The notes under the pieces: generated by a model
What the model saw: the letters and a program-made list of their open reading frames with translations, nothing else
What the model was told of the DNA's origin: nothing
Databases searched by the model: none
Program-made: the position numbers and the translations under genes
Assembly (NCBI GenBank): GCA_002309655.1
Contig: DBXM01000003.1
Coordinates: 21,078-85,077 of the forward strand
Length of the DNA stretch: 64,000 nucleotides
Origin: Mageeibacillus sp. UBA1212
Lineage (GTDB): Bacteria; Bacillota; Clostridia; UBA1212
Direction: 5' to 3'
Part shown: positions 1 through 64,000 of the stretch, in pieces
How positions within the stretch are numbered: the stretch's first letter is position 1
Layout: the number at the start of each line of letters is the position of its first letter

Positions 1-791
1 CACATCGCGATAACGTCCATCTCGTAGTTCTGGCCGGTCGTCGTGTTCGCGCCGTAGGTCGTCGTGAGAATGAAGAGCGCGCAGATAGCGGACATCAGAC
101 CCGCCAGCGTGTAGACAATGAATCTCACCTTCCCGACCTTGATACCGGCGTAGCTGGCTGCGGTGCGGTTCGAGCCGATCGCGTAGAGCTTGCGGCCGAA
201 CGTCGTTTTCGAGAGCACCACGATGTAGATCACGGCTGCTATGATGACCGCGAAGAACGCCACCGGGAACGGTCCGACTCTCGCCCCGAGAATGTCCAGA
301 TCGGCGCTGTTGTTGTAGGACGCCGAACCGCCCGCTCCCAGGGAGACCTCCGCGATGCCGCGGAAAATGATCTGCGTGCCGAGCGTGACGATCATCGGCG
401 GCAGCTCGGCACAGCGGGTCAGAATGAAGCCGTTAAGGGCTCCGCACGCCACGCCTGTCGCCAGGCAAATCAAAATGACCACCGGGAACGGAATTCCCGC
501 GTTGCCCGCGAACGTCGCAACCGTTGCCGACAGACACACGATCGAACCGACCGAAATGTCAATCTCACCCATTATCAGAATGAATCCCATCGGGAGAGCA
601 ATCAGAATTTCCGACAGGTACTTCGGCATCTCGCGCAGCACGTTCGTCGCCGTGAAGCTTGCCGACATCAGGCGTCCCATCACGAGAACGCCCACAAAAA
701 TGATCACCAGCGCGCCTTCCCAACTCAAAATTCTCTTCCAAATCGAGCGTTCGGGCGTGTAGGCTATCGATCTTCCGGATTTTCCTGCCAT
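1..791 (-). CDS. Sugar (ribose/AI-2 type) ABC transporter permease, second permease of the operon; 3' end runs off the window
   Basis: Absent from the ORF track because no stop lies in the window. My own translation from the ATG at 791-789 gives MAGKSGRSIAYTPERSIWKRILSWEGALVIIFVG... and is hydrophobic throughout. RKLYAIGSNRTAASYAGIKV parallels RKVYAIGSNKEAARISGINV in the upstream paralogue. The ATG lies 1 nt after the stop of 793..1812. Confidence 0.8.
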   Translation of the reverse strand, partial: MAGKSGRSIAYTPERSIWKRILSWEGALVIIFVGVLVMGRLMSASFTATNVLREMPKYLSEILIALPMGFILIMGEIDISVGSIVCLSATVATFAGNAGIPFPVVILICLATGVACGALNGFILTRCAELPPMIVTLGTQIIFRGIAEVSLGAGGSASYNNSADLDILGARVGPFPVAFFAVIIAAVIYIVVLSKTTFGRKLYAIGSNRTAASYAGIKVGKVRFIVYTLAGLMSAICALFILTTTYGANTTTGQNYEMDVIAM

Positions 792-792
792 A

Positions 793-1812
793 TCAGATCT
801 CCCTCCTTGCCAGTGTGCGGCGCTTCATCGTGCGCTGCGTCACCACGTTGATGACGACAACGGCGAGAATGATGACGCCTTTAATGAGGTTCTGCCAGAT
901 CGACTCGAGGCCGACGAGAGGCAGCGCCTTGTAGACGATCGCGTAGAAAATGCCGCCCAGCAGTGTGCCGAGAACCGTTCCCCGTCCGCCGCTCATGCTG
1001 ACGCCGCCGATGACGCACGCCGCGATGACGTCCATTTCCTTGCCTGTCTGCATGTTGGGCTGGCCCGACGCGTAGATCGAAACCGAGAGTGCGCCGGCGA
1101 GACCGGAAAGCGCTCCCATGATCGTGTACACGGCTATCTGAACGCGGTCGACGTTGATACCGGAGATCCTCGCGGCCTCCTTGTTGCTGCCGATGGCGTA
1201 GACCTTGCGGCCGAACCCTGTCCACTTCATGAGCACGAAGAACGCCGCGAACGCCACGATCAGAATGATGTACGGCCCGAGGCTTCCCTCTTTTCCGAAG
1301 TCGCTGAAGCCCTGCACGTCAAGCGCGCTCGCCCAGGAGTTGTTGGAAATAATGTAGGCCATGCCGCGCCACACGTACATCGCACCGAGGGTGCAGATGA
1401 TTGGTGAGACCTTGCCCTTCGCGATGATGATGCCGTTGATGAAGCCGCAGGCCGTTCCTATCGTCGTCGCAATCACAAAGAACATGACGATCCTGAGCGG
1501 GAGCGGAACACCGGCGAACATGTTGTTTTTCATCATCAGGCCTATCGTCATGCCGCTGAACGCGAGCACGCCGGTTATCGAGATGTCAATGCCGCCGGTC
1601 AAAAGCACGAGCAGCATGCCGAGCGACATCAGGAGCGTCAGTGCGTTGTTCCTGAAAATGTCCGTGATGTTGCCGAAGGTATGGAACGTGCCTCCGCTGA
1701 GGATGTCCACGACCACGAACATCAGGATCAGAATCAGCGCGAGACTGACCTCATGGTTGCCCGTGAGTTTTCTGAAAAACGCCGCGGCCTTTCCGTCTTT
1801 TTTCGTTTTCAT
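793..1812 (-). CDS. Sugar ABC transporter permease (ribose-type, RbsC-like)
   Basis: 339-aa ORF with multiple hydrophobic spans. GGIDISI and RKVYAIGSNKEAARISGINV motifs are typical of the ribose-type permease family. The start overlaps the ATPase stop by 1 nt. Confidence 0.9.
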   Translation of the reverse strand: MKTKKDGKAAAFFRKLTGNHEVSLALILILMFVVVDILSGGTFHTFGNITDIFRNNALTLLMSLGMLLVLLTGGIDISITGVLAFSGMTIGLMMKNNMFAGVPLPLRIVMFFVIATTIGTACGFINGIIIAKGKVSPIICTLGAMYVWRGMAYIISNNSWASALDVQGFSDFGKEGSLGPYIILIVAFAAFFVLMKWTGFGRKVYAIGSNKEAARISGINVDRVQIAVYTIMGALSGLAGALSVSIYASGQPNMQTGKEMDVIAACVIGGVSMSGGRGTVLGTLLGGIFYAIVYKALPLVGLESIWQNLIKGVIILAVVVINVVTQRTMKRRTLARREI

Positions 1813-3344
1813 CAGCCTGCCACCTCCTCTTCCGCGTTTTCGCCGCCCTTGGCGGTCTCCTTCATTGCCAGGTGGAGAATCTTCTCCTGGTCCGCCTCAG
1901 CGCGGGAAAGGCATCCGGTAACGCGTCCGCCACACATCACGAATATTCTGTCGGACATTCCGAGAATCTCGGGCATTTCGGAGGAGATCATTATGATCGC
2001 GTAGCCTTTCTGGGCCAGCTCGCCCATTATCGCGTAAATTTCCGCCTTCGCGCCGACGTCGACGCCCTTGGTGGGCTCGTCCATAATGATGACCTTAGTG
2101 CCGCTCTGCGCAAGGGATTTCGCCACGACGACCTTCTGCTGGTTGCCGCCGGAGAGCGACGACGCAGGGTCGAAAATGGAGACCGCCTTGGTGTCCACGG
2201 CCTCGAGGTGATCCCTGGAGAGGAGACGTTCGCGCTTTTCGTCGTTGAAGCCCGCCTTCGCGAGTTCGTCCTGGATCGGGAGCGTGACGTTCCTGCCGAG
2301 ACCCCAGGAGAGGATCAGACCCTCTTTCTGACGGTCCTCGGGAAGGAGCACTATTCCCGCCTTCATCGCGTCAACCGGCTTTTTGATGTGCAGCTGTTCG
2401 CCGTTCAGGTAGACCGCGCCGCCCGAAGGCTTCGTAATGCCGCACACCGCCTCCACGACTTCGGTTCTGCCCGCGCCGACGAGTCCGGTGAGACCCACGA
2501 TCTCGCCCTTCCGCACGTCGAGGTTCACGTCCTTGAAGAATCCCACGCGCGACAGGTTTTCGATGCGCAGCACCTCCTCGCCAATCTCCACGTCGGGCTT
2601 CGGGAACATGTCCTTGATCTCGCGGCCGACCATCGCCTTCACGAGGTCCGCGGTCGTAATGCCGTCAACGTCGTACGTACCGATGTACTGCGCATCGCGG
2701 AAAACGGTAACGCGGTCGGCGAGCTCGTACATGTCCTCCATGCGGTGGGAGATGAAAATGATCGAAACGCCTTCGTCGCGAAGCTGCTTCACGATGCGGT
2801 AGAGTTCCTTGGACTCGTTGGCCGTGAGGGCCGCCGTGGGCTCGTCGAGAATGATTATCCTCGCGTCGGTCGAAAGCGCCTTCGCGATCTCAACCATCTG
2901 CTGCTGCGCCACACTCAGCGTTCCCATCTCGACCTTCGGGTCGAAATTCGCGTTGAGCCTTCCCAGCAGTTCCGCCGCCTTCGCGTGCATCGCCTTCCAG
3001 TTCATCATGGGACCCTTTTTGATCTGGTGGCCCATGAATATATTTTCGGTGACGGAGAGGTCGGGATAGGTCGTGGGGTGCTGGTACACCGCCGCGATGC
3101 CGCGTTCAAGGGAATCTCTGGTACTCCTGAACCTGACCTCCTCGCCGTCGAGGAAAATATGCCCCTCCTCAGGCGGGAAGACGCCGGTAATGACCTTGAT
3201 GAAGGTCGATTTGCCCGCGCCGTTCTCGCCCATCAAGGCGTGAACTTCACCTCGGCGAAGCCGGAACTGAACGCCGTTTAAGGCTCTGACACCCGGAAAG
3301 ATCTTTGTGATCCCCCTGAGCTCAAGAATTAAATCTTCGTCCAT
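1812..3344 (-). CDS. Sugar ABC transporter ATP-binding protein with duplicated ATPase domains (RbsA/MglA-like)
   Basis: 510 aa. Walker A GENGAGKST and GLVGAGRTE; signature LSVAQQQ and LSGGNQQK; Walker B IIILDEPT and VIIMDEPT. RBS AAAGGAAG lies upstream. Confidence 0.95.
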   Translation of the reverse strand: MDEDLILELRGITKIFPGVRALNGVQFRLRRGEVHALMGENGAGKSTFIKVITGVFPPEEGHIFLDGEEVRFRSTRDSLERGIAAVYQHPTTYPDLSVTENIFMGHQIKKGPMMNWKAMHAKAAELLGRLNANFDPKVEMGTLSVAQQQMVEIAKALSTDARIIILDEPTAALTANESKELYRIVKQLRDEGVSIIFISHRMEDMYELADRVTVFRDAQYIGTYDVDGITTADLVKAMVGREIKDMFPKPDVEIGEEVLRIENLSRVGFFKDVNLDVRKGEIVGLTGLVGAGRTEVVEAVCGITKPSGGAVYLNGEQLHIKKPVDAMKAGIVLLPEDRQKEGLILSWGLGRNVTLPIQDELAKAGFNDEKRERLLSRDHLEAVDTKAVSIFDPASSLSGGNQQKVVVAKSLAQSGTKVIIMDEPTKGVDVGAKAEIYAIMGELAQKGYAIIMISSEMPEILGMSDRIFVMCGGRVTGCLSRAEADQEKILHLAMKETAKGGENAEEEVAG

Positions 3345-3454
3345 TCTTTTGCTTCCTTTTCTGATTTATTTCTGATCCGGCCAGCCGGTTTTGCCTATAT
3401 TTAGGGCAATAGCAGGCCCGGGATCGTATTCGCTGCCCGTTTGTTTTCGATGCT

Positions 3455-3515
3455 GAAAAAGGGTGCACTATCCCCTTCGTTCAAGACCGGTTGCGTGAAG
3501 GGGCCGCTCCCCTTC
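3455..3515 (-). promoter_or_regulatory. Candidate attenuator elements in the roughly 190-nt 5' leader of the ABC operon
   Basis: Hairpin GAAGGGG-CCGCT-CCCCTTC at 3497-3515. A second GAAGGGG copy is followed by a short stem and a U-run (minus-strand GAAGGGGATAGTGCACCCTTTTTC, 3455-3479). CCCCTTC could pair with either GAAGGGG copy. Confidence 0.3.
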
Positions 3516-3540
3516 GCTCTTGCAAAAAATCTCTGACTGT

Positions 3541-3569
3541 ATTCTAACATTTTAAAGGGAAACCGTCAA
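3541..3569 (-). promoter_or_regulatory. Sigma-70-type promoter of the ABC transporter operon
   Basis: The minus strand reads TTGACG (3569-3564), a 17-nt spacer, then TAGAAT (3546-3541). It lies about 190 nt upstream of the ATPase ATG. Confidence 0.55.
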
Positions 3570-3589
3570 CGGAAAAAAGGAACAAGGAC

Positions 3590-3636
3590 AAAAATGAGGA
3601 AATCAAACCCTTCAATTTCCGGCCCGACTTCCTCAT
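3590..3636 (-). terminator. Possible intrinsic terminator after the AMP-ligase gene
   Basis: 8-bp stem ATGAGGAA/TTCCTCAT (3594-3601 / 3629-3636) followed on the minus strand by TTTT. The loop is long (27 nt), so the structure is weak. Confidence 0.35.
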
Positions 3637-3662
3637 CGCTTAATAATTATTTTTTTCCTTGG

Positions 3663-5507
3663 TTATTTCCCGTTTTCCTCTTCCGCCAGCGCCCTGTAGT
3701 CGATCTTCCCCACCAGCGTTTTCGGGAGGCTGTCGCGGAACTCGATCTCCTTCGGCACCGCCAGCCGGAGCATGCGTTCCCTGCAGTACGCCCGCAGTTC
3801 CTCCGAGAGCGCCGCGCTGCCCGTGTAGCCCTCTTTCAGGACCACGAAGGCCTTCACGCGCTCCATTTTGTAGTCGTCCTTCACGCCGATAACGCAGCAC
3901 AAATGCACCGCCGGGTGGCCCGCGAGAACCGTCTCCACCTGCGTCGGGTAGACGTTGTAGCCCGAGGTCACGATGACCCTCTTAAGCCGCTGCCGGAAGT
4001 ACACAAAACCCTCCTCGTCCATCATCCCCAGGTCGCCGGTGTGCAGCCACACGAGGCCGTCTTCGTGAACGCGCAGCGCCGTGGCGGTCTCCTCCGGTTC
4101 GTTGATGTAACCCTTCATGACAGAGGGTCCGCGCAGGCAGATCTCGCCCTCCTCGCCCCTTGCCGCGGGAATGACCGTTCCCGGCTTCGTGACCGTGTAG
4201 TAGGTGTCCGGGTATGGAATGCCGATGCTGCCCCTGCGGCTGTAGCTCGGCGGCGTCAGGCAGGAAGCGGTAACGCACTCGGTGGTGCCGTAGCCTTCTC
4301 TTATCTGCACCTTCGCGCCGTGGGCCTTCAAAAACGCGTCCACCCGGTCCTTCAGCTCGGGAAGCAGCACGTCGCCGCCGGAGTAGACCCCCTTCAGGAA
4401 CGACAGGTCCGCCTTCTCGAGCTTCTCCGTCCTCAGGAGCGCCTCGAAAAGAGTGGGCACGCCGGGAATGAAATTCGGCTTCTTCTTTTTCAGGACCTTC
4501 GCGTAGCCCTCCACCGAAAACCGCGGCACAAGAACGCACTCAATGCCGAAAACCAGCGGCATGTGGACGCCGATTCCCAGACCGAAGCCGTGGAAGAGAG
4601 GCATCACCGACAGCATCCTGAGGCCGGGAACCCTTGTCTCGCCGCTTGCCGCCAGCGTCTGATAGGCCTCCGCGCAGAGGTTGAGGTCGGTGAGCATAAT
4701 GCCCTTCGGGGTGCCGGTGGTGCCGCCGCTGTAGAGAATGACGGCTGTCTCGTCTTCACGCTTGCCCTCCGCGAAACCGTAGCGGACCGCCTCCGAGCCG
4801 GCTTTTATTTCAGTTATTTTGGTTTTATTTCCCGTTTTTCCGCCGTTTTTCGCGCTTTTTCCGCCGGAAATGAACTTTTTCCACGTAATTGCGCCGTCGG
4901 GAACGCGTTTCAGCTCTTCAGGTTTCTTCACGGCAATCTTGACTGCCGCAGCTTTAATTAGTCCGAGGGCGTCGGCCGCGCTTGTTACGACCGTCGTTAT
5001 CTTCCTGCCGAGTATTTCGCCCGCCTTTTGGGCCGCCCTGTAGTTTTTCCCGAAAAACATGTCGAGGGTCACCAGCGCGACGCTCTTCGAGAGGGTCAGG
5101 TACTGGACGATCTCGTTCTCGGAGGACAGCGGGTGGATCATGCTCGGAACCGCACCGATCTTGCTGAGGCCGTAGAAGCAGAACAGCGCCTGGGGCACGT
5201 TGGGCAGCGAAATCGTGACCGCGTCGCCCTTCCCGATGCCCATGGCCGTGAACGCGTCCGCCGCCTCGCCGGTCTTCCTCAAAAACTCGTTGAACGAATA
5301 AATGCGCCCCTCGAAGTCGACTGCCGGCTCGTTCCCGAACTTCGCGGCGCTGTCCTCCACGGCCTCGTAAAGCGTTTTCCGCGGGTAGTCGAGAATGAAC
5401 GATTCGTTCCCGTAGTACTTTTTCCAGCATTCAAAAGCCGCGTCCGCCGCCTCCGCGGGAACCTTCTCAGGCTTCCGGAAATATTTATTGTCCGTTTGTT
5501 TTTCCAT
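3663..5507 (-). CDS. AMP-dependent synthetase/ligase (long-chain fatty acid-CoA ligase-like)
   Basis: AMP-binding motifs YSGGTTGTPKGIMLT, GYGTTE and TGDLG. I prefer the internal ATG at 5507 (MEKQTDNKYF...) because it is preceded by AGAGGAAAAT; the ORF track start is 5561. Confidence 0.9.
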   Translation of the reverse strand: MEKQTDNKYFRKPEKVPAEAADAAFECWKKYYGNESFILDYPRKTLYEAVEDSAAKFGNEPAVDFEGRIYSFNEFLRKTGEAADAFTAMGIGKGDAVTISLPNVPQALFCFYGLSKIGAVPSMIHPLSSENEIVQYLTLSKSVALVTLDMFFGKNYRAAQKAGEILGRKITTVVTSAADALGLIKAAAVKIAVKKPEELKRVPDGAITWKKFISGGKSAKNGGKTGNKTKITEIKAGSEAVRYGFAEGKREDETAVILYSGGTTGTPKGIMLTDLNLCAEAYQTLAASGETRVPGLRMLSVMPLFHGFGLGIGVHMPLVFGIECVLVPRFSVEGYAKVLKKKKPNFIPGVPTLFEALLRTEKLEKADLSFLKGVYSGGDVLLPELKDRVDAFLKAHGAKVQIREGYGTTECVTASCLTPPSYSRRGSIGIPYPDTYYTVTKPGTVIPAARGEEGEICLRGPSVMKGYINEPEETATALRVHEDGLVWLHTGDLGMMDEEGFVYFRQRLKRVIVTSGYNVYPTQVETVLAGHPAVHLCCVIGVKDDYKMERVKAFVVLKEGYTGSAALSEELRAYCRERMLRLAVPKEIEFRDSLPKTLVGKIDYRALAEEENGK

Positions 5508-5606
5508 ATTTTCCTCTTTTTTTCCGCTTGTAAAGCGCGCTCCCCGCCGCCGGGCCTTCACCGCCCCTGTGCGCCGGACGTCTTACCGCTATTATACCGC
5601 ACGGGC

Positions 5607-5640
5607 AAAAAAAAACAAGCGGCCGAAGGGGGTCGACCGC
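5607..5640 (-). terminator. Intrinsic terminator downstream of the hydrogenase-like gene
   Basis: The minus strand reads GCGGTCGACCCCCTTCGGCCGC (8-bp stem with one mismatch) followed by TTGTTTTTTTTTG. Confidence 0.6.
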
Positions 5641-5828
5641 CTGCATTAAAGGGAAAAGGGGTAATTAATGATCGCAGCTTATGAAAAAAGGAAAGGAGTT
5701 TGCAATTCGCCACATCATTTAGGAGGAGGTTACTGCGATCATTTTCCGTGCGCGGGATTCTGTCAGGTCCCGCCTACGGTTATAATTATACTCAGATTCA
5801 TTGAAAAAACCTTAAAGCGTTTTAAGCG

Positions 5829-5880
5829 GCCGGAAAATATCGGGAAATGCAGGGAAATGGCCGGAAAATGAAGGAAAAAC
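5829..5880. repeat. Degenerate CCGGAAAAT / GGGAAAT repeat patch
   Basis: CCGGAAAAT at 5830-5838 and 5861-5869, with GGGAAAT copies between them. It is related to the ATTTTCCG-type arrays seen elsewhere in the window. Confidence 0.5.
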
Positions 5881-5906
5881 GCTTCGCGCCAGTATGTTTC
5901 AGAGCT

Positions 5907-7355
5907 TTACGAAAGCTTCGCGCCGGCCTTTGCGGTGTCGGTTATGCGCTTCCCGCGAACCTCCTCCGCGTGCCTCGACAGGAGCACGAACGACTCGTTG
6001 CCCGGATGCCTCAGCGCCACCGGACCGTTCACGCAGCCGCCCACGCACGCCATTCCCTCAAGGAAGTTTCCCTCAGGCCTGCCGTACGCGATCTTTTTGA
6101 GCGCTTTAATGCACTCCTCGCTGCCGCTGCACACGACCGGCTGGATTCCGAACCTGTCGTCCGGGTGCTCGGGCTGCTCCATAAGCGCACCGGTGACCGC
6201 CGCCGTAACGCCACCCGACTGCGCGAAATTCCTGCCGTAGAACGTCGCATCGTCGTAGGGCTCCGTTCCGCACTCCGCCGGGTCGATCTTTTTCGCCTCA
6301 AAAAGCGCGTCCATCTCTTCAAAAGTGATCGCGTTGTCGACAAAAGGCCGCACCTTTTCGAGCTGCACCTCTGCTTTTTTGGCCGTGCAGGGCCCTATGA
6401 AAACGGTTTTCGCCGCCGGAAGCTGCATTTTAACGTTCATCGCGGCCATAACCATCGGCGAAGGCGTCTCGGAGATCTTGTCCGCAAGCTCCGGGAATTT
6501 CTTCTCGACAAGCGCCACAAAAGCCGGGCAGCACGAGCTGAAAAGCGTTCCCTTCTCCGCGAGCTCGGGCGCCTCGTGCGCCGCCGTCATATCCGCTCCG
6601 AGCGCCGCCTCGACAACGTCGGTAAACCCGAGCTTAAGGAGCGCTGCCGCCACCTGCGCGGGTCTGACGGTCTTGTACTGGGCCGCCACGGACGGAGCAA
6701 CGATCGCGACAAGCCTCGCCTTCGGGTCGGCCTCCGCCTCCTTCAGGAACCTGATCGTATCGAGCATGAACGACTTGTCCATGATCGCGCCGAACGGACA
6801 CTGGTAAACGCAGGCGCCGCACGACGTGCAGTTTTCGTAATTTATCGTCGCGGCGCCGTCCTCGTCCATTCCGATGGCACCGGTTTTGCAGGCGTTTTCG
6901 CACGGGCGCCTGTAGTTGATGATCGCGCCGTAAGGGCAGACCTGCGCGCATTTTCCGCACTGGATGCACTTTTTGTTGTCGATCCTGGCGCGCTGACTGT
7001 CGCCGAAGCTGATCGACTTCGTGGGGCAGGCAGCCTCGCACCTGTGCGCAATGCATCCGCGGCAGTTGTCCGTGACCTGGTAGCCGCCCTTCGCGCACTC
7101 GTCGCACGCGATGCTGATAACCTCGATAACGTTGGGGTTCGCCTTGTCGCCGCCCATCGCGAGCTTGACCCTCTCGGCCAGAATCGCCCGCTCCTTGTAG
7201 ACGCAGCAGCGCATGGTCGGCTTCGTCCCGGGAATGATCTTCTTGGGGATGTCGAGAATGCTCTCGGCCAGTGTCCCCTCGAAGGCCGCCTCCGCCACGT
7301 ACCTCAGGACCATCGATTTCAAATATTGCACCCGTGATTCAAATCTTTCGGCCAT
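5907..7355 (-). CDS. [FeFe]-hydrogenase-like protein (ferredoxin-type cluster motifs plus H-cluster domain)
   Basis: 482 aa. CIQCGKCAQVCP and CTSCGACVYQCP are 4Fe-4S motifs. FSSCCPAF, GPCTAKKAE and EGMACVGGCVNGP correspond to H-cluster motifs L1-L3. Confidence 0.8.
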   Translation of the reverse strand: MAERFESRVQYLKSMVLRYVAEAAFEGTLAESILDIPKKIIPGTKPTMRCCVYKERAILAERVKLAMGGDKANPNVIEVISIACDECAKGGYQVTDNCRGCIAHRCEAACPTKSISFGDSQRARIDNKKCIQCGKCAQVCPYGAIINYRRPCENACKTGAIGMDEDGAATINYENCTSCGACVYQCPFGAIMDKSFMLDTIRFLKEAEADPKARLVAIVAPSVAAQYKTVRPAQVAAALLKLGFTDVVEAALGADMTAAHEAPELAEKGTLFSSCCPAFVALVEKKFPELADKISETPSPMVMAAMNVKMQLPAAKTVFIGPCTAKKAEVQLEKVRPFVDNAITFEEMDALFEAKKIDPAECGTEPYDDATFYGRNFAQSGGVTAAVTGALMEQPEHPDDRFGIQPVVCSGSEECIKALKKIAYGRPEGNFLEGMACVGGCVNGPVALRHPGNESFVLLSRHAEEVRGKRITDTAKAGAKLS

Positions 7356-7441
7356 ATCTTACTGTCAACCTGCCACTTTTTTACTTATAAAGCGTTCTGC
7401 GCGCTTCTTCGCCGCTTGCGTAAAGAGCATTAAAGCAGCGC

Positions 7442-9436
7442 TTACTTTATCTTAAATATCTCCACGCCGTCCTTGTTGTAGACGCACTCGTAGTTTTCCC
7501 GGAAATAACTGTCTATTAGCGAGCCGCCGAACTTCCCGCGCTCGTAGTCGCCCACGTAGACGTAGTCGATTCCCGCCGCCTCTTTGTTGCTCTCGAAGTC
7601 CTCCGCGCTCGTAAACATCTTGCACATCAGCGACTCGCGGCTCTGGTAGCTCACGCCGTGGAAGTACAGGAACGTTCCCGCGCCGACGTAGATGTTGCGG
7701 CCGGTGAGCGACGCAATCGCGTTGTTGTGGTTGTTGGCGCACAGGAACACGTCCTTCGGGTCGGTGTTGGCCTCGATCCATTCCGCCGCCGCCACGTTCC
7801 GCGGGTTGTAGAGCTGGTACGCGTAGCCGGTGTCCTTCTCCTTATTCCTGTAGGAGGAGACGAACTCGCGGGCGATGGTGAGGGCGCCCGACACCGTCAT
7901 GACGACGATGAGAATTCCCGCCAGCAACCGGATGCCGCGGATGCCCTTGAGCTTTTCGAAGCACTTTCCGAGGAAATCCGCCACCATGACCACCATAAAG
8001 AGGTACCACACGAAGAACAGCTTGATGTTGTCGTAGAGGTTCGGCTGGAACACGATGAGTTCCGCCACGATGAATATCAGGAACGGCCCCACGTACACGA
8101 GCTTTTTCCGCCCCTCGGCGCTCAGGAACGCCGTCGGAATGAGCAACGCCGCCAGTCCCAGGTTCTTCACCCAGAACCATATCCAGCTGTCGCCGGCGCC
8201 GCTGTTCACCCAGTTGAACACGAAGCGCAGGAAGTTCTCGCCGCCAACCGCGTTGAACGTCCAGATCAGCAGCTGAGGCACCGAAATCGCCAGCGCGGGA
8301 ATGCCGAACATCAGCCAGCCGGTAATCGTATTCTTGTTGAACTTGTCCCTGATGCAGCTGACGATAATCCAGCCGAAGGCGATGATTCCCGCCGCAAAAT
8401 ACGAGTGGGTGTGGATCATCGGCAGAAGCCCCGCCAGCACGCCGGCCGCGAGATAGTAGCTCTTCTTCCCTTTAAAGACCGCCTCGTGAAGCACGCAGAG
8501 CACCGCGAACAGGCACATCCAGCCGAAAAGCGTCGCCCTCTGGGGCAGCAGCATGTCGGCGATCACGTTGGTCCAGCGGACGTTCTCGCTGGTGAGGTTG
8601 GTAGGCGTCTCGTAGAACGCAGTGAATATTCTCGTGAAATTCTTAGGGTTCGTCTTCGTGCCGTCGAGGAAGTAGAATATGCCGAAGCCGCCGTCGAGCA
8701 GGAAGAAAACGTAGGCCAGCGCCGTCCTTCCCGGTTTTTCGAGAATGGACTCCGCCAGGTACCACGTTCCCATGAACACGAACAGGAACGCGAAAAACAT
8801 CGGCACCATGTAGGCAGTCTTCACGGACGACCCGAAGAGCAGCAGCGAGGCCGAAATCGAGTCGCACAGGAACGGGTAGTTGAGCGGTTCAACGCCGCCC
8901 ATCAGCGAATACGTCGGCGGGAAGTTCTGCTGCCTGGCGATGCTCGTAATGAAGCCCAGGTGCATGTTCATGTCGCCGTAGGTGCACTGCCCGGTGTAGT
9001 ACGCGCCGTCGTCGTAAACCAGCGTGTGGGACGCCACCAGAATCACCGCCATGACCGTGAACGGCACCACGCACGCCAGCATCGCCGCGTCCTTCTTCGT
9101 GAACTTCGTGAAGTATTTCCGGAACGGAATTCCCAGCGCCTGCCAAAGATCCGTCACCGGCTCGCCGCAGGACACGCCTTTTTTTCGCGCGAAGACCGCC
9201 TTCCCGGCAACGAGAACCGCCACCGTAACGAAGGCCAGCGCCATGCCGAGAAAATGCGACACTTCAGTGAACCCCGCCGCGAACGAGAAGGGCACGTGGG
9301 ACCACATGAGCAGCATCATTCCCGTCACGCCGCCGAGCCAAAGCTTTTTGAACCACGACTCCGACTCCGCGAACATTACCGCTCCCGCGACCGCGCCGAG
9401 TATTATGTAATATGCAAATAACAGTATTCCCGCCAT
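7442..9436 (-). CDS. Large polytopic membrane protein, possible GT-C-fold (ArnT/PMT-like) glycosyltransferase
   Basis: 664 aa. More than 10 hydrophobic spans are followed by a soluble C-terminal domain. The assignment rests on architecture only. Confidence 0.4.
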   Translation of the reverse strand: MAGILLFAYYIILGAVAGAVMFAESESWFKKLWLGGVTGMMLLMWSHVPFSFAAGFTEVSHFLGMALAFVTVAVLVAGKAVFARKKGVSCGEPVTDLWQALGIPFRKYFTKFTKKDAAMLACVVPFTVMAVILVASHTLVYDDGAYYTGQCTYGDMNMHLGFITSIARQQNFPPTYSLMGGVEPLNYPFLCDSISASLLLFGSSVKTAYMVPMFFAFLFVFMGTWYLAESILEKPGRTALAYVFFLLDGGFGIFYFLDGTKTNPKNFTRIFTAFYETPTNLTSENVRWTNVIADMLLPQRATLFGWMCLFAVLCVLHEAVFKGKKSYYLAAGVLAGLLPMIHTHSYFAAGIIAFGWIIVSCIRDKFNKNTITGWLMFGIPALAISVPQLLIWTFNAVGGENFLRFVFNWVNSGAGDSWIWFWVKNLGLAALLIPTAFLSAEGRKKLVYVGPFLIFIVAELIVFQPNLYDNIKLFFVWYLFMVVMVADFLGKCFEKLKGIRGIRLLAGILIVVMTVSGALTIAREFVSSYRNKEKDTGYAYQLYNPRNVAAAEWIEANTDPKDVFLCANNHNNAIASLTGRNIYVGAGTFLYFHGVSYQSRESLMCKMFTSAEDFESNKEAAGIDYVYVGDYERGKFGGSLIDSYFRENYECVYNKDGVEIFKIK

Positions 9437-9528
9437 TTGTTGACCCTTCCCGCTTGAATACTAATTAAACCGCTGCCTGCGCCAAGAACCGGAAACCTGC
9501 GTTCCGGCGAATCATTTCATATTCCCGT

Positions 9529-10218
9529 TCAGTCTTTTGCAGGGGGATACTCGTTGCAGAGCAAACGATACGGAGCCTCGTCCTCTTCGATCTCCGGGAA
9601 CCTTCCCGCCGGCGGGTTGAACCGGTTGTCGTTGTTGTCGTCGTTGCACTGGCTGACCTCGCCCAGGAGCACGTCGCCCGTTCCCGGCTCCACCGAGAAG
9701 TCGTGGTACATGCGCTGCTGGATGTGAATGCTCTCGCCGGGAGTGAGCCTGACCTGCGTTCCCGCCGGCACCGTGTATGTTCTGCCGTCGCAGTGAACGG
9801 TCACGTCGGACTCGTAGTCGATCTCCTCGTCGGGAAGCGAGTTGTAGACCCTGATAAGGATGTTGCCGCCGCCGCGGTTGATGATGTCTTCGGTCTTGTA
9901 CCAGTGGAAGTGGTTGAGGGAGTACTGGCCGTCCTTCACGAACAGCAGCTTCTCCGCGTAAACCTTCGGGTACTTGTCCGCCATCAGGCGGTTGCCGTTG
10001 CGGATGGTGATGAGCGCCATGCCCACCTTGTCGTAGTTGCCCATGCCGTAGTCGGTGATGTCCCAGCCCAGCATGCAGTCGCGAATTTCGTCGTATTCAT
10101 GACCCAGGGTCTGCCACTGCTCGGGCGTGAAGTGGCAAAAAGGCGGGAGCTTGAATTTGCACTCCTCAATCTTTGCCTCGAGTTCTTTCAGCGCCTTGTT
10201 GACTTCTGATCTCTTCAT
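9529..10218 (-). CDS. D-lyxose/D-mannose-family sugar isomerase (cupin)
   Basis: MKRSEVNKALKELE...KYPKVYAEKLLFVKDGQYSLNHFHWYKTEDIINRGGG matches the cupin lyxose isomerase family. I chose the ATG at 10218 with RBS GGAGGCAGAAAA. The longer track ORF (to 10374) runs through a repeat array. Confidence 0.75.
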   Translation of the reverse strand: MKRSEVNKALKELEAKIEECKFKLPPFCHFTPEQWQTLGHEYDEIRDCMLGWDITDYGMGNYDKVGMALITIRNGNRLMADKYPKVYAEKLLFVKDGQYSLNHFHWYKTEDIINRGGGNILIRVYNSLPDEEIDYESDVTVHCDGRTYTVPAGTQVRLTPGESIHIQQRMYHDFSVEPGTGDVLLGEVSQCNDDNNDNRFNPPAGRFPEIEEDEAPYRLLCNEYPPAKD

Positions 10219-10266
10219 TTTTCTGCCTCCGTTAAGTATATTTTCCGTCACGTCAATTCGTGAATT

Positions 10267-10326
10267 ATTTTCCGCGATTTTCCGCCGTTTCCCGCGTTTT
10301 TCCGCGATTTTCCGGCATTTCCCGCG
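10267..10326. repeat. 2 x 30-bp tandem repeat (ATTTTCCGCGATTTTCCGNC-NTTTCCCGCG)
   Basis: 10267-10296 and 10297-10326 are about 27/30 identical. They lie immediately upstream of the isomerase gene. Confidence 0.8.
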
Positions 10327-10405
10327 CTTTCTAACTTTTTCATTTTCCGCCATTTTTGCGACTCCTGCAGTCATTTAGTCTCAAAAATCCGCCGTCAGGA
10401 TTATA

Positions 10406-11605
10406 TCAGTACCCCGACTCGACCTGGATCACCGCGTGAAGCGTCCTGTCCTCCTCGGCCAGCCTTCGCGCCACAAATTCCTCCGCCTCGCGCCTTCTCG
10501 CGTAAGGGGTTTCCGCCGGCACCACCATGTCGAAAATGAGATTCACGCGCTCCTCGCCGTCGGTAATTCTGAAATCGTGGATCGAATAGGCTTCGTCAAA
10601 TTCCTTGCAGATCGACTCCGCCAGCGCCTTCAAAGCGTCGACGCGGGGGCTGTCGTTCACGACCGGGTCCATGTGGATGACGAGAACGATTCCCAGCTGT
10701 TCGCGCGCCTCCGTCTCGATCCGGTCGATGGTCTCGTGAATTTCCACGATGTCGCCCTTGTAAGGCACCTCCGCGTGGGCCGACGCGATGACTCTTCCCG
10801 GCCCGTAGTCGTGAACGATCAGGTCGTGAACGCCGAGAATGTCCTTCCCGCCAAGCACCAGTTCCTCGATGCTCTTGACCAGGTCCGGATCCGGCGGCCC
10901 GCCCAGCAGCAGGCCCACGACCTCCTTCGCCATCGAGAAGCCGTTCCAGATGATGAGCAGCGAAACCAGCACGCCGATGATGCCGTCAAAGGGAATTTTC
11001 GACCAGAACGTGCCCTCGAAGGCCTTCCCGCCGAAAACCATCGTGAGAATCGCGCCGGCAATGACCGCCAGCGTCGAAAAGCAGTCGCTGATGCTGTCCC
11101 GCGCGGTCGCCTCGAGAAGCGAAGAGCCGATTTTCTTGCCCAGGTAGCGGTTGTAGACGAACATCCACACCTTCACGAGTATCGACGCCGCGAGGATCAA
11201 AATGAGCGGCACGGACAGCGCCACGGGCTTCGGGTCGATAATGCCCTCCACCGACGTTTTCAGAAGCTCCACGCCGAAAACCATGATCAGCATGGCCATC
11301 ACCAGCGACGCGATGTACTCGATCCTGCCGTGGCCGAACGGGTGGTCCTTGTCCGGATGCTTGTCGCTCAGCCTCGCGCCCGCGATTGACACCACGGAAG
11401 TCCCCATGTCCGACAGGTTGTTGAACGCGTCCGACGTGATTGAAATACTGGCCGTGATGATTCCCACCGCCAGCTTCACGGCGAAAAGGAACGCGTTGCA
11501 GCAGATTCCCAGAACGCCGGAAAGCGTCATGTACCTCGCCCTAACCTTCGGGTCGCCGGTATTTTCGTAGTCCTTTACGAATTTTCTAACCAGCAGCTTG
11601 ATCAC
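10406..11605 (-). CDS. Cation diffusion facilitator (CDF) family transporter
   Basis: 399 aa. FNNLSDMGTSVV...HPDKDHPFGHGRIEYIASL plus a C-terminal cytoplasmic domain. It overlaps the upstream gene by 4 nt. Confidence 0.9.
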   Translation of the reverse strand: MIKLLVRKFVKDYENTGDPKVRARYMTLSGVLGICCNAFLFAVKLAVGIITASISITSDAFNNLSDMGTSVVSIAGARLSDKHPDKDHPFGHGRIEYIASLVMAMLIMVFGVELLKTSVEGIIDPKPVALSVPLILILAASILVKVWMFVYNRYLGKKIGSSLLEATARDSISDCFSTLAVIAGAILTMVFGGKAFEGTFWSKIPFDGIIGVLVSLLIIWNGFSMAKEVVGLLLGGPPDPDLVKSIEELVLGGKDILGVHDLIVHDYGPGRVIASAHAEVPYKGDIVEIHETIDRIETEAREQLGIVLVIHMDPVVNDSPRVDALKALAESICKEFDEAYSIHDFRITDGEERVNLIFDMVVPAETPYARRREAEEFVARRLAEEDRTLHAVIQVESGY

Positions 11606-12795
11606 TTTCCGTACGCCTCCGCAAGCAGCCTGAACTTCTCGATCGACCGCTCAACCTTGCCGGTGGGCTGGCAGAACGCAATCCGGAAATGCCCGGGGCA
11701 GCCGAAGCCGTCGCCGGGAACAAGCACCAGCTCGAATTTTTTCGCCTTTTCGCAAAACGCGACGGCATCGGGTTCGAGAGATCTCGGGAACGCGTAGAAC
11801 GTGCCACCCGGCTCAACGCAGAAGTAGCCCGCGTCGATCAGCCCTTTATAGAGGATGTCCTTATTGGTCTGGTAGACCGAAAGGTCCGCGGTCGCGCCTG
11901 TAGTGCGGCCGATGACTTCCTGGTAGAGCGAAGGAACGCCCACGTACGCCAGGTCCCTTGCCGCCGCGCCCAGCACCCTCAGAATGATGTCCGCGTCCTC
12001 GCACCTGTCCGTGAACGCCACGTACCCGATCCTCTCGCCGGGAATCGACATGGCTTTGCTGTAGGAGTAGCACACGAGCGTGTTGTCGTAGTAGTGCGGC
12101 ACGTAGGGCACCGAAAAGCCCTTGAAAACGATCTCCCTGTAGGGTTCGTCGGAAATGATATAAATACTGTGCCCGAATTCTTTCTGCTTCTCGAGCAGAA
12201 GTGCGGCCAGCTTTTTAATGGTCTCTTCGCTGTAGACGGCGCCGCTCGGGTTGTTGGGCGAGTTGATCAGCACCGCCCGCGTGTGTTCGCTTAGCGCCTT
12301 TTCGAGCTCGTCAAAATCAATCTGGAACGACTCGATCTCGGGCTTGATCACGTTCAGCTTGACGCCCGCGCTCCTCGCGTAGACTCCGTACTCCGGAAAA
12401 TACGGCGCGAACGTAATTATCTCGTCGCCGACCCCGGGGTCTGAGACCGCCCTGATGCAGAGCGTAACAGCCGCTGCCGCGCCGATCGTCATAAAAATAT
12501 TCTTCTCGGTGTAGTCCGTTCCGAAACGCCCGTTGAGCTCCTCCGCGATCGCTTTTCTGACAGCGGGAATGCCCTCCGCGCTCGGGTAGCCGTGCGTTTT
12601 GACCGGGTCCTCGTTCTCGAGAATGTCCTCTGCCGCCTCAAAAATGCACTCCGGCGACGGCACGCTCGGATTCCCGATACTGAAATCGAAAACGTTCTCC
12701 GCCCCGATTTCCGCCGCCCGCGCCTTGCTGTATTCAAAAAGCTCGCGAATGGCGGACCTCGCGTTCACGTTTTTGCTGTAGTTTTTGGAAAGCAT
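11602..12795 (-). CDS. Class I/II PLP-dependent aminotransferase (aspartate/alanine aminotransferase-like)
   Basis: 397 aa. NPSGAVY, and SYSKAMSIPGERIGY containing the PLP lysine motif. Confidence 0.9.
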   Translation of the reverse strand: MLSKNYSKNVNARSAIRELFEYSKARAAEIGAENVFDFSIGNPSVPSPECIFEAAEDILENEDPVKTHGYPSAEGIPAVRKAIAEELNGRFGTDYTEKNIFMTIGAAAAVTLCIRAVSDPGVGDEIITFAPYFPEYGVYARSAGVKLNVIKPEIESFQIDFDELEKALSEHTRAVLINSPNNPSGAVYSEETIKKLAALLLEKQKEFGHSIYIISDEPYREIVFKGFSVPYVPHYYDNTLVCYSYSKAMSIPGERIGYVAFTDRCEDADIILRVLGAAARDLAYVGVPSLYQEVIGRTTGATADLSVYQTNKDILYKGLIDAGYFCVEPGGTFYAFPRSLEPDAVAFCEKAKKFELVLVPGDGFGCPGHFRIAFCQPTGKVERSIEKFRLLAEAYGK

Positions 12796-13049
12796 AAAAA
12801 GCCTCTTTTCGCCTGCCGGCAGTTCGTTTTTATTTGTCGCTCCGGCCCTGCCCTCTTTTTGTTTGTCAACTGAAATGATACCATATTTTCGCGCGCATTT
12901 AAAGGGGGCAAATTGCCGCCAGGCGAAAACGTTCGCGGAAACGCTGGCGGAAGCCTTTTCGAAAATCGCTGCTAAGTCCCGGGCGAAAACCCCTGAAGTG
13001 GAAGTTAACTTTTCACTTCACAGAGACATTCTCTTTCAGTCAAACAGTG

Positions 13050-13078
13050 TTGACTTAATGATTTTGCAATGTTATAAT
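13050..13078 (+). promoter_or_regulatory. Near-consensus sigma-70 promoter of the AbiE pair
   Basis: TTGACT (13050-13055), a 17-nt spacer, then TATAAT (13073-13078). It lies about 70 nt upstream of the AbiEi ATG. Confidence 0.65.
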
Positions 13079-13145
13079 TATAGCGATTATAGGCTTTCTT
13101 CCGTTTTTAGCCTATAATATATTTAACAGATCAGGAGAAAACGTT

Positions 13146-13688
13146 ATGCTTTTGACTTATCCGGAATGCCTGGCGAAATGGCAGTCAGATTACCAGGTCA
13201 AAAAACAAATATCCGAGGGAAAACTTTACCGAATCGAAAAAGGGGTTTATTCTGACATCCCCGACGTTTCCACCCTTGTCGTCATTTCTTTCAAATATCC
13301 CAATGCAATCTTTACAATGGACAGTGCGTTTTACTACCATGGGCTCACAGACGTGATTCCCGATGAATACCACTTGGCGACAGATAAACACGCCATCTAC
13401 ATCAGCGATGATCGGGTACATCAGTATTACGTATCTTCCGATATTCTGAATGTCGGCGTGACAACGATGGAGCGGCGGGACGCAACTTTTAAAATCTACG
13501 ATAAGGAAAGAATGCTGATCGAGCTGCTTCGTTTTAAGAACAAGCTGCCTTTTGATTATTACAAGGAAATCATTGCGAATTACAGGCGCCTGATATACGA
13601 CCTGGACATTGAACGTATTCAGGCCTATGCAGAGAGCTTTCCCCGGAGCAAAATGATCTGCAACGCACTTGAAATGGAGGTGTTTTGA
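13146..13688 (+). CDS. AbiEi-family type IV toxin-antitoxin antitoxin
   Basis: 180 aa. The N-terminal GKLYRIEKGVYSD and YPNAIFTMDSAFYYHGLTD pattern fits the AbiEi family. There is a 4-nt ATGA overlap with the next gene. Confidence 0.75.
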   Translation: MLLTYPECLAKWQSDYQVKKQISEGKLYRIEKGVYSDIPDVSTLVVISFKYPNAIFTMDSAFYYHGLTDVIPDEYHLATDKHAIYISDDRVHQYYVSSDILNVGVTTMERRDATFKIYDKERMLIELLRFKNKLPFDYYKEIIANYRRLIYDLDIERIQAYAESFPRSKMICNALEMEVF

Positions 13689-14497
13689 TGGCAACTATAC
13701 GAGAAATGATACGGCAGGCAAATGCAGAGGGGTTTATTGGCGACAACGCAGAAGCAAAAGTTTGTCAGGACATTGTTCTTATAGCGCTGTCTAAAAGCCC
13801 ACTCAGCAGGAATGCGACCATAAAGGGCGGCGTTGTAATGAGAAGCATTTCAAACGATGCGCGAAGAACTACGCAGGATATGGATATAGATTTCATCAGG
13901 TATTCCCTTGGCGATGCGGCTATTATGCGGTTTATTCAGCAGCTCAATTGCCTCGACGGCATTCATATTTCACAAACCGGGAGTATAACCGAACTACGCC
14001 AACAGGATTATCACGGCAAGCGAGTTTTCGTCACTATTTCCGATGATACAGGCGATACAATCGAAAGCAAGATAGATCTTGGCGTTCATAAAAACCTTTC
14101 CATAGAGCAAGAAGAATACTGTTTTGATATTTCTTTTTATGAGGGCAGCGCATGCCTTCTTATCAATTCCAAGGAGCAGATGTTTACAGAAAAGCTGCGT
14201 TCGCTTTTAAAATTCGGGCCAAACTCAACGAGATACAAAGATATATTCGATATGTACTATCTTTCCGGCTTGCTTGATGCCCCGAAACTTATAAAATGTA
14301 TTGAGGTCTTCGTCTTTTCCGATACCGGCATGAAAGAGAATAACTTCGAAGATATCGTAAAAAGGGTAAGAAGTACTTTTTCATCACGCCGTTATATTGA
14401 CAGACTCACCACTTCAAAAAAGAACTGGCTTGGAGAAGAAACATCGACAATCACCAATAAACTGGTCGAATTCTTAACTAAGCTGGACACGTATTAA
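13685..14497 (+). CDS. AbiEii/AbiGii-family nucleotidyltransferase toxin
   Basis: 270 aa. IKGGVVMRS...RRTTQDMDIDF matches the GG/DxD nucleotidyltransferase core of AbiEii. Confidence 0.75.
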   Translation: MMATIREMIRQANAEGFIGDNAEAKVCQDIVLIALSKSPLSRNATIKGGVVMRSISNDARRTTQDMDIDFIRYSLGDAAIMRFIQQLNCLDGIHISQTGSITELRQQDYHGKRVFVTISDDTGDTIESKIDLGVHKNLSIEQEEYCFDISFYEGSACLLINSKEQMFTEKLRSLLKFGPNSTRYKDIFDMYYLSGLLDAPKLIKCIEVFVFSDTGMKENNFEDIVKRVRSTFSSRRYIDRLTTSKKNWLGEETSTITNKLVEFLTKLDTY

Positions 14498-14699
14498 TAC
14501 ACAATATGCCAAAAAAATTTTGTGAAAAGTATTATTGAACGCAGCATGAATAAAGCCGGATATCCTTATGCTGACACCCCGGGGAACAGCATCTTCACCC
14601 CTGCGAAAACGTTTCAAAAATCCGCGAATATGTGCTAAAATAATAAAAACACCGGATTCCCGCCGGCTTGCAAAACTATTTTCAAACAGGAGACTCATC

Positions 14700-15419
14700 A
14701 TGCTTTTGTTTCTCATCAGACACGGAGACCCAGACTACGCGCACGACGCGCTGACGCCGCTCGGTCAGAAACAGGCCGAAGCCGTCGCAAAAAGACTTGC
14801 CGTTCACGGCCTTGACGAGGTCTATACTTCATCCCTCGGCCGCGCGAGGCTTACTGCCCAGCCCACCTGCGACCTCCTCCACCTCGAGCCTCATCTCTGC
14901 GACTGGGCAATCGAAGACATCGCCTGGAAATACACCACCGTGACCCTTCCCAACGGCTACGTGACCTGGTCGTTCTTCACGGACGAGTACCGCCGGCTGT
15001 TCAACCTGCCCGAAGTTCTCGCCCTGGGCCGCAAGTGGTACGAGTCGCCCCTTTTCGCCAACAACAAATTCAAAGAAGGCATCGAGAAAGTCCAGCAGGA
15101 CGTGGACGCGTTCATGCTCTCCCTCGGGTACAGGCACGAAAGCGAGCGGGGCGTCTACATTCCCGAGAATCCTACGAAAAACCGGGTCGCGCTGTTCTCC
15201 CATCAGGGCTTCGGCATCCTCTTCCTCAGCCTGGTTCTGGACATTCCCTACCCGATTTTCTCGTCGCACTTCGACATCTCCCACTCGGGAATGACCGTCA
15301 TCGAGTTTTCCGTGAACGGCGAAGGGCTCGTGATTCCAAAGTGCCTGCAGCTGTCGAACGATTCGCACATCTACAAGGAAGGGCTGCCGACAAGATACCA
15401 GAACGTAATAAAAATCTGA
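14700..15419 (+). CDS. Histidine phosphatase (phosphoglycerate mutase) family protein
   Basis: MLLFLIRHGDPDY contains the RHG motif. I chose the ATG at 14700 with RBS AGGAG; the track ORF starts at 14568. Confidence 0.8.
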   Translation: MLLFLIRHGDPDYAHDALTPLGQKQAEAVAKRLAVHGLDEVYTSSLGRARLTAQPTCDLLHLEPHLCDWAIEDIAWKYTTVTLPNGYVTWSFFTDEYRRLFNLPEVLALGRKWYESPLFANNKFKEGIEKVQQDVDAFMLSLGYRHESERGVYIPENPTKNRVALFSHQGFGILFLSLVLDIPYPIFSSHFDISHSGMTVIEFSVNGEGLVIPKCLQLSNDSHIYKEGLPTRYQNVIKI

Positions 15420-15446
15420 AGAAGAGCTGATTTGGTATAAGAAAGG

Positions 15447-15489
15447 CCGGCTCCTCCCGCTTCGCTTTGAGTTGCGGGAGGAGCCGGCT
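15447..15489. terminator. Bidirectional intrinsic terminator between convergent genes
   Basis: 15-bp perfect stem GCCGGCTCCTCCCGC / GCGGGAGGAGCCGGC with a 13-nt loop, flanked by T/A-rich sequence. Confidence 0.7.
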
Positions 15490-15510
15490 GTTTCATTATT
15501 TGTAAATGCT

Positions 15511-16668
15511 TTATTCGCCGTCCTTGGCAGGATCCTGCGGTTCCGAAACAAGCGTCAGCAGGTTCCGTTCGACGATTTCTCTGATCACGACTGTTCCTGT
15601 TCCCGGTGAGGGTTCATCCGCAGCCGCTTTTTTCGCCTCCGCCGCCAGTTTTTGTATATCGAAACTGTTCCCGCGCACAAATATTGAATGCGCGAACGAC
15701 TCGGAGAGCGGCTTGATTAGAGCGCGGCCGAACGAGTCGCGGGACATTATCAAAGTGAGGCCGGACGGCTCCTTTCCGGCGGTTACTATTTTCGTGTCGT
15801 CGAGGCTCCGGATGCGCTGCGCCGCCGTGTAAAGGTCGGGCGACGAATCTTGCGAAAACGCCTCCTCGCGAATTGCGTTAAGCGGGCGCACCATTTTCAG
15901 AAGATCGTCTTCGCGAGCGCCGGCCGAGAGCGTTTCAGGCGTGCGGGAAGTTCCCGAGGGCCTGACTGACACTTCCTTTTCGACCGCATCTGCGAGGGCC
16001 TCTAAGGCGACGGTGCTTCCCAGAAGGTTCCAGTGGCTGTCGCCGCTGTAGTAGAGAATTCCCCTGTTTTTAGCGGAAATCAGCGCCTCTTTAAGGTCGC
16101 AGACGGTCACGCCTTCCTCTTTCAGTCTGGCGGTCAGCCTGTCGAGAAGCGACTCTTCGCATGGGCTGCCGTACCTCTCCGCCATCATCTCGGGGTAGAT
16201 CGAATTCTTGTTCGGTGCCACCGCGAAAACGTAGCCCGCGCCGCACTCTGCCGCCGTTTTTTGTTCGTTTTTGATGAACTCGACAAGCTTTTCGACGTCT
16301 TCTTCGGAAAACCTCTCGCCCAGGAAGTCCTTCGCGGTCTCCGCGTAAAAGAGCCAGCAGTCCTTCCCGGCAATGACGTCGTCCTCCGGGCTCGAGTCGA
16401 AAACGTCCAGCATCACCGCCGCGTCGGCGTCCACCATTTCCGCCCTGAACGCAAAATGGTCCGCGAACCAGGCCTCAAAATGCTCGCCGAAGGTCTTTTT
16501 GTCCGCGTACGTCAGTCTGAACTCCGGGAACGGCTCCAGCGTTCTCTGTTCAGCCCGCGCCGCCTCACCCGCGTCGTAGAAAATCATTCCAGCCAGCGGA
16601 ACGATCATTGCCGCCGCAAGAATTCCCAGGAAGGCCGCGCAGATTATCTTGTAGAGTTTTTCTTTCAT
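15511..16668 (-). CDS. DHHW-family (AlgJ/AlgX-like SGNH) protein, partner of the MBOAT
   Basis: 385 aa with an N-terminal membrane anchor and a YYSGDSHWN motif. It lies immediately downstream of an MBOAT gene. Confidence 0.65.
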   Translation of the reverse strand: MKEKLYKIICAAFLGILAAAMIVPLAGMIFYDAGEAARAEQRTLEPFPEFRLTYADKKTFGEHFEAWFADHFAFRAEMVDADAAVMLDVFDSSPEDDVIAGKDCWLFYAETAKDFLGERFSEEDVEKLVEFIKNEQKTAAECGAGYVFAVAPNKNSIYPEMMAERYGSPCEESLLDRLTARLKEEGVTVCDLKEALISAKNRGILYYSGDSHWNLLGSTVALEALADAVEKEVSVRPSGTSRTPETLSAGAREDDLLKMVRPLNAIREEAFSQDSSPDLYTAAQRIRSLDDTKIVTAGKEPSGLTLIMSRDSFGRALIKPLSESFAHSIFVRGNSFDIQKLAAEAKKAAADEPSPGTGTVVIREIVERNLLTLVSEPQDPAKDGE

Positions 16669-16684
16669 GCGTTACCCTCCTTCC

Positions 16685-18217
16685 TTAAAATCTAAAATAT
16701 ATAAACGGGTTATAGGCTGAAGAAGCCAGCGTCAGCGCGCACGCCGCGAACAAAAGAAGCGCCAGCACGAACGAGACAACCGTCTGCCCTTTTCCAAACC
16801 CGTTTTTCGCTTTTTCCAGCGCCTTTCCGGCACCGTTCCCGCTCGCGATGAGCTTGCCCGCCCACTCGCGCCACGGCAGCGCCGCGACAACACCTATTAC
16901 CGCCGCAAAAACCGTGAACGGTGTGAGCGCGTTCAGAACGTCCGCCGTCAGTCCGCCCGTGAACGAGAACATCCTGCCCACGTACCTGATTCCGTACGAG
17001 ACCGTGTCGCTCCTGAACATGACAAAGCCCAATGTCACGACTGCGAGCGTGTAAACAAGCCTCAAAACCGTCGCCAAAACACTTAAAAGTGCTTTCGGTA
17101 CCTTCCCGAGCTCCTGTTTTTTCGCGGCCGCCCTGTCGCCCGCCGGCTTTAAGATTTCCTCTAAAAACAGGAAAAATCCGTGCCACAGCCCCCACAGAAT
17201 GAACGTGAAGTTCGCGCCGTGCCACAGCCCGGTCAGGAAGAACACGATGAACTTGTTGAGAACCGTTCTCGCCCTGCCCTTGCGGTTGCCGCCAAGCGGT
17301 ATGTAGAGGTAGTCGCGGAACCACGACGACAGCGAAATGTGCCATCTGCGCCAGAATTCCTTTATCGAAAGGCTCGCGTACGGGTGGTCGAAGTTCTCGT
17401 TAAATCTGAACCCGAACATCGCTCCGATTCCGATGGCCATATCCGAATACCCCGAAAAGTCGAAGTAGATCTGCAGCACATAGAAGACCGCCCCCAGGAA
17501 CGCCGCCTCGCCGCTGATCTTCGCGGTCTCAAGCCCGAAAACGCCGTCCGCCACCAGGGCCGCGGTGTTCGCGATGATGAGTTTTTTCGCCAGCCCCACC
17601 ACGAATCTTCTCGCGCCCTTCGCCGCATTTTCCGCGTCAATGCTCCTTTTCCCGAGCTGTTCCTCGATTTCCCGGTACTTCACGATCGGGCCCGCCACAA
17701 GCTGCGGGAAGAACGACACGTACAAAAGCATGCGGAAAAAGTTCGCGCAGTGCTGCGACGTGCCCCTGTAAACGTCGATAACGTAAGACAGAATCTGGAA
17801 GCTGAAGAATGAAATTCCCAGCGGCAGGGCAATCTGCTTCAGGTCGTACGCGGCGGCGAAAAGCTGCGTATTTCCGGGAAATATGGCGGAAATAATTCCC
17901 GCCGCAAACCCCGAATACTTGAAAAAGCACAGCGCCCCGAGCACCGCGACGCACGCCGCCGCCAGCCAGAGCTTCTTCAGTTTCGGCTTCTTTTCGATCA
18001 AAAGCGTCGCCAGCCAGCAAAAAAGAGCCTCGCCTATCAGCAGGAGCACCGTTACCGGTTCGCCCCACGCATAAAAGACAAGACTCGCTATCAGCAGCAG
18101 AACGTTCGAGGCGCGCACAAAGCCGGGCCGCCCCTTCGCGAAGACCATTATCGCCGTGTTCAGCAAAAAAACGGCCGGAAGGAATATGAAAACAAATACC
18201 TGACTGCTGAATACCAA
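16685..18217 (-). CDS. MBOAT-family O-acyltransferase (AlgI/DltB-like)
   Basis: 510 aa, polytopic. MVFSSQVFVFIFLP start; FWRRWHISLSSWFRDYLYIPLGGNR and LWHG motifs. Confidence 0.9.
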   Translation of the reverse strand: MVFSSQVFVFIFLPAVFLLNTAIMVFAKGRPGFVRASNVLLLIASLVFYAWGEPVTVLLLIGEALFCWLATLLIEKKPKLKKLWLAAACVAVLGALCFFKYSGFAAGIISAIFPGNTQLFAAAYDLKQIALPLGISFFSFQILSYVIDVYRGTSQHCANFFRMLLYVSFFPQLVAGPIVKYREIEEQLGKRSIDAENAAKGARRFVVGLAKKLIIANTAALVADGVFGLETAKISGEAAFLGAVFYVLQIYFDFSGYSDMAIGIGAMFGFRFNENFDHPYASLSIKEFWRRWHISLSSWFRDYLYIPLGGNRKGRARTVLNKFIVFFLTGLWHGANFTFILWGLWHGFFLFLEEILKPAGDRAAAKKQELGKVPKALLSVLATVLRLVYTLAVVTLGFVMFRSDTVSYGIRYVGRMFSFTGGLTADVLNALTPFTVFAAVIGVVAALPWREWAGKLIASGNGAGKALEKAKNGFGKGQTVVSFVLALLLFAACALTLASSAYNPFIYFRF

Positions 18218-18310
18218 TTTGTTTTGCTCCTTCCGGCTCTTCTATGTTTTTCTATTTTAAACTCTTTCGCGCCTTTTTTCACGCCTTGTTGCGTCGCGCT
18301 TTATGCGGTT

Positions 18311-18934
18311 TTACGCCGCGATGTGGTAGAGGTTCGCGACGACGCCGATTCCGGTCACCGTGCCGTTTTCGAGGTAGAAGTAGAGCATCGGCTGCTCGTT
18401 TTTGAGGTTGATGTCGCCCGAAGCGTTGTAGACCATCATGCTCTCGCCGTCCATGAAGAACCCGTCACCGAGCGTCTCCTTGACCTTTTCCGCCGTGTCG
18501 CCAACCTTGAGGCCGCCCTTCGCGGTCACTTCGGCACCGGTCGCGTAGATCTCGTCAACCAGGTTCTCGCTGCCGCCGCTTCCCTCTTCCGGGAATGTGA
18601 ACACGCGTCCGAAGTCGTAAACGTACGTGATGTCCTGGCCGTCGAAAAGGCAGCTCTCCGCCTCTTCCTTGTCGGTGTACTCGATTCCCGCGGCCTTTAG
18701 CATGTCGACAAAATCGGACGCCCGGCCACCCGCGGTGAGCTTGATTTCCCCTATTTGCAGGTAAATATCGTCCGCCGTGAACTTGGCGCTCTCCTGCGGG
18801 GCGGGGGTCGTGTTCGTGTCGTCCGGGGTCTTAGCCGGACCGCACGCGCAAAGAGCGGCAAGCATAGTCAGCGCCAGCGCGGACGCGAGTATTATTTTCA
18901 CAAGTGAACTTTTTGTTTTCTGCAGTTTTTTCAT
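18311..18934 (-). CDS. Lipoprotein of unknown function
   Basis: 207 aa. Signal peptide ending in LAALCACGP (lipobox-like). Confidence 0.6.
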   Translation of the reverse strand: MKKLQKTKSSLVKIILASALALTMLAALCACGPAKTPDDTNTTPAPQESAKFTADDIYLQIGEIKLTAGGRASDFVDMLKAAGIEYTDKEEAESCLFDGQDITYVYDFGRVFTFPEEGSGGSENLVDEIYATGAEVTAKGGLKVGDTAEKVKETLGDGFFMDGESMMVYNASGDINLKNEQPMLYFYLENGTVTGIGVVANLYHIAA

Positions 18935-18965
18935 TTTTCACCTTAATAATTCTTTAAAAATCAGA

Positions 18966-20378
18966 TTATCCTAGGCCCCAGTCCACAATCTTCCATGCGC
19001 CACTGTTATCCCGCACGTACCAGAACGTGATCGTGTTGTCGTACTCCTTCACATTGTCGTGTTCGTGGTTGTAGCCCTTGATCCAGTACTCGAACGACAC
19101 CGTCGCCCTGAAGATCTCCTCCGAGAAGAACGTGACTTCGTCGAGATTTTTATCCTCGATCCAGTAGGAATCGTGGGGCGAGAAAACGACCCAGTACGAC
19201 TCGAAGTCCTCCGACGCCTGCGACGGTTTCAGAACGTACTTGTACATGATGTCCCAGTAGCTGCCGTCGTTGTTCACGAACCTCGCGTAATTGATTGCGC
19301 GCTCGAACAGGAAGTCGCTGTCGATACCGTATTTGTTTTTGTCCGCCGGCGTGAGACCGCACTTGAACGTGTACTCGCGTGAATTATCTTCGTGCTCCGG
19401 GCTGGCCGTGTTGCCCTCGAAGTCGGTCGCGGAAACGTTCACGCTCGCGAGGTTCCTGATGCCGGAAACGTGGTACTCCTTCATGTAGATGTCGCCGTCG
19501 ATGTATTTCAGAACAGCCGACAGCTCCGCGACGCCGATATGGTCCTTCGACAGGAATTTCCCGTCTGCGGAAATTTCGCGGCCGTTCACGAAGACCTTGT
19601 AGTTCATAGGCGCGGTGACCGTGATGTCGTGAGAGGTGACCGTCCACGCCTTATAAGTGTCACTGTAGACGAGCTCCGCCTCGCTGTTGTCGTCTTTATA
19701 CACAAGTCTGACCGCCGGTTCGTTTTCGAGCGCGTCCACGTAGTAGTACGAAAATTCGCAATTACCCGTGCCGCGCGGGTCGTCTTTTTCCGGCTCGATC
19801 GAATCCTTCTGCGCCGCGACCTGCTCGGTTTCACCGGTCTTGTACGCGTCCGGAACCTCGATTCCGTTCAGGTAGAACGTGCAGGTTTCGGGAACGAGCA
19901 CGCTGATTCCGTAGTGGCCGTTCGTGTTCGGGGTGACCGAAACCATTTTGTAGGTGGCGAAGCCGTACTCGGATTTTTCCTTGGTTTTCTGAAATTCGAC
20001 CGTCGCGATCTTGGTGTTTCCCGCCGCGATTACGTAGGTCGGCTTCTCGACGCGGTCGAACGAAAACCCCTTCTTGACGGTGCAGCCGCCCGCCTCTTCT
20101 ATAAGCGCCTTCGTCTTTTCAATGAAGCTCTCGCGCTCGAAAATCATCGTGTTGGGAATATTTTCCACGTCGAAAAGCTTGTCGAAATTGCCGGCGGAAA
20201 GCGAATCCGCCAGTTCCTGCGACTCCTTGAGCGGAAGGCTCTGCGACGCGTCGTAGTCCATCATCACCTTCTCGCCGTACCTCAGCGCAATAATCGCCGC
20301 GATTCCCAGAAGCACAATCGCCACCGCGAATATTTTCCAGAACAGTGAACCTTTTTTCTTTTTGGCCATCATTTTCAC
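18966..20378 (-). CDS. Membrane-anchored protein of unknown function
   Basis: 470 aa. It has a single N-terminal hydrophobic span (FWKIFAVAIVLLGIAAIIAL) and sits in an operon-like arrangement with its neighbours. Confidence 0.55.
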   Translation of the reverse strand: MKMMAKKKKGSLFWKIFAVAIVLLGIAAIIALRYGEKVMMDYDASQSLPLKESQELADSLSAGNFDKLFDVENIPNTMIFERESFIEKTKALIEEAGGCTVKKGFSFDRVEKPTYVIAAGNTKIATVEFQKTKEKSEYGFATYKMVSVTPNTNGHYGISVLVPETCTFYLNGIEVPDAYKTGETEQVAAQKDSIEPEKDDPRGTGNCEFSYYYVDALENEPAVRLVYKDDNSEAELVYSDTYKAWTVTSHDITVTAPMNYKVFVNGREISADGKFLSKDHIGVAELSAVLKYIDGDIYMKEYHVSGIRNLASVNVSATDFEGNTASPEHEDNSREYTFKCGLTPADKNKYGIDSDFLFERAINYARFVNNDGSYWDIMYKYVLKPSQASEDFESYWVVFSPHDSYWIEDKNLDEVTFFSEEIFRATVSFEYWIKGYNHEHDNVKEYDNTITFWYVRDNSGAWKIVDWGLG

Positions 20379-20384
20379 CGTCCT

Positions 20385-21518
20385 TTAGTAGATTTTGTCG
20401 GTCTTCGTGACGATAATGCTCGTCGCGACGGTGCGCCGGCCGTTGAAGAAGAGCATGTAAGGCTGCGTGATGACTTCGCCTTTGTAGTACATGTAGGAGG
20501 ACATTCCGCCGTCCAGGTTGGCCGCGTTGACCGCGCCGTAGCGCATGAATATCTCGATGAGGTCCTCGTAGGAGGCGCCCATGCTGTGGGACTGGCGGCC
20601 GTCGATGATCAGAAGGAGGACTGAGCCGTCCGCGCGCTGGCCGATCGCCGTTCTCGGGTGGAAGCCGAGGTTGGTGCTCTTTGAGGGCACTATGCAGGGT
20701 TCGTTGTTCTTGACGAGAACCGGCCCGAAGTTGACGGCGTCGCGCATTCCGAGCTCGAGCGCCTTGCGCGCTGTCATCGTGTCGACGCGCAGAATGTTCG
20801 AGTTGTCGAACCCGATAAAATCGTAGGTGTAGTCAAGGTTGCCCCAGCGCATCTCCCCGTCGATAATGACGACTCCCGGGCCGTCGATTCCCTGCGGAAT
20901 TCCGCCCGTTCTGTAGTCGGACATCTCCTGGTAGCCGCCCGCGTTGATCGCCGCAAGCGCGTCCGTTTCGCGCGCCATCTGTTCGGTGGATTTTCCGACG
21001 ATTCCGTCGCCGTACTTGGGAAGTCCCGTCACCTTCACGCGCGAAGGATCCTTCACGACCAGCATCTTGCCGACAAACGTCTTGCCTTTGATGTCGATGA
21101 GGCAGATTCCGTCTTCGTCGTAAACGATTCCCTGCTCGCGGTCCTTTTTGTCGTTTTCGTCCTGCTTCCCCGGATCCTCGTCGCCGCCGCCGATCACGAC
21201 AAGCGTCTCGTCCGTCGTCCCCTCGGGAACGATTATCCGGTTTTTCTCAATAATCTCGTTCACTTCGTCGTCGCTCAGGAACATGTGCGCGCAAAAATCC
21301 AGCGCCCCGGTCTCGACCATCGCCGTCACGAACATCTCGCGAACGACCTCGGACTTGCCTTTCGAAATCTTGTAGATCGCCGCGACAAGCGTCACCGCGA
21401 GTATCAGCACCACCGCAATCACGCACGCAAGAACCCTCCCGAGAATGCTGAACACCTTCTTGAGGATCTCCTTCGTGTTTTTGCTGTTCTGTTCCTTTTT
21501 GCGGGTTGAAAAGTTCAT
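20385..21518 (-). CDS. Phosphodiester glycosidase family protein (NAGPA-like)
   Basis: 377 aa with an N-terminal anchor. Motifs NAGGY, RTAIGQRADGSVLLLIIDGRQ and NLDGGMSS. Confidence 0.75.
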   Translation of the reverse strand: MNFSTRKKEQNSKNTKEILKKVFSILGRVLACVIAVVLILAVTLVAAIYKISKGKSEVVREMFVTAMVETGALDFCAHMFLSDDEVNEIIEKNRIIVPEGTTDETLVVIGGGDEDPGKQDENDKKDREQGIVYDEDGICLIDIKGKTFVGKMLVVKDPSRVKVTGLPKYGDGIVGKSTEQMARETDALAAINAGGYQEMSDYRTGGIPQGIDGPGVVIIDGEMRWGNLDYTYDFIGFDNSNILRVDTMTARKALELGMRDAVNFGPVLVKNNEPCIVPSKSTNLGFHPRTAIGQRADGSVLLLIIDGRQSHSMGASYEDLIEIFMRYGAVNAANLDGGMSSYMYYKGEVITQPYMLFFNGRRTVATSIIVTKTDKIY

Positions 21519-21621
21519 TTCTGCCTCTTTCGTTAGTCTTTTCTTTTGTAATTTAAATTGGTTTGCGGCTTTTTATTTCCGGCCGCTCTTTCAGTCGTTT
21601 ATTCAGTCACCGGTTTGATTT

Positions 21622-22398
21622 TCAGTCGCCGGTTTCGTATCTCACGCACGCCACGACAGCAAGCCCCGCCGTCTCGGTGCGAAGTATTCTTTTGCCTAAA
21701 GTTACGGGAATAAAACCGTTGCTGCGGCAGATTTCCACCTCTTGCGCGGAAAAACCGCCCTCCGGCCCGATGAAAACGTAAATGCCCTTCGGCTTTTCGC
21801 GGTCACCGGTTGATTTGTTCATTTCCGGAAAATATTCCCGAAGAACCTGCTTCAGCGTCCGCTCTTCCTCGTTCTCGTAGGGAATGATCTTCAGCCAGTC
21901 CGGTTCGAGCGCTCCCATTAGGTCTCTGAAATCCGCCGGCTTCGTAATTTCCGGCACCGCACCTCTTCCCGACTGCTTCGCCGCTTCGGTCGCGATCCGC
22001 TGCCACCGTTCCCGCTTTTTTTCGCGGTCTGCGTCACCCGAGAACTTCACGACGGTGCGCTCCGTGACCGCGGGAATGATTCCCGTCACGCCGAGTTCAA
22101 CGCACTTCTGCACGAGGAAATCGGCTTTTTCGCCCTTCGGCACGCCCTGAATCAGCACCAGCGGCACAACGGGCTCCGCCGGGCACTTCTCCTTCGAGTC
22201 GATTCTGCAGACGATCTTGTCCTTCCCGACCGTCTCGACCGTGCAGCCGAAAACGTACCCCGCGGTGTTCACGAGCTCGATTTTCGTGCCCCGCGCCGCC
22301 CGCAGAACGTTCTTGAGGTGGTTGACGTCCGTGCCGGTCACCGTTACCGTGCCTGCCGCGTCGTCGATATTCTGTTCAGGAACGAAAAACCTCGACAT
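21622..22398 (-). CDS. rsmE: 16S rRNA (uracil1498-N3)-methyltransferase
   Basis: 258 aa. MSRFFVPEQNI start; QSGRG and IGPEGGFSAQE motifs. Confidence 0.9.
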   Translation of the reverse strand: MSRFFVPEQNIDDAAGTVTVTGTDVNHLKNVLRAARGTKIELVNTAGYVFGCTVETVGKDKIVCRIDSKEKCPAEPVVPLVLIQGVPKGEKADFLVQKCVELGVTGIIPAVTERTVVKFSGDADREKKRERWQRIATEAAKQSGRGAVPEITKPADFRDLMGALEPDWLKIIPYENEEERTLKQVLREYFPEMNKSTGDREKPKGIYVFIGPEGGFSAQEVEICRSNGFIPVTLGKRILRTETAGLAVVACVRYETGD

Positions 22399-22591
22399 TC
22401 CCGCCGTCTCCGCGTTATTTTTCCGCCGCCTTTGCGTTCATTTTTCAGCCGCCCGCGCTCTCACGCGTATATACGCGCGCGTTATTGAACGAGGAAGCAC
22501 AAAACACACAAAAAGATGCCCTCTGCTTCCCCGTTTTTACCCCAAATATTGTTCCCGTTCGCGCGGAGCGGTTCCGGTTTCCTTCCGGAAA

Positions 22592-23359
22592 TCAGTTTCC
22601 GCCGTTGCCCGAGAATCTCTTCACGAAGGTCTCATGCTCCTTCGCAATGTCGGCATGAACGTCGCTGACCTTCTTCTCGATCTCCTTGTACGCCGCGTCG
22701 ATCCTCTGGAGGTTCTCGATGATGATTCCGTTGAGCCTCTCCTGAACGCCGAGCTTCGCAGCGTCAGCCTCTTCGCGGGTCCTCTTGGAGTAGTCGTCCG
22801 CGTCAGCGTGAACCGTCGCGGAATAGTTGTCCGCCTCGTTCCTTGCGGTCTGCTTGATGTCCTCCGCCTGGGCTCTGGCCTGAATGGTGATCTGGTGCGC
22901 GTCAACTAGCGCCGCCGCCTGAGTTCTGCCGGCTTCGATAATTCTCTCCGCCTCGGCCTCGGCCTCCGCGATGATTCTTCTCTTCTCCTGCTCGCCATCG
23001 TTCTTTGCGGACCTCAAAGCCTCTTCGCAGCTTCTCTCGACCGCTTTCTGCTGTTCCTCGGCGTCCTTGACCATCTTGTCAACGCGGGCGTCGCTCTCCT
23101 GCTTGTGGCTTTTCGCCGCCGCGAGCAGGTTATCGGCCTGATCGACCAGCTGCTTCGCACGTTCCATAACAAGAGGCCTGTCCTCAACAAGCGACTTCAC
23201 GATTTCTTTGAACGTTCCAAAGTCTTCGATCGTACCCTTGTCTTTGTTGAGAAGTCCGCCGACCTTGGCGTTTTCAACGTATTGAAGGAGTTTTCCAAGA
23301 TTCTCGATGTAGGTGTTAAGTCTCTCTTTTTCCTCTCCGTAACGCATCGTCTCTGCCAT
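22592..23359 (-). CDS. Coiled-coil protein of unknown function (ATPase-b/DivIVA-like low complexity)
   Basis: 255 aa. Charged heptad-like sequence including IIAEAEAEAERIIEAG. No enzymatic motif was found. Confidence 0.4.
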   Translation of the reverse strand: MAETMRYGEEKERLNTYIENLGKLLQYVENAKVGGLLNKDKGTIEDFGTFKEIVKSLVEDRPLVMERAKQLVDQADNLLAAAKSHKQESDARVDKMVKDAEEQQKAVERSCEEALRSAKNDGEQEKRRIIAEAEAEAERIIEAGRTQAAALVDAHQITIQARAQAEDIKQTARNEADNYSATVHADADDYSKRTREEADAAKLGVQERLNGIIIENLQRIDAAYKEIEKKVSDVHADIAKEHETFVKRFSGNGGN

Positions 23360-23448
23360 AATTTCTTTCCCTCCGATTTTAATCTGTTAGCGGCACCTTT
23401 CCTGCCGTTCAAATACTGTTTGGTTGTATTGCATTTCCCGGTTTCCCG

Positions 23449-23517
23449 GTGGATTTTCCGGCGTTGTTTGCGGTATTTCCCGCATTTCCGGTGGATTTTC
23501 CAACTTGTGGATTTTCC
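23449..23517 (+). repeat. Cluster of three exact GTGGATTTTCC copies (dispersed repeat family)
   Basis: Exact 11-mers at 23449, 23491 and 23507. The cluster lies in the spacer between the coaD stop and the next gene's start. Confidence 0.9.
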
Positions 23518-23522
23518 GGCCG

Positions 23523-24035
23523 TCAATTCTTCGCGGCTTTGATTTCCTTCATTTTCGCGTAGATGTCGTCAACAATCTCTTCGGGAACGAGCCCGTGAAT
23601 GTTGCCGCCGTGCTGCGCGATGTCTTTAATGACGCTCGAACTCAGGAACGAGTTGTGAATGTCCGTCATGAAGAATATCGTGTCGGTTTCCTGGCTCATG
23701 TGCTTGTTGAGCATCGCCATCTGGAGCTCATACTCGTAGTCCGAAACCGCCCGCAAGCCTCTCACTATCGTGTCGGCGCCTTTTTCCTTCACGAAGTCGA
23801 CCAGCAGCCCTTCAAACATCTCCACCTTGACATTTTGCATGCCCTTGGTGCATTTCCGAATGTGCTCCACCCGTTCGTCCATCGAGAACAGGGCTTTTTT
23901 GCTGTCATTTTTCAAAACGCCGACGATCAGCAAGTCGAAAAGCTTAGACGCCCTTATTATAATATCCAAGTGCCCGTTAGTCAACGGGTCAAAACTTCCG
24001 GGATACACCCCTATCCGTTTTTTCTGCGATTTCAT
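23523..24035 (-). CDS. coaD: Pantetheine-phosphate adenylyltransferase
   Basis: 170 aa with a [14 protein letters not shown] motif. Confidence 0.95.
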
Positions 24036-24628
24036 AAGCTTTCACTCCCGTAAAATTGGTAAACCGACACGCAAACCGTTCCGTAGCGCCTTGTTTTTGT
24101 CCTGACGAACTTTCCGTATGCGTCCTCAAGAACGTCATCCGCCGAGTGTTCGCAAACGACCGTCGCCGGTTTCGGCGGGAATTCCGCCCCCGGGTCTCTC
24201 CGGCAGATTTTTTCCAGCGAAGGCGCCGTGAGCATCTTTTCAATCAGCCCCTGCCTGTACGGCGGGTCCAGCAGCACCAGTCCGACCGTCTCGCCCCGGT
24301 TCGCGAGCGTGTTTGCCGCAGCGGTAAAATCGTTGCAGAACACCTCCGCTTTTTTCGAGAACCCGACGGTGTCAAGGTTCTCCTGAACGATTTTGCAGCA
24401 CGCCGGCGACTTGTCGTTGAAGTAGCAGAAATCCGCCCCGCGGCTCAGCGCCTCAATCCCGAGGCTCCCGTTCCCGGCAAACGCGTCGAACACTTTTTCG
24501 CCCTGAATATAGGGCATAATCATGCTGAACATCGCCTCTTTGACGCGGTCAAGAGTCGGCTTCGTGTTCTCGCTGTCGAGCGTTTTCAGTTTGCGGCCGC
24601 GGGCGGTTCCCGCGATGACTCTGACCAT
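24032..24628 (-). CDS. rsmD: 16S rRNA (guanine966-N2)-methyltransferase
   Basis: [16 protein letters not shown] start; [15 protein letters not shown] and LLDPPY motifs. I chose the ATG at 24628 with GGAG upstream. The track ORF extends into a repeat array. Confidence 0.9.
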
Positions 24629-24651
24629 AGATGATGCTCCGTTATTGTTGT

Positions 24652-24796
24652 AAATATTTTCCGGTCGTGCGGTGGATTTTCCGGAAATATTTTCCATCCA
24701 TGCGGTGGTTTCTCCGGAAATATTTTCCAATCATGCGGTGGTTTCTCCGGAAATATTTCCAACCGTGCGGTGGATTTCCCGGAAATATTTCCCGCC
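24652..24796 (+). repeat. 4.4 x 33-bp tandem array (AAATATTTTCC-N6-TGCGGTGGWTTYTCCGG)
   Basis: Units at 24652-24684, 24685-24717, 24718-24750 and 24751-24782, with a partial unit at 24783-24796. The array fills almost the whole spacer between the peptidase stop (24800) and the rsmD start (24628). Confidence 0.9.
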
Positions 24797-24799
24797 TCT

Positions 24800-25879
24800 T
24801 TAAAGAATCGTAAGTTCCTTCGACGGCGACTTCGTTACCATGTCGAGCTTGCCCTTCCTGATCGTGACAAGGTCCTCGATCCTGACGCCGCCGAGTCCCG
24901 GAATGTAGATGCCCGGTTCGACGCTGAAAATCATTCCCGGCTTGAGCACAAGCTTGCTGCTCGGCGACACCGAAACGCCTTCGTGAACGTCGATGCCGAC
25001 GCCGTGGCCGAGACTGTGACCGAAATACTCGCCGTATCCGTGTTCTTGAATGACCCTTCTGGCCAGCGCGTCAAGATCGCCGCCGGTCATTCCAGACTTG
25101 TAGCCGTCGATCGCCGTCTGCTGGGCCTCTTTGACGACCTCGTAGATCTCGCGCATTTTCGCCGAAGGCTCGCCGACGAAAACGGTTCTTGTCATATCCG
25201 AGCACATTCCGCCGCCGAACGCACCGAAATCGATCGTGACGCCGTCGCCTTTTTCAATAATTTTCGACGAAGCCGTGCCGTGCGGCATGCTGCCCCTGAC
25301 GCCCGAAGCCACAATCGTGTCGAACGACGGTTTGTCCGCACCCGCCGCCCGCATCTCGTATTCAAGCTTCGCCGCGACCTCGATTTCCGTCATTCCCGCC
25401 TTTATAAAAGGAAGAGTCCTCTCGAGCGCCGCCGACGCGAGCGCGCAAATGCTGACGACGTCCGCAATCTCCTCCTCGGTCTTGATCGTCCTCATCCCAA
25501 GGAAGAATTGGCCGAGCCCCTCGAGCTTCACGCGAAGCTTTTTGTAGTAGTTCACGTACTGCGCGTAGCCGACCGCCGCGTCCTCGAAGCCGATTTTCTC
25601 AACATTTTCCGACTTGAGAACCTTTTTCATCTCCTCAAGCGACCTCGAGTAGCACTTCACGAGCGTGAAGTCGCCGGACTGCTGCTCCGCCTGAACGTAG
25701 TAGCGCGAGTCGGTGAAAATGTACTTCGCCTTCGCGGTAATGAGCAGCACCGCATCGCCGTAGCCCGTGAACCCGCTCAGGTAGTAGACGTTCTGCCACG
25801 ATTCGACGATAATTCCGTCAAGTTCGTGCTCTCTCATGTATTTTCTGACTTTCGCCAGCTTTTTCGTGTTGTTTTTCAT
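24800..25879 (-). CDS. M24-family Xaa-Pro aminopeptidase/dipeptidase
   Basis: 359 aa with metal-ligand motifs HSLGHGVGIDVHE and EPGIYIPGLGGVRIED. Confidence 0.9.
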   Translation of the reverse strand: MKNNTKKLAKVRKYMREHELDGIIVESWQNVYYLSGFTGYGDAVLLITAKAKYIFTDSRYYVQAEQQSGDFTLVKCYSRSLEEMKKVLKSENVEKIGFEDAAVGYAQYVNYYKKLRVKLEGLGQFFLGMRTIKTEEEIADVVSICALASAALERTLPFIKAGMTEIEVAAKLEYEMRAAGADKPSFDTIVASGVRGSMPHGTASSKIIEKGDGVTIDFGAFGGGMCSDMTRTVFVGEPSAKMREIYEVVKEAQQTAIDGYKSGMTGGDLDALARRVIQEHGYGEYFGHSLGHGVGIDVHEGVSVSPSSKLVLKPGMIFSVEPGIYIPGLGGVRIEDLVTIRKGKLDMVTKSPSKELTIL

Positions 25880-26010
25880 CGTTTTTACACTTTCCGCCGT
25901 AGCGTATCTTTTCCGTGAACGCTCCGCCCCCGGTTTGCCGCGGCTGATTTTTTATTTTACAAAAATCCCTTTATTTAGTCAAGAAAAACGCCCCGCGGCA
26001 CGGCCGGGAA

Positions 26011-28488
26011 TCACTTTATTTCCTGACGTTTTCCGCTGTTTTCCTTTATTTTCCGCGATTTCCCGCGCACGGCAAAAACGATCATCTCAGCGGCAACCGC
26101 GAGCATTCCGGTCGAAAATAAAACAAGCCCCGCCGTGAACCCGGGCGTTTTGTACGTAAACACGACCGTGTTCGTCCCTTTTTCCAGCGCCACCGCCATC
26201 ATCCCGCCGGCGTCGAAAATCTCCGTTTTTTTGCCGTTGACAGACGCCGACCAGCCTTTGGAGTAAGGCACACTGAAGAACGCGACCGTTTTTTCTCCAG
26301 TCTCGATCTCCGAAACGAAGCCCTTTTCGTTCCTCGCGAACCGCTTGGAAGACTCCGCCTTCCTCGCCTCGAATGCTTCGTAAAGCGGTTTTGTTTCCGC
26401 CTTAACGTCGCCGTGCGCGAGAATGACGCCACTTTCCGCGAGTTTTTCCGCGTCTTTTTGCGCGATAACGATATTTTCCAGCATTATCGCGGGTCTTGCG
26501 GCATCGTCAGCCTCTTTTAGTTCTTCAGGCGTCACGTAGCTCCCGTACGTAAACCCGAGCGGCAGGAAGTTCTCATACTCGTAAATGTAAATTATCGTCC
26601 CGTCCGAATACTCATATTTTCCAACCGGTTCGCTTCCGTCAACGGTTGACTCGGAAAGATAATAGCGGCACGACAGCAGCGCCATCAGTTCTTTCTGAAA
26701 GCTTCCGACCGTCCTGACAAGTCTTTCCGTTCCCAGATTTTCATAGAACTCGAAAAGGCCGCCCTCCGCGGTGCTTATGAACGAATTTACCGACGGAATT
26801 CCCGTCAGCATGGAGATGTTGTCGAACGAATTCGCGAAGTACGACTCGCCCGCTTCATGCCAGTCGGTCCTGACTCTGAAATTTCCGTCCTCCGGAAAAT
26901 ACCGGGAAATATTTCCCGACTCCGTGAGAACCGCCTTCGTTTTTTCCGCGCCGATATTTCCCTCGCCGTTCACAATGCCCGGTTCGTAGAACTCGCCCTT
27001 TCCCTGCACGAAGGTGTACCTCACCGCCGCTGCCGCCGTCGACAGAACGCCAACCGCAACCGCGCCCGCAGTGAGCAGCGCAACCGCCTTCTTCGAGTTC
27101 GCTTTTTTCGCTATAATTAGGACGAAAACAGCCGCCGCAATTCCCGCTCCGCCGTAAAACGCCCAGAGAACCGGGTTCGTTTTTCCGGCGATATTATCAA
27201 TGCCTCTGATTTTGTAGTAGGCAATCGCAGCGCCCGATACCGCCACCGTGAACACGACAAACGCAAGGTTGACCTTTGCGCCGAAAATGAGGTTTTTCCG
27301 TTTTTCCGGTGGATTTTCCAATTGTGGATTTTCCGCCGGCGTTTCTTTCTCGACACGTTGTGGATTTTCCGGCAGTCCGTCAATCGCAACGCACGTCAGC
27401 ATCGCAAAAACAAGCGCCGGCATGTAAAACCACCTGGCGTAATATCTGGCATTAAACATCGAAAATGCGGCGTTCAGCACCGGCACCAGCGAGAACCCTG
27501 TCAGCACCACCGGCAGCCACGCCTTTGACTTTCTGAAATTCCCCTTGAAATAGGCAAAAACTCCAGTCATCGCTACAAGTGGCAGATACAGTGCGCACGA
27601 ATCGCACGCCTGCTGGAACAGATAATTTCCGGTTCCCATTATGTCAGCCGGCAGGAAATACGCCTGAAGCAACGTCACATACTGCTGCCACCCGAACAAA
27701 ACGTCTGTGCTGAGCGACGAGACGCGCGGGTTGTTCATGACCGACAGGAACGCCGGCAGCAACACGATTGCCGAGATCAGTATCCCGACGGTTCCTTCGC
27801 CGAGCATGACCAGAAAATGTCTGATTTTGTCTTTTTTCACAATGTTTTCCGACAGCGCAACGCGGAAAATAAACCAAATCACCAGAAAAACTACCTCTCC
27901 GAAAAACAGGTAGTAGTTCGTGATCGCGCAGAGCGCCGCCGTCAGCGCGAAGACAGCCGGTTTCTTCTCCAGCAGGAACTCGACCGCGAGCATAAGCACC
28001 GGGAACAGGCACATCGCGTCGTGGAATGGGAACAGCAGACTGACCGTCTGAATTCCCGAAAACGCGTACAAAACGCCTCCCAGAACCGCCGTTTTCCCGT
28101 CTCTCACGAACCGTTTCACAAACGCTGCCGCCGCAACCGCCGCCACAACATACTTTAAAACAAGCATCGGCGCCGCCAGGTACGGGGTCACCGCAGCCGG
28201 GAACAGCGCCAGAATCAGCGTGAACGGACTGTAAAGATTGTAAAATGCGAGCGCGTTCGACACATCAGCGCCGAGATCTACGACCCAGCTCCACCCGAAA
28301 TCCGCTGGACTCCTATAAAGTGAGACCGCATATGTGTTGAAAATCTGCTGCTGCCACGAAAAATCGTCCGCCAGCGCCAGAATCCCCCTGCCCGCAATCA
28401 CCGCCGGAAGAAGCGAAAGAATGCACGCCGCAGCCGCGATCAACGCGGTTTCAAGCAGATATTTGTTTGAAGTGTGTTTTTTAAGCAT
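26011..28488 (-). CDS. YfhO-family polytopic membrane protein (putative glycosyltransferase)
   Basis: 825 aa, with many transmembrane spans and a large C-terminal extracytoplasmic domain. The N-terminal ADDFSWQQ region resembles YfhO. Confidence 0.7.
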   Translation of the reverse strand: MLKKHTSNKYLLETALIAAAACILSLLPAVIAGRGILALADDFSWQQQIFNTYAVSLYRSPADFGWSWVVDLGADVSNALAFYNLYSPFTLILALFPAAVTPYLAAPMLVLKYVVAAVAAAAFVKRFVRDGKTAVLGGVLYAFSGIQTVSLLFPFHDAMCLFPVLMLAVEFLLEKKPAVFALTAALCAITNYYLFFGEVVFLVIWFIFRVALSENIVKKDKIRHFLVMLGEGTVGILISAIVLLPAFLSVMNNPRVSSLSTDVLFGWQQYVTLLQAYFLPADIMGTGNYLFQQACDSCALYLPLVAMTGVFAYFKGNFRKSKAWLPVVLTGFSLVPVLNAAFSMFNARYYARWFYMPALVFAMLTCVAIDGLPENPQRVEKETPAENPQLENPPEKRKNLIFGAKVNLAFVVFTVAVSGAAIAYYKIRGIDNIAGKTNPVLWAFYGGAGIAAAVFVLIIAKKANSKKAVALLTAGAVAVGVLSTAAAAVRYTFVQGKGEFYEPGIVNGEGNIGAEKTKAVLTESGNISRYFPEDGNFRVRTDWHEAGESYFANSFDNISMLTGIPSVNSFISTAEGGLFEFYENLGTERLVRTVGSFQKELMALLSCRYYLSESTVDGSEPVGKYEYSDGTIIYIYEYENFLPLGFTYGSYVTPEELKEADDAARPAIMLENIVIAQKDAEKLAESGVILAHGDVKAETKPLYEAFEARKAESSKRFARNEKGFVSEIETGEKTVAFFSVPYSKGWSASVNGKKTEIFDAGGMMAVALEKGTNTVVFTYKTPGFTAGLVLFSTGMLAVAAEMIVFAVRGKSRKIKENSGKRQEIK
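27309..27370 (+). repeat. Three exact GTGGATTTTCC copies inside the YfhO-like CDS
   Basis: Exact 11-mers at 27309, 27324 and 27360. Read on the coding strand they encode PENPQRVEKETPAENPQLENPPEK. Confidence 0.9.
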
Positions 28489-28573
28489 ACTTTTCTCCGG
28501 CCTTGCGGGGTAGTTATGAGTTTAATCGGGTAAGTTGCAAGCTGAAGTTTTGATGTGGAACCGCCACGTTCGC

Positions 28574-28692
28574 GGAAAATCCACAACTTGGAAAATCCAC
28601 CGTTTCCCGGAAAATAGTCGTTTCTCCGCGGGAAATCCACAGTCCGGAAAATCCACCGTTTCCCGGAAAATAGTCGTTTCTCCGCGGGAAAT
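28574..28692 (-). repeat. Repeat cluster in reverse orientation, including two identical 47-mers with a 56-bp period
   Basis: GGAAAATCCAC at 28574, 28590 and 28646. Identical 47-mers occupy 28590-28636 and 28646-28692. Confidence 0.9.
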
Positions 28693-28704
28693 ATCCGCGA
28701 AAAG

Positions 28705-29739
28705 TTACATAAACTCCTTGTGCACGCAGTCGGCCTCGAGCGACTCAAGCACCGAGTTGAAGCTGTCGTTCCTGCAGTAAGGCGGGCACTTCGTCACGTC
28801 GATATTCTCGTAAACCATCCATTTTCTGTAAGAGTTCCAGACCTCTTCCAGCGTCTTTCCCTCCCCGCGCATGTCGCCGATCAGGAAATCCGGTTCCTGC
28901 CGGTGGTGGAGGCACGCGAAAACCTTCGCGTCGGCGGTGATGACCGTCGAGAAGAACATACCCCTGCACTTTGAGTAGTTTCTGCAATTCCCGTCACAGA
29001 ATTTGGTGTATTTCTGAAGCGAGGCCTTCACCAGGAAATTCTCGTCCTCGTATTCGTCCTTCAGCCGTTCGTATTCGTCCGAAATGTCCGTTCTGTCGCC
29101 GGTGAACGGTCGGAACTGGGCCGCGCCGACGCCGCACTTCTTGCAGAGCGCCACGAACGCCTCCATATCTTTTACCGTTCCCGCCCCTGTCAGGAACCCC
29201 GCCGTGAACGAAACCGGAGAGCCGGTCTCGCGTTTGACATCCGCCATCATTTTCATGTTTTCGCACACTTTTTCGAAGGCTTTTGCGGGCATTCCGTGCG
29301 TTTTCATGTACATTTCCGGCGTGCCGGCATCTAGACTGATGCGGAAATAGGTGCAGTATTTGGCAATCGCCTCGCATTTTTCACGCGTGAGAGCAAGGCC
29401 GTTGCTGTTGAGGCCGATCTCCATGCCGGCGTTTTTGATGAGTTCAAGCGTCCGGATAAAGTCCGGGTGGAGGAGCGGTTCGCCGCCGCCGCTAACGATA
29501 ACGCCTCTGTTGCCGAGGTTTTTAAGACCGTTCACAATCATGACGATCTCGTCCCAGGTGAGCTGGCTGCCGTTCTCCTTGACGCCGACGCAAAGCGGGC
29601 AGTTGTTGTTGCACTTGTTGGTCAGGTCAAACTCGGTGACGATGAGCGTCTTGCCGCCGTTGAAAAAGTGGTCGAGCTTGTCGATATGGTGAAGAATCTT
29701 CTCGCTTGAATTGAAAGAATTGAATACGGTTTTGTTCAT
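28705..29739 (-). CDS. Radical SAM protein with a Cys-rich C-terminal (auxiliary cluster-like) region
   Basis: 344 aa. CNNNCPLCVG (CxxxCxxC) and GGGEPLL. The C-terminal region contains CDGNCRNYSKC, ACL and CPPYC. Confidence 0.8.
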   Translation of the reverse strand: MNKTVFNSFNSSEKILHHIDKLDHFFNGGKTLIVTEFDLTNKCNNNCPLCVGVKENGSQLTWDEIVMIVNGLKNLGNRGVIVSGGGEPLLHPDFIRTLELIKNAGMEIGLNSNGLALTREKCEAIAKYCTYFRISLDAGTPEMYMKTHGMPAKAFEKVCENMKMMADVKRETGSPVSFTAGFLTGAGTVKDMEAFVALCKKCGVGAAQFRPFTGDRTDISDEYERLKDEYEDENFLVKASLQKYTKFCDGNCRNYSKCRGMFFSTVITADAKVFACLHHRQEPDFLIGDMRGEGKTLEEVWNSYRKWMVYENIDVTKCPPYCRNDSFNSVLESLEADCVHKEFM

Positions 29740-29760
29740 GAAATTCTCCTTTGCCGGCCG

Positions 29761-30543
29761 TCAGAAGCCTGCCTTGCGCACAGTCGCGACCGCTTCGAGC
29801 AGGTTTTCGCGGTGGTCTCCGTTGATCACGCCCTCGAAGGTGGCGCAGCCGTCGTAGCCCGCTTTCCCGAAAGCGTTCCTGAGCGCCGTGAATTCCTCGA
29901 CATCGTCGGTTTTCGGGTACTCGCGGAAATGTTTAATGCTGGAAAGGTGAACGTGGCGGATCTTGCCGCAGTAGTTCGCGATGTCGTCGATTGATTCACC
30001 GCCCAGAACAGTGTGAAAATAGTCGATGTGAAGACCTACGCCGTCGCCGTCGAGCGCATCCGCGATCTCCGATGCCTCCCTGGCCGTGTTTATGAAGTTG
30101 CACTCCTCTTTGCGAAGCTCCTCGATCGCGACGGTGTAGCCGAACTCGCGGGTGAGCGGCAGAATCGCCTCCGCGAGAACATCCTTAAAGCGCTTCAACG
30201 CCTCGCCGTGGTCCATTCCCTCTGGAATTCTTCGCGCGCTGCCCGAACCCAGAACGACAACCTCGCCGCCAAGGATCTTCGCCTTCGGCAGAACGGTTTT
30301 CAGGTACTCCCGTACGGCGCCGTAGCCTTCCGGACCTTCAAGAAGCCGGATATTTCCCGGAAGCATTCCGTTGAACGCCGCGCAGAAAATACCCATGTCG
30401 TCCGCGGCGCGGCGGGCCTCCTTCAGCTCGTCGTCAGATTCCTGCGCCAGCGTAAAAAGTGCCGGCTCGAAGCAGTCGCAGCCGCACTCTTTCAGCAGCG
30501 TGATTTGAGGAATTTTCCAGCCGTAGCAGGCTCCGATCTTCAC
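29761..30543 (-). CDS. Sugar phosphate isomerase/epimerase (xylose isomerase-like TIM barrel)
   Basis: 260 aa. Overall resemblance to the AP endonuclease 2/TIM-barrel family (VAIEELR, HIDYFH). Confidence 0.6.
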   Translation of the reverse strand: MKIGACYGWKIPQITLLKECGCDCFEPALFTLAQESDDELKEARRAADDMGIFCAAFNGMLPGNIRLLEGPEGYGAVREYLKTVLPKAKILGGEVVVLGSGSARRIPEGMDHGEALKRFKDVLAEAILPLTREFGYTVAIEELRKEECNFINTAREASEIADALDGDGVGLHIDYFHTVLGGESIDDIANYCGKIRHVHLSSIKHFREYPKTDDVEEFTALRNAFGKAGYDGCATFEGVINGDHRENLLEAVATVRKAGF

Positions 30544-30681
30544 AAAATCATCTCCTTAATAAGATTCCGTTCTATTTTACCGCAAAAACCTCTTTTCGGC
30601 AACGATTTTCAGTCTTTTTAAAGAATTCCCGGATTCATTCACGAAGTGTCCCGCCGCCTAACCCTGCAAAACCGGTTGAAA

Positions 30682-30721
30682 CCTTCCCGCAGCCTTCCCA
30701 AAGCCTTCCCAAAGCCTTCCC
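30682..30721. repeat. Four CCTTCCC boxes with an exact 11-bp period
   Basis: CCTTCCC at 30682, 30693, 30704 and 30715, followed by looser TCTTCC/TCCTTCC copies up to about 30768. The boxes lie in a divergent promoter region. Confidence 0.85.
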
Positions 30722-30772
30722 GCTGTCTTCCTGAAATCTTCCTTAAATCGTCCGGAATCCTTCCGATTTTAC

Positions 30773-30801
30773 TTCACAAACGTTCCGGAATATGGTACAA
30801 T
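30773..30801 (+). promoter_or_regulatory. Extended -10 promoter of the zinc-ribbon gene
   Basis: TTCACA (30773-30778), a 17-nt spacer, then TGgTACAAT (30793-30801). Confidence 0.5.
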
Positions 30802-30845
30802 ATATGTCGAAAAATGCCTTTGCGGCAACGAAAGGGGGCTTTCCA

Positions 30846-31187
30846 ATGAAATTGGTTTGCGAATATTGCGACGCTTACGTCGATGTCACGGAAAACAACA
30901 TTTGCCCGGTGTGCAACGCACCGCTCGGACCGGCAGTCATAGCTGAACGTAACAGACTGAAAAAAGAAGAAGACGAACGGCAGGCCAGACAAGCCGCCCT
31001 TATCAAGTCCCAGCAGGAAGCCGCAAAAGAGCAGGAGCGTATGCGCATGATCGGAGCGATCGCCAGTTCTGTCGCCAGCGGACTCATCGGATACTCGACG
31101 GGTTCCAGAGCGTCCAGGCTGAGAGGTCCCGGATCGGGCATCCTTTCCAAACTCGGCAAGAAAGCGCTTTCATCTATTTTTAAGTAA
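30846..31187 (+). CDS. Small zinc-ribbon protein with a charged coiled-coil and a Gly/Ser-rich tail
   Basis: MKLVCEYCDAYVDVTENNICPVCNAPL contains CxxC...CxxC. I chose the ATG at 30846 after AAAGGGGG. Confidence 0.6.
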   Translation: MKLVCEYCDAYVDVTENNICPVCNAPLGPAVIAERNRLKKEEDERQARQAALIKSQQEAAKEQERMRMIGAIASSVASGLIGYSTGSRASRLRGPGSGILSKLGKKALSSIFK

Positions 31188-31236
31188 TTTTTGTATGTAA
31201 GATTAAGTATTTTTGGAATGGAAGACTAAAAGAAGG

Positions 31237-31269
31237 ATCCGCGGAAAAACAGTCGGTTTTTCCGCGGAT
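31237..31269. terminator. Bidirectional intrinsic terminator between convergent genes
   Basis: 14-bp perfect stem ATCCGCGGAAAAAC / GTTTTTCCGCGGAT with a 5-nt loop. Confidence 0.7.
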
Positions 31270-31304
31270 TCCCTTTTATCCAGCCCTTCCGGGCTATTAA
31301 TCTT

Positions 31305-31811
31305 TTATTCCTCGTTGCGTCCGCAGCACTTCTTGTACTTCTTGCCGCTTCCGCACGGGCACGGGTCGTTCCTGCCAACTTTGGTGCTGACCGCCTGAAC
31401 GTCCTTCCTGTACTGCGTCCTGATCGCGATCCTCTCGTCCGCGTCAAGAATTCCGTCCCACTCTTCAAGCTCGTAGAGCCAGGGCGCCTTCGCCTTATTC
31501 ATATTGTAGTAAAGCTTTTTCCAGTCGATGTCGAGAACAACGTTCGAGTCGGCCTCGAGAGTCTCAACCTCGATCTGCGAATTGAGCGAAGTGTTGATTC
31601 CGTCGATAAACGCTGTCACCTCAAAAGGCTCCAGCCCGAATTTTTCGGCCAGCTCGCCAACTTTTCCCTCGATCCTGTTCTCGCGGGCAGCCAGAATCGC
31701 CGCGTAGGCGTCCTTTTCTTTTCCAAAATACTCCCTGATGTAGGCGTTAACGCGCTCCGCTCCCAGAACGGAGTCGTCGGTTTTTTCCTGCCAGATAGAA
31801 TAAAGTCCCAT
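31305..31811 (-). CDS. SEC-C metal-binding motif protein
   Basis: 168 aa with C-terminal [16 protein letters not shown]. Confidence 0.75.
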
Positions 31812-31871
31812 TTTTATCTCCTTGATTTGTGTTTAATAATTTTGCTTTGTGTATCGTTTGCAACGTTAATT

Positions 31872-32729
31872 TCATTTAACGTTTGCGAAGCTTTTCCTCG
31901 CTTTTTCGTAAATGAGCAGCGCCGCCGCAACGGATGCGTTCAGCGATTCGGCCTTTCCGGGCATCGGAATTGTGAGAAGAGTGTCGCAGCAGGCGACCGC
32001 CTCGGCCGTAAGTCCGTTGGCCTCGTTCCCGATAACTATCGCCGATTTTCCCTCAAAACTCTCCTCGAAGCACGTGTGCCCGCCCCTCGGGTGCGCCGCG
32101 TAAACGGTAAATCCGGCGTTTTGAAGTCTGCCGAACGCCTCGCGCGCGCTCGAAGTCGCTATCCTCAGTACCGGAATGTGAAAAATCGAGCCCACGGTCG
32201 AACGGATCGTCTTCGGGTTGTATGCGTCAACGCAGCCCTTCATCAAAATGACAGCGTCGAACCCTGCCGCGTCCGCCGTTCTGATTACGGTTCCGAGGTT
32301 TCCCGGGTCCTGAACGTTTTCCAGAACCACGACAGCGTTTCCGGAAAGGCACTCCTCCTCGCCTGCGCCGCCCATTCCGAAAACCGCTCCGATCCCCTGC
32401 GGCGTCTCGGTGAGACTGACAGACTCGAAAACCGGGTCGCTTAAAACGAGCGCCTCCTCAAGAACCTTTTCGACCGCATGCGCGTATCGCGGACCGCCCG
32501 GCCCTTCAGCGGAAGGCGTCAGCAGCTCGCCGCAGATCTTCCGGAACCCCTCCGCGGACGCGAACGACTCGGAAAAAACGATCTTCCTGACGTCGGCGCC
32601 GCTCTTGATCCCCTCGGAAACCACGTTCAGTCCCTCCGCGAAAAACACCCTGTGCTCTTCCCGGTATTTCTTTTGCGACAGGCTTTTCAAAAATCTGACC
32701 TGTTCGTTTTTGAAACTCGTTACAACCAT
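31872..32729 (-). CDS. TrmH/SpoU-family RNA 2'-O-methyltransferase
   Basis: 285 aa with motifs NVQDPGNLGTVIRTADAAG, IGNEANGL and ESLNASVAAALLIYE. Confidence 0.85.
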   Translation of the reverse strand: MVVTSFKNEQVRFLKSLSQKKYREEHRVFFAEGLNVVSEGIKSGADVRKIVFSESFASAEGFRKICGELLTPSAEGPGGPRYAHAVEKVLEEALVLSDPVFESVSLTETPQGIGAVFGMGGAGEEECLSGNAVVVLENVQDPGNLGTVIRTADAAGFDAVILMKGCVDAYNPKTIRSTVGSIFHIPVLRIATSSAREAFGRLQNAGFTVYAAHPRGGHTCFEESFEGKSAIVIGNEANGLTAEAVACCDTLLTIPMPGKAESLNASVAAALLIYEKARKSFANVK

Positions 32730-32888
32730 CTGCGCGTTCCTCCGAAAATCCGATCCGCGTTCTCCGCAGCTCTACACGCCGGCGCACGGTGCACCTTTAT
32801 GCCTGCCGTCCGTCTGCCGGAATTCCCCTAAAAAAAGGATGCTTTGAATTCCGTTCCGGAACCGCCGCACCCTTTTTCCTCATTATTG

Positions 32889-33236
32889 TCAGGCTTTAAC
32901 CTGTTCAACAAGTTTTGCGAATCCTTCGCTGTCGTTGACTGCCATGTCGGCGAGAATCTTTCTGTCGAGGGCAATGCCGTTCTTCTTAAGATCGTTCATA
33001 AGCCTGCTGTAGCTCGTTCCGTTGATTCTGGCGGCCGCGTTGATTCTGGTGATCCAGAGTTTTCTGAAATCTCTCTTCTTGGCGCGTCTGTCGCGGTAAG
33101 CATAGTTGGCAGATCTGATGACAGCCTGGTTGGCCATCTTGAAGACTGTGCTCTTTCTTCCGAAGTAACCCTTCGCGAGCTTGATAACTTTCCTGCGTCT
33201 TGCTCTTGTAGCAACTGAATTCTTAACTCTTGACAT
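32889..33236 (-). CDS. rplT: 50S ribosomal protein L20
   Basis: [29 protein letters not shown]..., 115 aa. Confidence 0.97.
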
Positions 33237-33257
33237 GTTCGTACACCTCCCTGAAAA

Positions 33258-33455
33258 TCAGACGTAAGGCAGCATCTTCTTGACGGTTGCTGCGTTTGCG
33301 TCGGCGGCATAGAAATCTTTCCTGTGCTGCTTCTTTGACTTCCTGGTCTTGCTGACGAGTCTGTGACGTCTGAAGGCGTGAGTCATTTTGACTTTTCCGT
33401 TAGCGGTGACTCTGAATCTCTTCTTAGAGGCGCTGTGTGTTTTAAGCTTTGGCAT
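33258..33455 (-). CDS. rpmI: 50S ribosomal protein L35
   Basis: MPKLKTHSASKKRFRVTANGKVK..., 65 aa. I chose the internal ATG at 33455. Confidence 0.95.
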   Translation of the reverse strand: MPKLKTHSASKKRFRVTANGKVKMTHAFRRHRLVSKTRKSKKQHRKDFYAADANAATVKKMLPYV

Positions 33456-33512
33456 AATAATGTACTTCCTTTCATCTCGCAACGGCAGCTTAAAGCCGGC
33501 GCGAATACTTAT

Positions 33513-34025
33513 TTATTTTTTGGGGGAGAACATGGCGGTCATGCGACGGCCTTCCATCTTGGGCTTTTTGTCCATGACTCCGACTTCGGAAATGCTCTCG
33601 GAAAAACGGTCGAGCAGCTCTTCCCCTGATTTGGTGTAATTCATCTCGCGACCGTAGAATTTAACGGTCACTTTAACCTTGTCTCCGTCCTGAAGGAACT
33701 TGTAGGCGCTCTTGACCTTGACCTGCAGGTCATGCTCACCGATGTTGAGCGTAAGGCGAACCTCTTTAATGTCGACGGTCTTCTGGTTCTTTTTTGCGTC
33801 CTTCTCTTTTTTGTTAAGGTCGAAAATGTACTTGCTGTAGTCCATCACCTTGCAGACAGGCGGAACGGCCATTGGCGCAACGTTCACGAGGTCAAGGTTC
33901 CTGTCCTCGGCATATTTGAGCGCAGTTTGGATATCAACGATTCCGACCTGAACGCCGTCTTCGTTGATCATGCGGACCTCTTTTGCGGTGATTTCTTCAT
34001 TGATCAAAATATCCTCTTTAGCTAT
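33513..34025 (-). CDS. infC: Translation initiation factor IF-3 with a non-canonical ATA start
   Basis: (I)AKEDILINEEITAKEVRMINEDG... matches the IF-3 N-terminus. An ATA codon at 34025-34023 lies 7 nt after GGAGGTG. The ATG-started track ORF adds an implausible 16-aa extension. Confidence 0.9.
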   Translation of the reverse strand: MAKEDILINEEITAKEVRMINEDGVQVGIVDIQTALKYAEDRNLDLVNVAPMAVPPVCKVMDYSKYIFDLNKKEKDAKKNQKTVDIKEVRLTLNIGEHDLQVKVKSAYKFLQDGDKVKVTVKFYGREMNYTKSGEELLDRFSESISEVGVMDKKPKMEGRRMTAMFSPKK

Positions 34026-34029
34026 GACG

Positions 34030-34170
34030 CAACACCTCCATTGCAATAAAAAAACAGTGTGCCGAAAGTCCAAAATTACCGCACACCTGTTTCCTGAAAA
34101 ACCGATTTATTAACCCGCCCGCGCATCGCGACCAAGGTGAGAAGCGGTAACTTCTGCTTTCTTGCCGGAT
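34030..34170 (-). promoter_or_regulatory. infC operon leader with a terminator-type attenuator (candidate L20 leader)
   Basis: About 140 nt lie between the promoter and the RBS. Near the 3' end is a hairpin GTGTGC...GCACAC followed by TGTTTTTTTAT (34048-34086). The position matches the L20-responsive leader known in Firmicutes. Confidence 0.5.
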
Positions 34171-34171
34171 A

Positions 34172-34201
34172 ATGATAATACATTTCCACACGCGCTGTCA
34201 A
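34172..34201 (-). promoter_or_regulatory. Promoter of the infC-rpmI-rplT operon
   Basis: The minus strand reads TTGACA (34201-34196), an 18-nt spacer, then TATCAT (34177-34172). Confidence 0.6.
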
Positions 34202-34478
34202 GTACTTTTTTCTTAAAAATCGATTTTTTCGCTTTTTTTCGGGAAAATCATATTGTTTTGCGTTAACTGCCGGTCGAAAAGGGCGGACGTATTCGGTCTG
34301 AAACACCTGCCTGCGGCACGCAATAATCTCTTATAAGTGGCGTAAATTCCTTCCGAATAATTGGTGCTAGAATCCGCCCTGTCAGTCCCTCAAATACGGT
34401 CGTGAAACCGCCGCGAAAAGCGAAACAGCGAATCCGGGATTGAACTTCGTTTTTTGCCTACAATTAGCGCAAAACTCG

Positions 34479-34498
34479 ATTGTTCCACGTGGAACAAT
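34479..34498. promoter_or_regulatory. Perfect 20-bp palindrome ATTGTTCCACGTGGAACAAT (candidate operator or hairpin)
   Basis: Read directly from the sequence. It lies in a roughly 600-bp non-coding stretch between the SBP gene and infC. Confidence 0.4.
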
Positions 34499-34560
34499 TA
34501 TCGGCGATTTGAAAACAGTTTTCGTAAGCCGGTATTCCCGCCGATTGTAGCCCTTTCGAG

Positions 34561-34595
34561 AACAAAAAAGAGAGGTTCCAAAACGGTTCCTCTCT
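34561..34595 (-). terminator. Intrinsic terminator after the solute-binding protein gene
   Basis: The minus strand reads AGAGAGGAACCGTTTTGGAACCTCTCT followed by TTTTTTG. Confidence 0.65.
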
Positions 34596-34635
34596 GTTAA
34601 AAATAACCGCTTTCTATGCGGGAATGAGCCGCGCT

Positions 34636-36048
34636 TCAACTGTTGTCATTGATTTCTTTCAGCGCCTCGTTTGCCTCCGTTTCAAGCGCCGTCAGTATCG
34701 AGGTCAGGTCTTTTGTGCCGTTCACCACATCGGGAACAAGAGTACTCATATATCTGTTCACAATCGTCGCGACTTTGACCGGAAGCACCGCTTCCACCAT
34801 CCCCGCCGTTGCATCTTCCGGATGGCGGATAAACGCGTCATAGTTCTTGCCGTTCACAGGGTCATCGGAGATGTCCGGATAAGAAAGCCTCCAGGTCTTT
34901 CCCTCGGCGAGCGACTTAATACACGGAATCGTTCTGCCATCCTGGCTGCAATACACGCTCTGTCCTTCCCGAGTGACTATTGACAGGCAGAGCGCCGCCG
35001 CGGCATCTTGATTGCGTGTACCGCCGAAAACCGCAAATCCGGTTGCGTACAAACCGGTCTTCGGCACGGGAAAGCGCGGCATCGAAACCACGTTCCAGTC
35101 AACCCCCTTCTCTTCGTAAGCCTTCCCGGTCTTCCCAAAATCGAAAAACGTGACGTCGTTGAACGCGATCTCCGTCTCGGCATCGTAATCCGCCAGCGCC
35201 TTCTGCCCTTCGGTTTTGACTGCGGCAGGAAAGTACTTCGAAATGGTGTATTTACATATGTTTGACTCGACCAGAGAGATCATCTCCTGTATTCCTTCAA
35301 CGACATGTTCGTCGGAAATGAAGCGAAGCTCTTCGTGTTCCTGCCAGAACTCCCGGTCATACCAGTGGCCGCCGAATCCTTCCATGAACGGAATGTAGAT
35401 TCCGCTGTTCCCGAGCTGTAGCGAGCAACCGACCGCCCTGCCGGATTCATCCGCGAACGTAAGCGCTCTGCAATACTCTTTGAAAACGTCCCACGTCCAC
35501 TCGTTTTTCGCTTCAAGCTCGACCGGATCGGCGAGCCCCGCGGCTTTGACAAGATCCCGGTTGTATTTCAAAACAAACCGGTCCGACATGCACGGAGCTG
35601 CATACATTCTTCCGTTAACCATGCAAGAGTTCAGTACAGTCGGATCTACATCATCCAGAGATATTTCGAGTGCTTCCGCAAAAACATCAAGCGCTCTCAG
35701 CGCACCGTACTCCGAAACATATTGGGGAACATCCGCCAACAGGACGGAAACAACGTCACCGAGCGATTTCGCCGCAATTGAAGTCTGAAAATCCGGATGA
35801 TCGTGAATATACTCGACCTGAACAGTTACGTCCGGATACCCGGCCCGGAACGAATTCACCCATGCGTTCACGGCCCTCTCACTCGCCCCGTTTATCTCCT
35901 CATAGTACTGAAGTCTGATTTTGCCGCACGGTGTAACGTGGTAGCCGGAAACCTCATCAGTTCCCGGCTTACGGCACGAGGCAATACACACAGCCAGCGC
36001 AACTGCCAAAACAGCCGCAACAATTGCCTTAAACACTTCTTTTTTCAT
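34636..36048 (-). CDS. ABC transporter extracellular solute-binding lipoprotein (sugar-type), without adjacent permease genes
   Basis: MKKEVFKAIVAAVLAVALAVCIASC has a lipobox. It is about 470 aa with family-1 SBP-like composition. I chose the ATG at 36048. Confidence 0.7.
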   Translation of the reverse strand: MKKEVFKAIVAAVLAVALAVCIASCRKPGTDEVSGYHVTPCGKIRLQYYEEINGASERAVNAWVNSFRAGYPDVTVQVEYIHDHPDFQTSIAAKSLGDVVSVLLADVPQYVSEYGALRALDVFAEALEISLDDVDPTVLNSCMVNGRMYAAPCMSDRFVLKYNRDLVKAAGLADPVELEAKNEWTWDVFKEYCRALTFADESGRAVGCSLQLGNSGIYIPFMEGFGGHWYDREFWQEHEELRFISDEHVVEGIQEMISLVESNICKYTISKYFPAAVKTEGQKALADYDAETEIAFNDVTFFDFGKTGKAYEEKGVDWNVVSMPRFPVPKTGLYATGFAVFGGTRNQDAAAALCLSIVTREGQSVYCSQDGRTIPCIKSLAEGKTWRLSYPDISDDPVNGKNYDAFIRHPEDATAGMVEAVLPVKVATIVNRYMSTLVPDVVNGTKDLTSILTALETEANEALKEINDNS

Positions 36049-36299
36049 CTTGTCGCCTTCCGTTCCCGTCAAATCACTCATTCAATTCCACTACGCACCG
36101 CTTTGTCAACACGCACCTGCAAAACGAACAAATTCCAGTATTATCAGTGTAGCGCCGAATTATTGATTTTACCTTGAAAAGCTACCGTTTTGCCGCCTGC
36201 ACCGGAATCCTGAGGATTCCCAAACTTGCTTCTTTACAAAGCGTGAACGTTCGTATAAACTTAACGTATAAAAATCCCGCAAGCAAAGGAACGCGCAAC

Positions 36300-37175
36300 A
36301 TGACAAAATTTGAAACTCTGACAAGTCTTTTGGAAAAGAACGCCCCCGGTGCGTACATGGCCGCCGAAATGACCGAAAACAGCTACGTTGAAAAACAGTT
36401 CAGGCTTGGAGCCGGCGCCCACAACACCTATTCGCTCTCGAAATCGGTTACCGCCTGCGCAGTCGGCATTCTTGAACGCGAGGGCCGCATCAAGGACACC
36501 GACACGGTTTTCAAGCACATTCCCGACCTGTTCCCGGAAGGCTACGACAAGAAATGGGAGACCGTAACCCTCGCCAACGTGATGCGCCACCGCACCGGAG
36601 TCGGACCTGAAGCGAACATCGACATCGACTCAATGGATTTCTGGGCCGACGGACACGACGACTTCCTCGCCTACATGCTCAGTCTGCCGATCATTTACGA
36701 GCCCGGGAAGGGACCGTTCGTCTACTGCGACACAAACTTCTACCTTATCGGCGTGGTCGTCGAGCGCATCACCGGTATGACCCTTTACGAGTTTCTTCAA
36801 CTAAATATGTTCAACATTCTGCGCTGGCGCGGTCACGCGTGGGGAACCTGTCCAAAAAACCACACTCTGGGCGGGACCGGCCTGTTTGCCCGAGTTCGCG
36901 ACCTCTGTGCGTACGGTCTTATGCTGGCGTGCGGCGGCGAGTTCGAAGGCAAGCGTATCCTGACGCCCGAGTGGATTGAAAAAGCCCGCTGCGAAAAGGG
37001 CAGCTACGGGTACGGGTTTACGAACTCCCCTGACGGACGGTGGTTTTTCACGGCCGGAGCCTACGGCCAGGTCGTCTACGTTTTCCCTGAAACGAGGGAA
37101 ACCTTCGCGGTGCTCGGGCACGACATGCCGATTGATCTTATAAACAGGGAGATCGTGCCGCTTTACCTCGGATAA
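36300..37175 (+). CDS. Serine hydrolase (beta-lactamase-related family)
   Basis: SLSKSV contains the SxxK motif. I chose the ATG at 36300 after AAAGGAA; the track ORF starts at 36174. Confidence 0.7.
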   Translation: MTKFETLTSLLEKNAPGAYMAAEMTENSYVEKQFRLGAGAHNTYSLSKSVTACAVGILEREGRIKDTDTVFKHIPDLFPEGYDKKWETVTLANVMRHRTGVGPEANIDIDSMDFWADGHDDFLAYMLSLPIIYEPGKGPFVYCDTNFYLIGVVVERITGMTLYEFLQLNMFNILRWRGHAWGTCPKNHTLGGTGLFARVRDLCAYGLMLACGGEFEGKRILTPEWIEKARCEKGSYGYGFTNSPDGRWFFTAGAYGQVVYVFPETRETFAVLGHDMPIDLINREIVPLYLG

Positions 37176-37202
37176 CCGCCTTCTTTCTCTTATAAAATTA
37201 AT

Positions 37203-37230
37203 ACGGCTGAGGCTCACACGCCTCAGCCGT
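37203..37230. terminator. Intrinsic terminator between convergent genes
   Basis: ACGGCTGAGGC-TCACAC-GCCTCAGCCGT followed by TATTTG. Confidence 0.65.
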
Positions 37231-37306
37231 TATTTGATCTCAATCACAACTTATTTAAAGAAATGTTGCTGTTAAGTGAGCGCAAATCGCGACATCCGCG
37301 CTCATG

Positions 37307-37837
37307 TCAGTCAAGCGGATCGTAAAATTCATGATTAAGTTCGTACGAAGTCGACCCGGCTTCTATAAACACCAGAATCGTTTTGATCCGTCTGCTGACG
37401 ATGTTGATAATAAAATTACTGAGTTCATATTTCTCGCTGTTGGAGTCCAGCCGCTGACGCAGTTCCTCGTATACATCAAGAGCGGTATTGAGTAGCTTCA
37501 CCGTTTTCGCGGTGAGTTCCTCCTCGGTAAGCTCATCGCTGAACTCAAACTGGATTCCGTTATCCAGAATACTGTAGGGAGGCAAGCCGGCCGGTGCGAA
37601 ATGCGTCCGTTTTTCGGTACTATTGTAACAGCGGATCAGCACGTCGGAAACTTTGTTTAACAGTTTCTTTTCGATCTCGTTGTCGTAGTACCGCGGCATG
37701 TTGATTACCGCGTACGAACAGTCGGTCACGCTGCAGTAGCCGTTATGGTAGGCCCTCATTTTGAGAACGGTCCCGACCTTGTCCGGATCTCCGGGATACT
37801 CCAAAGCCCTCAACTGATTTACATATTTCTGTTCCAT
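37307..37837 (-). CDS. Hypothetical protein
   Basis: 176 aa from the ATG at 37837, preceded by GGAGGTTATTGTC. No motif was recognised. It is AT-richer than its flanks by eye. Confidence 0.5.
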   Translation of the reverse strand: MEQKYVNQLRALEYPGDPDKVGTVLKMRAYHNGYCSVTDCSYAVINMPRYYDNEIEKKLLNKVSDVLIRCYNSTEKRTHFAPAGLPPYSILDNGIQFEFSDELTEEELTAKTVKLLNTALDVYEELRQRLDSNSEKYELSNFIINIVSRRIKTILVFIEAGSTSYELNHEFYDPLD

Positions 37838-38039
37838 GACAATAACCTCCGTTTGAAAAGTGTTTTGTGAATGTTTTTCAACAATCACATTGTACCACGT
37901 GTTTTCGCGGCGGAGGCCGGTTCGTGCCCAGTAAAATTGGGCAAATCGGAAAAATTGAAGATTTGCACAGAAAGCGCCCCGCGATTACGCGAAAATCCGC
38001 ACAACCGCGGGGCTCGACCCAACATTAATTAACGGCGCT

Positions 38040-38816
38040 TCAGTCCGTCAGCACAACGCAGTTTACAAAGCCGGTTTTGTTGACGCTCTGATCCAGCGCT
38101 ATGAACGAGTCTCCGAAGAAAGGCCGAAAACCCTCCGGCGGAACCGCGGAAACGTCAGTGTATTTTTTCTTTGCCCAGTCGTCCGGCGAGGCGTTTTGCA
38201 TCAGGAAGCACCGCGCGGCACTGTAATGCCCGAACACGACGATCTTCCCGGGAACCCTTATGCCGTGGAGCATGGAGAGCTTCATTCCGTCGCCTGTAGA
38301 CGCAGCTCCGCGCCATTCACGTTCGGTCGCGTCGCGCCAGTCGTCACGGTAGTATTTCTTCCTGTCCGTCGGTATAAAGCCGTGCGTGAAAACATAGTGC
38401 TCAGTTTCGAAAAACGGTACCGGAACACGCTCAAGGAAGTCTGTAAAACCGAGCCGCTCGCATTCCGCGGACAGTTCTTCGTCGGAAAGACCCGTTACAG
38501 AAGCTTCGCCCTTCCCGCTTAGATATGCGACGGCCTTCTCGGCGCAGGTGCGGTTCCCCTTCCTCCCGAAACGGCTCGACTTGAGGTTGTCCAGCAGCTC
38601 GTAATCGTGGTTCCCGTAAATGAACACCAGCCGGCCTTTCGAATTGATTCCGCTGAGGTACTCAAACAACTCGCCCGGCTCCGGCCCGGAGTAGAATGCG
38701 TCGCCGCACAAAACCAGCACGTGGTCCTCTCGGGAAGGGTCGAAGCCTTCCCGGTCAAGAGCCGCGCGCATCAAGCTGAAATGGTCGTGGATATCGGAAA
38801 CAGTAAAGTACTTCAT
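38040..38816 (-). CDS. Calcineurin-like metallophosphoesterase
   Basis: 258 aa with motifs SDIHDH, GDAFYSG, GNHDYE and GHY. Confidence 0.8.
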   Translation of the reverse strand: MKYFTVSDIHDHFSLMRAALDREGFDPSREDHVLVLCGDAFYSGPEPGELFEYLSGINSKGRLVFIYGNHDYELLDNLKSSRFGRKGNRTCAEKAVAYLSGKGEASVTGLSDEELSAECERLGFTDFLERVPVPFFETEHYVFTHGFIPTDRKKYYRDDWRDATEREWRGAASTGDGMKLSMLHGIRVPGKIVVFGHYSAARCFLMQNASPDDWAKKKYTDVSAVPPEGFRPFFGDSFIALDQSVNKTGFVNCVVLTD

Positions 38817-38822
38817 AGCCGC

Positions 38823-39647
38823 TTACTCCAAAATTCCCGCGCGGTCGACGACATCGCCGTTCTCGACGGCGATGTCGCCTTGCAGCAGCGCCTTGATGAC
38901 AAAGCCGTGGCCCGCTGCCAGGAACGGACAGTTCACAACATCCTTCATCGAACGGATGCCTAAGAACTCGCTCTCGGTAATCACGGGAACGCGCTTCTCC
39001 TTTTCGCACTTGTTCACATACTGTTTGTACTTGCCAAGCATCGAGCATTTCTCGTAGTAATTGTATCCGTCGAAATCCACCAGCGCAATCTTGGTGCCGC
39101 TGTCGACAAGCGACTTCATCCAGCGGAACGCTTCAGTGTCTGCGATAAGCTTCGCGTATTCCGGAAAGTACGCCTTCTTGCGCGACTCGACATAGTTTAG
39201 CGGCACGTATTCCCCCGAGTTCTTGTCGAACCATGCGAAATACAGGCAGTCGCTGTGTTCGTAGCCGAGGTCCTTGCAGGCGTGGCGCATCAGGTCCTTC
39301 GTGCACTCCGTTTTGGCGTAGAAGCCGTTCCTCCACTCGAAAAACCCGGCGTTCGGTTTGCCGTCGTTGTCGTGACACGGGTACACCTTGCCGCACTGCC
39401 AGAAGATCTCAAATATATTTGCCTTCGTTCCGTCAGGCGCGACAACGGGCCCGATAAAAAACGGGGACAGCTCCTTTCCGAAGCCCGGATGTTCGGCCAT
39501 GAAACTCCGGTCGCGTTCCACGCGGGAAGTAACGTCGATAACGGTATATTCCAAAAGGTCGTTTTCCGTCTGCCCTGTGTAAAAAGTGTTTGTGAACTTG
39601 ACGTTTAACGGATGGTGGCGGAGCATGAGAATGTTCTTGTTTTCCAA
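38823..39647 (-). CDS. Hypothetical protein (possibly remote NADAR/YbiA-like; unverified)
   Basis: 274 aa. The TTG start at 39647 lies 8 nt after GGGGAGGG. The segment ELSPFFIGPVVAPDGTKANIFEIFWQCGKVY loosely resembles the LSNF...G...E..fQ..K core of NADAR domains. It sits 6 nt from the phosphoesterase gene and 36 nt from the NadD-macro gene. Confidence 0.5.
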   Translation of the reverse strand: MENKNILMLRHHPLNVKFTNTFYTGQTENDLLEYTVIDVTSRVERDRSFMAEHPGFGKELSPFFIGPVVAPDGTKANIFEIFWQCGKVYPCHDNDGKPNAGFFEWRNGFYAKTECTKDLMRHACKDLGYEHSDCLYFAWFDKNSGEYVPLNYVESRKKAYFPEYAKLIADTEAFRWMKSLVDSGTKIALVDFDGYNYYEKCSMLGKYKQYVNKCEKEKRVPVITESEFLGIRSMKDVVNCPFLAAGHGFVIKALLQGDIAVENGDVVDRAGILE

Positions 39648-39683
39648 TTTGAGAGCCCTCCCCTATACAGTAATTGTCGTAAA

Positions 39684-41267
39684 TCAGGTAAACAACTCGT
39701 AAAAAGGCGCGAATTTCCCGTTTTTCCCGATGTACGATCTGCGCGCGGACGGCTTGCCCTCGTAGATCGCGAAGACCAGCTTGCGGAAACGGTTTTTGAA
39801 CTCGTCCTCTTCGAGAACGTCCCGGAACAGCGCGGCAACTTCGTCGCAGTGAAGGTTGTACACGCCGCAGCCGAAGGCGCCGAGCACCATGCTGTCGCGG
39901 CCGTTGTCCAGTGCGATTCGGGAAATAGTGCGGATCTTGTTGGCCTCGATTTCCCTGCCTGCAGGAGTCAGGCATCCCCTCGCGTCGAAGTACCCCCGCT
40001 CGTCGTTCGAGTATTCATTCTTCTCGCGGTTGGAGAGCGACGCCACGGTGACGACCGGGCAGTCGAAGGGTGTTTCGCGGAGCGCGAAAAGGCGGTCTAA
40101 GTTGTGGCGGAAGAACGTCACGCAGGGTGAGTACACGCCGCCGAAGTTCAAATCCAGAGGATAGACACCGGGCACGTTCGGCACCCCCGCCTCTCTGATG
40201 TGTTTATACTTGGGATTCCCGAACCTGTAGAGCGACTGGGATAACGTCGACGACCTGCAGAGCGATTCCTCCTGCGCGCTCGCCCCCTTGTGATAGCCTC
40301 CGCACGGAACCGTTCGCGAGGCCAGGTTGAGGATGGCCGGCCGCAGCCCCTCGCCGATTAGACCTTGAGCGACGTCAACGCAGTCGGCGTTCACGCACCC
40401 GAAAACAGTAGCGTCAGTCAGCGGCTCGCAGGAGACATTGAATTCACTTTTGTAGACCTTCGCCTCACGGTGTGCGTCGCGGTCGCCGAGCAACAGTTCC
40501 GGCCAAGCTTTGAAAAGCTCCGCGTTGAGCTTGTACACATACGCCTGCGCGCCGCTCTTCCCGTAATGTCCGCCGTACAAAATCTGCGCCTCGATTATCT
40601 CCTCCGGCGTTGGAGCGTGAAAATCAGCCGGCGAGAGCGTCTTCATCATACTGTACGGGCCGTCGTTCATAAGACTTTGGTAGTTCTTTCCCTCGAAAAA
40701 GCGGCGGCGAACCTCGGTGGAACTGACGTCTTCAAGATCGTCGTCGGCAACTGTAAGAAGGTGGATCCTGTCGCGGCAGCGGGTCAGGAGCGGACTGTTC
40801 CTGATGACCTGCTCTATATCGAACCGGCGCGCGTAAACGAGAATGTCGCACATCTGAATGATCTCTTCCGCGTTCTTCCAGTTCGGGAACTCCTTCAGCT
40901 TGTCCGCCCCGAACAGAAAAAACAACTTGATTTCTTCGCCCGGGTACTGTTTTTTCTTGTCTTTTAAAAGACGGACAAGCGTTGTGTACGTGCTCGGATA
41001 CGCCCCGCCCAGCTCGGTTCCCCAGTAGCTGAGCTTCGGGTTCTCGCGGGAAAGAGACCTGAGCATCCCGCTCCTCTGCTCCTCGGAAAGAATGAACCCG
41101 GACCGGTCCTCCGTTTTGAGCAGTATCTTTTTTGTCAGGTATTTGCCGTTCGTGGCCACAAAAACGCCCTCGTCGGCATTGGTTTTGGCTACAGCGTCCG
41201 AAATAACGGCGTAGTGAGCTTTCGTTACCGGATTGAAGGATCCGGTCATTACAACGATTCTTTTCAT
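39684..41267 (-). CDS. Fusion protein: NadD/NMNAT-like nucleotidyltransferase plus TIGR02452/microbial PARG-like macrodomain
   Basis: 527 aa. The N-terminal part has VMTGSFNPVTKAHY and SSTEVRRR (cytidylyltransferase-fold NMNAT signatures). The C-terminal part has NLASRTVPCGGYHKGASAQEESLCRSSTL and VLGAFGCGVY, typical of TIGR02452. Confidence 0.8.
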   Translation of the reverse strand: MKRIVVMTGSFNPVTKAHYAVISDAVAKTNADEGVFVATNGKYLTKKILLKTEDRSGFILSEEQRSGMLRSLSRENPKLSYWGTELGGAYPSTYTTLVRLLKDKKKQYPGEEIKLFFLFGADKLKEFPNWKNAEEIIQMCDILVYARRFDIEQVIRNSPLLTRCRDRIHLLTVADDDLEDVSSTEVRRRFFEGKNYQSLMNDGPYSMMKTLSPADFHAPTPEEIIEAQILYGGHYGKSGAQAYVYKLNAELFKAWPELLLGDRDAHREAKVYKSEFNVSCEPLTDATVFGCVNADCVDVAQGLIGEGLRPAILNLASRTVPCGGYHKGASAQEESLCRSSTLSQSLYRFGNPKYKHIREAGVPNVPGVYPLDLNFGGVYSPCVTFFRHNLDRLFALRETPFDCPVVTVASLSNREKNEYSNDERGYFDARGCLTPAGREIEANKIRTISRIALDNGRDSMVLGAFGCGVYNLHCDEVAALFRDVLEEDEFKNRFRKLVFAIYEGKPSARRSYIGKNGKFAPFYELFT

Positions 41268-41319
41268 AAAATCAACCTCCTGCTTGTTGATAAATACAAG
41301 GCCTGCCTAAGGTGCCGTA

Positions 41320-42816
41320 TCAGTTCAGTTTTACTCTGATTGCGGGGCGAATGCCGGGTTGTTCCCCTTTCATGTTCTGTTCGTAGAATTCGCCGTCGGT
41401 ATCGAGGAAAACAAGCGATCCCGGTGCTTCGCCGTCGGTTGACGTCCACCACGGAGCGGTTCCGGTTTCCGGGTCGATTTCCACTCCGGAGTTGCCGTAA
41501 CCGTTGATAACGGCCTGTGCTCTCGCCCCCGCGAGAAGCATTTTTCGAGCACGTCGTTCGTTTTTCCCGTGCCGACGATCGTCGCGTCGTATGATTCGCC
41601 GTTGTAGAGCGCGACCTTGAAGCTCGTTCCTGACTCGAAAACGTGGTTGTTTGTGAGAATGTAGCCGTCGGTCAAGCAGTTTGTACCGCTTGATTTCATC
41701 GACTCCGAGAAGAAAAACGTAATCGCCGTTCTTGTCCGGAATCAATCCTTCCGTGTAATCATTCTTAAAAATGAAGTAAGCCATCTCGGACGTGAATCTC
41801 CGGATTTTCGAATGCAGGAAGTCTTCGCCGGACGGCCCCTCAAATAACCACCTTCTATTCGCGATATATGTGGATTCAAGACAGTCAGTTGAGAGAAGCA
41901 GCGCGGCGCCGTCTTCGATTTCGACTACGTACCAGAGGATTTCCCGATGGTTGTACCTGCCGAACCTGACCACGTCTCCCCTTTTTAAGTCCGCGGCGTG
42001 AATGTCTTTAACGACCGGATAAATGGTATCACCGATGTGTGCGCGAGCATAATCCACTATTAAATGATAATATTTTAACTCTTTTTTGGTGCGGCAGCGG
42101 TTGTTTTCCATCTCTTTTTGCGCATATTCATTATACTTTTTGATGTTGTAAGACGTCCCGATGCCCTCTTTCGACATCACCGCCAGCGCATAGTAAAGTC
42201 CCGGATAGTTTTTGCCGGCGTCGGCGTCGTCTTTCAGCTTCCAGTAGAGATCGGCAAGCTCGCTGTCGTCAAGATCGTCTGTCACCCCCTTGACCATAAG
42301 GGGATCCGTGTGGTAAGACATATAGTAATAAAACGCTTCAGGATAGTCTTTTTCCGTACCTATGCCGTCCTTGTAGCACCTGGCGAGATTCAACATACAG
42401 GAATCCCTGCAGGAAAGGAACTCTAACAGAAACGGTACGCCAGATCCGCCGTAGGGATGTATTTCAGCTCCGATTTTTGAAAATCTAAAGAAGTTCTCTT
42501 CATCGTCCCTTTCTTCCAAACAGTAATCCGCCAAATAACTTACCATTACTATATCACATTCATACCAGTAATCTACGACGTCCTCTGGAAACCAAAGCGG
42601 GAGTTTATCAAATACGCCATGAAAATCACCGCTGTTAATGGCAGACCGAAACACCTTGCGTAATATGCGGTCAATATTCTCCTGCGTCTCTTCTATCTCA
42701 CCGTTTTTGGCGGCAACGGCGTATTCGTAAAGCACTTCAATATCGGGCTCAGTCCCCTCTCCATTAAGGTAAGCTTCAACGATCTTTGTAATTTCAGTAT
42801 AATTATTATTCTCCAT
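41320..42816 (-). CDS. Sel1/TPR-like repeat protein with a C-terminal DUF6273-like domain; the central roughly 55 codons may be read out of the ancestral frame
   Basis: 498 aa. LARCYKDGIGTEKDYPEAFYYY is Sel1-like. The RFGRYNHREILWYVV...VFLLGVDEIKRY...WW...GIRPAIRV scaffold matches neighbouring DUF6273-like domains. An Arg-rich stretch coincides with the open alternative frame 41370..41699. Confidence 0.6.
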   Translation of the reverse strand: MENNNYTEITKIVEAYLNGEGTEPDIEVLYEYAVAAKNGEIEETQENIDRILRKVFRSAINSGDFHGVFDKLPLWFPEDVVDYWYECDIVMVSYLADYCLEERDDEENFFRFSKIGAEIHPYGGSGVPFLLEFLSCRDSCMLNLARCYKDGIGTEKDYPEAFYYYMSYHTDPLMVKGVTDDLDDSELADLYWKLKDDADAGKNYPGLYYALAVMSKEGIGTSYNIKKYNEYAQKEMENNRCRTKKELKYYHLIVDYARAHIGDTIYPVVKDIHAADLKRGDVVRFGRYNHREILWYVVEIEDGAALLLSTDCLESTYIANRRWLFEGPSGEDFLHSKIRRFTSEMAYFIFKNDYTEGLIPDKNGDYVFLLGVDEIKRYKLLDRRLHSHKQPRFRVRNELQGRALQRRIIRRDDRRHGKNERRARKMLLAGARAQAVINGYGNSGVEIDPETGTAPWWTSTDGEAPGSLVFLDTDGEFYEQNMKGEQPGIRPAIRVKLN

Positions 42817-43106
42817 CTTAAATCTCCTTCTTTTTCGTCGATAAATATGCCAATTATTACGTCAATTATTATAACTCAACAAGTTTCGAAACCGGTGTCA
42901 TTTAATATTATACCACATCTTTTTTCGGCACGCACATGCTTTGCACAAAAAATCTGTGCAAACAAAACTCCGTTGAGCATGACGCGCGGGACGCGGCCCA
43001 AAACTTCTGCCCGGCTGCCGGCGATGCGCCGTTTCAAGCTCCGTTTCCGCGTCCCGCGGCACGTATTTCGCCTTTTTTATCAAGGCTCAGTTTCTTTTTT
43101 TCACGT

Positions 43107-45122
43107 TCAATTCCCGACCGCATCCGGAGCTTTGCCGCCCAAAGCATCGGCAGTCACCCACATCGCCGGACGCACCCCCACATACCAGTCGGCGCAGCCT
43201 GCGTAGTCATATTTCGAAAACCGGAATAACGCGTTGCCGGCGCCGTTGTTTCCGGCCATCCACCAGGCGCAGACCGGCTCGCCTTTTACCTTGTAACACT
43301 TCCACGGACCCGCGCCCTCTTTTTTTGCGTACCCGGTCGGGATACACGCCATGTCATAACGCGATCCGAAATACTTTTCCGCGTCTTTTTTGCTGAGCAG
43401 AAACACACTGTCCAAGGCTTCGCAATTCACTCCGCCGCCGGCATCGGAGCTTGCGGCAAAAGGCACCTGTACGATCCGTTTCCGCTCCTCATCGGAAAAG
43501 GCATGCTCCAGGAACGCGCCGTGCAGCCACGCCCTTAAGGCACTTTTCTCCCACCATCGCCTTTCGTTTGGGCACCCCTTAAAGAGGGTGTGATATGCCG
43601 GATCAAAGTCGAATTCCATCGCGTCAATGGCAAATCTCGTGACCAGCAATGCCTTTTCGCCGTCATTTTCCAGAATTATCCACTCTATCGGAGCAAGCCC
43701 CCCTTTCTCGTCTTGCGGGTATGTTCCGAAAAACGTCGTATCACGAGATTTCCCGGAAATAACTTCTTTTTCAGGAGTTAAGCAGTCGCTGTCTGTGCGA
43801 GTTTCTTCGCCGGAATCGTTTTCATCTTTTCTAAGCGAGATCCTCATGACAGGCCGCACCGCAACGTCCAAAACCCTGACGGCAGTTCCGGCCTCGTCAA
43901 CGGAGCCGTCTTCTTCGACAATCGCGGCTGCGTTCTTTTCGCCTTTGTTTCTCAGCCACCAGCAACCATCGTTTCTCCCGTGCCGGTGGTAGCCGCCGCA
44001 GGCAATCGCGTAGTCCGTGAGCTCACACATGCGGTCCGCGTCCGAAGAAAAGTACTTTCCGGCCTCATCCGCGTCTAAAAAGAACACCTTGTCCGCCGTC
44101 TCGACGCCGTCCGTTTTGACACGGCTCTCCAGTATCTTCCCGCGCTCCTCAGGCGTGAACGCGTCCATAATAAACCAGTTGTTAAGCCAGTCCCGCATGT
44201 CGCTGTCCTTCCACTCGCAGCCCTCCTGATTGTAGAGCCTGGCGTCGAGTCCGTGCTTGCTGATAACCAGAGCCGTGTCGCCTTCCCGCTCCAGGATCTC
44301 CCACTCGATCGGCGCCTGTTCGCAATCCTTCCCGAACGGATAGGAGCCGAAAATCACGGACTCGCGCGCGGTTTTTGAGACATCAGTCTCGAAACCCGGA
44401 GAATCGGGAAATGCCGGCGGATTGAACTTTTCGAAATTCACAACGATTGCCGGCCGGACCGCAAGCTCAACAGACCCAATGTCCGCGCCGGAGTACTCGA
44501 TCTTGCCGTCGTGATTCACGGTAACCGCCGTGTACGGATCAGCGTGTTTGGAATGTGACCTGAGCCACCACCTGCACGATTTGTCTTCGGCAACGCAATC
44601 CTTCCCCATGGCGGCAACATAGTCGGTCGCCATACACTTTCCCAGGGAATACTCTTCAGCCTCGCTTAGGGACGGAACGAACGCCTCATCCTCGATTTCG
44701 ATATCGTACGGATTCTCGGTCGAGTAGAAACTAATGACGCGCCGCTCCTCCTCCGTAAAAGCAATTTTCAAAAACTCCCGGTTGAGCCAGCGCCTCATAT
44801 CGCTAAACCCCCACATCAGATTCCCGTCAAACGGAACCTCTTCAACCGTTTTATTTCCGGAACTCTTCCTGCCTCGGCGCTTGCCTCCGGACTGTTTATC
44901 GCCTTTCTGCTCACCGTCCCCCGGAATGTCGAACCGCCGTACATCAAGGGCGTACTTGCTTACAAGCAATGCCGAATTCAGGCAGCTGTCAATCACGCGC
45001 CACTCGATCGGCGCCAATTCCCCGTTCGGCCCCTGGGGGTAGGAGCCGAAAAGGATGGTGTTTCTTTTTACGGAAATTACTCTACTACTGTTATTCGGGA
45101 TATTTTCGGGAATTTTGTTCAT
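43107..45122 (-). CDS. Protein with three tandem DUF6273-like domains
   Basis: The FGSYPQ...PIEW...ALL.SK...WLN..F...AF...E...VF.L...E...WWLR...VRPA pattern occurs three times. No signal peptide was found. The ATG at 45122 lies 1 nt after the upstream stop; an alternative ATG is at 45143. Confidence 0.7.
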   Translation of the reverse strand: MNKIPENIPNNSSRVISVKRNTILFGSYPQGPNGELAPIEWRVIDSCLNSALLVSKYALDVRRFDIPGDGEQKGDKQSGGKRRGRKSSGNKTVEEVPFDGNLMWGFSDMRRWLNREFLKIAFTEEERRVISFYSTENPYDIEIEDEAFVPSLSEAEEYSLGKCMATDYVAAMGKDCVAEDKSCRWWLRSHSKHADPYTAVTVNHDGKIEYSGADIGSVELAVRPAIVVNFEKFNPPAFPDSPGFETDVSKTARESVIFGSYPFGKDCEQAPIEWEILEREGDTALVISKHGLDARLYNQEGCEWKDSDMRDWLNNWFIMDAFTPEERGKILESRVKTDGVETADKVFFLDADEAGKYFSSDADRMCELTDYAIACGGYHRHGRNDGCWWLRNKGEKNAAAIVEEDGSVDEAGTAVRVLDVAVRPVMRISLRKDENDSGEETRTDSDCLTPEKEVISGKSRDTTFFGTYPQDEKGGLAPIEWIILENDGEKALLVTRFAIDAMEFDFDPAYHTLFKGCPNERRWWEKSALRAWLHGAFLEHAFSDEERKRIVQVPFAASSDAGGGVNCEALDSVFLLSKKDAEKYFGSRYDMACIPTGYAKKEGAGPWKCYKVKGEPVCAWWMAGNNGAGNALFRFSKYDYAGCADWYVGVRPAMWVTADALGGKAPDAVGN

Positions 45123-45123
45123 T

Positions 45124-45495
45124 TTATGCCGCCTTTCTTGCATTTTTGACTGTTTTTGCAGGTTTATTTGCTTGTTTTTTTCTTTTTTTTGCCTTTTTTT
45201 CGGCTTCTTCCCGTTCTTTTTCAGCTTCTATTCGGTCTATTTCAGCTTTTTTCTGCAGGATTATCTCGGCTGCTTTCCGGAGTCTTTTAGCTTTGATTGA
45301 GCAGGTGATTTTTTTGACGATTGCTATTGTTTCGGGATCGTCAAGCAAAAAGAATTTGTCAAAGCATTCAATTGAGAACGTCTTGACTTCAAGGCCGAAG
45401 TCTACTGAAAAATAGTGGGCGGAAGCTTTAACGACAGTTCCCTCGCCGAAAACAACGTTCATGACTTTTTTACCGATTAATTTTTTGATACTCAT
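45124..45495 (-). CDS. Small protein with a Tudor/SH3-like N-terminal motif and a Lys/Glu-rich tail
   Basis: 123 aa from the ATG at 45495 (RBS GAGG). GKKVMNVVFGEGTVV...VDFG pattern; tail EKEREEAEKKAKKRKKQANK. Confidence 0.5.
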   Translation of the reverse strand: MSIKKLIGKKVMNVVFGEGTVVKASAHYFSVDFGLEVKTFSIECFDKFFLLDDPETIAIVKKITCSIKAKRLRKAAEIILQKKAEIDRIEAEKEREEAEKKAKKRKKQANKPAKTVKNARKAA

Positions 45496-45698
45496 TTTGA
45501 AAACCTCACTTTTTAAAAATCTGACTGAAAATTGCCGGTTCCAAAACAAAAAACGAGGAACGGCTTTATGATACCATTCCTCGAAATGCGCGTGCCCAAA
45601 ATAATTGGGCATCTGAATATCAAATACTTTTCCGGCTGCCCGCCACCATGCAAACCGGCCGGCGCCTGTTCGCCAACACTCCGCTTGCCTTGATTCTA

Positions 45699-46715
45699 CT
45701 ACTCGTTGATTGGATCAACCCCTTCGGCACGGAGTCTGTTGTTGATCTCATAAAAGGGGACGCGCTGTGCTAAAAGTCCCCTTATCGCTCTGAAACGTTT
45801 GTCCGTCTGCCTCTTCCACGCCCTCTTTTCATCGCCGGTTGCCGCAGCGTACTCGTCAAAAAGCCAGTCAAGCTCCGCGGGGCTCATCCCAAGATAGAAA
45901 GCCAGCGCAAACAGTTTTTCGACCTTGATCCGCCTTTTTTCGTACATATAGTCTGAGAGCGTGTTCCGGCTCATATTGCACGCATTGGCGCACTTTTCAA
46001 TCGTCGTATCCTTCTTATCGATTTTGTTTTTTAAGAACCAGTACAGACTGCCCGTGTCCGCCTCCGCACACTTTTTCGCAAACCCGTTATTTCCGGACCT
46101 CCTGTTCGCATTGCAGACTTTACAAACCGCCTCAAAATTGTTCGGATTCGCCTCAATCGCGTCGAGAACCTCGCACACCCTGCCAAAAACCGCCTCCGGC
46201 TTATTACAAGACCGAAAACTGACGTACGCGAACTCCTCCTTCGCGCCGGCGCCTCCCGACTTTCCGTCAATAACGACCAGCGCGGGCAGTGCGTTCCTTA
46301 CACCGTACAAATCGGCCAGCCGCGTCATCAGCTCATATCTCGGCCTTGGATTCCAGGCCTTTTTGAACTCCCCCTCCAATGCGCACTGCACCGACCCGGC
46401 AAGGCTTCCGTCGTTTTTCCATTTGTCGAAAACCGCCTCCGGGTAGACGGTGAACAGCGGCATGTCCGCCTTCAGCCTGTTGTTCAGCCTCGCGCCGTAT
46501 TCAGTAAGGAACGGCGCGGAAATAACGTCCCCCGATGCGTATAGATAGAGCAAAACGTACCGGTCAGTCGTAACGGATCTCTCTCCGACAGCCTTCCAAA
46601 CGTTCTTCGGCGTGAGGTTGTCGTAAACGCCTCCAAGCGTGCTGTCGTCGCGAATGTTCGCAACAAGGCCCAAAGTGGAGGTCGCTTTCCCGAATGGATC
46701 GAAATAAATAGGCAT
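45699..46715 (-). CDS. Protein of unknown function with a C-terminal XRE-type helix-turn-helix
   Basis: 338 aa. TIEKCANACNMSRNTLSDYMYEKRRIKVEKLFALAFYLGMSPAELDWLF resembles an XRE HTH. Confidence 0.55.
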   Translation of the reverse strand: MPIYFDPFGKATSTLGLVANIRDDSTLGGVYDNLTPKNVWKAVGERSVTTDRYVLLYLYASGDVISAPFLTEYGARLNNRLKADMPLFTVYPEAVFDKWKNDGSLAGSVQCALEGEFKKAWNPRPRYELMTRLADLYGVRNALPALVVIDGKSGGAGAKEEFAYVSFRSCNKPEAVFGRVCEVLDAIEANPNNFEAVCKVCNANRRSGNNGFAKKCAEADTGSLYWFLKNKIDKKDTTIEKCANACNMSRNTLSDYMYEKRRIKVEKLFALAFYLGMSPAELDWLFDEYAAATGDEKRAWKRQTDKRFRAIRGLLAQRVPFYEINNRLRAEGVDPINE

Positions 46716-46762
46716 GGTTTTCTCCTTTTGGTGAAAATAGGTTGTTAGTACAGGGCACGCTC

Positions 46763-47785
46763 TTATCTATGGGGCCAATAAAGCTCCCGTATGTGCTTCA
46801 AGAGTCTGGGATCATGATACTTTGGCGGCTGCCTCCAGCAAATATCCTCAATTAAATCGTCTATCTCGCCGTCGTGTGATATCGATGAAATCCAGTTTGC
46901 CTGTTTTTCCGCAAGAGACCACACCCAATCAGAATGAAAGAAATCATGTAAGTAAAATGCAAATGCCAAATGCCCAACCTCATGACTAAATACCTTATCC
47001 AGCATTTCCATTAGCGTCGGCGGATATAACGTCATGGATTTAATCATTCCAGACATATTCTCAGGCGCCAACAAAATAATAGTCTCCCCAGCATTCACAT
47101 TACCCGACCCCAGCATAAGATTATTGAGCCCACGAGCTAATGATGCATCAACAAACTGAACATAACAACCCATGAAATCCTGGATTGAAATCAATTTTTT
47201 ATTAATGTCGACATTGTCCTTGATTGCGAGCAAACCATCATCAGCATTAGCAACAAGAATAATCTTGTCTAGGCAACCTATTGCATTTGAATGTTCGACA
47301 TAGTGCTGAGGCGATGTGTGTTTGAATATGTTGTCCAGATACGAATCTATCTTTTCCAAATACCAGTTGATTTTCAAAGGAATCTCTGCAGCCAAACGGG
47401 ATTTTCGGAAATTATCTGAACACAGTAACTCAATGTTATGGGGATTAAATAGTCTTGGAGCAGACTTTACCTTGTCCGACCATGAATTATTGTATATATC
47501 ACAATACAAATCATTGAATGCGGGTAAATTGTTGAATACTTCTATAGCCAATTTGCTATTGTTGTTAAACCCGGTACCACTCGCAAGGAAATGGTAGTTG
47601 GCTAACTTTTTCCTTATGCTTGCTTCGCTTATTCTAATGTTAGCTTTTTCCAGATCCAGACACAAGTCCTTTGGCTTAATCTGAGGGCTAATAAGCGCTG
47701 CTCTGGCACACATTATTTCTTCTAAAGCATGCCAAGTGTGTTTCTTTTCATAGTATTTCAAATCTTCGTGGTTCAAATCAATCAT
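46763..47785 (-). CDS. HEXXH-motif protein (putative zinc metallopeptidase)
   Basis: 340 aa with a single HEVGH motif (VFSHEVGHLAFAF). It lies in an AT-rich region. Confidence 0.5.
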   Translation of the reverse strand: MIDLNHEDLKYYEKKHTWHALEEIMCARAALISPQIKPKDLCLDLEKANIRISEASIRKKLANYHFLASGTGFNNNSKLAIEVFNNLPAFNDLYCDIYNNSWSDKVKSAPRLFNPHNIELLCSDNFRKSRLAAEIPLKINWYLEKIDSYLDNIFKHTSPQHYVEHSNAIGCLDKIILVANADDGLLAIKDNVDINKKLISIQDFMGCYVQFVDASLARGLNNLMLGSGNVNAGETIILLAPENMSGMIKSMTLYPPTLMEMLDKVFSHEVGHLAFAFYLHDFFHSDWVWSLAEKQANWISSISHDGEIDDLIEDICWRQPPKYHDPRLLKHIRELYWPHR

Positions 47786-48002
47786 AAATCCTCTTCCTTT
47801 CCTTTTGGCAATTGATTATGTAAGTCTAATTTGTTTTAAATCTAAATGATTTCCACACTCGTCTCCTGCGAATCAAAGATGTACTTAACGGCTTGTTTTT
47901 CCCAAAATCAAGAGGCAATACCCAGTTTTACCAAATCTTGAGTTTTCGAAAAAGAACATCATCACATCATTTCATCGTTCTTCACATCCAAGCGAATGGA
48001 TC

Positions 48003-49940
48003 TCATTTATCAGTAATCTCAAAAAACGCAAAGAGCGCCTTTTTCAGAACAGCCCTTCTTGTATCTAAAAACTTCTTGAAATTCTTAAGTTCAAAATATT
48101 CAATAGTTGGCTCCCCATCCGGAACATCGTCCCCACACACATAATTATTTATTGAGTATTCGTGTAAATTGGGTTTTCTGTAATCTTTCAACCATTGAGA
48201 AAGAGGCTTATCATTCTTCTCGCCTCTGTTTCCATATTCATCAAGAAGTTGTAGATTTGCAAAATCATTTACTCGCTTTTTATAGTATTGATATAGTTCT
48301 TCATTCTCGTCATTTCTTCCACCAAGAATATCAAAGAACAATCCCTCGTTTTCAGCTTTCTCATATTTTTTGGGATGCATGTGATCGACGTCATATTCGA
48401 TTGTGTTGTCTGGTCTATTTTTGCGTGATAACAGGTAAAGAATCTGTTTTATATAATCACGGTCTTTTACATAATTCTTATCAAGAATAGCCTCGACCGC
48501 ATCCCTTGATACATCAAAGAAAGTGCCACCTCCCGCTATAACGCTGTCATTTAATCGAGAAAAGTTGAATTCTCGTCCTTTACCAAAAAGAGTAATATTG
48601 TTTCTGTTGTTTTTGCCAAGCACTTCTATTATTTTGGACATTACTGTATCTGTGCTCTGCGCAAAAGCATCTGATACCAAAGACACCTCGTAATATCGTT
48701 CGATCTCAACTTCTGCGGTTTTCGTTTGTTTGCCATTGTAATAAAAATAATAGACAATCGGTAAAAACATACTGTATGGCGTATTTCTGTCAAAAGTAAA
48801 ATGCCCATTGACAAAGACTTTTTTAGCCAAAAGAAACGCTTTTTCGATTCTATCCATTATTTCTTGTGTAATAACTACTTGGTTCGAATGTGTCATAAAG
48901 AATTTACTAAACGACGCATTATCTTCTCTGAAAGCCAACCAAATAAAACGAAGAATATTATCCTGAGAAAATCTGCTTTTTTTACCGCTACCATTGTTTT
49001 TGCTATTTATACTAGAAACAGCATTATCAAAGAGTTCCCATAAATTATCAACGTCTGAGCTTTTTGCAATTTGAGCGAACAATAAATCAGTTGGGTTCAA
49101 CGGACGCCCGCTTTTATTCAACCTGACAAAAACCTCAAATAGTTTTTCTATGGTGCTAACATTAGTATTAATTATACGCAAATCTACAATTGCATACGGA
49201 AGCCCGCCAGACTTAAATCGACTAATAATCGCGTTAAAATTTCGTTGTGCCTGGTCTTCGTGTTCATTGTAATACTTAACAACAGAATCGATTTTTCTAA
49301 CTGTCGCATTGTCTTTACGCGTCTTTATACCCTTGACATTTTTATAGCATTTTTCATTTTCTGAAAAATCATTTATGAACTCCTTTATAAACGCAGCGGT
49401 TTTTACCCTGTCATCACGACATTCCCAAATAGATTTAACCGGAACCCACAAATGTCTCTCTTCCACAAATCCGCCATCTGAATAATACCGGAAAGCCGAT
49501 GGCTCTGTTCCGTCATAAAGCAAATTAAAATACAACAAGTATCTTTTATCGTCAATTACGTACTTGTTGTTCAGCCCCCGATAAAGAGCCGTTACCCTTT
49601 GCTGGCCATCTATAATACAATATCTTTTGTTGCTTTCATTAAGGAAGTTGCGTATTTTTCTGCTTCCTCTAATATCTGTTTGCTCTTCATTCTTATTTAC
49701 TGGATAATAATCAGTTATTTTACGATCTTCTTCGTTATTCAGTGGCCATAACAAAAGATTGCCAACCGGAAAACCCTTATAAAGACTGTCAAAGAAACTT
49801 GCTATGTCTTCTTTTGACCATACCACGCCACGCTGAATGGCCGGTAAGCAAAAGTTGTTGCTCACAGCATCAACAATATCAGCGAAGCTTAACTCGCCTT
49901 GATTATTTAAACGACCACTATTCCCAAGTTTATTTGCCAT
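48003..49940 (-). CDS. GmrSD-type DUF262/DUF1524 nuclease (type IV restriction-like)
   Basis: 645 aa. The N-terminal part has LPAIQRGVVWSKEDIASFFDSLYKGFPVGNLLLW and IIDGQQRVTAL (DUF262, DGQQR). The C-terminal part has DVDHMHPKK...ANLQLLDEYGNRGEKNDK (His-Me/DUF1524). Confidence 0.8.
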   Translation of the reverse strand: MANKLGNSGRLNNQGELSFADIVDAVSNNFCLPAIQRGVVWSKEDIASFFDSLYKGFPVGNLLLWPLNNEEDRKITDYYPVNKNEEQTDIRGSRKIRNFLNESNKRYCIIDGQQRVTALYRGLNNKYVIDDKRYLLYFNLLYDGTEPSAFRYYSDGGFVEERHLWVPVKSIWECRDDRVKTAAFIKEFINDFSENEKCYKNVKGIKTRKDNATVRKIDSVVKYYNEHEDQAQRNFNAIISRFKSGGLPYAIVDLRIINTNVSTIEKLFEVFVRLNKSGRPLNPTDLLFAQIAKSSDVDNLWELFDNAVSSINSKNNGSGKKSRFSQDNILRFIWLAFREDNASFSKFFMTHSNQVVITQEIMDRIEKAFLLAKKVFVNGHFTFDRNTPYSMFLPIVYYFYYNGKQTKTAEVEIERYYEVSLVSDAFAQSTDTVMSKIIEVLGKNNRNNITLFGKGREFNFSRLNDSVIAGGGTFFDVSRDAVEAILDKNYVKDRDYIKQILYLLSRKNRPDNTIEYDVDHMHPKKYEKAENEGLFFDILGGRNDENEELYQYYKKRVNDFANLQLLDEYGNRGEKNDKPLSQWLKDYRKPNLHEYSINNYVCGDDVPDGEPTIEYFELKNFKKFLDTRRAVLKKALFAFFEITDK

Positions 49941-50006
49941 ACTGTATTCCTCCTAAATTTACAATTATTCTGCTATACATAAACACTTTTCAAATATCTT
50001 CTATCG

Positions 50007-50549
50007 TCAATCGTCAATACATACAACTTTTTTCAATCTCCTGTTTCGCCAATCCCCCTTTTCGTAGAGACGCTCCCATTCCTGTCGCGTTCCCGGAAAG
50101 TAAAGCGTATCAATATAATAGTCTTGCTGAAGGAGAATCACCCCATCAGTACAACAAATTGCATCGAGGTCAAGATGAGAATTGATAAACTTCAAGCAAG
50201 AAAATTCATAAATTGTTCCGCGGTACAATATCGTGCGCAATCCTTCACACCCGACAAGCGCATTAAATCCAATTTCTTTAACACTGTTGGAAATAGAGAG
50301 CGTCCTCAGGTTTTTACAGTGCTCCAGAGATTTAAAGCCTATAATTTCCACCGAATCCGGAAGATACAACTCTTCAACAGTTTCATTACAATTGAAAGCT
50401 TTATATGCTAACGGGGCTCCCCTTTGTTCCCTTGGAATATCTTTCTTGGCTTCGCCGCCGATTTATCTTACTCCAGACGGGACTATAACAATCTTGCTGT
50501 TTCCAATATACGCTTTCAAGATGTAATCTTCAACTATAAAATCATTCAT
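50007..50549 (-). pseudogene. BspA-type leucine-rich-repeat gene interrupted by an in-frame TAA
   Basis: The ATG at 50549 (RBS AAAGGAAAAACC) gives MNDFIVEDYILKAYIGNSKIVIVPSGVR, then a TAA at 50465-50463. The same frame continues IGGEAKK...AFNCNETVEELYLPDSVEIIGFKSLEHCKNLRTLSISNSVKEIG. The track ORF 50007..50369 starts at an internal TTG. Confidence 0.55.
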
Positions 50550-50576
50550 GGTTTTTCCTTTCCAAAACAATTCGCA

Positions 50577-52115
50577 TTAATCTCCCGCCGCTTCCCGCAG
50601 TTTCTCCCACACCTTCACCATCGCGAAAGTGTCGAGCTCGCAGTACTTGAGCAGGTTGCGGCGCGTTTCTTCACGTTCTTCAGTTGCCATCGAAGCGAGC
50701 TTCGGAAAAACAGACATGGCTTCCCCGCCGTTATGGATTTGATCAAGATTGTGGTAGTCAAGCCCCGGGTCGTCCGGGAACAGCGCCGGCAGCACGCTCT
50801 TAATCGAGAACGAATTTCCCATGGCCCTATTATAATAAAACCCGGACTGAAAAGGAACAAGCAAATCAAAAATATGTTCACGAATATTGAGAAGATGTTC
50901 GGAAAGGTCCGGGAAAGTGTCGGCGAGCCGCTTGATGATCGTGCACTCGAACGCCTTGTTGTAGGCGGTCACGCAAACGTTCATGGGGATGTCGGCGCAG
51001 AGCTGTTCGGCCAGGGCGCGGCGCGGGTCGGTTCCGGGCACGGCAAGGAACTCGCTGTGTTTGAGGGGGCCGCCTTCGTTCTCGATGTAGTGGAGAGAGT
51101 ACTGGAACGGAATCTGTGTGTAGGGCCGCGTCCCGGGGTAGATCGGGATGACCGGCTGGACCGTCTCGAAGTCCAGGAAGTAGAGCGGGTACGAGAGGCT
51201 GTTCAGGAAGCCGGCGATCTCTTCCCGGTTGACATAGGCGTCGTCCCGGTTCCCGACAGCGAACTCCAGCTGCCGGCGCTGCTTTTCGTTCTTCAACTCG
51301 CCGCTCGCGAGCAGGGCCTTGAACGTGATGCGCCCTTTTTTGTAGAGTTCGATTTTCTTCTTGAAAGGTATGCGGTAGACGTCGAACACCGACTGCGCGG
51401 GAATGTGCTTCGTGCAGTGGCGCCAGAACGCGCACGGGTATGGCTTGTTGCAGTTTTCATGAAGATCGACCGCCGGCTCGATGTTTGAGGCGAGAAGCTT
51501 CCCGGCCTCGGCCACCTTAGGCTCGATTTTCGCAATTTCATTCGCGACCTCGCCGGACACGTCGGAAATATAAAAAAGCTTCGACAGGTCAAGACGGCCG
51601 TCGAAAATGTAATCCCCGTTGAGGCACACGAGGAAGGTGCCCGTGACGTTCACGCCGCAGTGGTCCAGAACGTACTTCTGGTAGGCGATGTCGGCGACGT
51701 AAATCTCCTTGTCGTCCTCGTAGGTGCCGTCATCCTTGCGGCGCTTGGTGGAGCTCTTGACCTCGTAAATCGCCCAGCCGTCACCGGTCTTTCGGAGGAT
51801 GTCGACGGCGCAGTACAGCCCGTTGTACGTGACCGACGCCTCGCAAATGACCGGCGTGCCCTTCGCCATCTCGGCCGCGGTGCCGGCAACCATTTTCGTT
51901 ATGTCGGGAACGTCGCCCCCGCCGGTGTCGATCTCGACAAAATCGCCGAAAAGCCCCATGGCAAGGTCGCCCACCTCGCTGCCCTCCGCCATTCGCGAAC
52001 GGACTCCCTCGTCGACGACCGCCTCATCCGGCATGTATTTGCGCAGCCACGCAATCTTCGGGCACTGCCAAATGGCGCAGTATTTGGATTTTGAAAGGTT
52101 GGTTTGATTGCTCAT
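50577..52115 (-). CDS. DUF2779-family protein (Cas4-like PD-(D/E)XK nuclease plus RNase H-fold exonuclease-like domain)
   Basis: 512 aa. LSKSKYCAIWQCPKIAWL start, D...YEVKSS, and Cys cluster CNKPYPCAFWRHC. C-terminal acidic motifs are YFLDFET, YNKAFE and YCELDT. Confidence 0.7.
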   Translation of the reverse strand: MSNQTNLSKSKYCAIWQCPKIAWLRKYMPDEAVVDEGVRSRMAEGSEVGDLAMGLFGDFVEIDTGGGDVPDITKMVAGTAAEMAKGTPVICEASVTYNGLYCAVDILRKTGDGWAIYEVKSSTKRRKDDGTYEDDKEIYVADIAYQKYVLDHCGVNVTGTFLVCLNGDYIFDGRLDLSKLFYISDVSGEVANEIAKIEPKVAEAGKLLASNIEPAVDLHENCNKPYPCAFWRHCTKHIPAQSVFDVYRIPFKKKIELYKKGRITFKALLASGELKNEKQRRQLEFAVGNRDDAYVNREEIAGFLNSLSYPLYFLDFETVQPVIPIYPGTRPYTQIPFQYSLHYIENEGGPLKHSEFLAVPGTDPRRALAEQLCADIPMNVCVTAYNKAFECTIIKRLADTFPDLSEHLLNIREHIFDLLVPFQSGFYYNRAMGNSFSIKSVLPALFPDDPGLDYHNLDQIHNGGEAMSVFPKLASMATEEREETRRNLLKYCELDTFAMVKVWEKLREAAGD

Positions 52116-52209
52116 CGTGTGGTCCTTTATACTCTTGTTGTTCGCCGGTTGTTCCCGGGAATGTACTGTTTGCGCTTCTTGTCGCTTCTTATTAGCTCCG
52201 CCGGTTTAC

Positions 52210-52626
52210 TTAGCCGCCCAGCATTTCTCTCACCCTGTCCGCGTCTGCCTGCGACAGATTGATGTCGATCGTCTGACCGGTGTTGTCGCTGATTTTCACC
52301 TCGCACAGATCCGCGCCGGGAACCGCAGAAGTCTCAACCGAGCAGTTTTTCCTATTGATTACCGTGGTCTTTTCAACGCCGAGTTTTTCGTAAAGATAGA
52401 TGAAATCGCCGGTTATTTGGAGCGTTTTCGAGTCGCCCAGGTACTTGTCTGTGAAGACCGTTCCCGGGAGCGCGGTGGCGGTCGGGGCGTCGGTTGAAGG
52501 CGCGGGCGAACCAGCAGAAGGGACCGCGGTTGGTTCAGCCGGTCGCGGAACTTTTGTGGCGCAAGCGGAGGCGGCCGCGAGAAGCACGGCGCAGAGTATC
52601 AGGAATACTATTTTCGGTTTGTTCAT
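52210..52626 (-). CDS. Small lipoprotein of unknown function
   Basis: 138 aa with signal peptide and lipobox LLAAASAC. Confidence 0.6.
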   Translation of the reverse strand: MNKPKIVFLILCAVLLAAASACATKVPRPAEPTAVPSAGSPAPSTDAPTATALPGTVFTDKYLGDSKTLQITGDFIYLYEKLGVEKTTVINRKNCSVETSAVPGADLCEVKISDNTGQTIDINLSQADADRVREMLGG

Positions 52627-52689
52627 TGTCGCGGCCTCCTTTAAGCCGGTTCGCTGCTGAAATAGTTTCGCGCGCAGGCGTGCGGGATC

Positions 52690-53319
52690 TTATTTGTCAT
52701 AATCGTGAAACCGGAACATCTCCAGCGCCACTATGACGTTCTCGAGCAGGAACGACCACTCCTTCTCGTAGCCGTGCTTCCACTCGCAAAGCGCCCTTAA
52801 GTACTCCTCACGGTCATAGTACCGGAAGCCTCTCTCAAGCCCGTTCGCGAGGTCCGCAAGATCCTTGGTCAGCGATGTCATGTGGAACTTTTGGCCGTTG
52901 CCGTGGGGAGATTTTCTCAAATACTGCGCGGGAATGCCCGGCCCCAGAACAACATCTTTCGCCGCGTAAATATCCGTGAACGGCTCATCCTCAAACTCCG
53001 CGTCGTCGAGGCCGAATTCGCGACAGTTTACGATTGCCCTATGCATTTCAAAATTGATCTGCGCTAAAGCTTTGATCAGTTTCGGGGCGTTGTTGCTTGT
53101 CAGCGGGTGATTTTCAAAATGGTAGAACAATTTTAATGCGTTCTTCGCAATTCCTACCGCGCAGCAGTAAACGAGGGTTTCTGTCGGGCAGTCGTCTTCC
53201 TCCGCAAAGGCGGCCATGGCTCTCGCGGTGATTTTTACTTTTCTTGAGCTGTCCGGCTCCTCGCCGGTAGTTTTGGTTTCCGTCTCATATGGATTTTCGA
53301 CGTTTTCTTTGTTGCACAT
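52690..53319 (-). CDS. Hypothetical protein
   Basis: 209 aa from the ATG at 53319, 7 nt after AGGAGG. No motif was recognised. Confidence 0.5.
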   Translation of the reverse strand: MCNKENVENPYETETKTTGEEPDSSRKVKITARAMAAFAEEDDCPTETLVYCCAVGIAKNALKLFYHFENHPLTSNNAPKLIKALAQINFEMHRAIVNCREFGLDDAEFEDEPFTDIYAAKDVVLGPGIPAQYLRKSPHGNGQKFHMTSLTKDLADLANGLERGFRYYDREEYLRALCEWKHGYEKEWSFLLENVIVALEMFRFHDYDK

Positions 53320-53370
53320 AGGGAACCTCCTGTTATTCAAGTTGTTAGCTGTATAACGTAACCGATCTTC

Positions 53371-54129
53371 TCAATCCTCTTTTTCCGCCGGCAAACCGAG
53401 GTAGCCCAAATTCCACCCGCACATTGCGTCAATCAATGTCCAGACAGATTCCTGGCATTCCTCCTGCTCGTCGTCGTAAATCTCCTTGTAGACGAACCTG
53501 GTCAGCTCGTGCACCAGCCTCAGTTCTGCCCGCGAATGAACGTCCTTACTGCAGCATTCACGAACGATCTCCACTGTCGGTTCGTACAGTTCATAAAAGT
53601 GGCCGGCATCGAATTCGTCCTCTTCAGAGATTTTGCTGTTCAAGTCATTCCATTCAGCAACAATAGCTTCAATATCATATCCTGTATCCATATTATCCTC
53701 CTGTGTCTCGTCAAATCTCAACTTTTGCGATTCACATTTTTCAAATCCCCTCATCACATCTTCAAAAATCTTCTCGTCGTCGTAAAGGAGATAAAAGTCG
53801 CGGGGAGCCGGCCATTCGTCGTGAACCATCCTAACCAGTTCGTTCGTAAACTCCTTCATTGAATCGTGTCCCGCGGTCAGCGCAACTTTCTCGCAGTGGA
53901 ACATCCTTGCATCCTCATGGTCAACTCCCTCATGCCAAAGCGCCTCCATTTTGCCATAAAAATCAAACGTCGTGCAGCCGGCGGCAAGAAGCGAATGCGC
54001 CAGGTTGGTTATAAAGTCCTTGTCGTCCGTGTGTTCGACCACAAGGAAGCAGGAAATATCGCGGTTGGGGTTGAACGCTGGCACTTCTGTGAGGAAGTTG
54101 AGGCATGTAAGATTGTTAAAAACTCGCAT
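53371..54129 (-). CDS. Hypothetical acidic protein
   Basis: 252 aa, rich in Asp/Glu. No motif was recognised. Confidence 0.5.
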   Translation of the reverse strand: MRVFNNLTCLNFLTEVPAFNPNRDISCFLVVEHTDDKDFITNLAHSLLAAGCTTFDFYGKMEALWHEGVDHEDARMFHCEKVALTAGHDSMKEFTNELVRMVHDEWPAPRDFYLLYDDEKIFEDVMRGFEKCESQKLRFDETQEDNMDTGYDIEAIVAEWNDLNSKISEEDEFDAGHFYELYEPTVEIVRECCSKDVHSRAELRLVHELTRFVYKEIYDDEQEECQESVWTLIDAMCGWNLGYLGLPAEKED

Positions 54130-54163
54130 GGTGTTCTACCTTTCTTACCGAAGAGCGCAGTTG

Positions 54164-55294
54164 TTACCGCCAGTACTCTCTTTTAAACAACCCGTCTTTC
54201 CACTCGGGAGCGATCTCACTCCACTCAAAGCTTTCCGCATCAATCTCAAACTGAGGTTCGATTACCCATTCACCCCTCAGGTTGATAAATCCCCAGAGTT
54301 CATTCTCGGCGGATTGAGCTACTGCCATTCCGTTTTCTTCAAAACCTCCAACCATTAAAAATGATGGTTTAATTACCCATTCGCCTGCAAGGTCTTTATA
54401 TCCGTATAACCCGTCTGCATTCTCGCAATCTTCATGGGGAATCGCAATATCCTCTGCTCTGTTATACGTCGCTTTAAGAACCCATTCGCCCTTCAGATTT
54501 ATAGCACCCCATAGCTCATTGGCATTTGATTTTGCTTTTGCAAACATACCGTCGGTTGAATATAACAGTTCCTTAAACTCGGGGTTTACAACATATTTTC
54601 CGGCACGATCGATAAAACCGTATAACTCATTATCAATAGACTGGACCAACGCTAAGCCACGCGAGAATGGGTATGCTTTCTTAAAATGGGGATAGATAAC
54701 ACTGCCGTTGTTTGTGTTGTCATCTATAAAACCCCATAACTCGGTACCAATTGCTTGGATAAGCGTTGGAGAATCCTTGTCAATACTAACACAATAGCAA
54801 GAACTTAAAGTTGCATTTTTCGCAATTTCAGCAACCGAGTGTTCTCTTTGACAAACAAGAGTATCTATCAATAGTTTTTCTTCTTTTGCATCAAAGTAGT
54901 AGAACGCTCTCGGCAGATCTTTGTATAACTTAAAATATCTGTCTCCAATGATATGTGAGCAGCCCTCATAACGCGGTTCTATGATCCAGTTTCCAAGTTT
55001 ATTAATAACACCCCAACCCTCTTTTACACCTTTCGCAGCGGCAAAGTCTGTACCCGGTGCGAAAGTACCTGCATTTGAAAACTTTGGTTCAATAATCCAT
55101 TTTCCCCTAATATCAATAAATCCATACAAGTCGTTTTCGCTCGATTGGACGAGGGCAAGTCCATCTGTAAATGCTCCACGATTATCGAAATCGTGACGGA
55201 CATCCTTATATTTCGGCGGAATGATCCATTTCCCGGCATCATCAATAAATCCAAACAAGCCGTCTTTCTTTACCGGGATACATCTGTTTTTCAT
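54164..55294 (-). CDS. WG (KWG) repeat-containing protein
   Basis: 376 aa with many repeats of the form LYGFIDxxGKWIIEPKF / LWGFINLRGEWVIEPQF. Confidence 0.8.
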   Translation of the reverse strand: MKNRCIPVKKDGLFGFIDDAGKWIIPPKYKDVRHDFDNRGAFTDGLALVQSSENDLYGFIDIRGKWIIEPKFSNAGTFAPGTDFAAAKGVKEGWGVINKLGNWIIEPRYEGCSHIIGDRYFKLYKDLPRAFYYFDAKEEKLLIDTLVCQREHSVAEIAKNATLSSCYCVSIDKDSPTLIQAIGTELWGFIDDNTNNGSVIYPHFKKAYPFSRGLALVQSIDNELYGFIDRAGKYVVNPEFKELLYSTDGMFAKAKSNANELWGAINLKGEWVLKATYNRAEDIAIPHEDCENADGLYGYKDLAGEWVIKPSFLMVGGFEENGMAVAQSAENELWGFINLRGEWVIEPQFEIDAESFEWSEIAPEWKDGLFKREYWR

Positions 55295-55389
55295 TTATAA
55301 ATCCTCCATCGGTTAACCATGTTTTATACAAACTCTTAATATGTGCAACATGGGATGATTACCTGAATCTACGCAAGATTTAAGGGAAA

Positions 55390-56016
55390 TCACGACTGCT
55401 TCTGCTTTATCTTGTTGCTTGCATTCTTATCACACTGGTAAAGATATTTATCTACATCTTTAAATGATTTGCCACATTTCTTTAGTGATTTGGCGCCGTC
55501 AAGCCCTTTTTCAAAGATTCCCAAACATTTCCTAATATAATCAATGTAAGTACAAACAGCATCATCGTTTTTCCCCTGCGGCACTTTTTTTGAACTATCG
55601 GAATAAGCGGTTCTATATGCTCTTGTATCTATTATTGGAAATGCATTTTCATTAAAGAAGTGCAGAATCGTGCTTGCCATTGCAATTCGAATTCCTTTTT
55701 TTGCATCTAAGAGAGACCTAACAACCTTCTTGGTCTCATCTTCTCTATTCAAAACATCCTCAGGGCCACAAACCTCCTTGCAGAAATTAAAAACTGTCAA
55801 AAGTGATTCATTGTCAACATCGACTATACGGTCAACCTTCCACAAAACGATTTCGTTAAGGACGGGCTTTAGTTCTTCTCCATTGATGACACTCTTTTCT
55901 CTAAGAGAAACGACGTTGGTCTTAATGTTTTTGCCATAATCAGTTTCATCCACAATGTTGTAACTGTATTCATTTAATACTATTTCAGGATCTATTTCGT
56001 TTTGTCTGTTATTCAT
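55390..56016 (-). CDS. Hypothetical protein
   Basis: 208 aa, AT-rich. The segment GIRIAMASTILHFFNENAFPIIDTRAYR is the only conspicuously conserved-looking stretch. No family was assigned. Confidence 0.5.
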   Translation of the reverse strand: MNNRQNEIDPEIVLNEYSYNIVDETDYGKNIKTNVVSLREKSVINGEELKPVLNEIVLWKVDRIVDVDNESLLTVFNFCKEVCGPEDVLNREDETKKVVRSLLDAKKGIRIAMASTILHFFNENAFPIIDTRAYRTAYSDSSKKVPQGKNDDAVCTYIDYIRKCLGIFEKGLDGAKSLKKCGKSFKDVDKYLYQCDKNASNKIKQKQS

Positions 56017-56059
56017 AGGTTGTTCACTCCCGAACTAATTTAGTTCTTATCGATGAAAT

Positions 56060-56473
56060 TCAATACGGCAAATCGTCCGGCATCTCAAACGTTGCGGTGT
56101 CGACTTTCCAGTCTCCGAAGCTGAGAATTCCGCCATCGTCAACGGCCAGTTCACGCTCGCGTGCAGTAGCAATCAAATCATCATGAAAACTCGCCGCGAT
56201 TTCGCATTCATAATCATCACAAAGGAAATTGGCTTCGCTGTCATACAGAGGGTCAAACAATCCCCACATTTCAGCGTAGAGCAGAACATAGTCGCGACTG
56301 AGTTCCGCATCGTCAATGCACATCATTTCAAAAAAATACGGCCAGGACGCGACCATCAGTTTGCCGTATTTCTCCGGGTCGAACGAGTCGCCCGAACTGT
56401 CCTGCAGGTCTTCCCGCATTTTCCTCCAGGATTCCCAAAGTTTTTCTATTTCCGGATTTCTAAAAGTTGTCAT
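56060..56473 (-). CDS. Small acidic hypothetical protein (immunity-protein-like composition)
   Basis: 137 aa, with RBS GCGAGGA. It starts 11 nt after the upstream stop. Confidence 0.5.
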   Translation of the reverse strand: MTTFRNPEIEKLWESWRKMREDLQDSSGDSFDPEKYGKLMVASWPYFFEMMCIDDAELSRDYVLLYAEMWGLFDPLYDSEANFLCDDYECEIAASFHDDLIATARERELAVDDGGILSFGDWKVDTATFEMPDDLPY

Positions 56474-56484
56474 GTTGTCCTCGC

Positions 56485-58674
56485 TTAATCATCGAGTTTT
56501 ATCCACATCGCCGGCCTTATGCCTTCCTCATATGAAGTCCAGCCAAACTTCGTTATATCGCCGTTTGAAAGTACTTTCGCACACCGGTTTTGTTCCGCGC
56601 CCGGAGTACGCAATATCCAGCCGCAAGTTCCTTTGATTCCGTCAGTGGTTTCAAATCTTCCGCTCGGATCGATATGAAAATTGCCGTCATATGAAAACGA
56701 TTCAAAGTAATCACACTCCGGATCCTGGACATAATCTGTTGCCTGACATTTTCTTGCTTTTTCCGTGTCGAAGTATTTTTCGACTTCTGACACACTCAAG
56801 ATAAAGACCTTGTCCGTAGTATTGTTGCCGCTTTTTGACTTGGTTCCTCTGATTTTGTCATTTATCAGAAATGTTGTCTCAATCCGTTGCCGTTCTTCCT
56901 CGTTAAATGCCTCGTGGATAAACTCATCGTTCAGCCATGAGCGCAGAGTACATTCTTCCCATGTGGTGCCTTCACAGTCCCATACCTTAACGTCCTTCCC
57001 GCATTCGTTATAACGTTTCTTCTCAATGACATACTTGCTTATAACGAACGCCCTGTCGCCTTCTTTTTCCAGAATCTGCCACTTGATGGGAGTTTTTTTA
57101 CCGTCGACCGAAGTCGGATATCTGCCAAACTCTATAATACCGGGATCGTTCTTTTGCTTTCTCTCGAATGCTTCTTTTATCGCAAACTCATATTCAGGAA
57201 GGTTGATATTCTCGCTGTTTTCATCCAAATTCAGCCACATAACCGGTCTGAGGCCTTTGACCCGGTCTATATTTACAGCGCTCCAGGCTCTGCGAAAATC
57301 TTCGTCATCTTCTTTACTGTATACCGTTTCAACTTCAGTCTGCTTTTCATGCGGTGTTCTTGAAAGCCATGGGCAGTTCGAATAATTATGTGCTCTGGTA
57401 TCTTTAGTCTGCGCGTAAGGAGTATAAGAAGTCTCTCCGCTCCTGAACGGACCGAAGTATTCGTTCGCTTCCTGGATGTCGAGAATAAAAATCTTGTCTG
57501 CGGTGTCATTCCCGGGATCTGCGGAATGATCCAGGTATCCGTTTCTCACCGCTTTGACCCTTGTGCCCATTATCCTTTTTTGCTCGGTTTCGGTGAAGGC
57601 GGAATTGAAAAACGTTTCGTTCAGCCATTTCCTCAGCGAACAGTGCTCCCACGTAACGCCAACCGGTTTATTGTGAAACCGTACCGCATCTATGCAGTAT
57701 TTGCTTATCAGTAACGCCTTTTTATCATCTTTACACAAGACGCACCATTCTATCGGGGCAACAGTTCTGTCGGCGCTTTGCGGATAAGAACCGAACTTGA
57801 CGGTATCCTTATTAAAAAGCTCTTCCTCGCGTTGCCGTCTCTTTTTAAATTCTTCTTCCGCTTCCCGGTTTTCCTTTTCTTCAAGCAGCCGTTTTTGTCT
57901 TCTCGCTTCGCGTGCCGTTTTCCCGAAAACCTCGGATTCATCAAAACTACCTATGAAAATCTCTTCATAGATTTCATCAAGCTGGTTCGGGGAGCAAAAG
58001 ACGCATCTTTTATAGCCCCAGTTTCCGCGACTGGTGTAAACATCCTCCAATGCAATCTTTCGTTTTCTGACAACATATACCGGATGTGCAGAATCGCTCC
58101 ATGAATTCTTAAAGCAGCGTGCGCCAAGTTCGTTATGGTCCGTGTTCGACATATTGCAAATGTAGATAAAACTCTCAGTGAAAGCGTCGGGTTCTATTTT
58201 TTTCAAAGTCGATGGCATTACAACTTCGGTCGTAACCGTTCCTTGAAACGCATTTTCGCCGATGATTTCCGTACCTTCAGGAACAACATACTTGTCACCA
58301 AACCTTCCCCTCGGAAAGCAAACAAGCTTCTTCCTGTCCGCCGTAAACAAAACGCCGTCTATATCAACGAAAGCGTTGTTGTCTTCATCCACATATATAT
58401 TTTGCAGAGAATAAAAGAAGCCGAACGACAGCGGAGGTATTTCAGTCAGAGACGAAGGAATGTACAGGTTCTTGATTGTTGACCCGCCCTTAACGCCTGC
58501 TTGTACGATTCCGGAAACCGTAGGAGGAATATGAAAATCTGTTGCCGAAGTTGACACTCCGGACAGTTTTCCTCGATATGTTTTTATCTTTGTTTGCCTT
58601 TCAGACGGTTCATCATCTCTTGCAATACTGTCCATTTCGTCGAAATACCATTCAAGTTTTCTGGTCAGTTTCAT
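56485..58674 (-). CDS. BspA-type LRR protein with two DUF6273-like domains
   Basis: 729 aa. N-terminal LRR units (NLYIPSSLTEIPPLSF, VVPEGTEIIGENAF, VMPSTLKKIEPDAF) are followed by a charged linker and two FGSYPQ/FGRYP...PIEW/PIKW...WLN...VFIL...RPxMW domains. Confidence 0.7.
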   Translation of the reverse strand: MKLTRKLEWYFDEMDSIARDDEPSERQTKIKTYRGKLSGVSTSATDFHIPPTVSGIVQAGVKGGSTIKNLYIPSSLTEIPPLSFGFFYSLQNIYVDEDNNAFVDIDGVLFTADRKKLVCFPRGRFGDKYVVPEGTEIIGENAFQGTVTTEVVMPSTLKKIEPDAFTESFIYICNMSNTDHNELGARCFKNSWSDSAHPVYVVRKRKIALEDVYTSRGNWGYKRCVFCSPNQLDEIYEEIFIGSFDESEVFGKTAREARRQKRLLEEKENREAEEEFKKRRQREEELFNKDTVKFGSYPQSADRTVAPIEWCVLCKDDKKALLISKYCIDAVRFHNKPVGVTWEHCSLRKWLNETFFNSAFTETEQKRIMGTRVKAVRNGYLDHSADPGNDTADKIFILDIQEANEYFGPFRSGETSYTPYAQTKDTRAHNYSNCPWLSRTPHEKQTEVETVYSKEDDEDFRRAWSAVNIDRVKGLRPVMWLNLDENSENINLPEYEFAIKEAFERKQKNDPGIIEFGRYPTSVDGKKTPIKWQILEKEGDRAFVISKYVIEKKRYNECGKDVKVWDCEGTTWEECTLRSWLNDEFIHEAFNEEERQRIETTFLINDKIRGTKSKSGNNTTDKVFILSVSEVEKYFDTEKARKCQATDYVQDPECDYFESFSYDGNFHIDPSGRFETTDGIKGTCGWILRTPGAEQNRCAKVLSNGDITKFGWTSYEEGIRPAMWIKLDD

Positions 58675-58686
58675 GTTGCCCTCCGC

Positions 58687-58725
58687 TTAATCATCTATTT
58701 TTATCCACATCGCCGGCCACGCGCC
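58687..58725 (-). pseudogene. Relic 3' end of a DUF6273-like gene (GAWPAMWIKIDD-stop)
   Basis: 58671-58718 is near-identical to 56470-56516, which spans a start codon, an RBS spacer, a stop and the last codons RPAMWIKLDD of 56485..58674. No upstream gene body remains. Confidence 0.6.
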
Positions 58726-58742
58726 AAATCTACAGCCACAAA

Positions 58743-60635
58743 TCATTCTATACTGTCCGCGTTCCATTCCTCGCAGATATTCTTCGCCTTGTCGCGCAGC
58801 GTCTTCATTCTCCTTTTATGGACAGAAGTTCTCTCGCGCATTTCCTCGGTTACTTCCCGCATTTCATTAGCGATCCTCTGCTGCTCGTAGAGCGGATAGT
58901 CCGGCACTGGAAGCTTCTTTATTGCATCTGCACTTATCATCGAAATGGTCGAACCGACAGCGGCATCGCAAAGCAGTTTGCTGCCTTTTTCGCTCTCAAA
59001 GAATGCCTTGAAGAAATACGGAACGCCTTTGCTTTTGTCGATCTCAATCACGTAAAGGTTTCCGCTGGCAATTATCTGCGTACCTTCGGGAACGTCCGCC
59101 ACCGCAATCTTGAAGGCGTTGCCGCCTTTGGGAACATCCGCCACCGCAACTTTAGAGGAGCTGTCGCCTTTGGGAACATCCGCCGCGGCAATCTTGAAGG
59201 CGCTGCCGCCTTTGGAAATAATCAGGTCGCCGTCGTTGATCCGGTATTTTGCGAGTTTTGCGGCGAGCGCTTCGTCCGGCTTGATGTGCTTCGTGCTGTC
59301 ATGGTCAATGTAGCCGTCAACAATATTGCCGATAGCAAGGTATTCACAACCAGAATCATCGGTTTCGATTGACTTAAGCTCCTCTGCACGCATCGGGGTG
59401 CCGCGCTTGATGTTTTTGATAAAGTCGCCAAACTCACGGGAATTAGAAAGCGTCACTTTTTCCACGGGATACCTGTCCGCGGCCAGCACATACTCGTTTC
59501 CTTTAATTTCTTCGACCGGAACGTTCCTTCCTAAGCCATTATCTTCCGTTAAGGCTTGAATGATCTGTTCAACGTATTCGTCTGTAATTAGGTTTATGAA
59601 TCTGAAGTATTCGCAGCAACCTGACGCCTCAATCATCCTGATAGTCTGCGGCATTTCGTCGGCAGAAGTTCTCTTTGTCAAGACCAGCAGCGTAACAGGA
59701 ATGCGCATATTTCTAAAGAGCCTTTCGGGGAGCGAAATAACTGTATCAACATATCCGCCGTCTATAAAGATTTTTCTTGCTTCTCTGTCATACCAGTTGT
59801 TCAGACTTCCGCTGTTTGTCACAACAACTGCCTTACCCCCTTCCTCGAGACCGTCAAGCGCGCTCGCGATATACTGCCAGTCTGTAAATCTAATCGGCGT
59901 TTTGCTAACCGTTTCAATCAAGCTGCCCTTAAAAGATCCGTCAATTGGAATTGAGGCCTTCCTTTGTCCGAAAGGATAGTTTATGAACGCCTTTGTGAAT
60001 TTCGTCTCAGGCTTAATGTCACGCACATCGCCCTCGATCATATTTATCCGGCCGCCCGCCGCTTCTACTCTTATCGATGCAATTTCGCATAGGAAGCTGT
60101 CAATGTCAATGCCTGTGTAGGCAGCCTGCGGCTCCTTCTGCGACGCCAGAACCGTGAAAACTCCTAGGCCGGTGCAGTATTCACAGACCCTGTCGCCCGC
60201 TTCCAGGTCGAGAATCCTTATCGCCAGCTCCGCAATCGACTCCGGCATCGAGGCCTTTTCCCTTACGGATTGTGTAAATCCATAGGAGAGAATCGAAGAC
60301 TTCAAGTTAGCAACGGTCTTGTTTTTATCGTCCGAAAACGCTTTTATTCTGTCGGAAGTTTCCGTGATGCCCTTCCAGACCCGTTCCAGCCTGCCTTTGT
60401 AAAACGCCAGCTTTCGGACCTTTTCCCTTTCATCGCAAATATCAAGAGACTCCACGAATGCTTCCGGAGAAGTTATGTCTGCTCCGTCCTCCAAGTTCTT
60501 CAGCACGACATAGGCAATCGGAACCACCAGCATCCGCGCGTCATCCAATTCTCTTATCGGCCCTACGATTTCATAGAACTCCTTGCTGAGCGAAATATTT
60601 ATCGCTTCCCTTTTTTCAAACTCTTCTTTTGTCAT
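58743..60635 (-). CDS. N6-adenine DNA methyltransferase fused to a single HsdS-like target-recognition domain (M-S fusion)
   Basis: 630 aa. Motif I-like VCEYCTGLGVF and motif IV-like FINYPFG. The C-terminal part resembles a type I specificity subunit (DGDLIISKGGSAF...GNLYVIE...) and ends in a coiled-coil. No HsdR-like gene is present in the window. Confidence 0.75.
   Translation of the reverse strand: MTKEEFEKREAINISLSKEFYEIVGPIRELDDARMLVVPIAYVVLKNLEDGADITSPEAFVESLDICDEREKVRKLAFYKGRLERVWKGITETSDRIKAFSDDKNKTVANLKSSILSYGFTQSVREKASMPESIAELAIRILDLEAGDRVCEYCTGLGVFTVLASQKEPQAAYTGIDIDSFLCEIASIRVEAAGGRINMIEGDVRDIKPETKFTKAFINYPFGQRKASIPIDGSFKGSLIETVSKTPIRFTDWQYIASALDGLEEGGKAVVVTNSGSLNNWYDREARKIFIDGGYVDTVISLPERLFRNMRIPVTLLVLTKRTSADEMPQTIRMIEASGCCEYFRFINLITDEYVEQIIQALTEDNGLGRNVPVEEIKGNEYVLAADRYPVEKVTLSNSREFGDFIKNIKRGTPMRAEELKSIETDDSGCEYLAIGNIVDGYIDHDSTKHIKPDEALAAKLAKYRINDGDLIISKGGSAFKIAAADVPKGDSSSKVAVADVPKGGNAFKIAVADVPEGTQIIASGNLYVIEIDKSKGVPYFFKAFFESEKGSKLLCDAAVGSTISMISADAIKKLPVPDYPLYEQQRIANEMREVTEEMRERTSVHKRRMKTLRDKAKNICEEWNADSIE
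59088..59213. repeat. 3 x 42-bp in-frame tandem repeat inside the target-recognition domain
   Basis: Units at 59088-59129, 59130-59171 and 59172-59213. They encode KGGSAFKIAAADVP / KGDSSSKVAVADVP / KGGNAFKIAVADVP. Confidence 0.9.
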
Positions 60636-60723
60636 TGGGGCAGAAATCCTCCTTATTATGGTTTGTGAGGGCTCGATTTCCTCATTTATTCACTTTCGTT
60701 TTCGGTTTGAAATAACCACTCGA

Positions 60724-60752
60724 ATTATACCATGAAGGCGGTTAATATGCAA
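60724..60752 (-). promoter_or_regulatory. Extended -10 promoter for the methyltransferase gene
   Basis: The minus strand reads TTGCAT (60752-60747), a 17-nt spacer, then TGGTATAAT (60732-60724). It overlaps the stop of the upstream gene. Confidence 0.45.
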
Positions 60753-61057
60753 TGCGAAATCCTACGGTCATTTAGTCTTGTTTTCATGAAAATGCTGTTC
60801 AGATTTCCTCTTGCCCACTTAGTTTGGCCATCCGCATAGAATCTTGGCGGGCTTTCAATACAGCAGTAAATTTCCCCGGAGTTTTCTTCTGATTCTGCAA
60901 TCCATTCATATACCGTTTGAAATAATTCTTCGTCTGCATACGGTTCACACACTGGAGGCTCTTCTAAATAAACTCTGCATCCGTCCTCATCGGTTATCGA
61001 ACAATTGTTTGTAGTTCGAATCACAATGTAGCCCGTCTTAAGTCCAAAGGCAGTCAT
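60725..61057 (-). CDS. Hypothetical small protein
   Basis: About 110 aa from the ATG at 61057 (MTAFGLKTGYIVI...). The track ORF begins at a TTG at 61078. It overlaps the upstream gene's end. Confidence 0.45.
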   Translation of the reverse strand: MTAFGLKTGYIVIRTTNNCSITDEDGCRVYLEEPPVCEPYADEELFQTVYEWIAESEENSGEIYCCIESPPRFYADGQTKWARGNLNSIFMKTRLNDRRISHCILTAFMV

Positions 61058-61601
61058 ACCATTCTGCCAGCATTGCAAAGGCCTTCGCTCTGCACACGCT
61101 GCGGTATTGATCTATTTCCGCTTCACGCTTTCTCCATTCTTCTCTTTCGGAATCGTCTTCCCATGAGAAGGTGTTTTTTACTGAGCAGGTATCATAGTTC
61201 TGCTCACGGAACAGGAAAATCATTTCCTTGATGATGCTTTTCCATTTTTCGGAGCACTCTTTCTCCATGCGTTCGTTCCATGCCTTGGCGTTGTCTGTTG
61301 CTTGACACAAAAACTCTCCCCATTCGCAACCGATTTCATCTTTGTGTTCTTTGTAATAAGCTTCAACCATACTTCCGGGAAACCCGCCCAGTACGTCAAT
61401 GTCCTTTAAAAGCTTTTCCAGCATACCGGGGATTACATCGTTAAGATAATCGTCAACGGCCCAGACGTCCATATCCGAAAACCCGCATCTTATCCGCTGT
61501 CTTGCATACTTGTGGTGCCTGAAAAAGGTTCTGATGTTCTTAATGGGACTCTTCCTTATCGAGTAGTCGCTCTTGTCAAAAACGTTTACCATTTCCGTCA
61601 C
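61038..61601 (-). CDS. Hypothetical protein
   Basis: 187 aa. No motif was recognised. Confidence 0.5.
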   Translation of the reverse strand: MTEMVNVFDKSDYSIRKSPIKNIRTFFRHHKYARQRIRCGFSDMDVWAVDDYLNDVIPGMLEKLLKDIDVLGGFPGSMVEAYYKEHKDEIGCEWGEFLCQATDNAKAWNERMEKECSEKWKSIIKEMIFLFREQNYDTCSVKNTFSWEDDSEREEWRKREAEIDQYRSVCRAKAFAMLAEWYDCLWT

Positions 61602-61668
61602 TTCCTGCTTTTTGCATGTCTTTCCGCCTCGTTGGATGTGGGATAAAAGAGTATCCCTTGTGCTCCTT

Positions 61669-63363
61669 TTAGGTTAGGTATGATATTGATAGATAGTCGG
61701 ATATTCCCGTTAATCTTTTGGAATACTCGGATTCCATTATCTCTCTGTACTTTATATTGCATTCGTCCCTGTTTATGTTCCCCTTGAAGTACCCGGAAAC
61801 CGGAACAAGACCCTTGAGATATCCTTCCAACGGCCCGTTGTAAAACTCAAGGTCCATGTAATTGGATTCGCATTTCAGCCAAAATCTGTCGTCGCGGAAT
61901 GCTCCTTCACTCGCATATGCCATATTGATACAGAACCCTGTGTACACCATCTTCTCATTGTTGAAATGCTCGCTGCTGTCGTCTTTTGGGAAATATGATA
62001 TACAGGTTCTTTGCTTCCAGGAAGGGTAACACAGTGTTTTGTTGATCCCCTCCAACACAAAGATATCAAGAGGCCTCTTGGGGTTAAAAACTATATCGCC
62101 CGGCTTGAACGGAGTTGGGAAGTCAAACCAAAGTCCTTTAAAAATGTCTGCAAGTTCCCGCAAACGTCCGCTTTTTGAATCAGCCGCATATAGACCCGTT
62201 ATCTCGAGCGTGGGGGAGAAGAACACCTGAACGCCCTTGTCGCCTTCGTCTGCAGTCACTTTTCTTAATGAAAACCCTTCCGTCCTCTCGTTCGGTTCAG
62301 GGAGTTCTTTATAGGCTTTCCCGAATGATTCAAAAGACGAGAAAATTCCGATAAACTCAGGTTCACCCGCATCGTCGCTGCTTTCGACTTTCGGAATCCG
62401 CTCGGCAACGAACTTCGAGTCACCGGCCGGCCGCATAAAACCGTCAATAAGGCTCTTTTCCGTCTCTATGTATTCCTCAAGGAAGCTGTGAAGACTTGGC
62501 ATAAAACGGGTCAAATGGTTCCTTTCAGGAATTTCACAGTCAAGCATATAATCGATCAAGCCTTTCCATGCATCGTGCTTCTCGTTGACCGTAAGCCCTC
62601 TGCTTTGGTAGATGAGCCAGGCAGCTTCAAGGCTGCTGAACCTGTAACCGGTTTTGTCAAGATGGTTTCTTATTGCATTCGAATTTACGCACTTGAGTAC
62701 GGCTTGCCGGTTTCGCTCTTCTTTATCGGGAATCGCACTGATTCTCGCCTTTTCTTCGTCTCTTTTAAACTGCCTGTATTCGTAATCGAATTGTTCAAAC
62801 AGAGTGTCCCTGCTTGCAAACTTTGCGCCATGTGCGAAGCGGTGAAGCGTCTCTGAATACTTTGCCAGCGTTTTTTCTTTTTTATGCTCGCTTGAATATT
62901 TCGCATAGCATCCGGCGCTTGTTTCTTTTGTAAATACAGCTGCTTCCGGTGCGGGTATGCCCTGCGAAATCAGGTATTCGTAAAAGTCCTCTTTGTACCA
63001 TAAGCTTGCGGGGATGGACGCTCTTAAGTTTTTGTCAACGCACCCGGTTTCGGTAAATTTCCCGGCAAAACTCGCATAAGCGTCTTCACTGCTTTTACTC
63101 TCTTTTATAACTTTAAGTCTCTCACTTTTCCTTATATATGTGTCAACATACTGCGCGTCTAAGAGCCCCACCCGTACCGTCCGGTGAGGAACTACAGGAT
63201 CCTCTTTGGTGCGGAGGTATTCCAGAAACCGAAGGCATTCTTCCTTCGTTTTCGGGCGGTTTCCCGGGACAGGAATGTTTGAAGCGCCCCAGACGTTCTT
63301 TGATGACGTAAAGTACAGTTTTCCGTCGTCTGTCACTGTGTAGTAAACCTGTGACATCTGCAT
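61669..63363 (-). CDS. Hypothetical protein (564 aa)
   Basis: Long uninterrupted ORF. Its ATG directly abuts the upstream stop (TGAATG). No NTPase, nuclease or HTH motif was recognised by eye. Confidence 0.55.
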   Translation of the reverse strand: MQMSQVYYTVTDDGKLYFTSSKNVWGASNIPVPGNRPKTKEECLRFLEYLRTKEDPVVPHRTVRVGLLDAQYVDTYIRKSERLKVIKESKSSEDAYASFAGKFTETGCVDKNLRASIPASLWYKEDFYEYLISQGIPAPEAAVFTKETSAGCYAKYSSEHKKEKTLAKYSETLHRFAHGAKFASRDTLFEQFDYEYRQFKRDEEKARISAIPDKEERNRQAVLKCVNSNAIRNHLDKTGYRFSSLEAAWLIYQSRGLTVNEKHDAWKGLIDYMLDCEIPERNHLTRFMPSLHSFLEEYIETEKSLIDGFMRPAGDSKFVAERIPKVESSDDAGEPEFIGIFSSFESFGKAYKELPEPNERTEGFSLRKVTADEGDKGVQVFFSPTLEITGLYAADSKSGRLRELADIFKGLWFDFPTPFKPGDIVFNPKRPLDIFVLEGINKTLCYPSWKQRTCISYFPKDDSSEHFNNEKMVYTGFCINMAYASEGAFRDDRFWLKCESNYMDLEFYNGPLEGYLKGLVPVSGYFKGNINRDECNIKYREIMESEYSKRLTGISDYLSISYLT

Positions 63364-63897
63364 TCACCTCTGTTTGTCTTTTAATCTTTCTCTGAATCGC
63401 TCATCGATGCAAGCGACTTTGCACATTTCGCAGGTCCTGCGTTTTTTGTTGGTCACCTTCACCCAGACATAATCAAGTCCAAGCCGGCCGGCGACGTTTC
63501 TGACTGTCAGCATCAGCTTTTCCCGGGTAAGCGCGGTAAGCGCGAGGCAGAGGGAATTCTCGCCGAAAACGTACCCTTCCGGTTTAAAGGCGGTCTTTTT
63601 CACGAAATAACCGGCCTTCCAGACAAAGTCCGTCCCATCACCGCCATTCAGGAACGAGAGCAAATCGTTCAGTGTTTTCTGATTGGCTCCTGACGGGAAG
63701 ACGACAACGCCCTCCGTGAGATTTCTTTTCGCGGATCTTTTCCCGCCGTAATGTAAAAACACGGGAAGCATTCCGCCTGACGCAATGGTTTTTGAGTCTT
63801 CAACGGCAACGGAATTGGCCATGTGGCCGTAGGCGTTATATGCCCCGGCGGTGCCGTGACGTTCTGCTACTTTGATTAGGCATTCATATATTTCCAT
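63364..63897 (-). CDS. Hypothetical protein
   Basis: 177 aa from the ATG at 63897 (MEIYECLIKVAERHG...), 1 nt after the stop of the upstream partial gene. Confidence 0.5.
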   Translation of the reverse strand: MEIYECLIKVAERHGTAGAYNAYGHMANSVAVEDSKTIASGGMLPVFLHYGGKRSAKRNLTEGVVVFPSGANQKTLNDLLSFLNGGDGTDFVWKAGYFVKKTAFKPEGYVFGENSLCLALTALTREKLMLTVRNVAGRLGLDYVWVKVTNKKRRTCEMCKVACIDERFRERLKDKQR

Positions 63898-63898
63898 T

Positions 63899-64000
63899 TC
63901 AATCCACCAAATCTGCGTATATTTTCGCAAGATCTGCAAATGCTTTCTTTGTTAAAGAGTCCCTCTGTTTTTCATATTCAGGCCAGTCTTTTGAATCTAC
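63899..64000 (-). CDS. 3' end of an upstream gene (5' part outside the window)
   Basis: My own translation of the minus strand gives ...VDSKDWPEYEKQRDSLTKKAFADLAKIYADLVD, followed by a TGA at 63901-63899. Confidence 0.45.
   Translation of the reverse strand, partial: VDSKDWPEYEKQRDSLTKKAFADLAKIYADLVD

Follow-up and report, generated by a model that had tools for sequence, protein, structure and literature searches.

The window, a 64-kb stretch of DNA, comes from a MAG labelled 'Clostridia bacterium', a member of an uncultured herbivore-gut lineage, and contains clusters of a short repeated sequence next to or within coaD, rsmD and yfhO. Pfam searches on identical strain loci assigned the products of these genes to CTP_transf_like (CoaD), Cons_hypoth95 (RsmD) and YfhO. 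The repeated sequence, an 11-bp box (GTGGATTTTCC), occurs in 11 exact copies, compared with 0.07 expected from shuffled sequence, and none of 100 shuffles reached 11; the estimate in an earlier note on this DNA, that such an 11-mer should occur far less than once, was thus borne out. Ten of the 11 exact copies fall into four clusters (Table 1), all packed within 5.2 kb, whose sub-units repeat every 15/16, 33, 42 or 56 bp. As that note had described, the clusters lie at gene boundaries, apart from the one inside a coding sequence (yfhO). The orientation of cluster 4 is opposite to that of clusters 1–3. A 54-aa ORF was called within one array.

Table 1. Repeat clusters and box copies in the 64-kb window
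Feature	Position	Strand	Tandem period (TRF)	Context or basis
Cluster 1	23429-23518	+		163-bp spacer, coaD stop (23523) to next gene's start (23359)
Cluster 2	24652-24790	+	33 bp x4.2	spacer, M24 aminopeptidase stop (24800) to rsmD start (about 24628)
Cluster 3	27289-27375	+		inside yfhO (26011-28488, minus strand), about aa 371-400
Cluster 4	28571-28692	-	56 bp x2.2 (score 209)	216-bp spacer, radical-SAM stop (28705) to yfhO start (28488)
Exact box	20986; 23449, 23491, 23507 (cluster 1); 24672 (cluster 2); 27309, 27324, 27360 (cluster 3)	+		sequence count
Exact box, reverse complement	28574, 28590, 28646 (cluster 4)	-		sequence count
One-mismatch box	24770 (cluster 2), 28630 (cluster 4)
Isolated exact 11-mer, outside the family	20986-20996	+		inside NAGPA-domain gene (20385-21518, minus strand)

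The earlier note had counted ten exact copies; it identified the true members correctly and overlooked the eleventh. This isolated copy reads GGA AAA TCC ACC (G-K-S-T) within the GIVGKSTEQ of the NAGPA-domain protein, and the peptide GIVGKSTEQMA is invariant across strains and across syntenic relatives in which YfhO is about 50 % identical. At the equivalent site, one such relative (L063) has the exact 11-mer and another (L062) is one base off. The eleventh copy is a coding coincidence, and the remaining ten are genuine members of one family.

The box is the conserved module of a 57-bp compound unit with the consensus GCGGAGAAACGACAATTTTCCGGAAAAACGGTGGATTTTCCAAGTTGTGGATTTTCC, and together with GGA(G/A)AAAC and (A)TTTTCC modules it builds units of 16, 33, 42 and 56–58 bp. 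Cluster 1 consists of 16- and 42-bp sub-units and includes a two-box composite of 30 nt (23489-23518). The cluster 2 unit is GCGGTGG(A/T)TT(T/C)(T/C)CC followed by GGAAATATTTTCC and 8 nt, with GTGGTTTCTCC variants between its exact and its one-mismatch box, whilst the cluster 4 unit is GCGGAGAAACGACTATTTTCCGGGAAACGGTGGATTTTCCGGACTGTGGATTTCCC. In cluster 3, which reads in frame as PENPQRVEKETPAENPQLENPPEKRKN, the box-to-box distance is 15 bp, equal to five codons, as opposed to 16 bp in the spacers. The shared two-copy composite and the periods of 15–16, 33 and 56 bp that had been reported previously were both recovered: the cluster 1 composite is 97 % complementary to 28573-28602, a second pairing matches 27314-27336 to 28572-28594, and the periods were extended by a further 42-bp unit downstream of coaD. 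The segments between boxes recur, and unit identity was 0.889 within arrays compared with 0.795 between arrays, a pattern of concerted evolution. The arrays are therefore not CRISPR, as already proposed, and none of the Pfam hits listed for the genes of the window, which cover all but two genes at its end, was to a cas domain. The arrays are likely to cause false CRISPR calls, contig breaks and spurious ORFs.

Strains that were 94–97 % identical shared the clusters and differed in copy number by whole units. The spacer downstream of coaD was found as alleles of 163, 179, 195 and 237 bp, the steps between them being whole 16- or 42-bp sub-units, and the spacer upstream of yfhO as alleles of 216, 217 and 273 bp, the last of which contains one unit more. 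Two alleles were observed upstream of rsmD, one of 170 bp present only in the window and L012, and one of 144 bp present in nine other strain loci, which contains GGAAAATATTTCC modules and has no box. The periods change between strains in whole-unit steps; they are the sub-unit lengths of a modular minisatellite and not the helical-phase spacing of binding sites.

Cluster 3 corresponds to a 51-bp in-frame insertion in yfhO relative to strains L010 and L011, located in a loop that is hypervariable in length among YfhO homologues. About 35 nt of this cluster equal the cluster 1 composite except for a 1-nt deletion, such that GGCGGAAAATCCACAA-TTGGAAAATCCACCGGAAA of yfhO is GGCCGGAAAATCCACAAGTTGGAAAATCCACCGGAAA, found 3.8 kb away, minus one base. 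The yfhO allele without the insertion carries a proto-site, GCGGAAAATGCGCAG. The copy set has entered a tolerant loop in frame, and this near-match and the proto-site in the empty allele point to a templated origin. Clean pairs of empty and filled states are available for the family, including one that shows an in-frame repeat insertion arising in a loop of a membrane glycosyltransferase, and such pairs are useful for studying the seeding and spread of minisatellites where no enzyme is evident.

Comparison with more distant relatives revealed empty sites. In the sister lineage L078/L079 (83–89 % identical), the spacer upstream of yfhO measures 55 bp and has no array, and no 11-mer was found in 4.7 kb. 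The syntenic loci L062–L064 (YfhO about 50 % identical) likewise have short spacers (10–86 bp in L062 and L063) without tandem arrays. Since the orthologous short spacers of the sister lineage and of other genera contain no arrays, those in the window are recent gains. The earlier proposal of a dispersed repeat family was supported, as the same compound units are present at no fewer than seven unrelated loci of related metagenome contigs, and a rumen MAG carries them too (carriers L026, with three arrays, L028, L030, L040, L045, L048 and L002). Neighbouring genes at these dispersed loci are unrelated, the spacers are co-directional, convergent or divergent, and arrays occur in both orientations. 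L002 and L048 each have an array at the corresponding position downstream of GDPD (phosphodiesterase-like) orthologues of 85 % identity; the units of the two arrays have diverged, but both end in an identical TTGTGGATTTTCC. The arrays terminate raggedly, in incomplete units that vary in length.

With moderate confidence, we interpret the box clusters as lineage-specific interspersed minisatellites akin to STAR, MIRU and BOX, with tandem repeats that are modular and non-coding. Arrays would grow and shrink by slipped-strand mispairing or unequal recombination, and new arrays may be seeded from existing ones by templated copying, through ectopic gene conversion or template switching. Seeding would target sites of microhomology, for example CGGAAAAT, which is the commonest heptamer in the window's spacers, or GGAGAAA in ribosome-binding regions, and spread by this route would need no element-encoded enzyme. 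The top heptamers in these spacers are CGGAAAA, CCGGAAA and ATTTTCC, which are 5–7 times commoner there than in coding sequence. The arrays are probably passengers, either neutral or mildly selfish, whose main effect would be to lengthen spacers inside operons that are tight in relatives. Neither a replication origin, nor a mobile-element gene, nor a regulatory role could be tied to the box family.

Some features sit less easily with purely passive repeats. Across arrays of different loci and species, the box is much better conserved than the linker segments and the 5-nt spacers, and both the box and a second internal copy, the latter not imposed by extraction, are nearly invariant whilst the 5-nt spacers vary. 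Retention of an exact box in diverged arrays points either to frequent conversion or to a host factor that recognises the box, and the near-invariant box, together with an orthologous array that persists across 15 % protein divergence, hints at sequence-specific constraint. A purely neutral model predicts neither. The packing of the window's ten copies into 5.2 kb is also unlike a uniformly dispersed element, and would be explained by local conversion or local function.

One alternative, which we regard as possible but rather unlikely, is that the arrays are functional and work like iterons, as platforms that offer sites to a DNA-binding protein with sequence specificity. The putative binder would be a regulator, a nucleoid-associated protein or a ParB/Noc-type protein, and its target the 11-bp box and/or a 15-bp near-palindrome, TATTTCCGGGAAATA, which is followed by CGGTGGATT(T/C)TCC at the heads of five independent arrays. 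Besides the box conservation and the orthologous array kept between species, this proposal is favoured by these shared heads, by the enrichment of TTTCCSGGAAA (6 found, 0.12 expected) and by the dyad symmetry of a 20-bp module, GGAAAAACGGTGGATTTTCC, read directly from the sequence. The box itself has no self-symmetry beyond GGA-N3-TCC. Against such platforms, orthologous spacers of close and distant relatives are without arrays, strains differ in copy number and even in allele type, and the flanking genes are functionally unrelated, with arrays in either orientation in convergent, divergent and co-directional spacers. The absence of arrays from orthologous spacers, in the sister lineage and in other genera, argues in particular against a conserved regulatory array. 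The sites within the 57-bp unit are spaced by 16, 20 and 21 bp and are not helically phased (phasing index 0.03–0.27 at 10.5 bp). The best matches to the Noc-binding site, a 14-bp palindrome (ATTTCCCGGGAAAT), were two 12/14 matches, with 2 mismatches (GTTTCCCGGAAAAT), and the array-head palindrome, at 15 bp, differs from that site in having an odd centre.

Replicon context was lacking for the earlier note's iteron interpretation, which was not supported: a replicon iteron or an oriC-type DnaA-box cluster does not fit the absence of a rep or dnaA gene among the scanned genes of the window, of any DnaA box (TTATCCACA, up to 1 mismatch) between 19.7 and 37.4 kb, a range that includes the clusters, and of a GC-skew switch in the window, where skew is uniform and negative throughout. 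A more specific proposal, that a lineage-specific DNA-binding protein uses the arrays and their 15-bp palindromic heads as platforms for loading or binding and keeps the box against drift, so that they would form a chromosomal 'iteron' system and not a passive minisatellite, seems improbable to us. If platforms of this type did exist, they would shape operon insulation or nucleoid structure. A protein may possibly bind the conserved box, and only the finding of a specific binding protein would make the repeat family open a long-standing question.

Another possibility is a non-autonomous mobile element (MITE-, REP/REPIN- or small-dispersed-repeat-like), which would be cut or copied by a transposase or Y1 nuclease with its gene at some other place in the genome. 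The many unrelated loci, the orthologous sites that are both empty and filled, the conserved head at several arrays and the in-frame gene insertion, as known for RPE, BOX and other repeats (PMC3184786), are all compatible with such an element. We nevertheless consider it very unlikely, given that no terminal inverted repeats bound an array, target-site duplications are not evident, the array ends are ragged, and the palindromic potential is weak, with AT-rich stems of 6–8 bp (GGAAAA/TTTTCC) unlike those of REP. Similarity to plasmid or phage records was also absent, and the head motif had no viral match. Transposase, RAYT, integrase and Rep genes were not found among the Pfam-annotated genes of the window, a set that covers all but two genes at its end, and the earlier view that the clusters are not an obvious IS or MITE therefore held. 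A MITE was rejected on account of the partial-unit ends of variable length and because the sole long inverted pair consists of two arrays 5 kb apart.

Action of the arrays as RNA, in the form of structured elements or protein sponges (e.g. multi-GGA CsrA-type sites) in operon transcripts or 5' leaders, was judged highly improbable. Folding was better than that of shuffled sequences (z = -3.1 to -4.2 on the GTGG strand, which is favoured by G-U pairs, and -2.9 on the other), and each unit has several GGA triplets on either strand. Good folding is, however, expected of any tandem unit containing both GGAAAA and TTTTCC; the Alifold covariation term was only -0.7 kcal/mol, with compensatory change in only 2/14 pairs, and the sense strand is the worse-folding strand in three of the four window clusters. 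Arrays lying between convergent genes and in both orientations also speak against an RNA role. Rfam returned no match at the gathering threshold for the whole window, nor at E<=1 for 23300-28800.

Intrinsically curved DNA, with phased A/T tracts acting as upstream promoter elements, is almost certainly not the explanation. The window does contain true 10-bp-phased A-tract arrays beside promoter-like hexamers, which share CGGAAAAT with the box family; one such array (10257-10337) has a phasing index of 0.99 at 10.0 bp and 0.78 at 10.5 bp. The box arrays, in contrast, are unphased, with indices at 10.5 bp of 0.06–0.27 (56–58-bp arrays) and 0.21–0.56 (short arrays) when tracts of three or more are counted, and they also occur inside a coding sequence and between convergent genes.

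Set against known repeat systems, the minisatellites proposed here share some features with each. Like plasmid and phage iterons, they array direct repeats of 11–22 bp, but no rep gene, AT-rich unwinding region or DnaA box is nearby, their neighbours are chromosomal housekeeping genes, and the copy number of box arrays varies freely between strains. REP, as outlined in PMC3116915, is a GC-rich imperfect palindrome associated with RAYT genes. The earlier REP-like label is apt only if taken broadly, to mean any intergenic repeat that is interspersed, as REP, BIME and REPIN are also abundant, short, intergenic and sometimes tandem, whereas here AT-rich arms of 6–8 bp stand in place of a stable hairpin, the box is hardly palindromic and no RAYT was found among the scanned genes of the window. 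The modular build, in which an internal module is repeated a variable number of times, recalls pneumococcal BOX elements (PMC3049150), and the occasional in-frame fusion into protein genes recalls both BOX and Rickettsia RPE (PMC3049150, PMC3184786). BOX, though, is bounded by defined A and C modules and is predicted to form stable hairpins, where the present arrays have ragged ends and weak hairpins, and RPEs measure 100–150 bp as against the 51 bp of the coding insertion. The mycobacterial MIRUs are variable-number tandem units of 40–100 bp in operon spacers, present at tens of loci and absent from the homologous regions of a related species (PMC3184786). The spacer units of 33, 42 and 56–58 bp with whole-unit length polymorphism resemble them. 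MIRUs differ in being GC-rich and in having short ORFs that overlap flanking stop and start codons, neither of which was seen here. They also have 4-nt direct repeats at filled sites, a feature for which the window gave no readable junction, since the empty L078 and the filled window differ across the whole spacer. Unit lengths of 16, 56 and 58 bp are not divisible by 3, and MIRU orientation follows the operon, whereas the arrays take either orientation and also lie between convergent genes.

The STAR elements of Staphylococcus aureus have 14-bp conserved direct repeats, are intergenic and vary between strains, and their function and propagation mechanism are unknown (PMC3532100). The box family similarly has a short conserved direct repeat (11 bp), separated by segments of 5–46 bp that recur and are not unique, and both expand and contract between strains and differ in location between related species (PMC3532100). 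STAR is, however, GC-rich, T(G/A/T)TGTTG(G/T)GGCCC(C/A), and staphylococcal, as against GTGGATTTTCC in uncultured Clostridia, where boxes are often doublets 16 bp apart and the interspersed segments are built of GGAAA/TTTCC modules. The resemblance is best taken as analogy, not membership. The box family adds interspersed repeats of a family not described before, from an uncultured Clostridia lineage of the herbivore gut; such families have hardly been catalogued in these organisms. Its arrays could be used for strain typing as variable-number markers.

The 11-mer GTGGATTTTCC, referred to here as the box, was present in 11 exact copies in the 64-kb window against 0.07 expected from shuffles, with two more copies at one mismatch. 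An earlier note had counted ten copies in four clusters; ten copies do fall into four clusters, between 23449 and 28656, but an eleventh in the NAGPA-domain gene had been overlooked. This copy reads GGA-AAA-TCC-ACC inside the invariant peptide GIVGKSTEQMA, and at the same position the 11-mer is exact in L063 and one base off in L062, two of three syntenic distant relatives (L062-L064, YfhO about 50% identical). Because the peptide is conserved and the 11-mer kept or nearly kept in both, we regard the eleventh copy as a coding coincidence. The clusters were placed correctly at gene boundaries and once in a CDS: cluster 1 (downstream of coaD), cluster 2 (upstream of rsmD) and cluster 4 (upstream of yfhO) are intergenic, whilst cluster 3 lies within yfhO and is translated as PENPQRVEKETPAENPQLENPPEKRKN. 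The 30-nt two-box composite and the 33- and 56-bp periods were also recovered as described. Pfam annotation of identical strain loci gave the gene block as radical SAM, YfhO, M24 aminopeptidase, RsmD (Cons_hypoth95), CoaD, hypothetical and RsmE. Coordinates of these and other features are collected in the table.

Positions and properties of repeats, motifs and genes (window coordinates unless a locus is named)
Feature	Position	Remarks
Eleventh exact box	20986	NAGPA-domain gene
Two-box composite	23489-23518; 28573-28602	97% complementary
33-bp repeat	24652-24790	4.2 copies
56-bp repeat	28571-28692	2.2 copies
coaD-downstream spacer		alleles of 163, 179, 195 and 237 bp; steps of 16 and 42 bp
yfhO-upstream spacer		alleles of 216, 217 and 273 bp; longest has one extra unit
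rsmD-upstream spacer		alleles of 170 bp with boxes and 144 bp without
yfhO, internal		51-bp in-frame insertion; absent in strain loci L010/L011
TATTTCCGGGAAATA in window	17869-17883; 24773-24787; 43747-43761	17869 copy solitary, inside the MBOAT gene's coordinates
TATTTCCGGGAAATA at other array loci	L026 3086 and 4494; L028 2083; L030 4200; L045 4261
Spurious ORFs in arrays	L010 10533-10697; L013 3606-3770 (strain loci); L002 1603-2302 (rumen MAG)
Class B loci	L067 8954-9039; L073; L054; L071; L024; L035; others	coding repeats
Short tandem arrays	4828-4866; about 5810-5880; 10257-10337; 26019-26068; 30682-30757	10-11-bp periods
End of yfhO	26011-26068	crosses 10-bp GGAAA-type repeat
AbiEii-domain gene	about 13.7-14.5 kb
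Low-GC island	46000-62000	GC 0.36-0.47
GmrSD-type restriction endonuclease domains	48003-49940	in island
DnaA-box-like 9-mers	55448-58709	eight within 3.3 kb, low-GC stretch
35-bp repeats	56482-56516; 58684-58718	94% identical
DUF6273/LRR_5 protein gene	56485-58674
N6-methylase-domain protein gene	58743-60635
42-bp tandem repeat	59083-59215	3.2 copies

Alignment of 16 units from six arrays yielded a 57-bp unit consensus, GCGGAGAAACGACAATTTTCCGGAAAAACGGTGGATTTTCCAAGTTGTGGATTTTCC, comprising sub-modules of 21, 20 and 16 bp, all three with TTTTCC at the end. The box and a second internal box, the latter not imposed by unit extraction, were nearly invariant, and the 5-nt spacers and linkers were variable. 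Unit identity was 0.889 within arrays and 0.795 between them. Several arrays begin with TATTTCCGGGAAATA followed by CGGTGGATT(T/C)TCC, and TATTTCCGGGAAATA also occurs alone; the motif TTTCCSGGAAA was found in six copies against 0.12 expected. TATTTCCGGGAAATA is a 15-bp near-palindrome that resembles a Noc site lacking one base at its centre. A Noc or ParB site was rejected, the 14-mer NBS not having been found. Since stop codons are missing from most frames of the units, gene callers placed spurious ORFs inside arrays; one of 54 aa was called in the array downstream of coaD, and ORFs in five frames were called across that of L002.

Eleven strain loci, each from an independent assembly and sharing 94-100% identity with the window, had the same clusters with lengths differing by whole units. 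The allele of yfhO that lacks the insertion carries the proto-site GCGGAAAATGCGCAG, whilst the filled allele matches the cluster 1 composite over about 35 nt, less one base; this deletion changes the 16-bp box spacing to an in-frame 15 bp. The insertion occupies a loop of hypervariable length across all YfhO homologues. In the sister lineage (L078/L079, 83-89% identical) the radical-SAM-to-yfhO spacer is 55 bp long and has no array, and no 11-mer was found in 4.7 kb. Gene order is wholly or partly retained in L062-L064, with spacers of 10-86 bp in L062 and L063 and no arrays at the three syntenic loci. The absence of arrays from these relatives indicates that they are recent additions to what are elsewhere tight operon spacers.

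Scans of species-representative genomes and of metagenomes with the composite as query returned two classes of match. In class A the boxes are spaced 16 bp apart, the compound units measure 56-58 bp and contig GC is 0.53-0.60; these matches occurred at no fewer than seven unrelated loci (L026, L028, L030, L040, L045, L048 and the rumen MAG locus L002), including three arrays in consecutive spacers in L026. The arrays lie in both orientations, in co-directional, convergent and divergent spacers. As judged by sequence inspection rather than domain scans, they adjoin rhamnosidase-like, transporter, aminopeptidase, ClpB, CotH-like, phosphodiesterase (GDPD) and ABC permease genes, and a cell-envelope regulon was rejected on account of these unrelated neighbours. 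Class B matches have 15-bp spacing, are coding and span many phyla and viral contigs. They encode (V/A)ENPQ or ENPH/ENPR pentapeptide linker repeats, in numbers that differ between relatives, following an N-terminal domain that, read by eye without a domain scan, is probably a winged-helix replication-type domain, or else other peptide repeats. The classes overlap in sequence only because GAA-AAT-CCA encodes E-N-P, and class B is unrelated to class A; a widespread element was accordingly rejected, the many-phyla matches being 15-bp-spaced coding repeats.

L002 and L048 are orthologous, with GDPD phosphodiesterase-like proteins 85% identical and an array at the same position in both; units are alike within each array and have diverged from those of the other. 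Persistence of this array, together with the conserved box and the head palindrome common to several arrays, is compatible with a sequence-specific binding factor, which we consider rather unlikely as the primary explanation of the arrays. The data fit a family of interspersed minisatellites that is specific to the lineage and of the STAR/MIRU/BOX kind. The arrays are polymorphic in length, probably through slippage or unequal exchange, and are homogenised locally, in keeping with the pattern of unit identity. Templated copying may carry arrays to new sites that offer microhomology, for example CGGAAAAT, as the yfhO case suggests; CGGAAAAT is the commonest heptamer in the window's spacers, where it is 5-7 times more frequent than in coding sequence. 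In architecture and behaviour the arrays come closest to STAR elements (PMC3532100); in their location in operon spacers and their variable number they come closest to MIRUs (PMC3184786). Sequence excludes them from both families, and the absence of coupled ORFs is a further ground in the case of MIRU.

Other readings were rejected. The window contains no origin or terminus: almost all of its genes lie on the minus strand, and GC skew stays below zero along its whole length. A replication origin or DnaA-box cluster was rejected on account of this uniformity and the lack of any DnaA box with at most one mismatch in the clusters. Pfam annotation of almost the whole window revealed no transposase, Rep or cas domain, as the earlier note had supposed for transposase and cas; extension by way of the edge proteins added only about 2.7 kb of sequence. 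A plasmid or phage origin was discounted since blastn gave no match and viral contigs carry only the 15-bp-spaced coding class, with no match to the array-head motif. A known RNA was likewise dismissed, with no Rfam match and negligible covariation; units containing both GGAAAA and TTTTCC would be expected to give the z-scores of -3 to -4 seen when the arrays are folded. An invertible 5-kb segment between the inverted composites (23.5 and 28.6 kb) was rejected, since all strains and other genera share one gene order and orientation. DNA-uptake sequences were rejected because copies are in tandem clusters, not spread evenly. No promoter- or terminator-like sites were found inside the arrays, and literature matches to the 11-mer were unrelated primers only. 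The host is labelled at NCBI only as a 'Clostridia bacterium' MAG; sample names suggest a ruminant or herbivore gut habitat.

Curved DNA was rejected for the box arrays, whose A/T tracts are not helically phased, unlike those of separate short arrays in the window. These are built on CGGAAAAT/ATTTTCCG, e.g. ATTTTCCGCG x6.4, and may represent the motif pool that gave rise to the box family. In the two arrays measured, phasing was 0.99 at 10.0 bp (that beginning at 10257) and 0.79 at 10.5 bp (that near 5810). Each has promoter-like hexamers immediately downstream; both are identical or nearly so in two other strains and look like classic phased A-tract (curved DNA) upstream elements. At its end, yfhO crosses a repeat of this type for about 14 codons (RKIKENSGKRQEIK), and the C-terminal tail of YfhO may owe its form to that repeat-prone sequence.

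The low-GC island also encodes N6 DNA-methylase domain, DUF2779, WG-repeat and DUF6273 proteins, and resembles a defence or accessory region of acquired origin. Of the eight DnaA-box-like 9-mers, two match TTATCCACA perfectly; these lie within the two 35-bp repeats, which follow closely downstream of the large genes for the DUF6273/LRR_5 and the N6-methylase-domain proteins, respectively. A further tandem repeat within the coordinates of the latter gene has a period of 42 bp, a multiple of three, and so probably encodes a 14-aa repeat.

Follow-up and report, generated by a model that had tools for sequence, protein, structure and literature searches.

Organization of the cassette

Three adjacent genes on the minus strand of a gut or rumen Clostridia genome, lying within the 64,000-nucleotide stretch of DNA that was analysed (the window), encode four enzymatic domains associated with NAD/ADP-ribose chemistry (Table 1). 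The gene positions and the intergenic gaps of 36 nt (genes 1 and 2) and 6 nt (genes 2 and 3) in the initial annotation match the open reading frame (ORF) listing exactly, and all the motifs it quoted are present in the translations (GSFNPVTKAHY, SSTEVRRR, GASAQEESLCRSS and GAFGCGVY, and the phosphoesterase motifs DxH/GD/GNHD). In support of the gene 2 start codon, a GGGGAGGG ribosome-binding site lies 7–8 nt upstream, and the homologues of the protein all start with MENKN. A hairpin with a strong stem and a weak T-tail (GCTTTCTGTG) lies 27 nt past the gene 3 stop codon. This fits a single transcription unit, for which the hairpin is the probable terminator. The Sel1-repeat protein encoded upstream of gene 1 has homologues adjoining the cassette in three related loci (L006, L007 and L017), there on the opposite side, and is placed outside the cassette core because it is present in only four of the 26 loci compared.

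Table 1. Coordinates of the cassette genes, their domains and flanking features in the window.
Feature	Positions	Strand	Description	Source
Gene 1	39684..41267	-	527 aa, ATG start	ORF listing
NMNAT/NadD-like domain of gene 1	40638..41267	-	~aa 1–210; GSFNPVTKAH, GAD...W130, SSTEVR	
Bacterial-type PARG macrodomain of gene 1	39738..40478	-	~aa 264–510; CGG-x7-QEE, GAFGCGVY	
Gene 2	38823..39647	-	274 aa, TTG start	ORF listing
Gene 3	38040..38816	-	258 aa, ATG start	ORF listing
Terminator-like hairpin	37976..38013	-	17-bp stem, 11 G-C pairs; operon end	
Sel1-repeat protein gene	41320..42816	-	498 aa; 52 nt upstream of gene 1; possible loose associate	

Gene 1: an NMNAT–PARG fusion

Gene 1 encodes a true fusion of an NMNAT/NadD-like domain with a bacterial-type PARG macrodomain. 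Both halves, as originally proposed, were confirmed by TIGR00482, PF10021 and TIGR02452 and by structure alignments. There are 671 homologues, and every one among the matches listed carries both domains. The N-terminal half matches CTP_transf_like (E 5.9e-12) and aligns end to end with NadD and NMNAT3 structures (2h29, 5z9r, 4s1o). The T-x-x-H of its GSFNPVTKAH motif is a variant of the HIGH motif that is also found in eukaryotic NMNATs. Across 28 sequences there is no variation at residues G9–P13, H18, G120, D122, W130, S182 or R187, and the ATP-binding and pyridine-binding motifs are intact. The macrodomain matches PARG_cat_microb (PF10021; E 7e-22) and TIGR02452 (109 bits, cut-off 50), and it aligns with the Thermomonospora curvata PARG structure 3sig (E 2e-12) across the QEE motif and GCG loop, as well as significantly with 5zdb. 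The same 28 sequences show no change at Q332, E333 or G466-C467-G468, and at least 90% of them keep E334. The catalytic residues of both halves, whose possible loss had been raised in the initial annotation, are thus present and conserved, and the catalytic motifs are under purifying selection. The fusion was not found in the phage genomes searched.

That gene 1 is merely a standard housekeeping NadD carrying an inactive extra domain, next to two unrelated genes, is scarcely credible. Relatives are annotated by JGI as nicotinate (nicotinamide) nucleotide adenylyltransferase, in keeping with the intact NMNAT motifs, but the match to TIGR00482 (88 bits, E 6e-25) lies under its 112-bit equivalog cut-off, and gene 1 falls short of every NadD equivalog cut-off. 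The invariant catalytic residues of the macrodomain argue against an inert appendage, as do the strict co-conservation of gene 1 with genes 2 and 3 while the genomic context changes, and the location of the cassette in a variable island beside, rather than within, a core gene block.

Gene 2: a putative NADAR-like hydrolase

Gene 2, initially described as having no assignable family, encodes a long-form DUF6939 protein and is a putative ADP-ribosyl N-glycohydrolase of the NADAR superfamily (DarG1-like). Profile and motif comparisons show that DUF6939, previously unassigned, is a branch of this superfamily of ADP-ribosyl-nucleobase hydrolases. The link of gene 2 itself to NADAR is transitive, through its family: the protein scores only 15 bits against the DUF6939 model (cut-off 27) and matches no NADAR model in profile searches. 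Among 100 family members, 96 match DUF6939 and 27 match PF22397, the DarT1-associated NADAR antitoxin (best E 1.6e-7). The family profile matches the G. lovleyi NADAR 8bat (E 0.0025) exactly at the TS..LSPF..ENxWQxSKVY motif; hhalign against a thin three-sequence NADAR alignment gave no match. For the structural model (pLDDT 92.7), the top PDB fold match is the NADAR–ADP-ribose complex 8bau, at weak scores (E 0.18, TM 0.28/0.37). E80 is at least 90% conserved, and K87 is invariant in 31 sequences and kept in at least 90% of the 100-member set. These residues form a candidate catalytic pair that reproduces the NADAR E-x6-K arrangement, for which E43/K50, E88/K95 and E36/K43 have been characterised (PMC11543638, PMC11825919).

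The long form is distinguished by additional residues at its N-terminus and by an insertion of ~40 aa. DUF6939 is also found fused to NADAR, 2H-phosphoesterase or DUF4326 domains. Short-form DUF6939 genes are common in large phages, where their neighbours include NAMPT (twice), ADP-ribosylglycohydrolase, NADAR, CinA and Nlig-Ia. Elsewhere, one distant short-form DUF6939 gene again has a PPP-type phosphoesterase as its partner, together with a NUDIX gene.

Gene 3: a metallophosphoesterase

Gene 3 encodes a metallophosphoesterase of the lambda-phosphatase/PnkP/ApaH clade. Its original identification as a calcineurin-like phosphoesterase holds (Metallophos, E 2.6e-8), and the metal ligands D8, H10, D39, N69, H70, H145 and H197 are invariant in 26 sequences. 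The AF2 model (pLDDT 93) has a helical insert of its own at ~aa 80–130, and its Foldseek matches are led by 1g5b (5e-8), followed by 4j6o (4e-7), the C. thermocellum PnkP phosphatase domain, and 2qjc/9ojd (1e-5). The RNA-ligase-associated phosphoesterase phrog_8238 matches at 1e-8. The first 80 residues align with ApaH, but the protein falls well short of the equivalog cut-offs for ApaH and PrpE (27 versus 176 bits). The likeness to ADP-ribose/CDP-alcohol pyrophosphatases that had also been suggested did not stand: no such structure is among the best 50 fold matches listed, and the closest matches are lambda phosphatase, PnkP and ApaH, not the ADP-ribose pyrophosphatase type. Most members of this clade dephosphorylate proteins or polynucleotides or hydrolyse Ap4A, and the role of gene 3 in the cassette is a guess.

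These matches bear on the idea of a nucleic-acid end-healing or repair operon, like the ligase-PARG-PNK operon proposed for D. radiodurans DRB0098-0100. In such an operon, the phosphoesterase would strip 2′,3′-cyclic or 3′-phosphates, the macrodomain would take ADP-ribose off phosphorylated DNA/RNA ends or 2′-OH groups, and the DUF6939 protein would clear base adducts. To our knowledge, NMNAT has no role in end repair, and no ligase, kinase or Hen1-type partner was found in or near the cassette in the related loci examined. We consider end repair distinctly unlikely, even with the PnkP phosphatase domain second among the fold matches, the phrog_8238 match, the fusion of DUF6939 to a 2H phosphoesterase in P0335, and the activity of bacterial PARGs, located in a repair-type operon, on ADP-ribosylated phosphate ends (PMC11833690).

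Conservation and genomic context

Of the 26 loci carrying a gene 2 homologue (at least 55% identity), 24 also encode the fusion and 22 also encode the phosphoesterase, which bears out the treatment of the three genes as one cassette; some absences are contig ends (L017 for the fusion, L034 for the phosphoesterase). Since more than 20 independent contigs carry the three genes side by side, at 46–74% identity, the arrangement is far beyond chance. Two gene orders occur, flanking genes vary by genome, and no fourth recurrent partner was found across the 26 loci. The cassette is chromosomal in bacteria and moves horizontally, with a patchy and mobile distribution. As for the ADP-ribosyltransferase or NADase toxins anticipated as neighbours in relatives, no such gene adjoins the cassette, either in the window or at any of the related loci. 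No operon pairing a NADAR-like gene, a phosphoesterase and an NMNAT–PARG fusion was found in the literature searched.

The surrounding island is of the accessory or defence type, as had been proposed, and holds GmrSD, a methyltransferase and repeat-protein arrays; in relatives, SRA-type restriction genes and WYL regulators occur close to the cassette. Such company, together with the patchy, mobile distribution, could suggest that the cassette itself provides anti-phage defence or signalling, by making or degrading an NAD-derived nucleotide signal or by depleting a metabolite upon infection. This is improbable: it has no sensor and no effector-type toxic domain, all four domains look like erasers or biosynthetic enzymes, and the cassette is absent from PADLOC apart from a single marginal 16-bit match for the phosphoesterase.

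Proposed function

Our preferred, tentative reading is that the cassette is a self-contained, toxin-less three-gene operon whose enzymes remove ADP-ribose adducts and restore the NAD pool. Bacterial PARGs cleave ribose-ribose, RNA 2′-OH and phosphate-end ADP-ribose links, and the macrodomain would likewise cleave such O-glycosidic bonds. The gene 2 product would cut N-glycosidic bonds between ADP-ribose and nucleobases; its characterised relatives DarG1 and AdfN act on guanine. The phosphoesterase might process a phosphate-bearing product or nucleic-acid end, with ADP-ribose, ADP-ribose-1″-phosphate and 2′/3′-phosphates as candidate substrates, and the fused NMNAT would re-adenylylate NMN or NaMN and so refill the NAD spent by the attacking enzyme. 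The cassette may therefore act as an orphan enzymatic antidote against ADP-ribosyltransferase or NAD-consuming toxins in phage-bacteria or inter-bacterial conflict. The domain identities, conserved catalytic residues, co-conserved genes, variable context and lack of a neighbouring toxin are observations; substrates, reaction order and biological role are all inferred. The intact active sites, the co-conservation of the genes and the defence-type island speak for this reading. Removal of ADP-ribose is strengthened by the membership of DUF6939 in the NADAR superfamily; orphan NADARs serve in counter-defence (PMC11825919), and bacterial PARGs give protection from the RNA-targeting toxin RhsP2 (PMC11833690). 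Counting against this reading, simple NAD refilling gives no account of the physical NMNAT–hydrolase fusion, and there is no Nampt or NadV to supply NMN. The lack of a toxin neighbour at all loci compared, the transitive link of gene 2 to NADAR with its weak fold match, the cassette's absence from PADLOC and that of the fusion from the phage genomes searched also weigh against it.

The same domains could instead salvage or rebuild NAD from small molecules, much as the phage NARP pathways do, with free NADase products rather than macromolecules as substrates. The macrodomain would take phosphate or acyl groups off ADP-ribose derivatives (e.g., ADPR-1″-phosphate, as Adpp does), ADP-ribose-type products would be converted by the phosphoesterase and the DUF6939 protein, and the NMNAT would catalyse the last step to NAD, which would buffer the cell against NAD loss to NADase toxins or defence systems. 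Consistent with this are the intact ATP- and pyridine-binding motifs, the macrodomain phosphatases known as NARP1 add-ons (bioRxiv 10.64898/2026.01.28.702374), the NMNAT-type enzymes that complete the NARP2 and NARP3 pathways (PMC13464706), and the NAMPT and CinA genes that sometimes adjoin phage DUF6939 genes. However, enzymes that make NMN (Nampt/NadV, NadR kinase) or ADPR-PP (Adps, Namat) are absent from the cassette and not recurrent nearby in the 26 loci, and with no Nampt, Adps or Namat the cassette does not encode a full route from ADP-ribose to NAD. The macrodomain is also PARG-type rather than Poa1p-type, the characterised NADAR relatives (DarG1, AdfN and a plant-pathogen NADAR) work on nucleic-acid adducts, and the cassette resides in bacterial chromosomes, not phages. 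We regard NAD salvage as rather unlikely.

Comparison with known systems

Gene 3 resembles the lambda Ser/Thr phosphatase, the PnkP phosphatase domain and ApaH (PPP-like) in fold and in all seven metal ligands, and differs in its helical insert and in scoring below the ApaH and PrpE cut-offs. The DUF6939 family has the same N-terminal TS...LS(P/x)F...E-x6-K core as the DarT1-associated antitoxin DarG1 and the phage orphan NADAR AdfN (PF22397; 8bat; PMC11543638, PMC11825919), and HMM matches tie the gene 2 family to PF22397. Like phage AdfN, DUF6939 occurs without a DarT toxin. It is nevertheless a separate Pfam family, whose NADAR-like role is putative, and gene 2 is a 274-aa long form, with its extension and insert, locked into one operon with genes for a phosphoesterase and for an NMNAT–PARG fusion.

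The macrodomain resembles bacterial-type PARGs (DUF2263/PF10021/TIGR02452; T. curvata, D. radiodurans DRB0099, S. coelicolor SCO0909) in its QEE catalytic motif and its GxxGCGxF/Y diphosphate loop, although their GGG-x6-8-QEE signature reads CGG-x7-QEE in gene 1, which also has an NMNAT domain fused at its N-terminus. Bacterial PARGs are found in a three-gene repair-type operon and protect against RNA ADP-ribosylation by RhsP2 (PMC11833690); there the operon also encodes a ligase and a PNK, whereas in the cassette a NADAR-like protein and a PPP-type phosphoesterase take their place.

In the phage pathways NARP1(-AP), NARP2 (Nampt plus a NadM NMNAT::Nudix fusion) and NARP3 (NadR), an NMNAT-type enzyme is joined with an ADP-ribose-processing domain in one polypeptide or operon, as in the cassette. 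The cassette differs in having no Nampt, Adps, Namat or PnuC, in its fusion partner, a PARG-type macrodomain rather than a Nudix or kinase domain, and in its location in bacterial chromosomes, the NARPs being phage-borne. A conflict-related role common to the cassette and the NARPs is plausible.

Organization and surroundings of the cassette

The cassette consists of three minus-strand open reading frames separated by 36 and 6 nt, and the ORF listing agrees on this with the initial annotation. The TTG start of gene 2 is preceded by a GGGGAGGG ribosome-binding site, and the same MENKN opening is found in its homologues. The cassette's last stop codon is followed after 27 nt by a hairpin whose stem measures 17 bp. 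As had been proposed, the cassette sits at the edge of an accessory array: the island begins just upstream, and an ORF without an assigned family, a beta-lactamase-fold gene and a solute-binding-protein gene follow downstream, then infC-rpmI-rplT. The GC content is 0.55 in the cassette, compared with 0.55–0.58 in the core part of the window, and it falls to 0.36–0.45 in stretches farther along the island.

The island encodes Sel1, DUF6273, WG-repeat and LRR_5 proteins, an HTH protein with an adjoining HExxH protein, GmrSD, a DUF2779 protein and an N6-methyltransferase (see table). The HTH_3 gene and its neighbour resemble the ImmR/ImmA-type regulator pairs that mobile elements typically carry; in related locus L032, an HTH and Peptidase_M78 gene of similar kind occurs 2 kb from the fusion gene. 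The GmrSD-type type IV restriction gene lies in a patch of GC 0.36, against 0.55–0.58 for the window, and was probably acquired recently. The N6_Mtase–Methylase_S protein is of type IIG or type I-like, and together with the DUF2779 and GmrSD genes it makes the region resemble a defence island. A second, palindromic hairpin, between the convergent beta-lactamase-fold gene and the ORF without family, reads as a terminator on both strands.

Features of the cassette, of its surroundings in the window and of related loci (L-numbers)
Sequence	Feature	Position	Strand	Details
Window	Gene 1, NMNAT::PARG fusion	39684-41267	-	527 aa
Window	Gene 2, long-form DUF6939	38823-39647	-	274 aa, TTG start
Window	Gene 3, phosphoesterase	38040-38816	-	258 aa
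Window	Beta-lactamase-fold gene	36174-37175	+
Window	Palindromic hairpin	37203-37230		Perfect, 11 bp, 8 G-C pairs
Window	ORF without family	37307-37888	-	193 aa
Window	HTH_3 (Cro/C1-type) protein and adjoining protein	45699-46715 and 46763-47785	-	Adjoining protein 340 aa, HEVGH zinc-protease-like motif
Window	GmrSD-type enzyme	48003-49940	-	645 aa, GmrSD_N + GmrSD_C
Window	N6_Mtase fused to Methylase_S specificity domain; DUF2779 protein	58743-60635 and 50577-52115	-
Window	Repeat-protein array	41320-45143 and 54164-58674	-	Sel1, 498 aa; triple DUF6273, 678 aa; WG repeats, 376 aa; LRR_5+DUF6273, 729 aa
L002	RVT_1 reverse-transcriptase + LRR_5 protein	2309-7336		1675 aa; 1 kb upstream of cassette; 117-kb contig
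L023	Stand-alone NMNAT-like gene, then three tandem DUF6939 paralogues	1341-5248
L028 (also L029-L031)	ORF related to macrodomain	2295-2615		106 aa
L036 (also L037, L038)	N6_N4 methylase, NUDIX, 124-aa unknown, short-form DUF6939, PPP-type phosphoesterase	4112-7370		Contigs of 169-246 kb

Gene 1 joins an NMNAT-like domain to a PARG-type macrodomain

The fusion of an NMNAT/NadD-type domain to a TIGR02452-type macrodomain, read at first from motifs, is borne out by Pfam, NCBIfam and structure alignments, with the NadD equivalog cut-off not reached. Over its first 210 residues the protein matches CTP_transf_like (E 6e-12) and TIGR00482 NadD (E 6e-25; 88.4 bits, under the equivalog cut-off of 112.45), and gene 1 falls far under the cut-off of every other NadD model in NCBIfam. 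By sequence, the domain is best classed as NadD-like and not as an equivalog. It can be aligned over its full length to NadD and NMNAT3 structures, with the motifs GSFNPVTKAH, GAD...W130 and SSTEVR. The ATP-binding (H/T)xxH within G-x-F-x-P is present, GSFNPVTKAH aligning with GQFNPIHTAH (2h29) and GSFNPITNMH (5z9r), as is the C-terminal ISSTxxR motif in the form VSSTEVRRR, likewise aligned to structures. Across 28 homologues, down to 48% identity, G9, S10, F11, N12, P13, H18, G120, D122, W130, S182 and R187 are invariant. From NMNAT structures we take W130, the Trp of the GAD...W motif, to be the pyridine-stacking residue.

Residues 264–510 match PF10021 (78.8 bits, cut-off 23.5) and TIGR02452 (109.4 bits, cut-off 50), and align with the PARGs of T. 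curvata (E 2e-12) and D. radiodurans (E 2e-10). The PARG signature reads C322-G-G-x7-Q332-E333-E334; the first Gly of GGG-x6-8-QEE is Cys in the family consensus. The diphosphate-binding loop GAxGCGxF/Y is present as GAFGCGVY, aligned with GAWGCGVF of 3sig. In the same 28 homologues Q332, E333, G466, C467 and G468 are invariant, and E334 is conserved in at least 90%. With these residues conserved and aligned to NadD/NMNAT and PARG structures, both halves look catalytically competent. Of the 671 homologues found, every one among the matches listed retains both domains; the fusion is accordingly an old and stable one. Reading the NadD matches as a housekeeping NadD was rejected, and is scarcely credible, because the protein lies under the NadD cut-offs, the catalytic residues of both halves are conserved and its partner genes are co-conserved.

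Gene 2 is a predicted long form of DUF6939 with ties to NADAR hydrolases

Gene 2 had been left without an assignable family; it can now be placed in DUF6939 and, at the family level, is linked to NADAR hydrolases. Its best match is a 99% identical protein of a ‘Clostridia bacterium’ MAG, and 253 close homologues of equal length come mostly from rumen and gut Clostridia MAGs. The protein scores 15.4 bits (E 0.015) against DUF6939 (PF22075), under the gathering cut-off of 27 bits; its close relatives score 26.8–27.7 bits, and the match is borderline in many. DUF6939 is matched by 96 of 100 proteins retrieved with the gene 2 family profile, which makes the window protein a divergent, long member of this family. 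At least 786 relatives were retrieved when 1.84 billion representative proteins were searched by profile; most are ~200 aa long and match residues 55–200. Compared with these, gene 2 is a long form, having an N-terminal extension and a ~40-aa insert.

Residues conserved family-wide are T40-S41, L60-S61-P62-F63, E80, Q84 and K87 in ENxWQxSKVY, R156, Y160, P162, Y164, D191 and D193 in DFDGY, and G246-H247. K87 is invariant in 31 sequences, and E80 and K87 are each conserved in at least 90% of 100. In NADARs the catalytic Glu precedes the catalytic Lys by seven positions (E43/K50 in PnNADAR, E88/K95 in E. coli C7 NADAR, E36/K43 in T4 AdfN; PMC11543638, PMC11825919). E80 and K87 have the same spacing, and their motif aligns with vEsafQsSKvf of 8bat. 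D191, D193 and H247, each at least 90% conserved, are candidates for the third catalytic residue (Glu/Asp/His by the distal ribose).

Four lines, drawn from sequence and modelling, tie DUF6939 to the NADAR hydrolases. Beyond the shared residue pair, PF22397 (‘DarT1-associated NADAR antitoxin’) is matched individually by 27 of 100 family members (best E 1.6e-7), and family profile A2 matches 8bat (G. lovleyi NADAR, DarG1) at E 0.0025, with the alignment falling exactly on TS..LS.F..E..fQ.SKv; the larger profile A3 reaches E 0.024. The AlphaFold2 model (pLDDT 92.7) has as its top PDB match the NADAR–ADP-ribose complex 8bau, weakly (E 0.18, probability 0.47, TM 0.28/0.37), and its strong fold matches are uncharacterised giant-virus proteins only. 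DUF6939 is elsewhere fused to canonical NADAR domains, a 2H phosphoesterase and DUF4326. Two of the three DUF6939–NADAR fusions also carry a long unassigned N-terminal region, which may be SLOG-like. The window protein itself had no direct match to NADAR (PF08719, PF22397) at E values up to 10, single-sequence and narrow-profile searches of it against PDB sequences gave only noise, and hhalign of the DUF6939 alignment against three NADAR sequences cut from fusion proteins was negative, a result given no weight because so thin a template is poor. Through the NADAR link, a family of at least 786 representative clusters gains a testable function, for which E80 and K87 are the residues of first interest.

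Gene 3 is a calcineurin-like phosphoesterase

Gene 3 matches Pfam Metallophos at 35 bits (cut-off 21.5), and seven metal ligands (D8, H10, D39, N69, H70, H145 and H197, in the motifs DxH, GD, GNH(D/E), H and GH) are invariant in 26 sequences. Its best specific matches are ApaH, weakly, and the NinI-like phosphatase phrog_246 (3e-16); it lies below both ApaH equivalog cut-offs (27.3 bits against 176, and 17.6 bits against 223). In Foldseek searches, the AlphaFold2 model (pLDDT 93.3) matched lambda phosphatase 1g5b (5e-8), the PnkP phosphatase domain 4j6o (4e-7) and the Ap4A hydrolases 2qjc, 9ojd and 2dfj (1e-5 to 6e-5), with eukaryotic PP5, PP1 and calcineurin lower in the list. The modelled fold is therefore closest to the lambda-PP/PnkP/ApaH clade.

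The calcineurin-like assignment of the initial annotation thus stands on the Metallophos match and the metal ligands. Its more specific hint at an ADP-ribose/CDP-alcohol pyrophosphatase (ADPRibase-Mn) is unsupported, as no such enzyme is among the top 50 PDB fold matches or the sequence matches listed. The PnkP match may recall nucleic-acid end repair as in the D. radiodurans PARG operon, a rival reading that we regard as distinctly unlikely.

Co-conservation of the three genes and their hosts

Related loci were collected from contigs encoding homologues and by a scan of GTDB genomes, and all ORFs up to 7 kb away from the gene 2 homologue were clustered. The three genes are co-conserved across genomes: at the loci with a gene 2 homologue of at least 55% identity, the fusion is present in 24 of 26 and the phosphoesterase in 22 of 26. 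Contig ends explain some of the gaps (L017 without the fusion, L034 without the phosphoesterase); L009 also lacks the phosphoesterase, and in L014 a DUF7834 gene takes its place. Two gene orders occur, fusion-DUF6939-phosphoesterase and phosphoesterase-DUF6939-fusion. The flanks vary by genome and include ABC transporters, AddAB-like helicase genes, WYL regulators, an SRA-type restriction gene and LRR_5 arrays. Recurrent additional families within 7 kb are LRR_5 (10 of 26 loci), one unnamed family (6 of 26) and a Sel1 protein (4 of 26); DUF6273 genes also flank cassette relatives. The search for a recurrent fourth gene or toxin in these 26 loci found no family in more than 10 and no recurring ADP-ribosyltransferase or NADase, toxins that the initial annotation had suggested looking for beside relatives.

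Most hosts are Clostridia of the rumen and gut, and some are Bacilli or Anaeroplasma. Homologues of at most 49% identity occur in Erysipelotrichaceae, Bacteroidales, Parasutterella and Lachnospiraceae, where the partners are absent and LRR_5 and Sel1 genes adjoin. L023 represents an alternative architecture of the system, with no macrodomain and no phosphoesterase; two of its DUF6939 paralogues carry an extra N-terminal extension of ~120 aa. The small ORF in L028, located 5.6 kb from the full cassette, shares 63% identity with the C-terminal 84 residues of the macrodomain; it could be what is left of a second copy, or a short fragment that stands alone. In L002 a large reverse-transcriptase protein with LRR_5 lies close to the cassette.

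DUF6939 in phages and other viruses

DUF6939 has a wide distribution, covering large and jumbo phages as well as bacteria of the gut and rumen; giant viruses encode structurally related proteins. We found its short form in 66 GenBank phage records, among them Klebsiella phages of ~145 kb, Erwinia/Dickeya jumbo phages and metagenomic phages of 460–735 kb, and it is ‘hypothetical’ in every annotated record. A scan with a 31-sequence alignment added 77 IMG/VR loci. The viral genes are usually solitary among small ORFs. Pfam searches of 150 neighbours from 56 non-redundant viral loci gave NAMPT twice and ADP_ribosyl_GH, NADAR, CinA, Nlig-Ia and Metallophos once each, in which an apparent enrichment for the NAD/ADP-ribose network is visible. 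The viral-contig scan with long-form patterns returned nothing, and the NMNAT::PARG fusion was not found in phages; phage G and Lak phages have stand-alone PARG-type macrodomains only.

In the branch nearest the long form (relative P0264 in L036–L038, and L045), a PPP-type phosphoesterase lies immediately downstream of DUF6939, and L036–L038 have a NUDIX gene two genes upstream. A universal DUF6939–phosphoesterase pair was rejected: only one of the 77 viral loci has it, so the pairing is limited to this branch and the cassette. The gene set of L036–L038 represents a compact form of the module. It may belong to a phage or plasmid of very large size, and most genes on these contigs are unannotated.

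Proposed function and comparison with known systems

The common theme of the four domains is ADP-ribose chemistry. Bacterial PARGs cleave ribose–ribose O-glycosidic bonds, RNA 2'-OH-ADP-ribose and phosphate-end ADP-ribose, and confer protection against RhsP2 (PMC11833690). NADARs cleave the N-glycosidic ADP-ribose–guanine bond and serve as antitoxins or as orphan phage counter-defence (PMC11543638, PMC11825919). From this shared chemistry and these activities we therefore propose, tentatively, a toxin-less ADP-ribose eraser module with NAD refill. The PARG-type macrodomain and the NADAR-like DUF6939 protein would act as two complementary ADP-ribose hydrolases, the phosphoesterase would process the product or end, and the NMNAT domain would refill NAD.

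The physical fusion of NMNAT to PARG is poorly accounted for by every explanation, and this unexplained architecture may indicate new ADP-ribose chemistry. One highly speculative idea, to which we give very little credence, is that the NMNAT-like domain adenylylates 5''-phosphoribosyl remnants (X-ribose-5-phosphate) and does not serve the general NAD pool. Such remnants would arise on nucleic acids or proteins when pyrophosphatases cut ADP-ribose adducts, and they are chemically analogous to NMN; the rebuilt ADP-ribosyl adduct would be removed by the fused macrodomain or the NADAR-like enzyme. If true, phosphoribosyl scars that are otherwise irreversible would be repaired in two steps, and the fusion would be explained. 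A less exotic idea is that DUF6939 may be a novel clade of NADARs whose base or linkage specificity is itself new.

Each domain family is already known. The literature searched yielded no NADAR assignment of DUF6939, no NMNAT::PARG as a conserved family and no such three-gene cassette, and a full-text search for ‘DUF6939’ found no paper. PHROGs and PADLOC returned nothing for the fusion, and PHROGs, NCBIfam and PADLOC nothing for gene 2; the island setting could suggest that the cassette is a defence system in its own right, which we hold to be very unlikely. It is best filed with orphan ADP-ribosylhydrolase and NAD-conflict modules.

Unlike DarTG1, which has an adjacent DarT1 ADP-ribosyltransferase gene, the cassette has no ART-like gene in its window neighbourhood, and none recurs in the 26 related loci. 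The NAD-forming domain might also point to small-molecule NAD salvage of the NARP kind, a reading that we consider unlikely; the NARP1, NARP2 and NARP3 pathways rest on Adps+Namat, Nampt+NadM and PnuC+NadR, respectively, whereas the cassette has none of these sets and none is recurrent nearby. The eraser module proposed here would be a new combination, in which two chemically distinct ADP-ribose erasers, an NAD-forming enzyme and a phosphatase occur without a toxin partner. Should the cassette prove protective, it would show that an ‘orphan immunity’ based on enzymes circulates among Firmicutes of the gut and rumen as a shield from ADP-ribosylating toxins, and it would represent, in bacteria, a multi-enzyme equivalent of orphan antitoxins of phages such as AdfN and of NAD reconstitution pathways.
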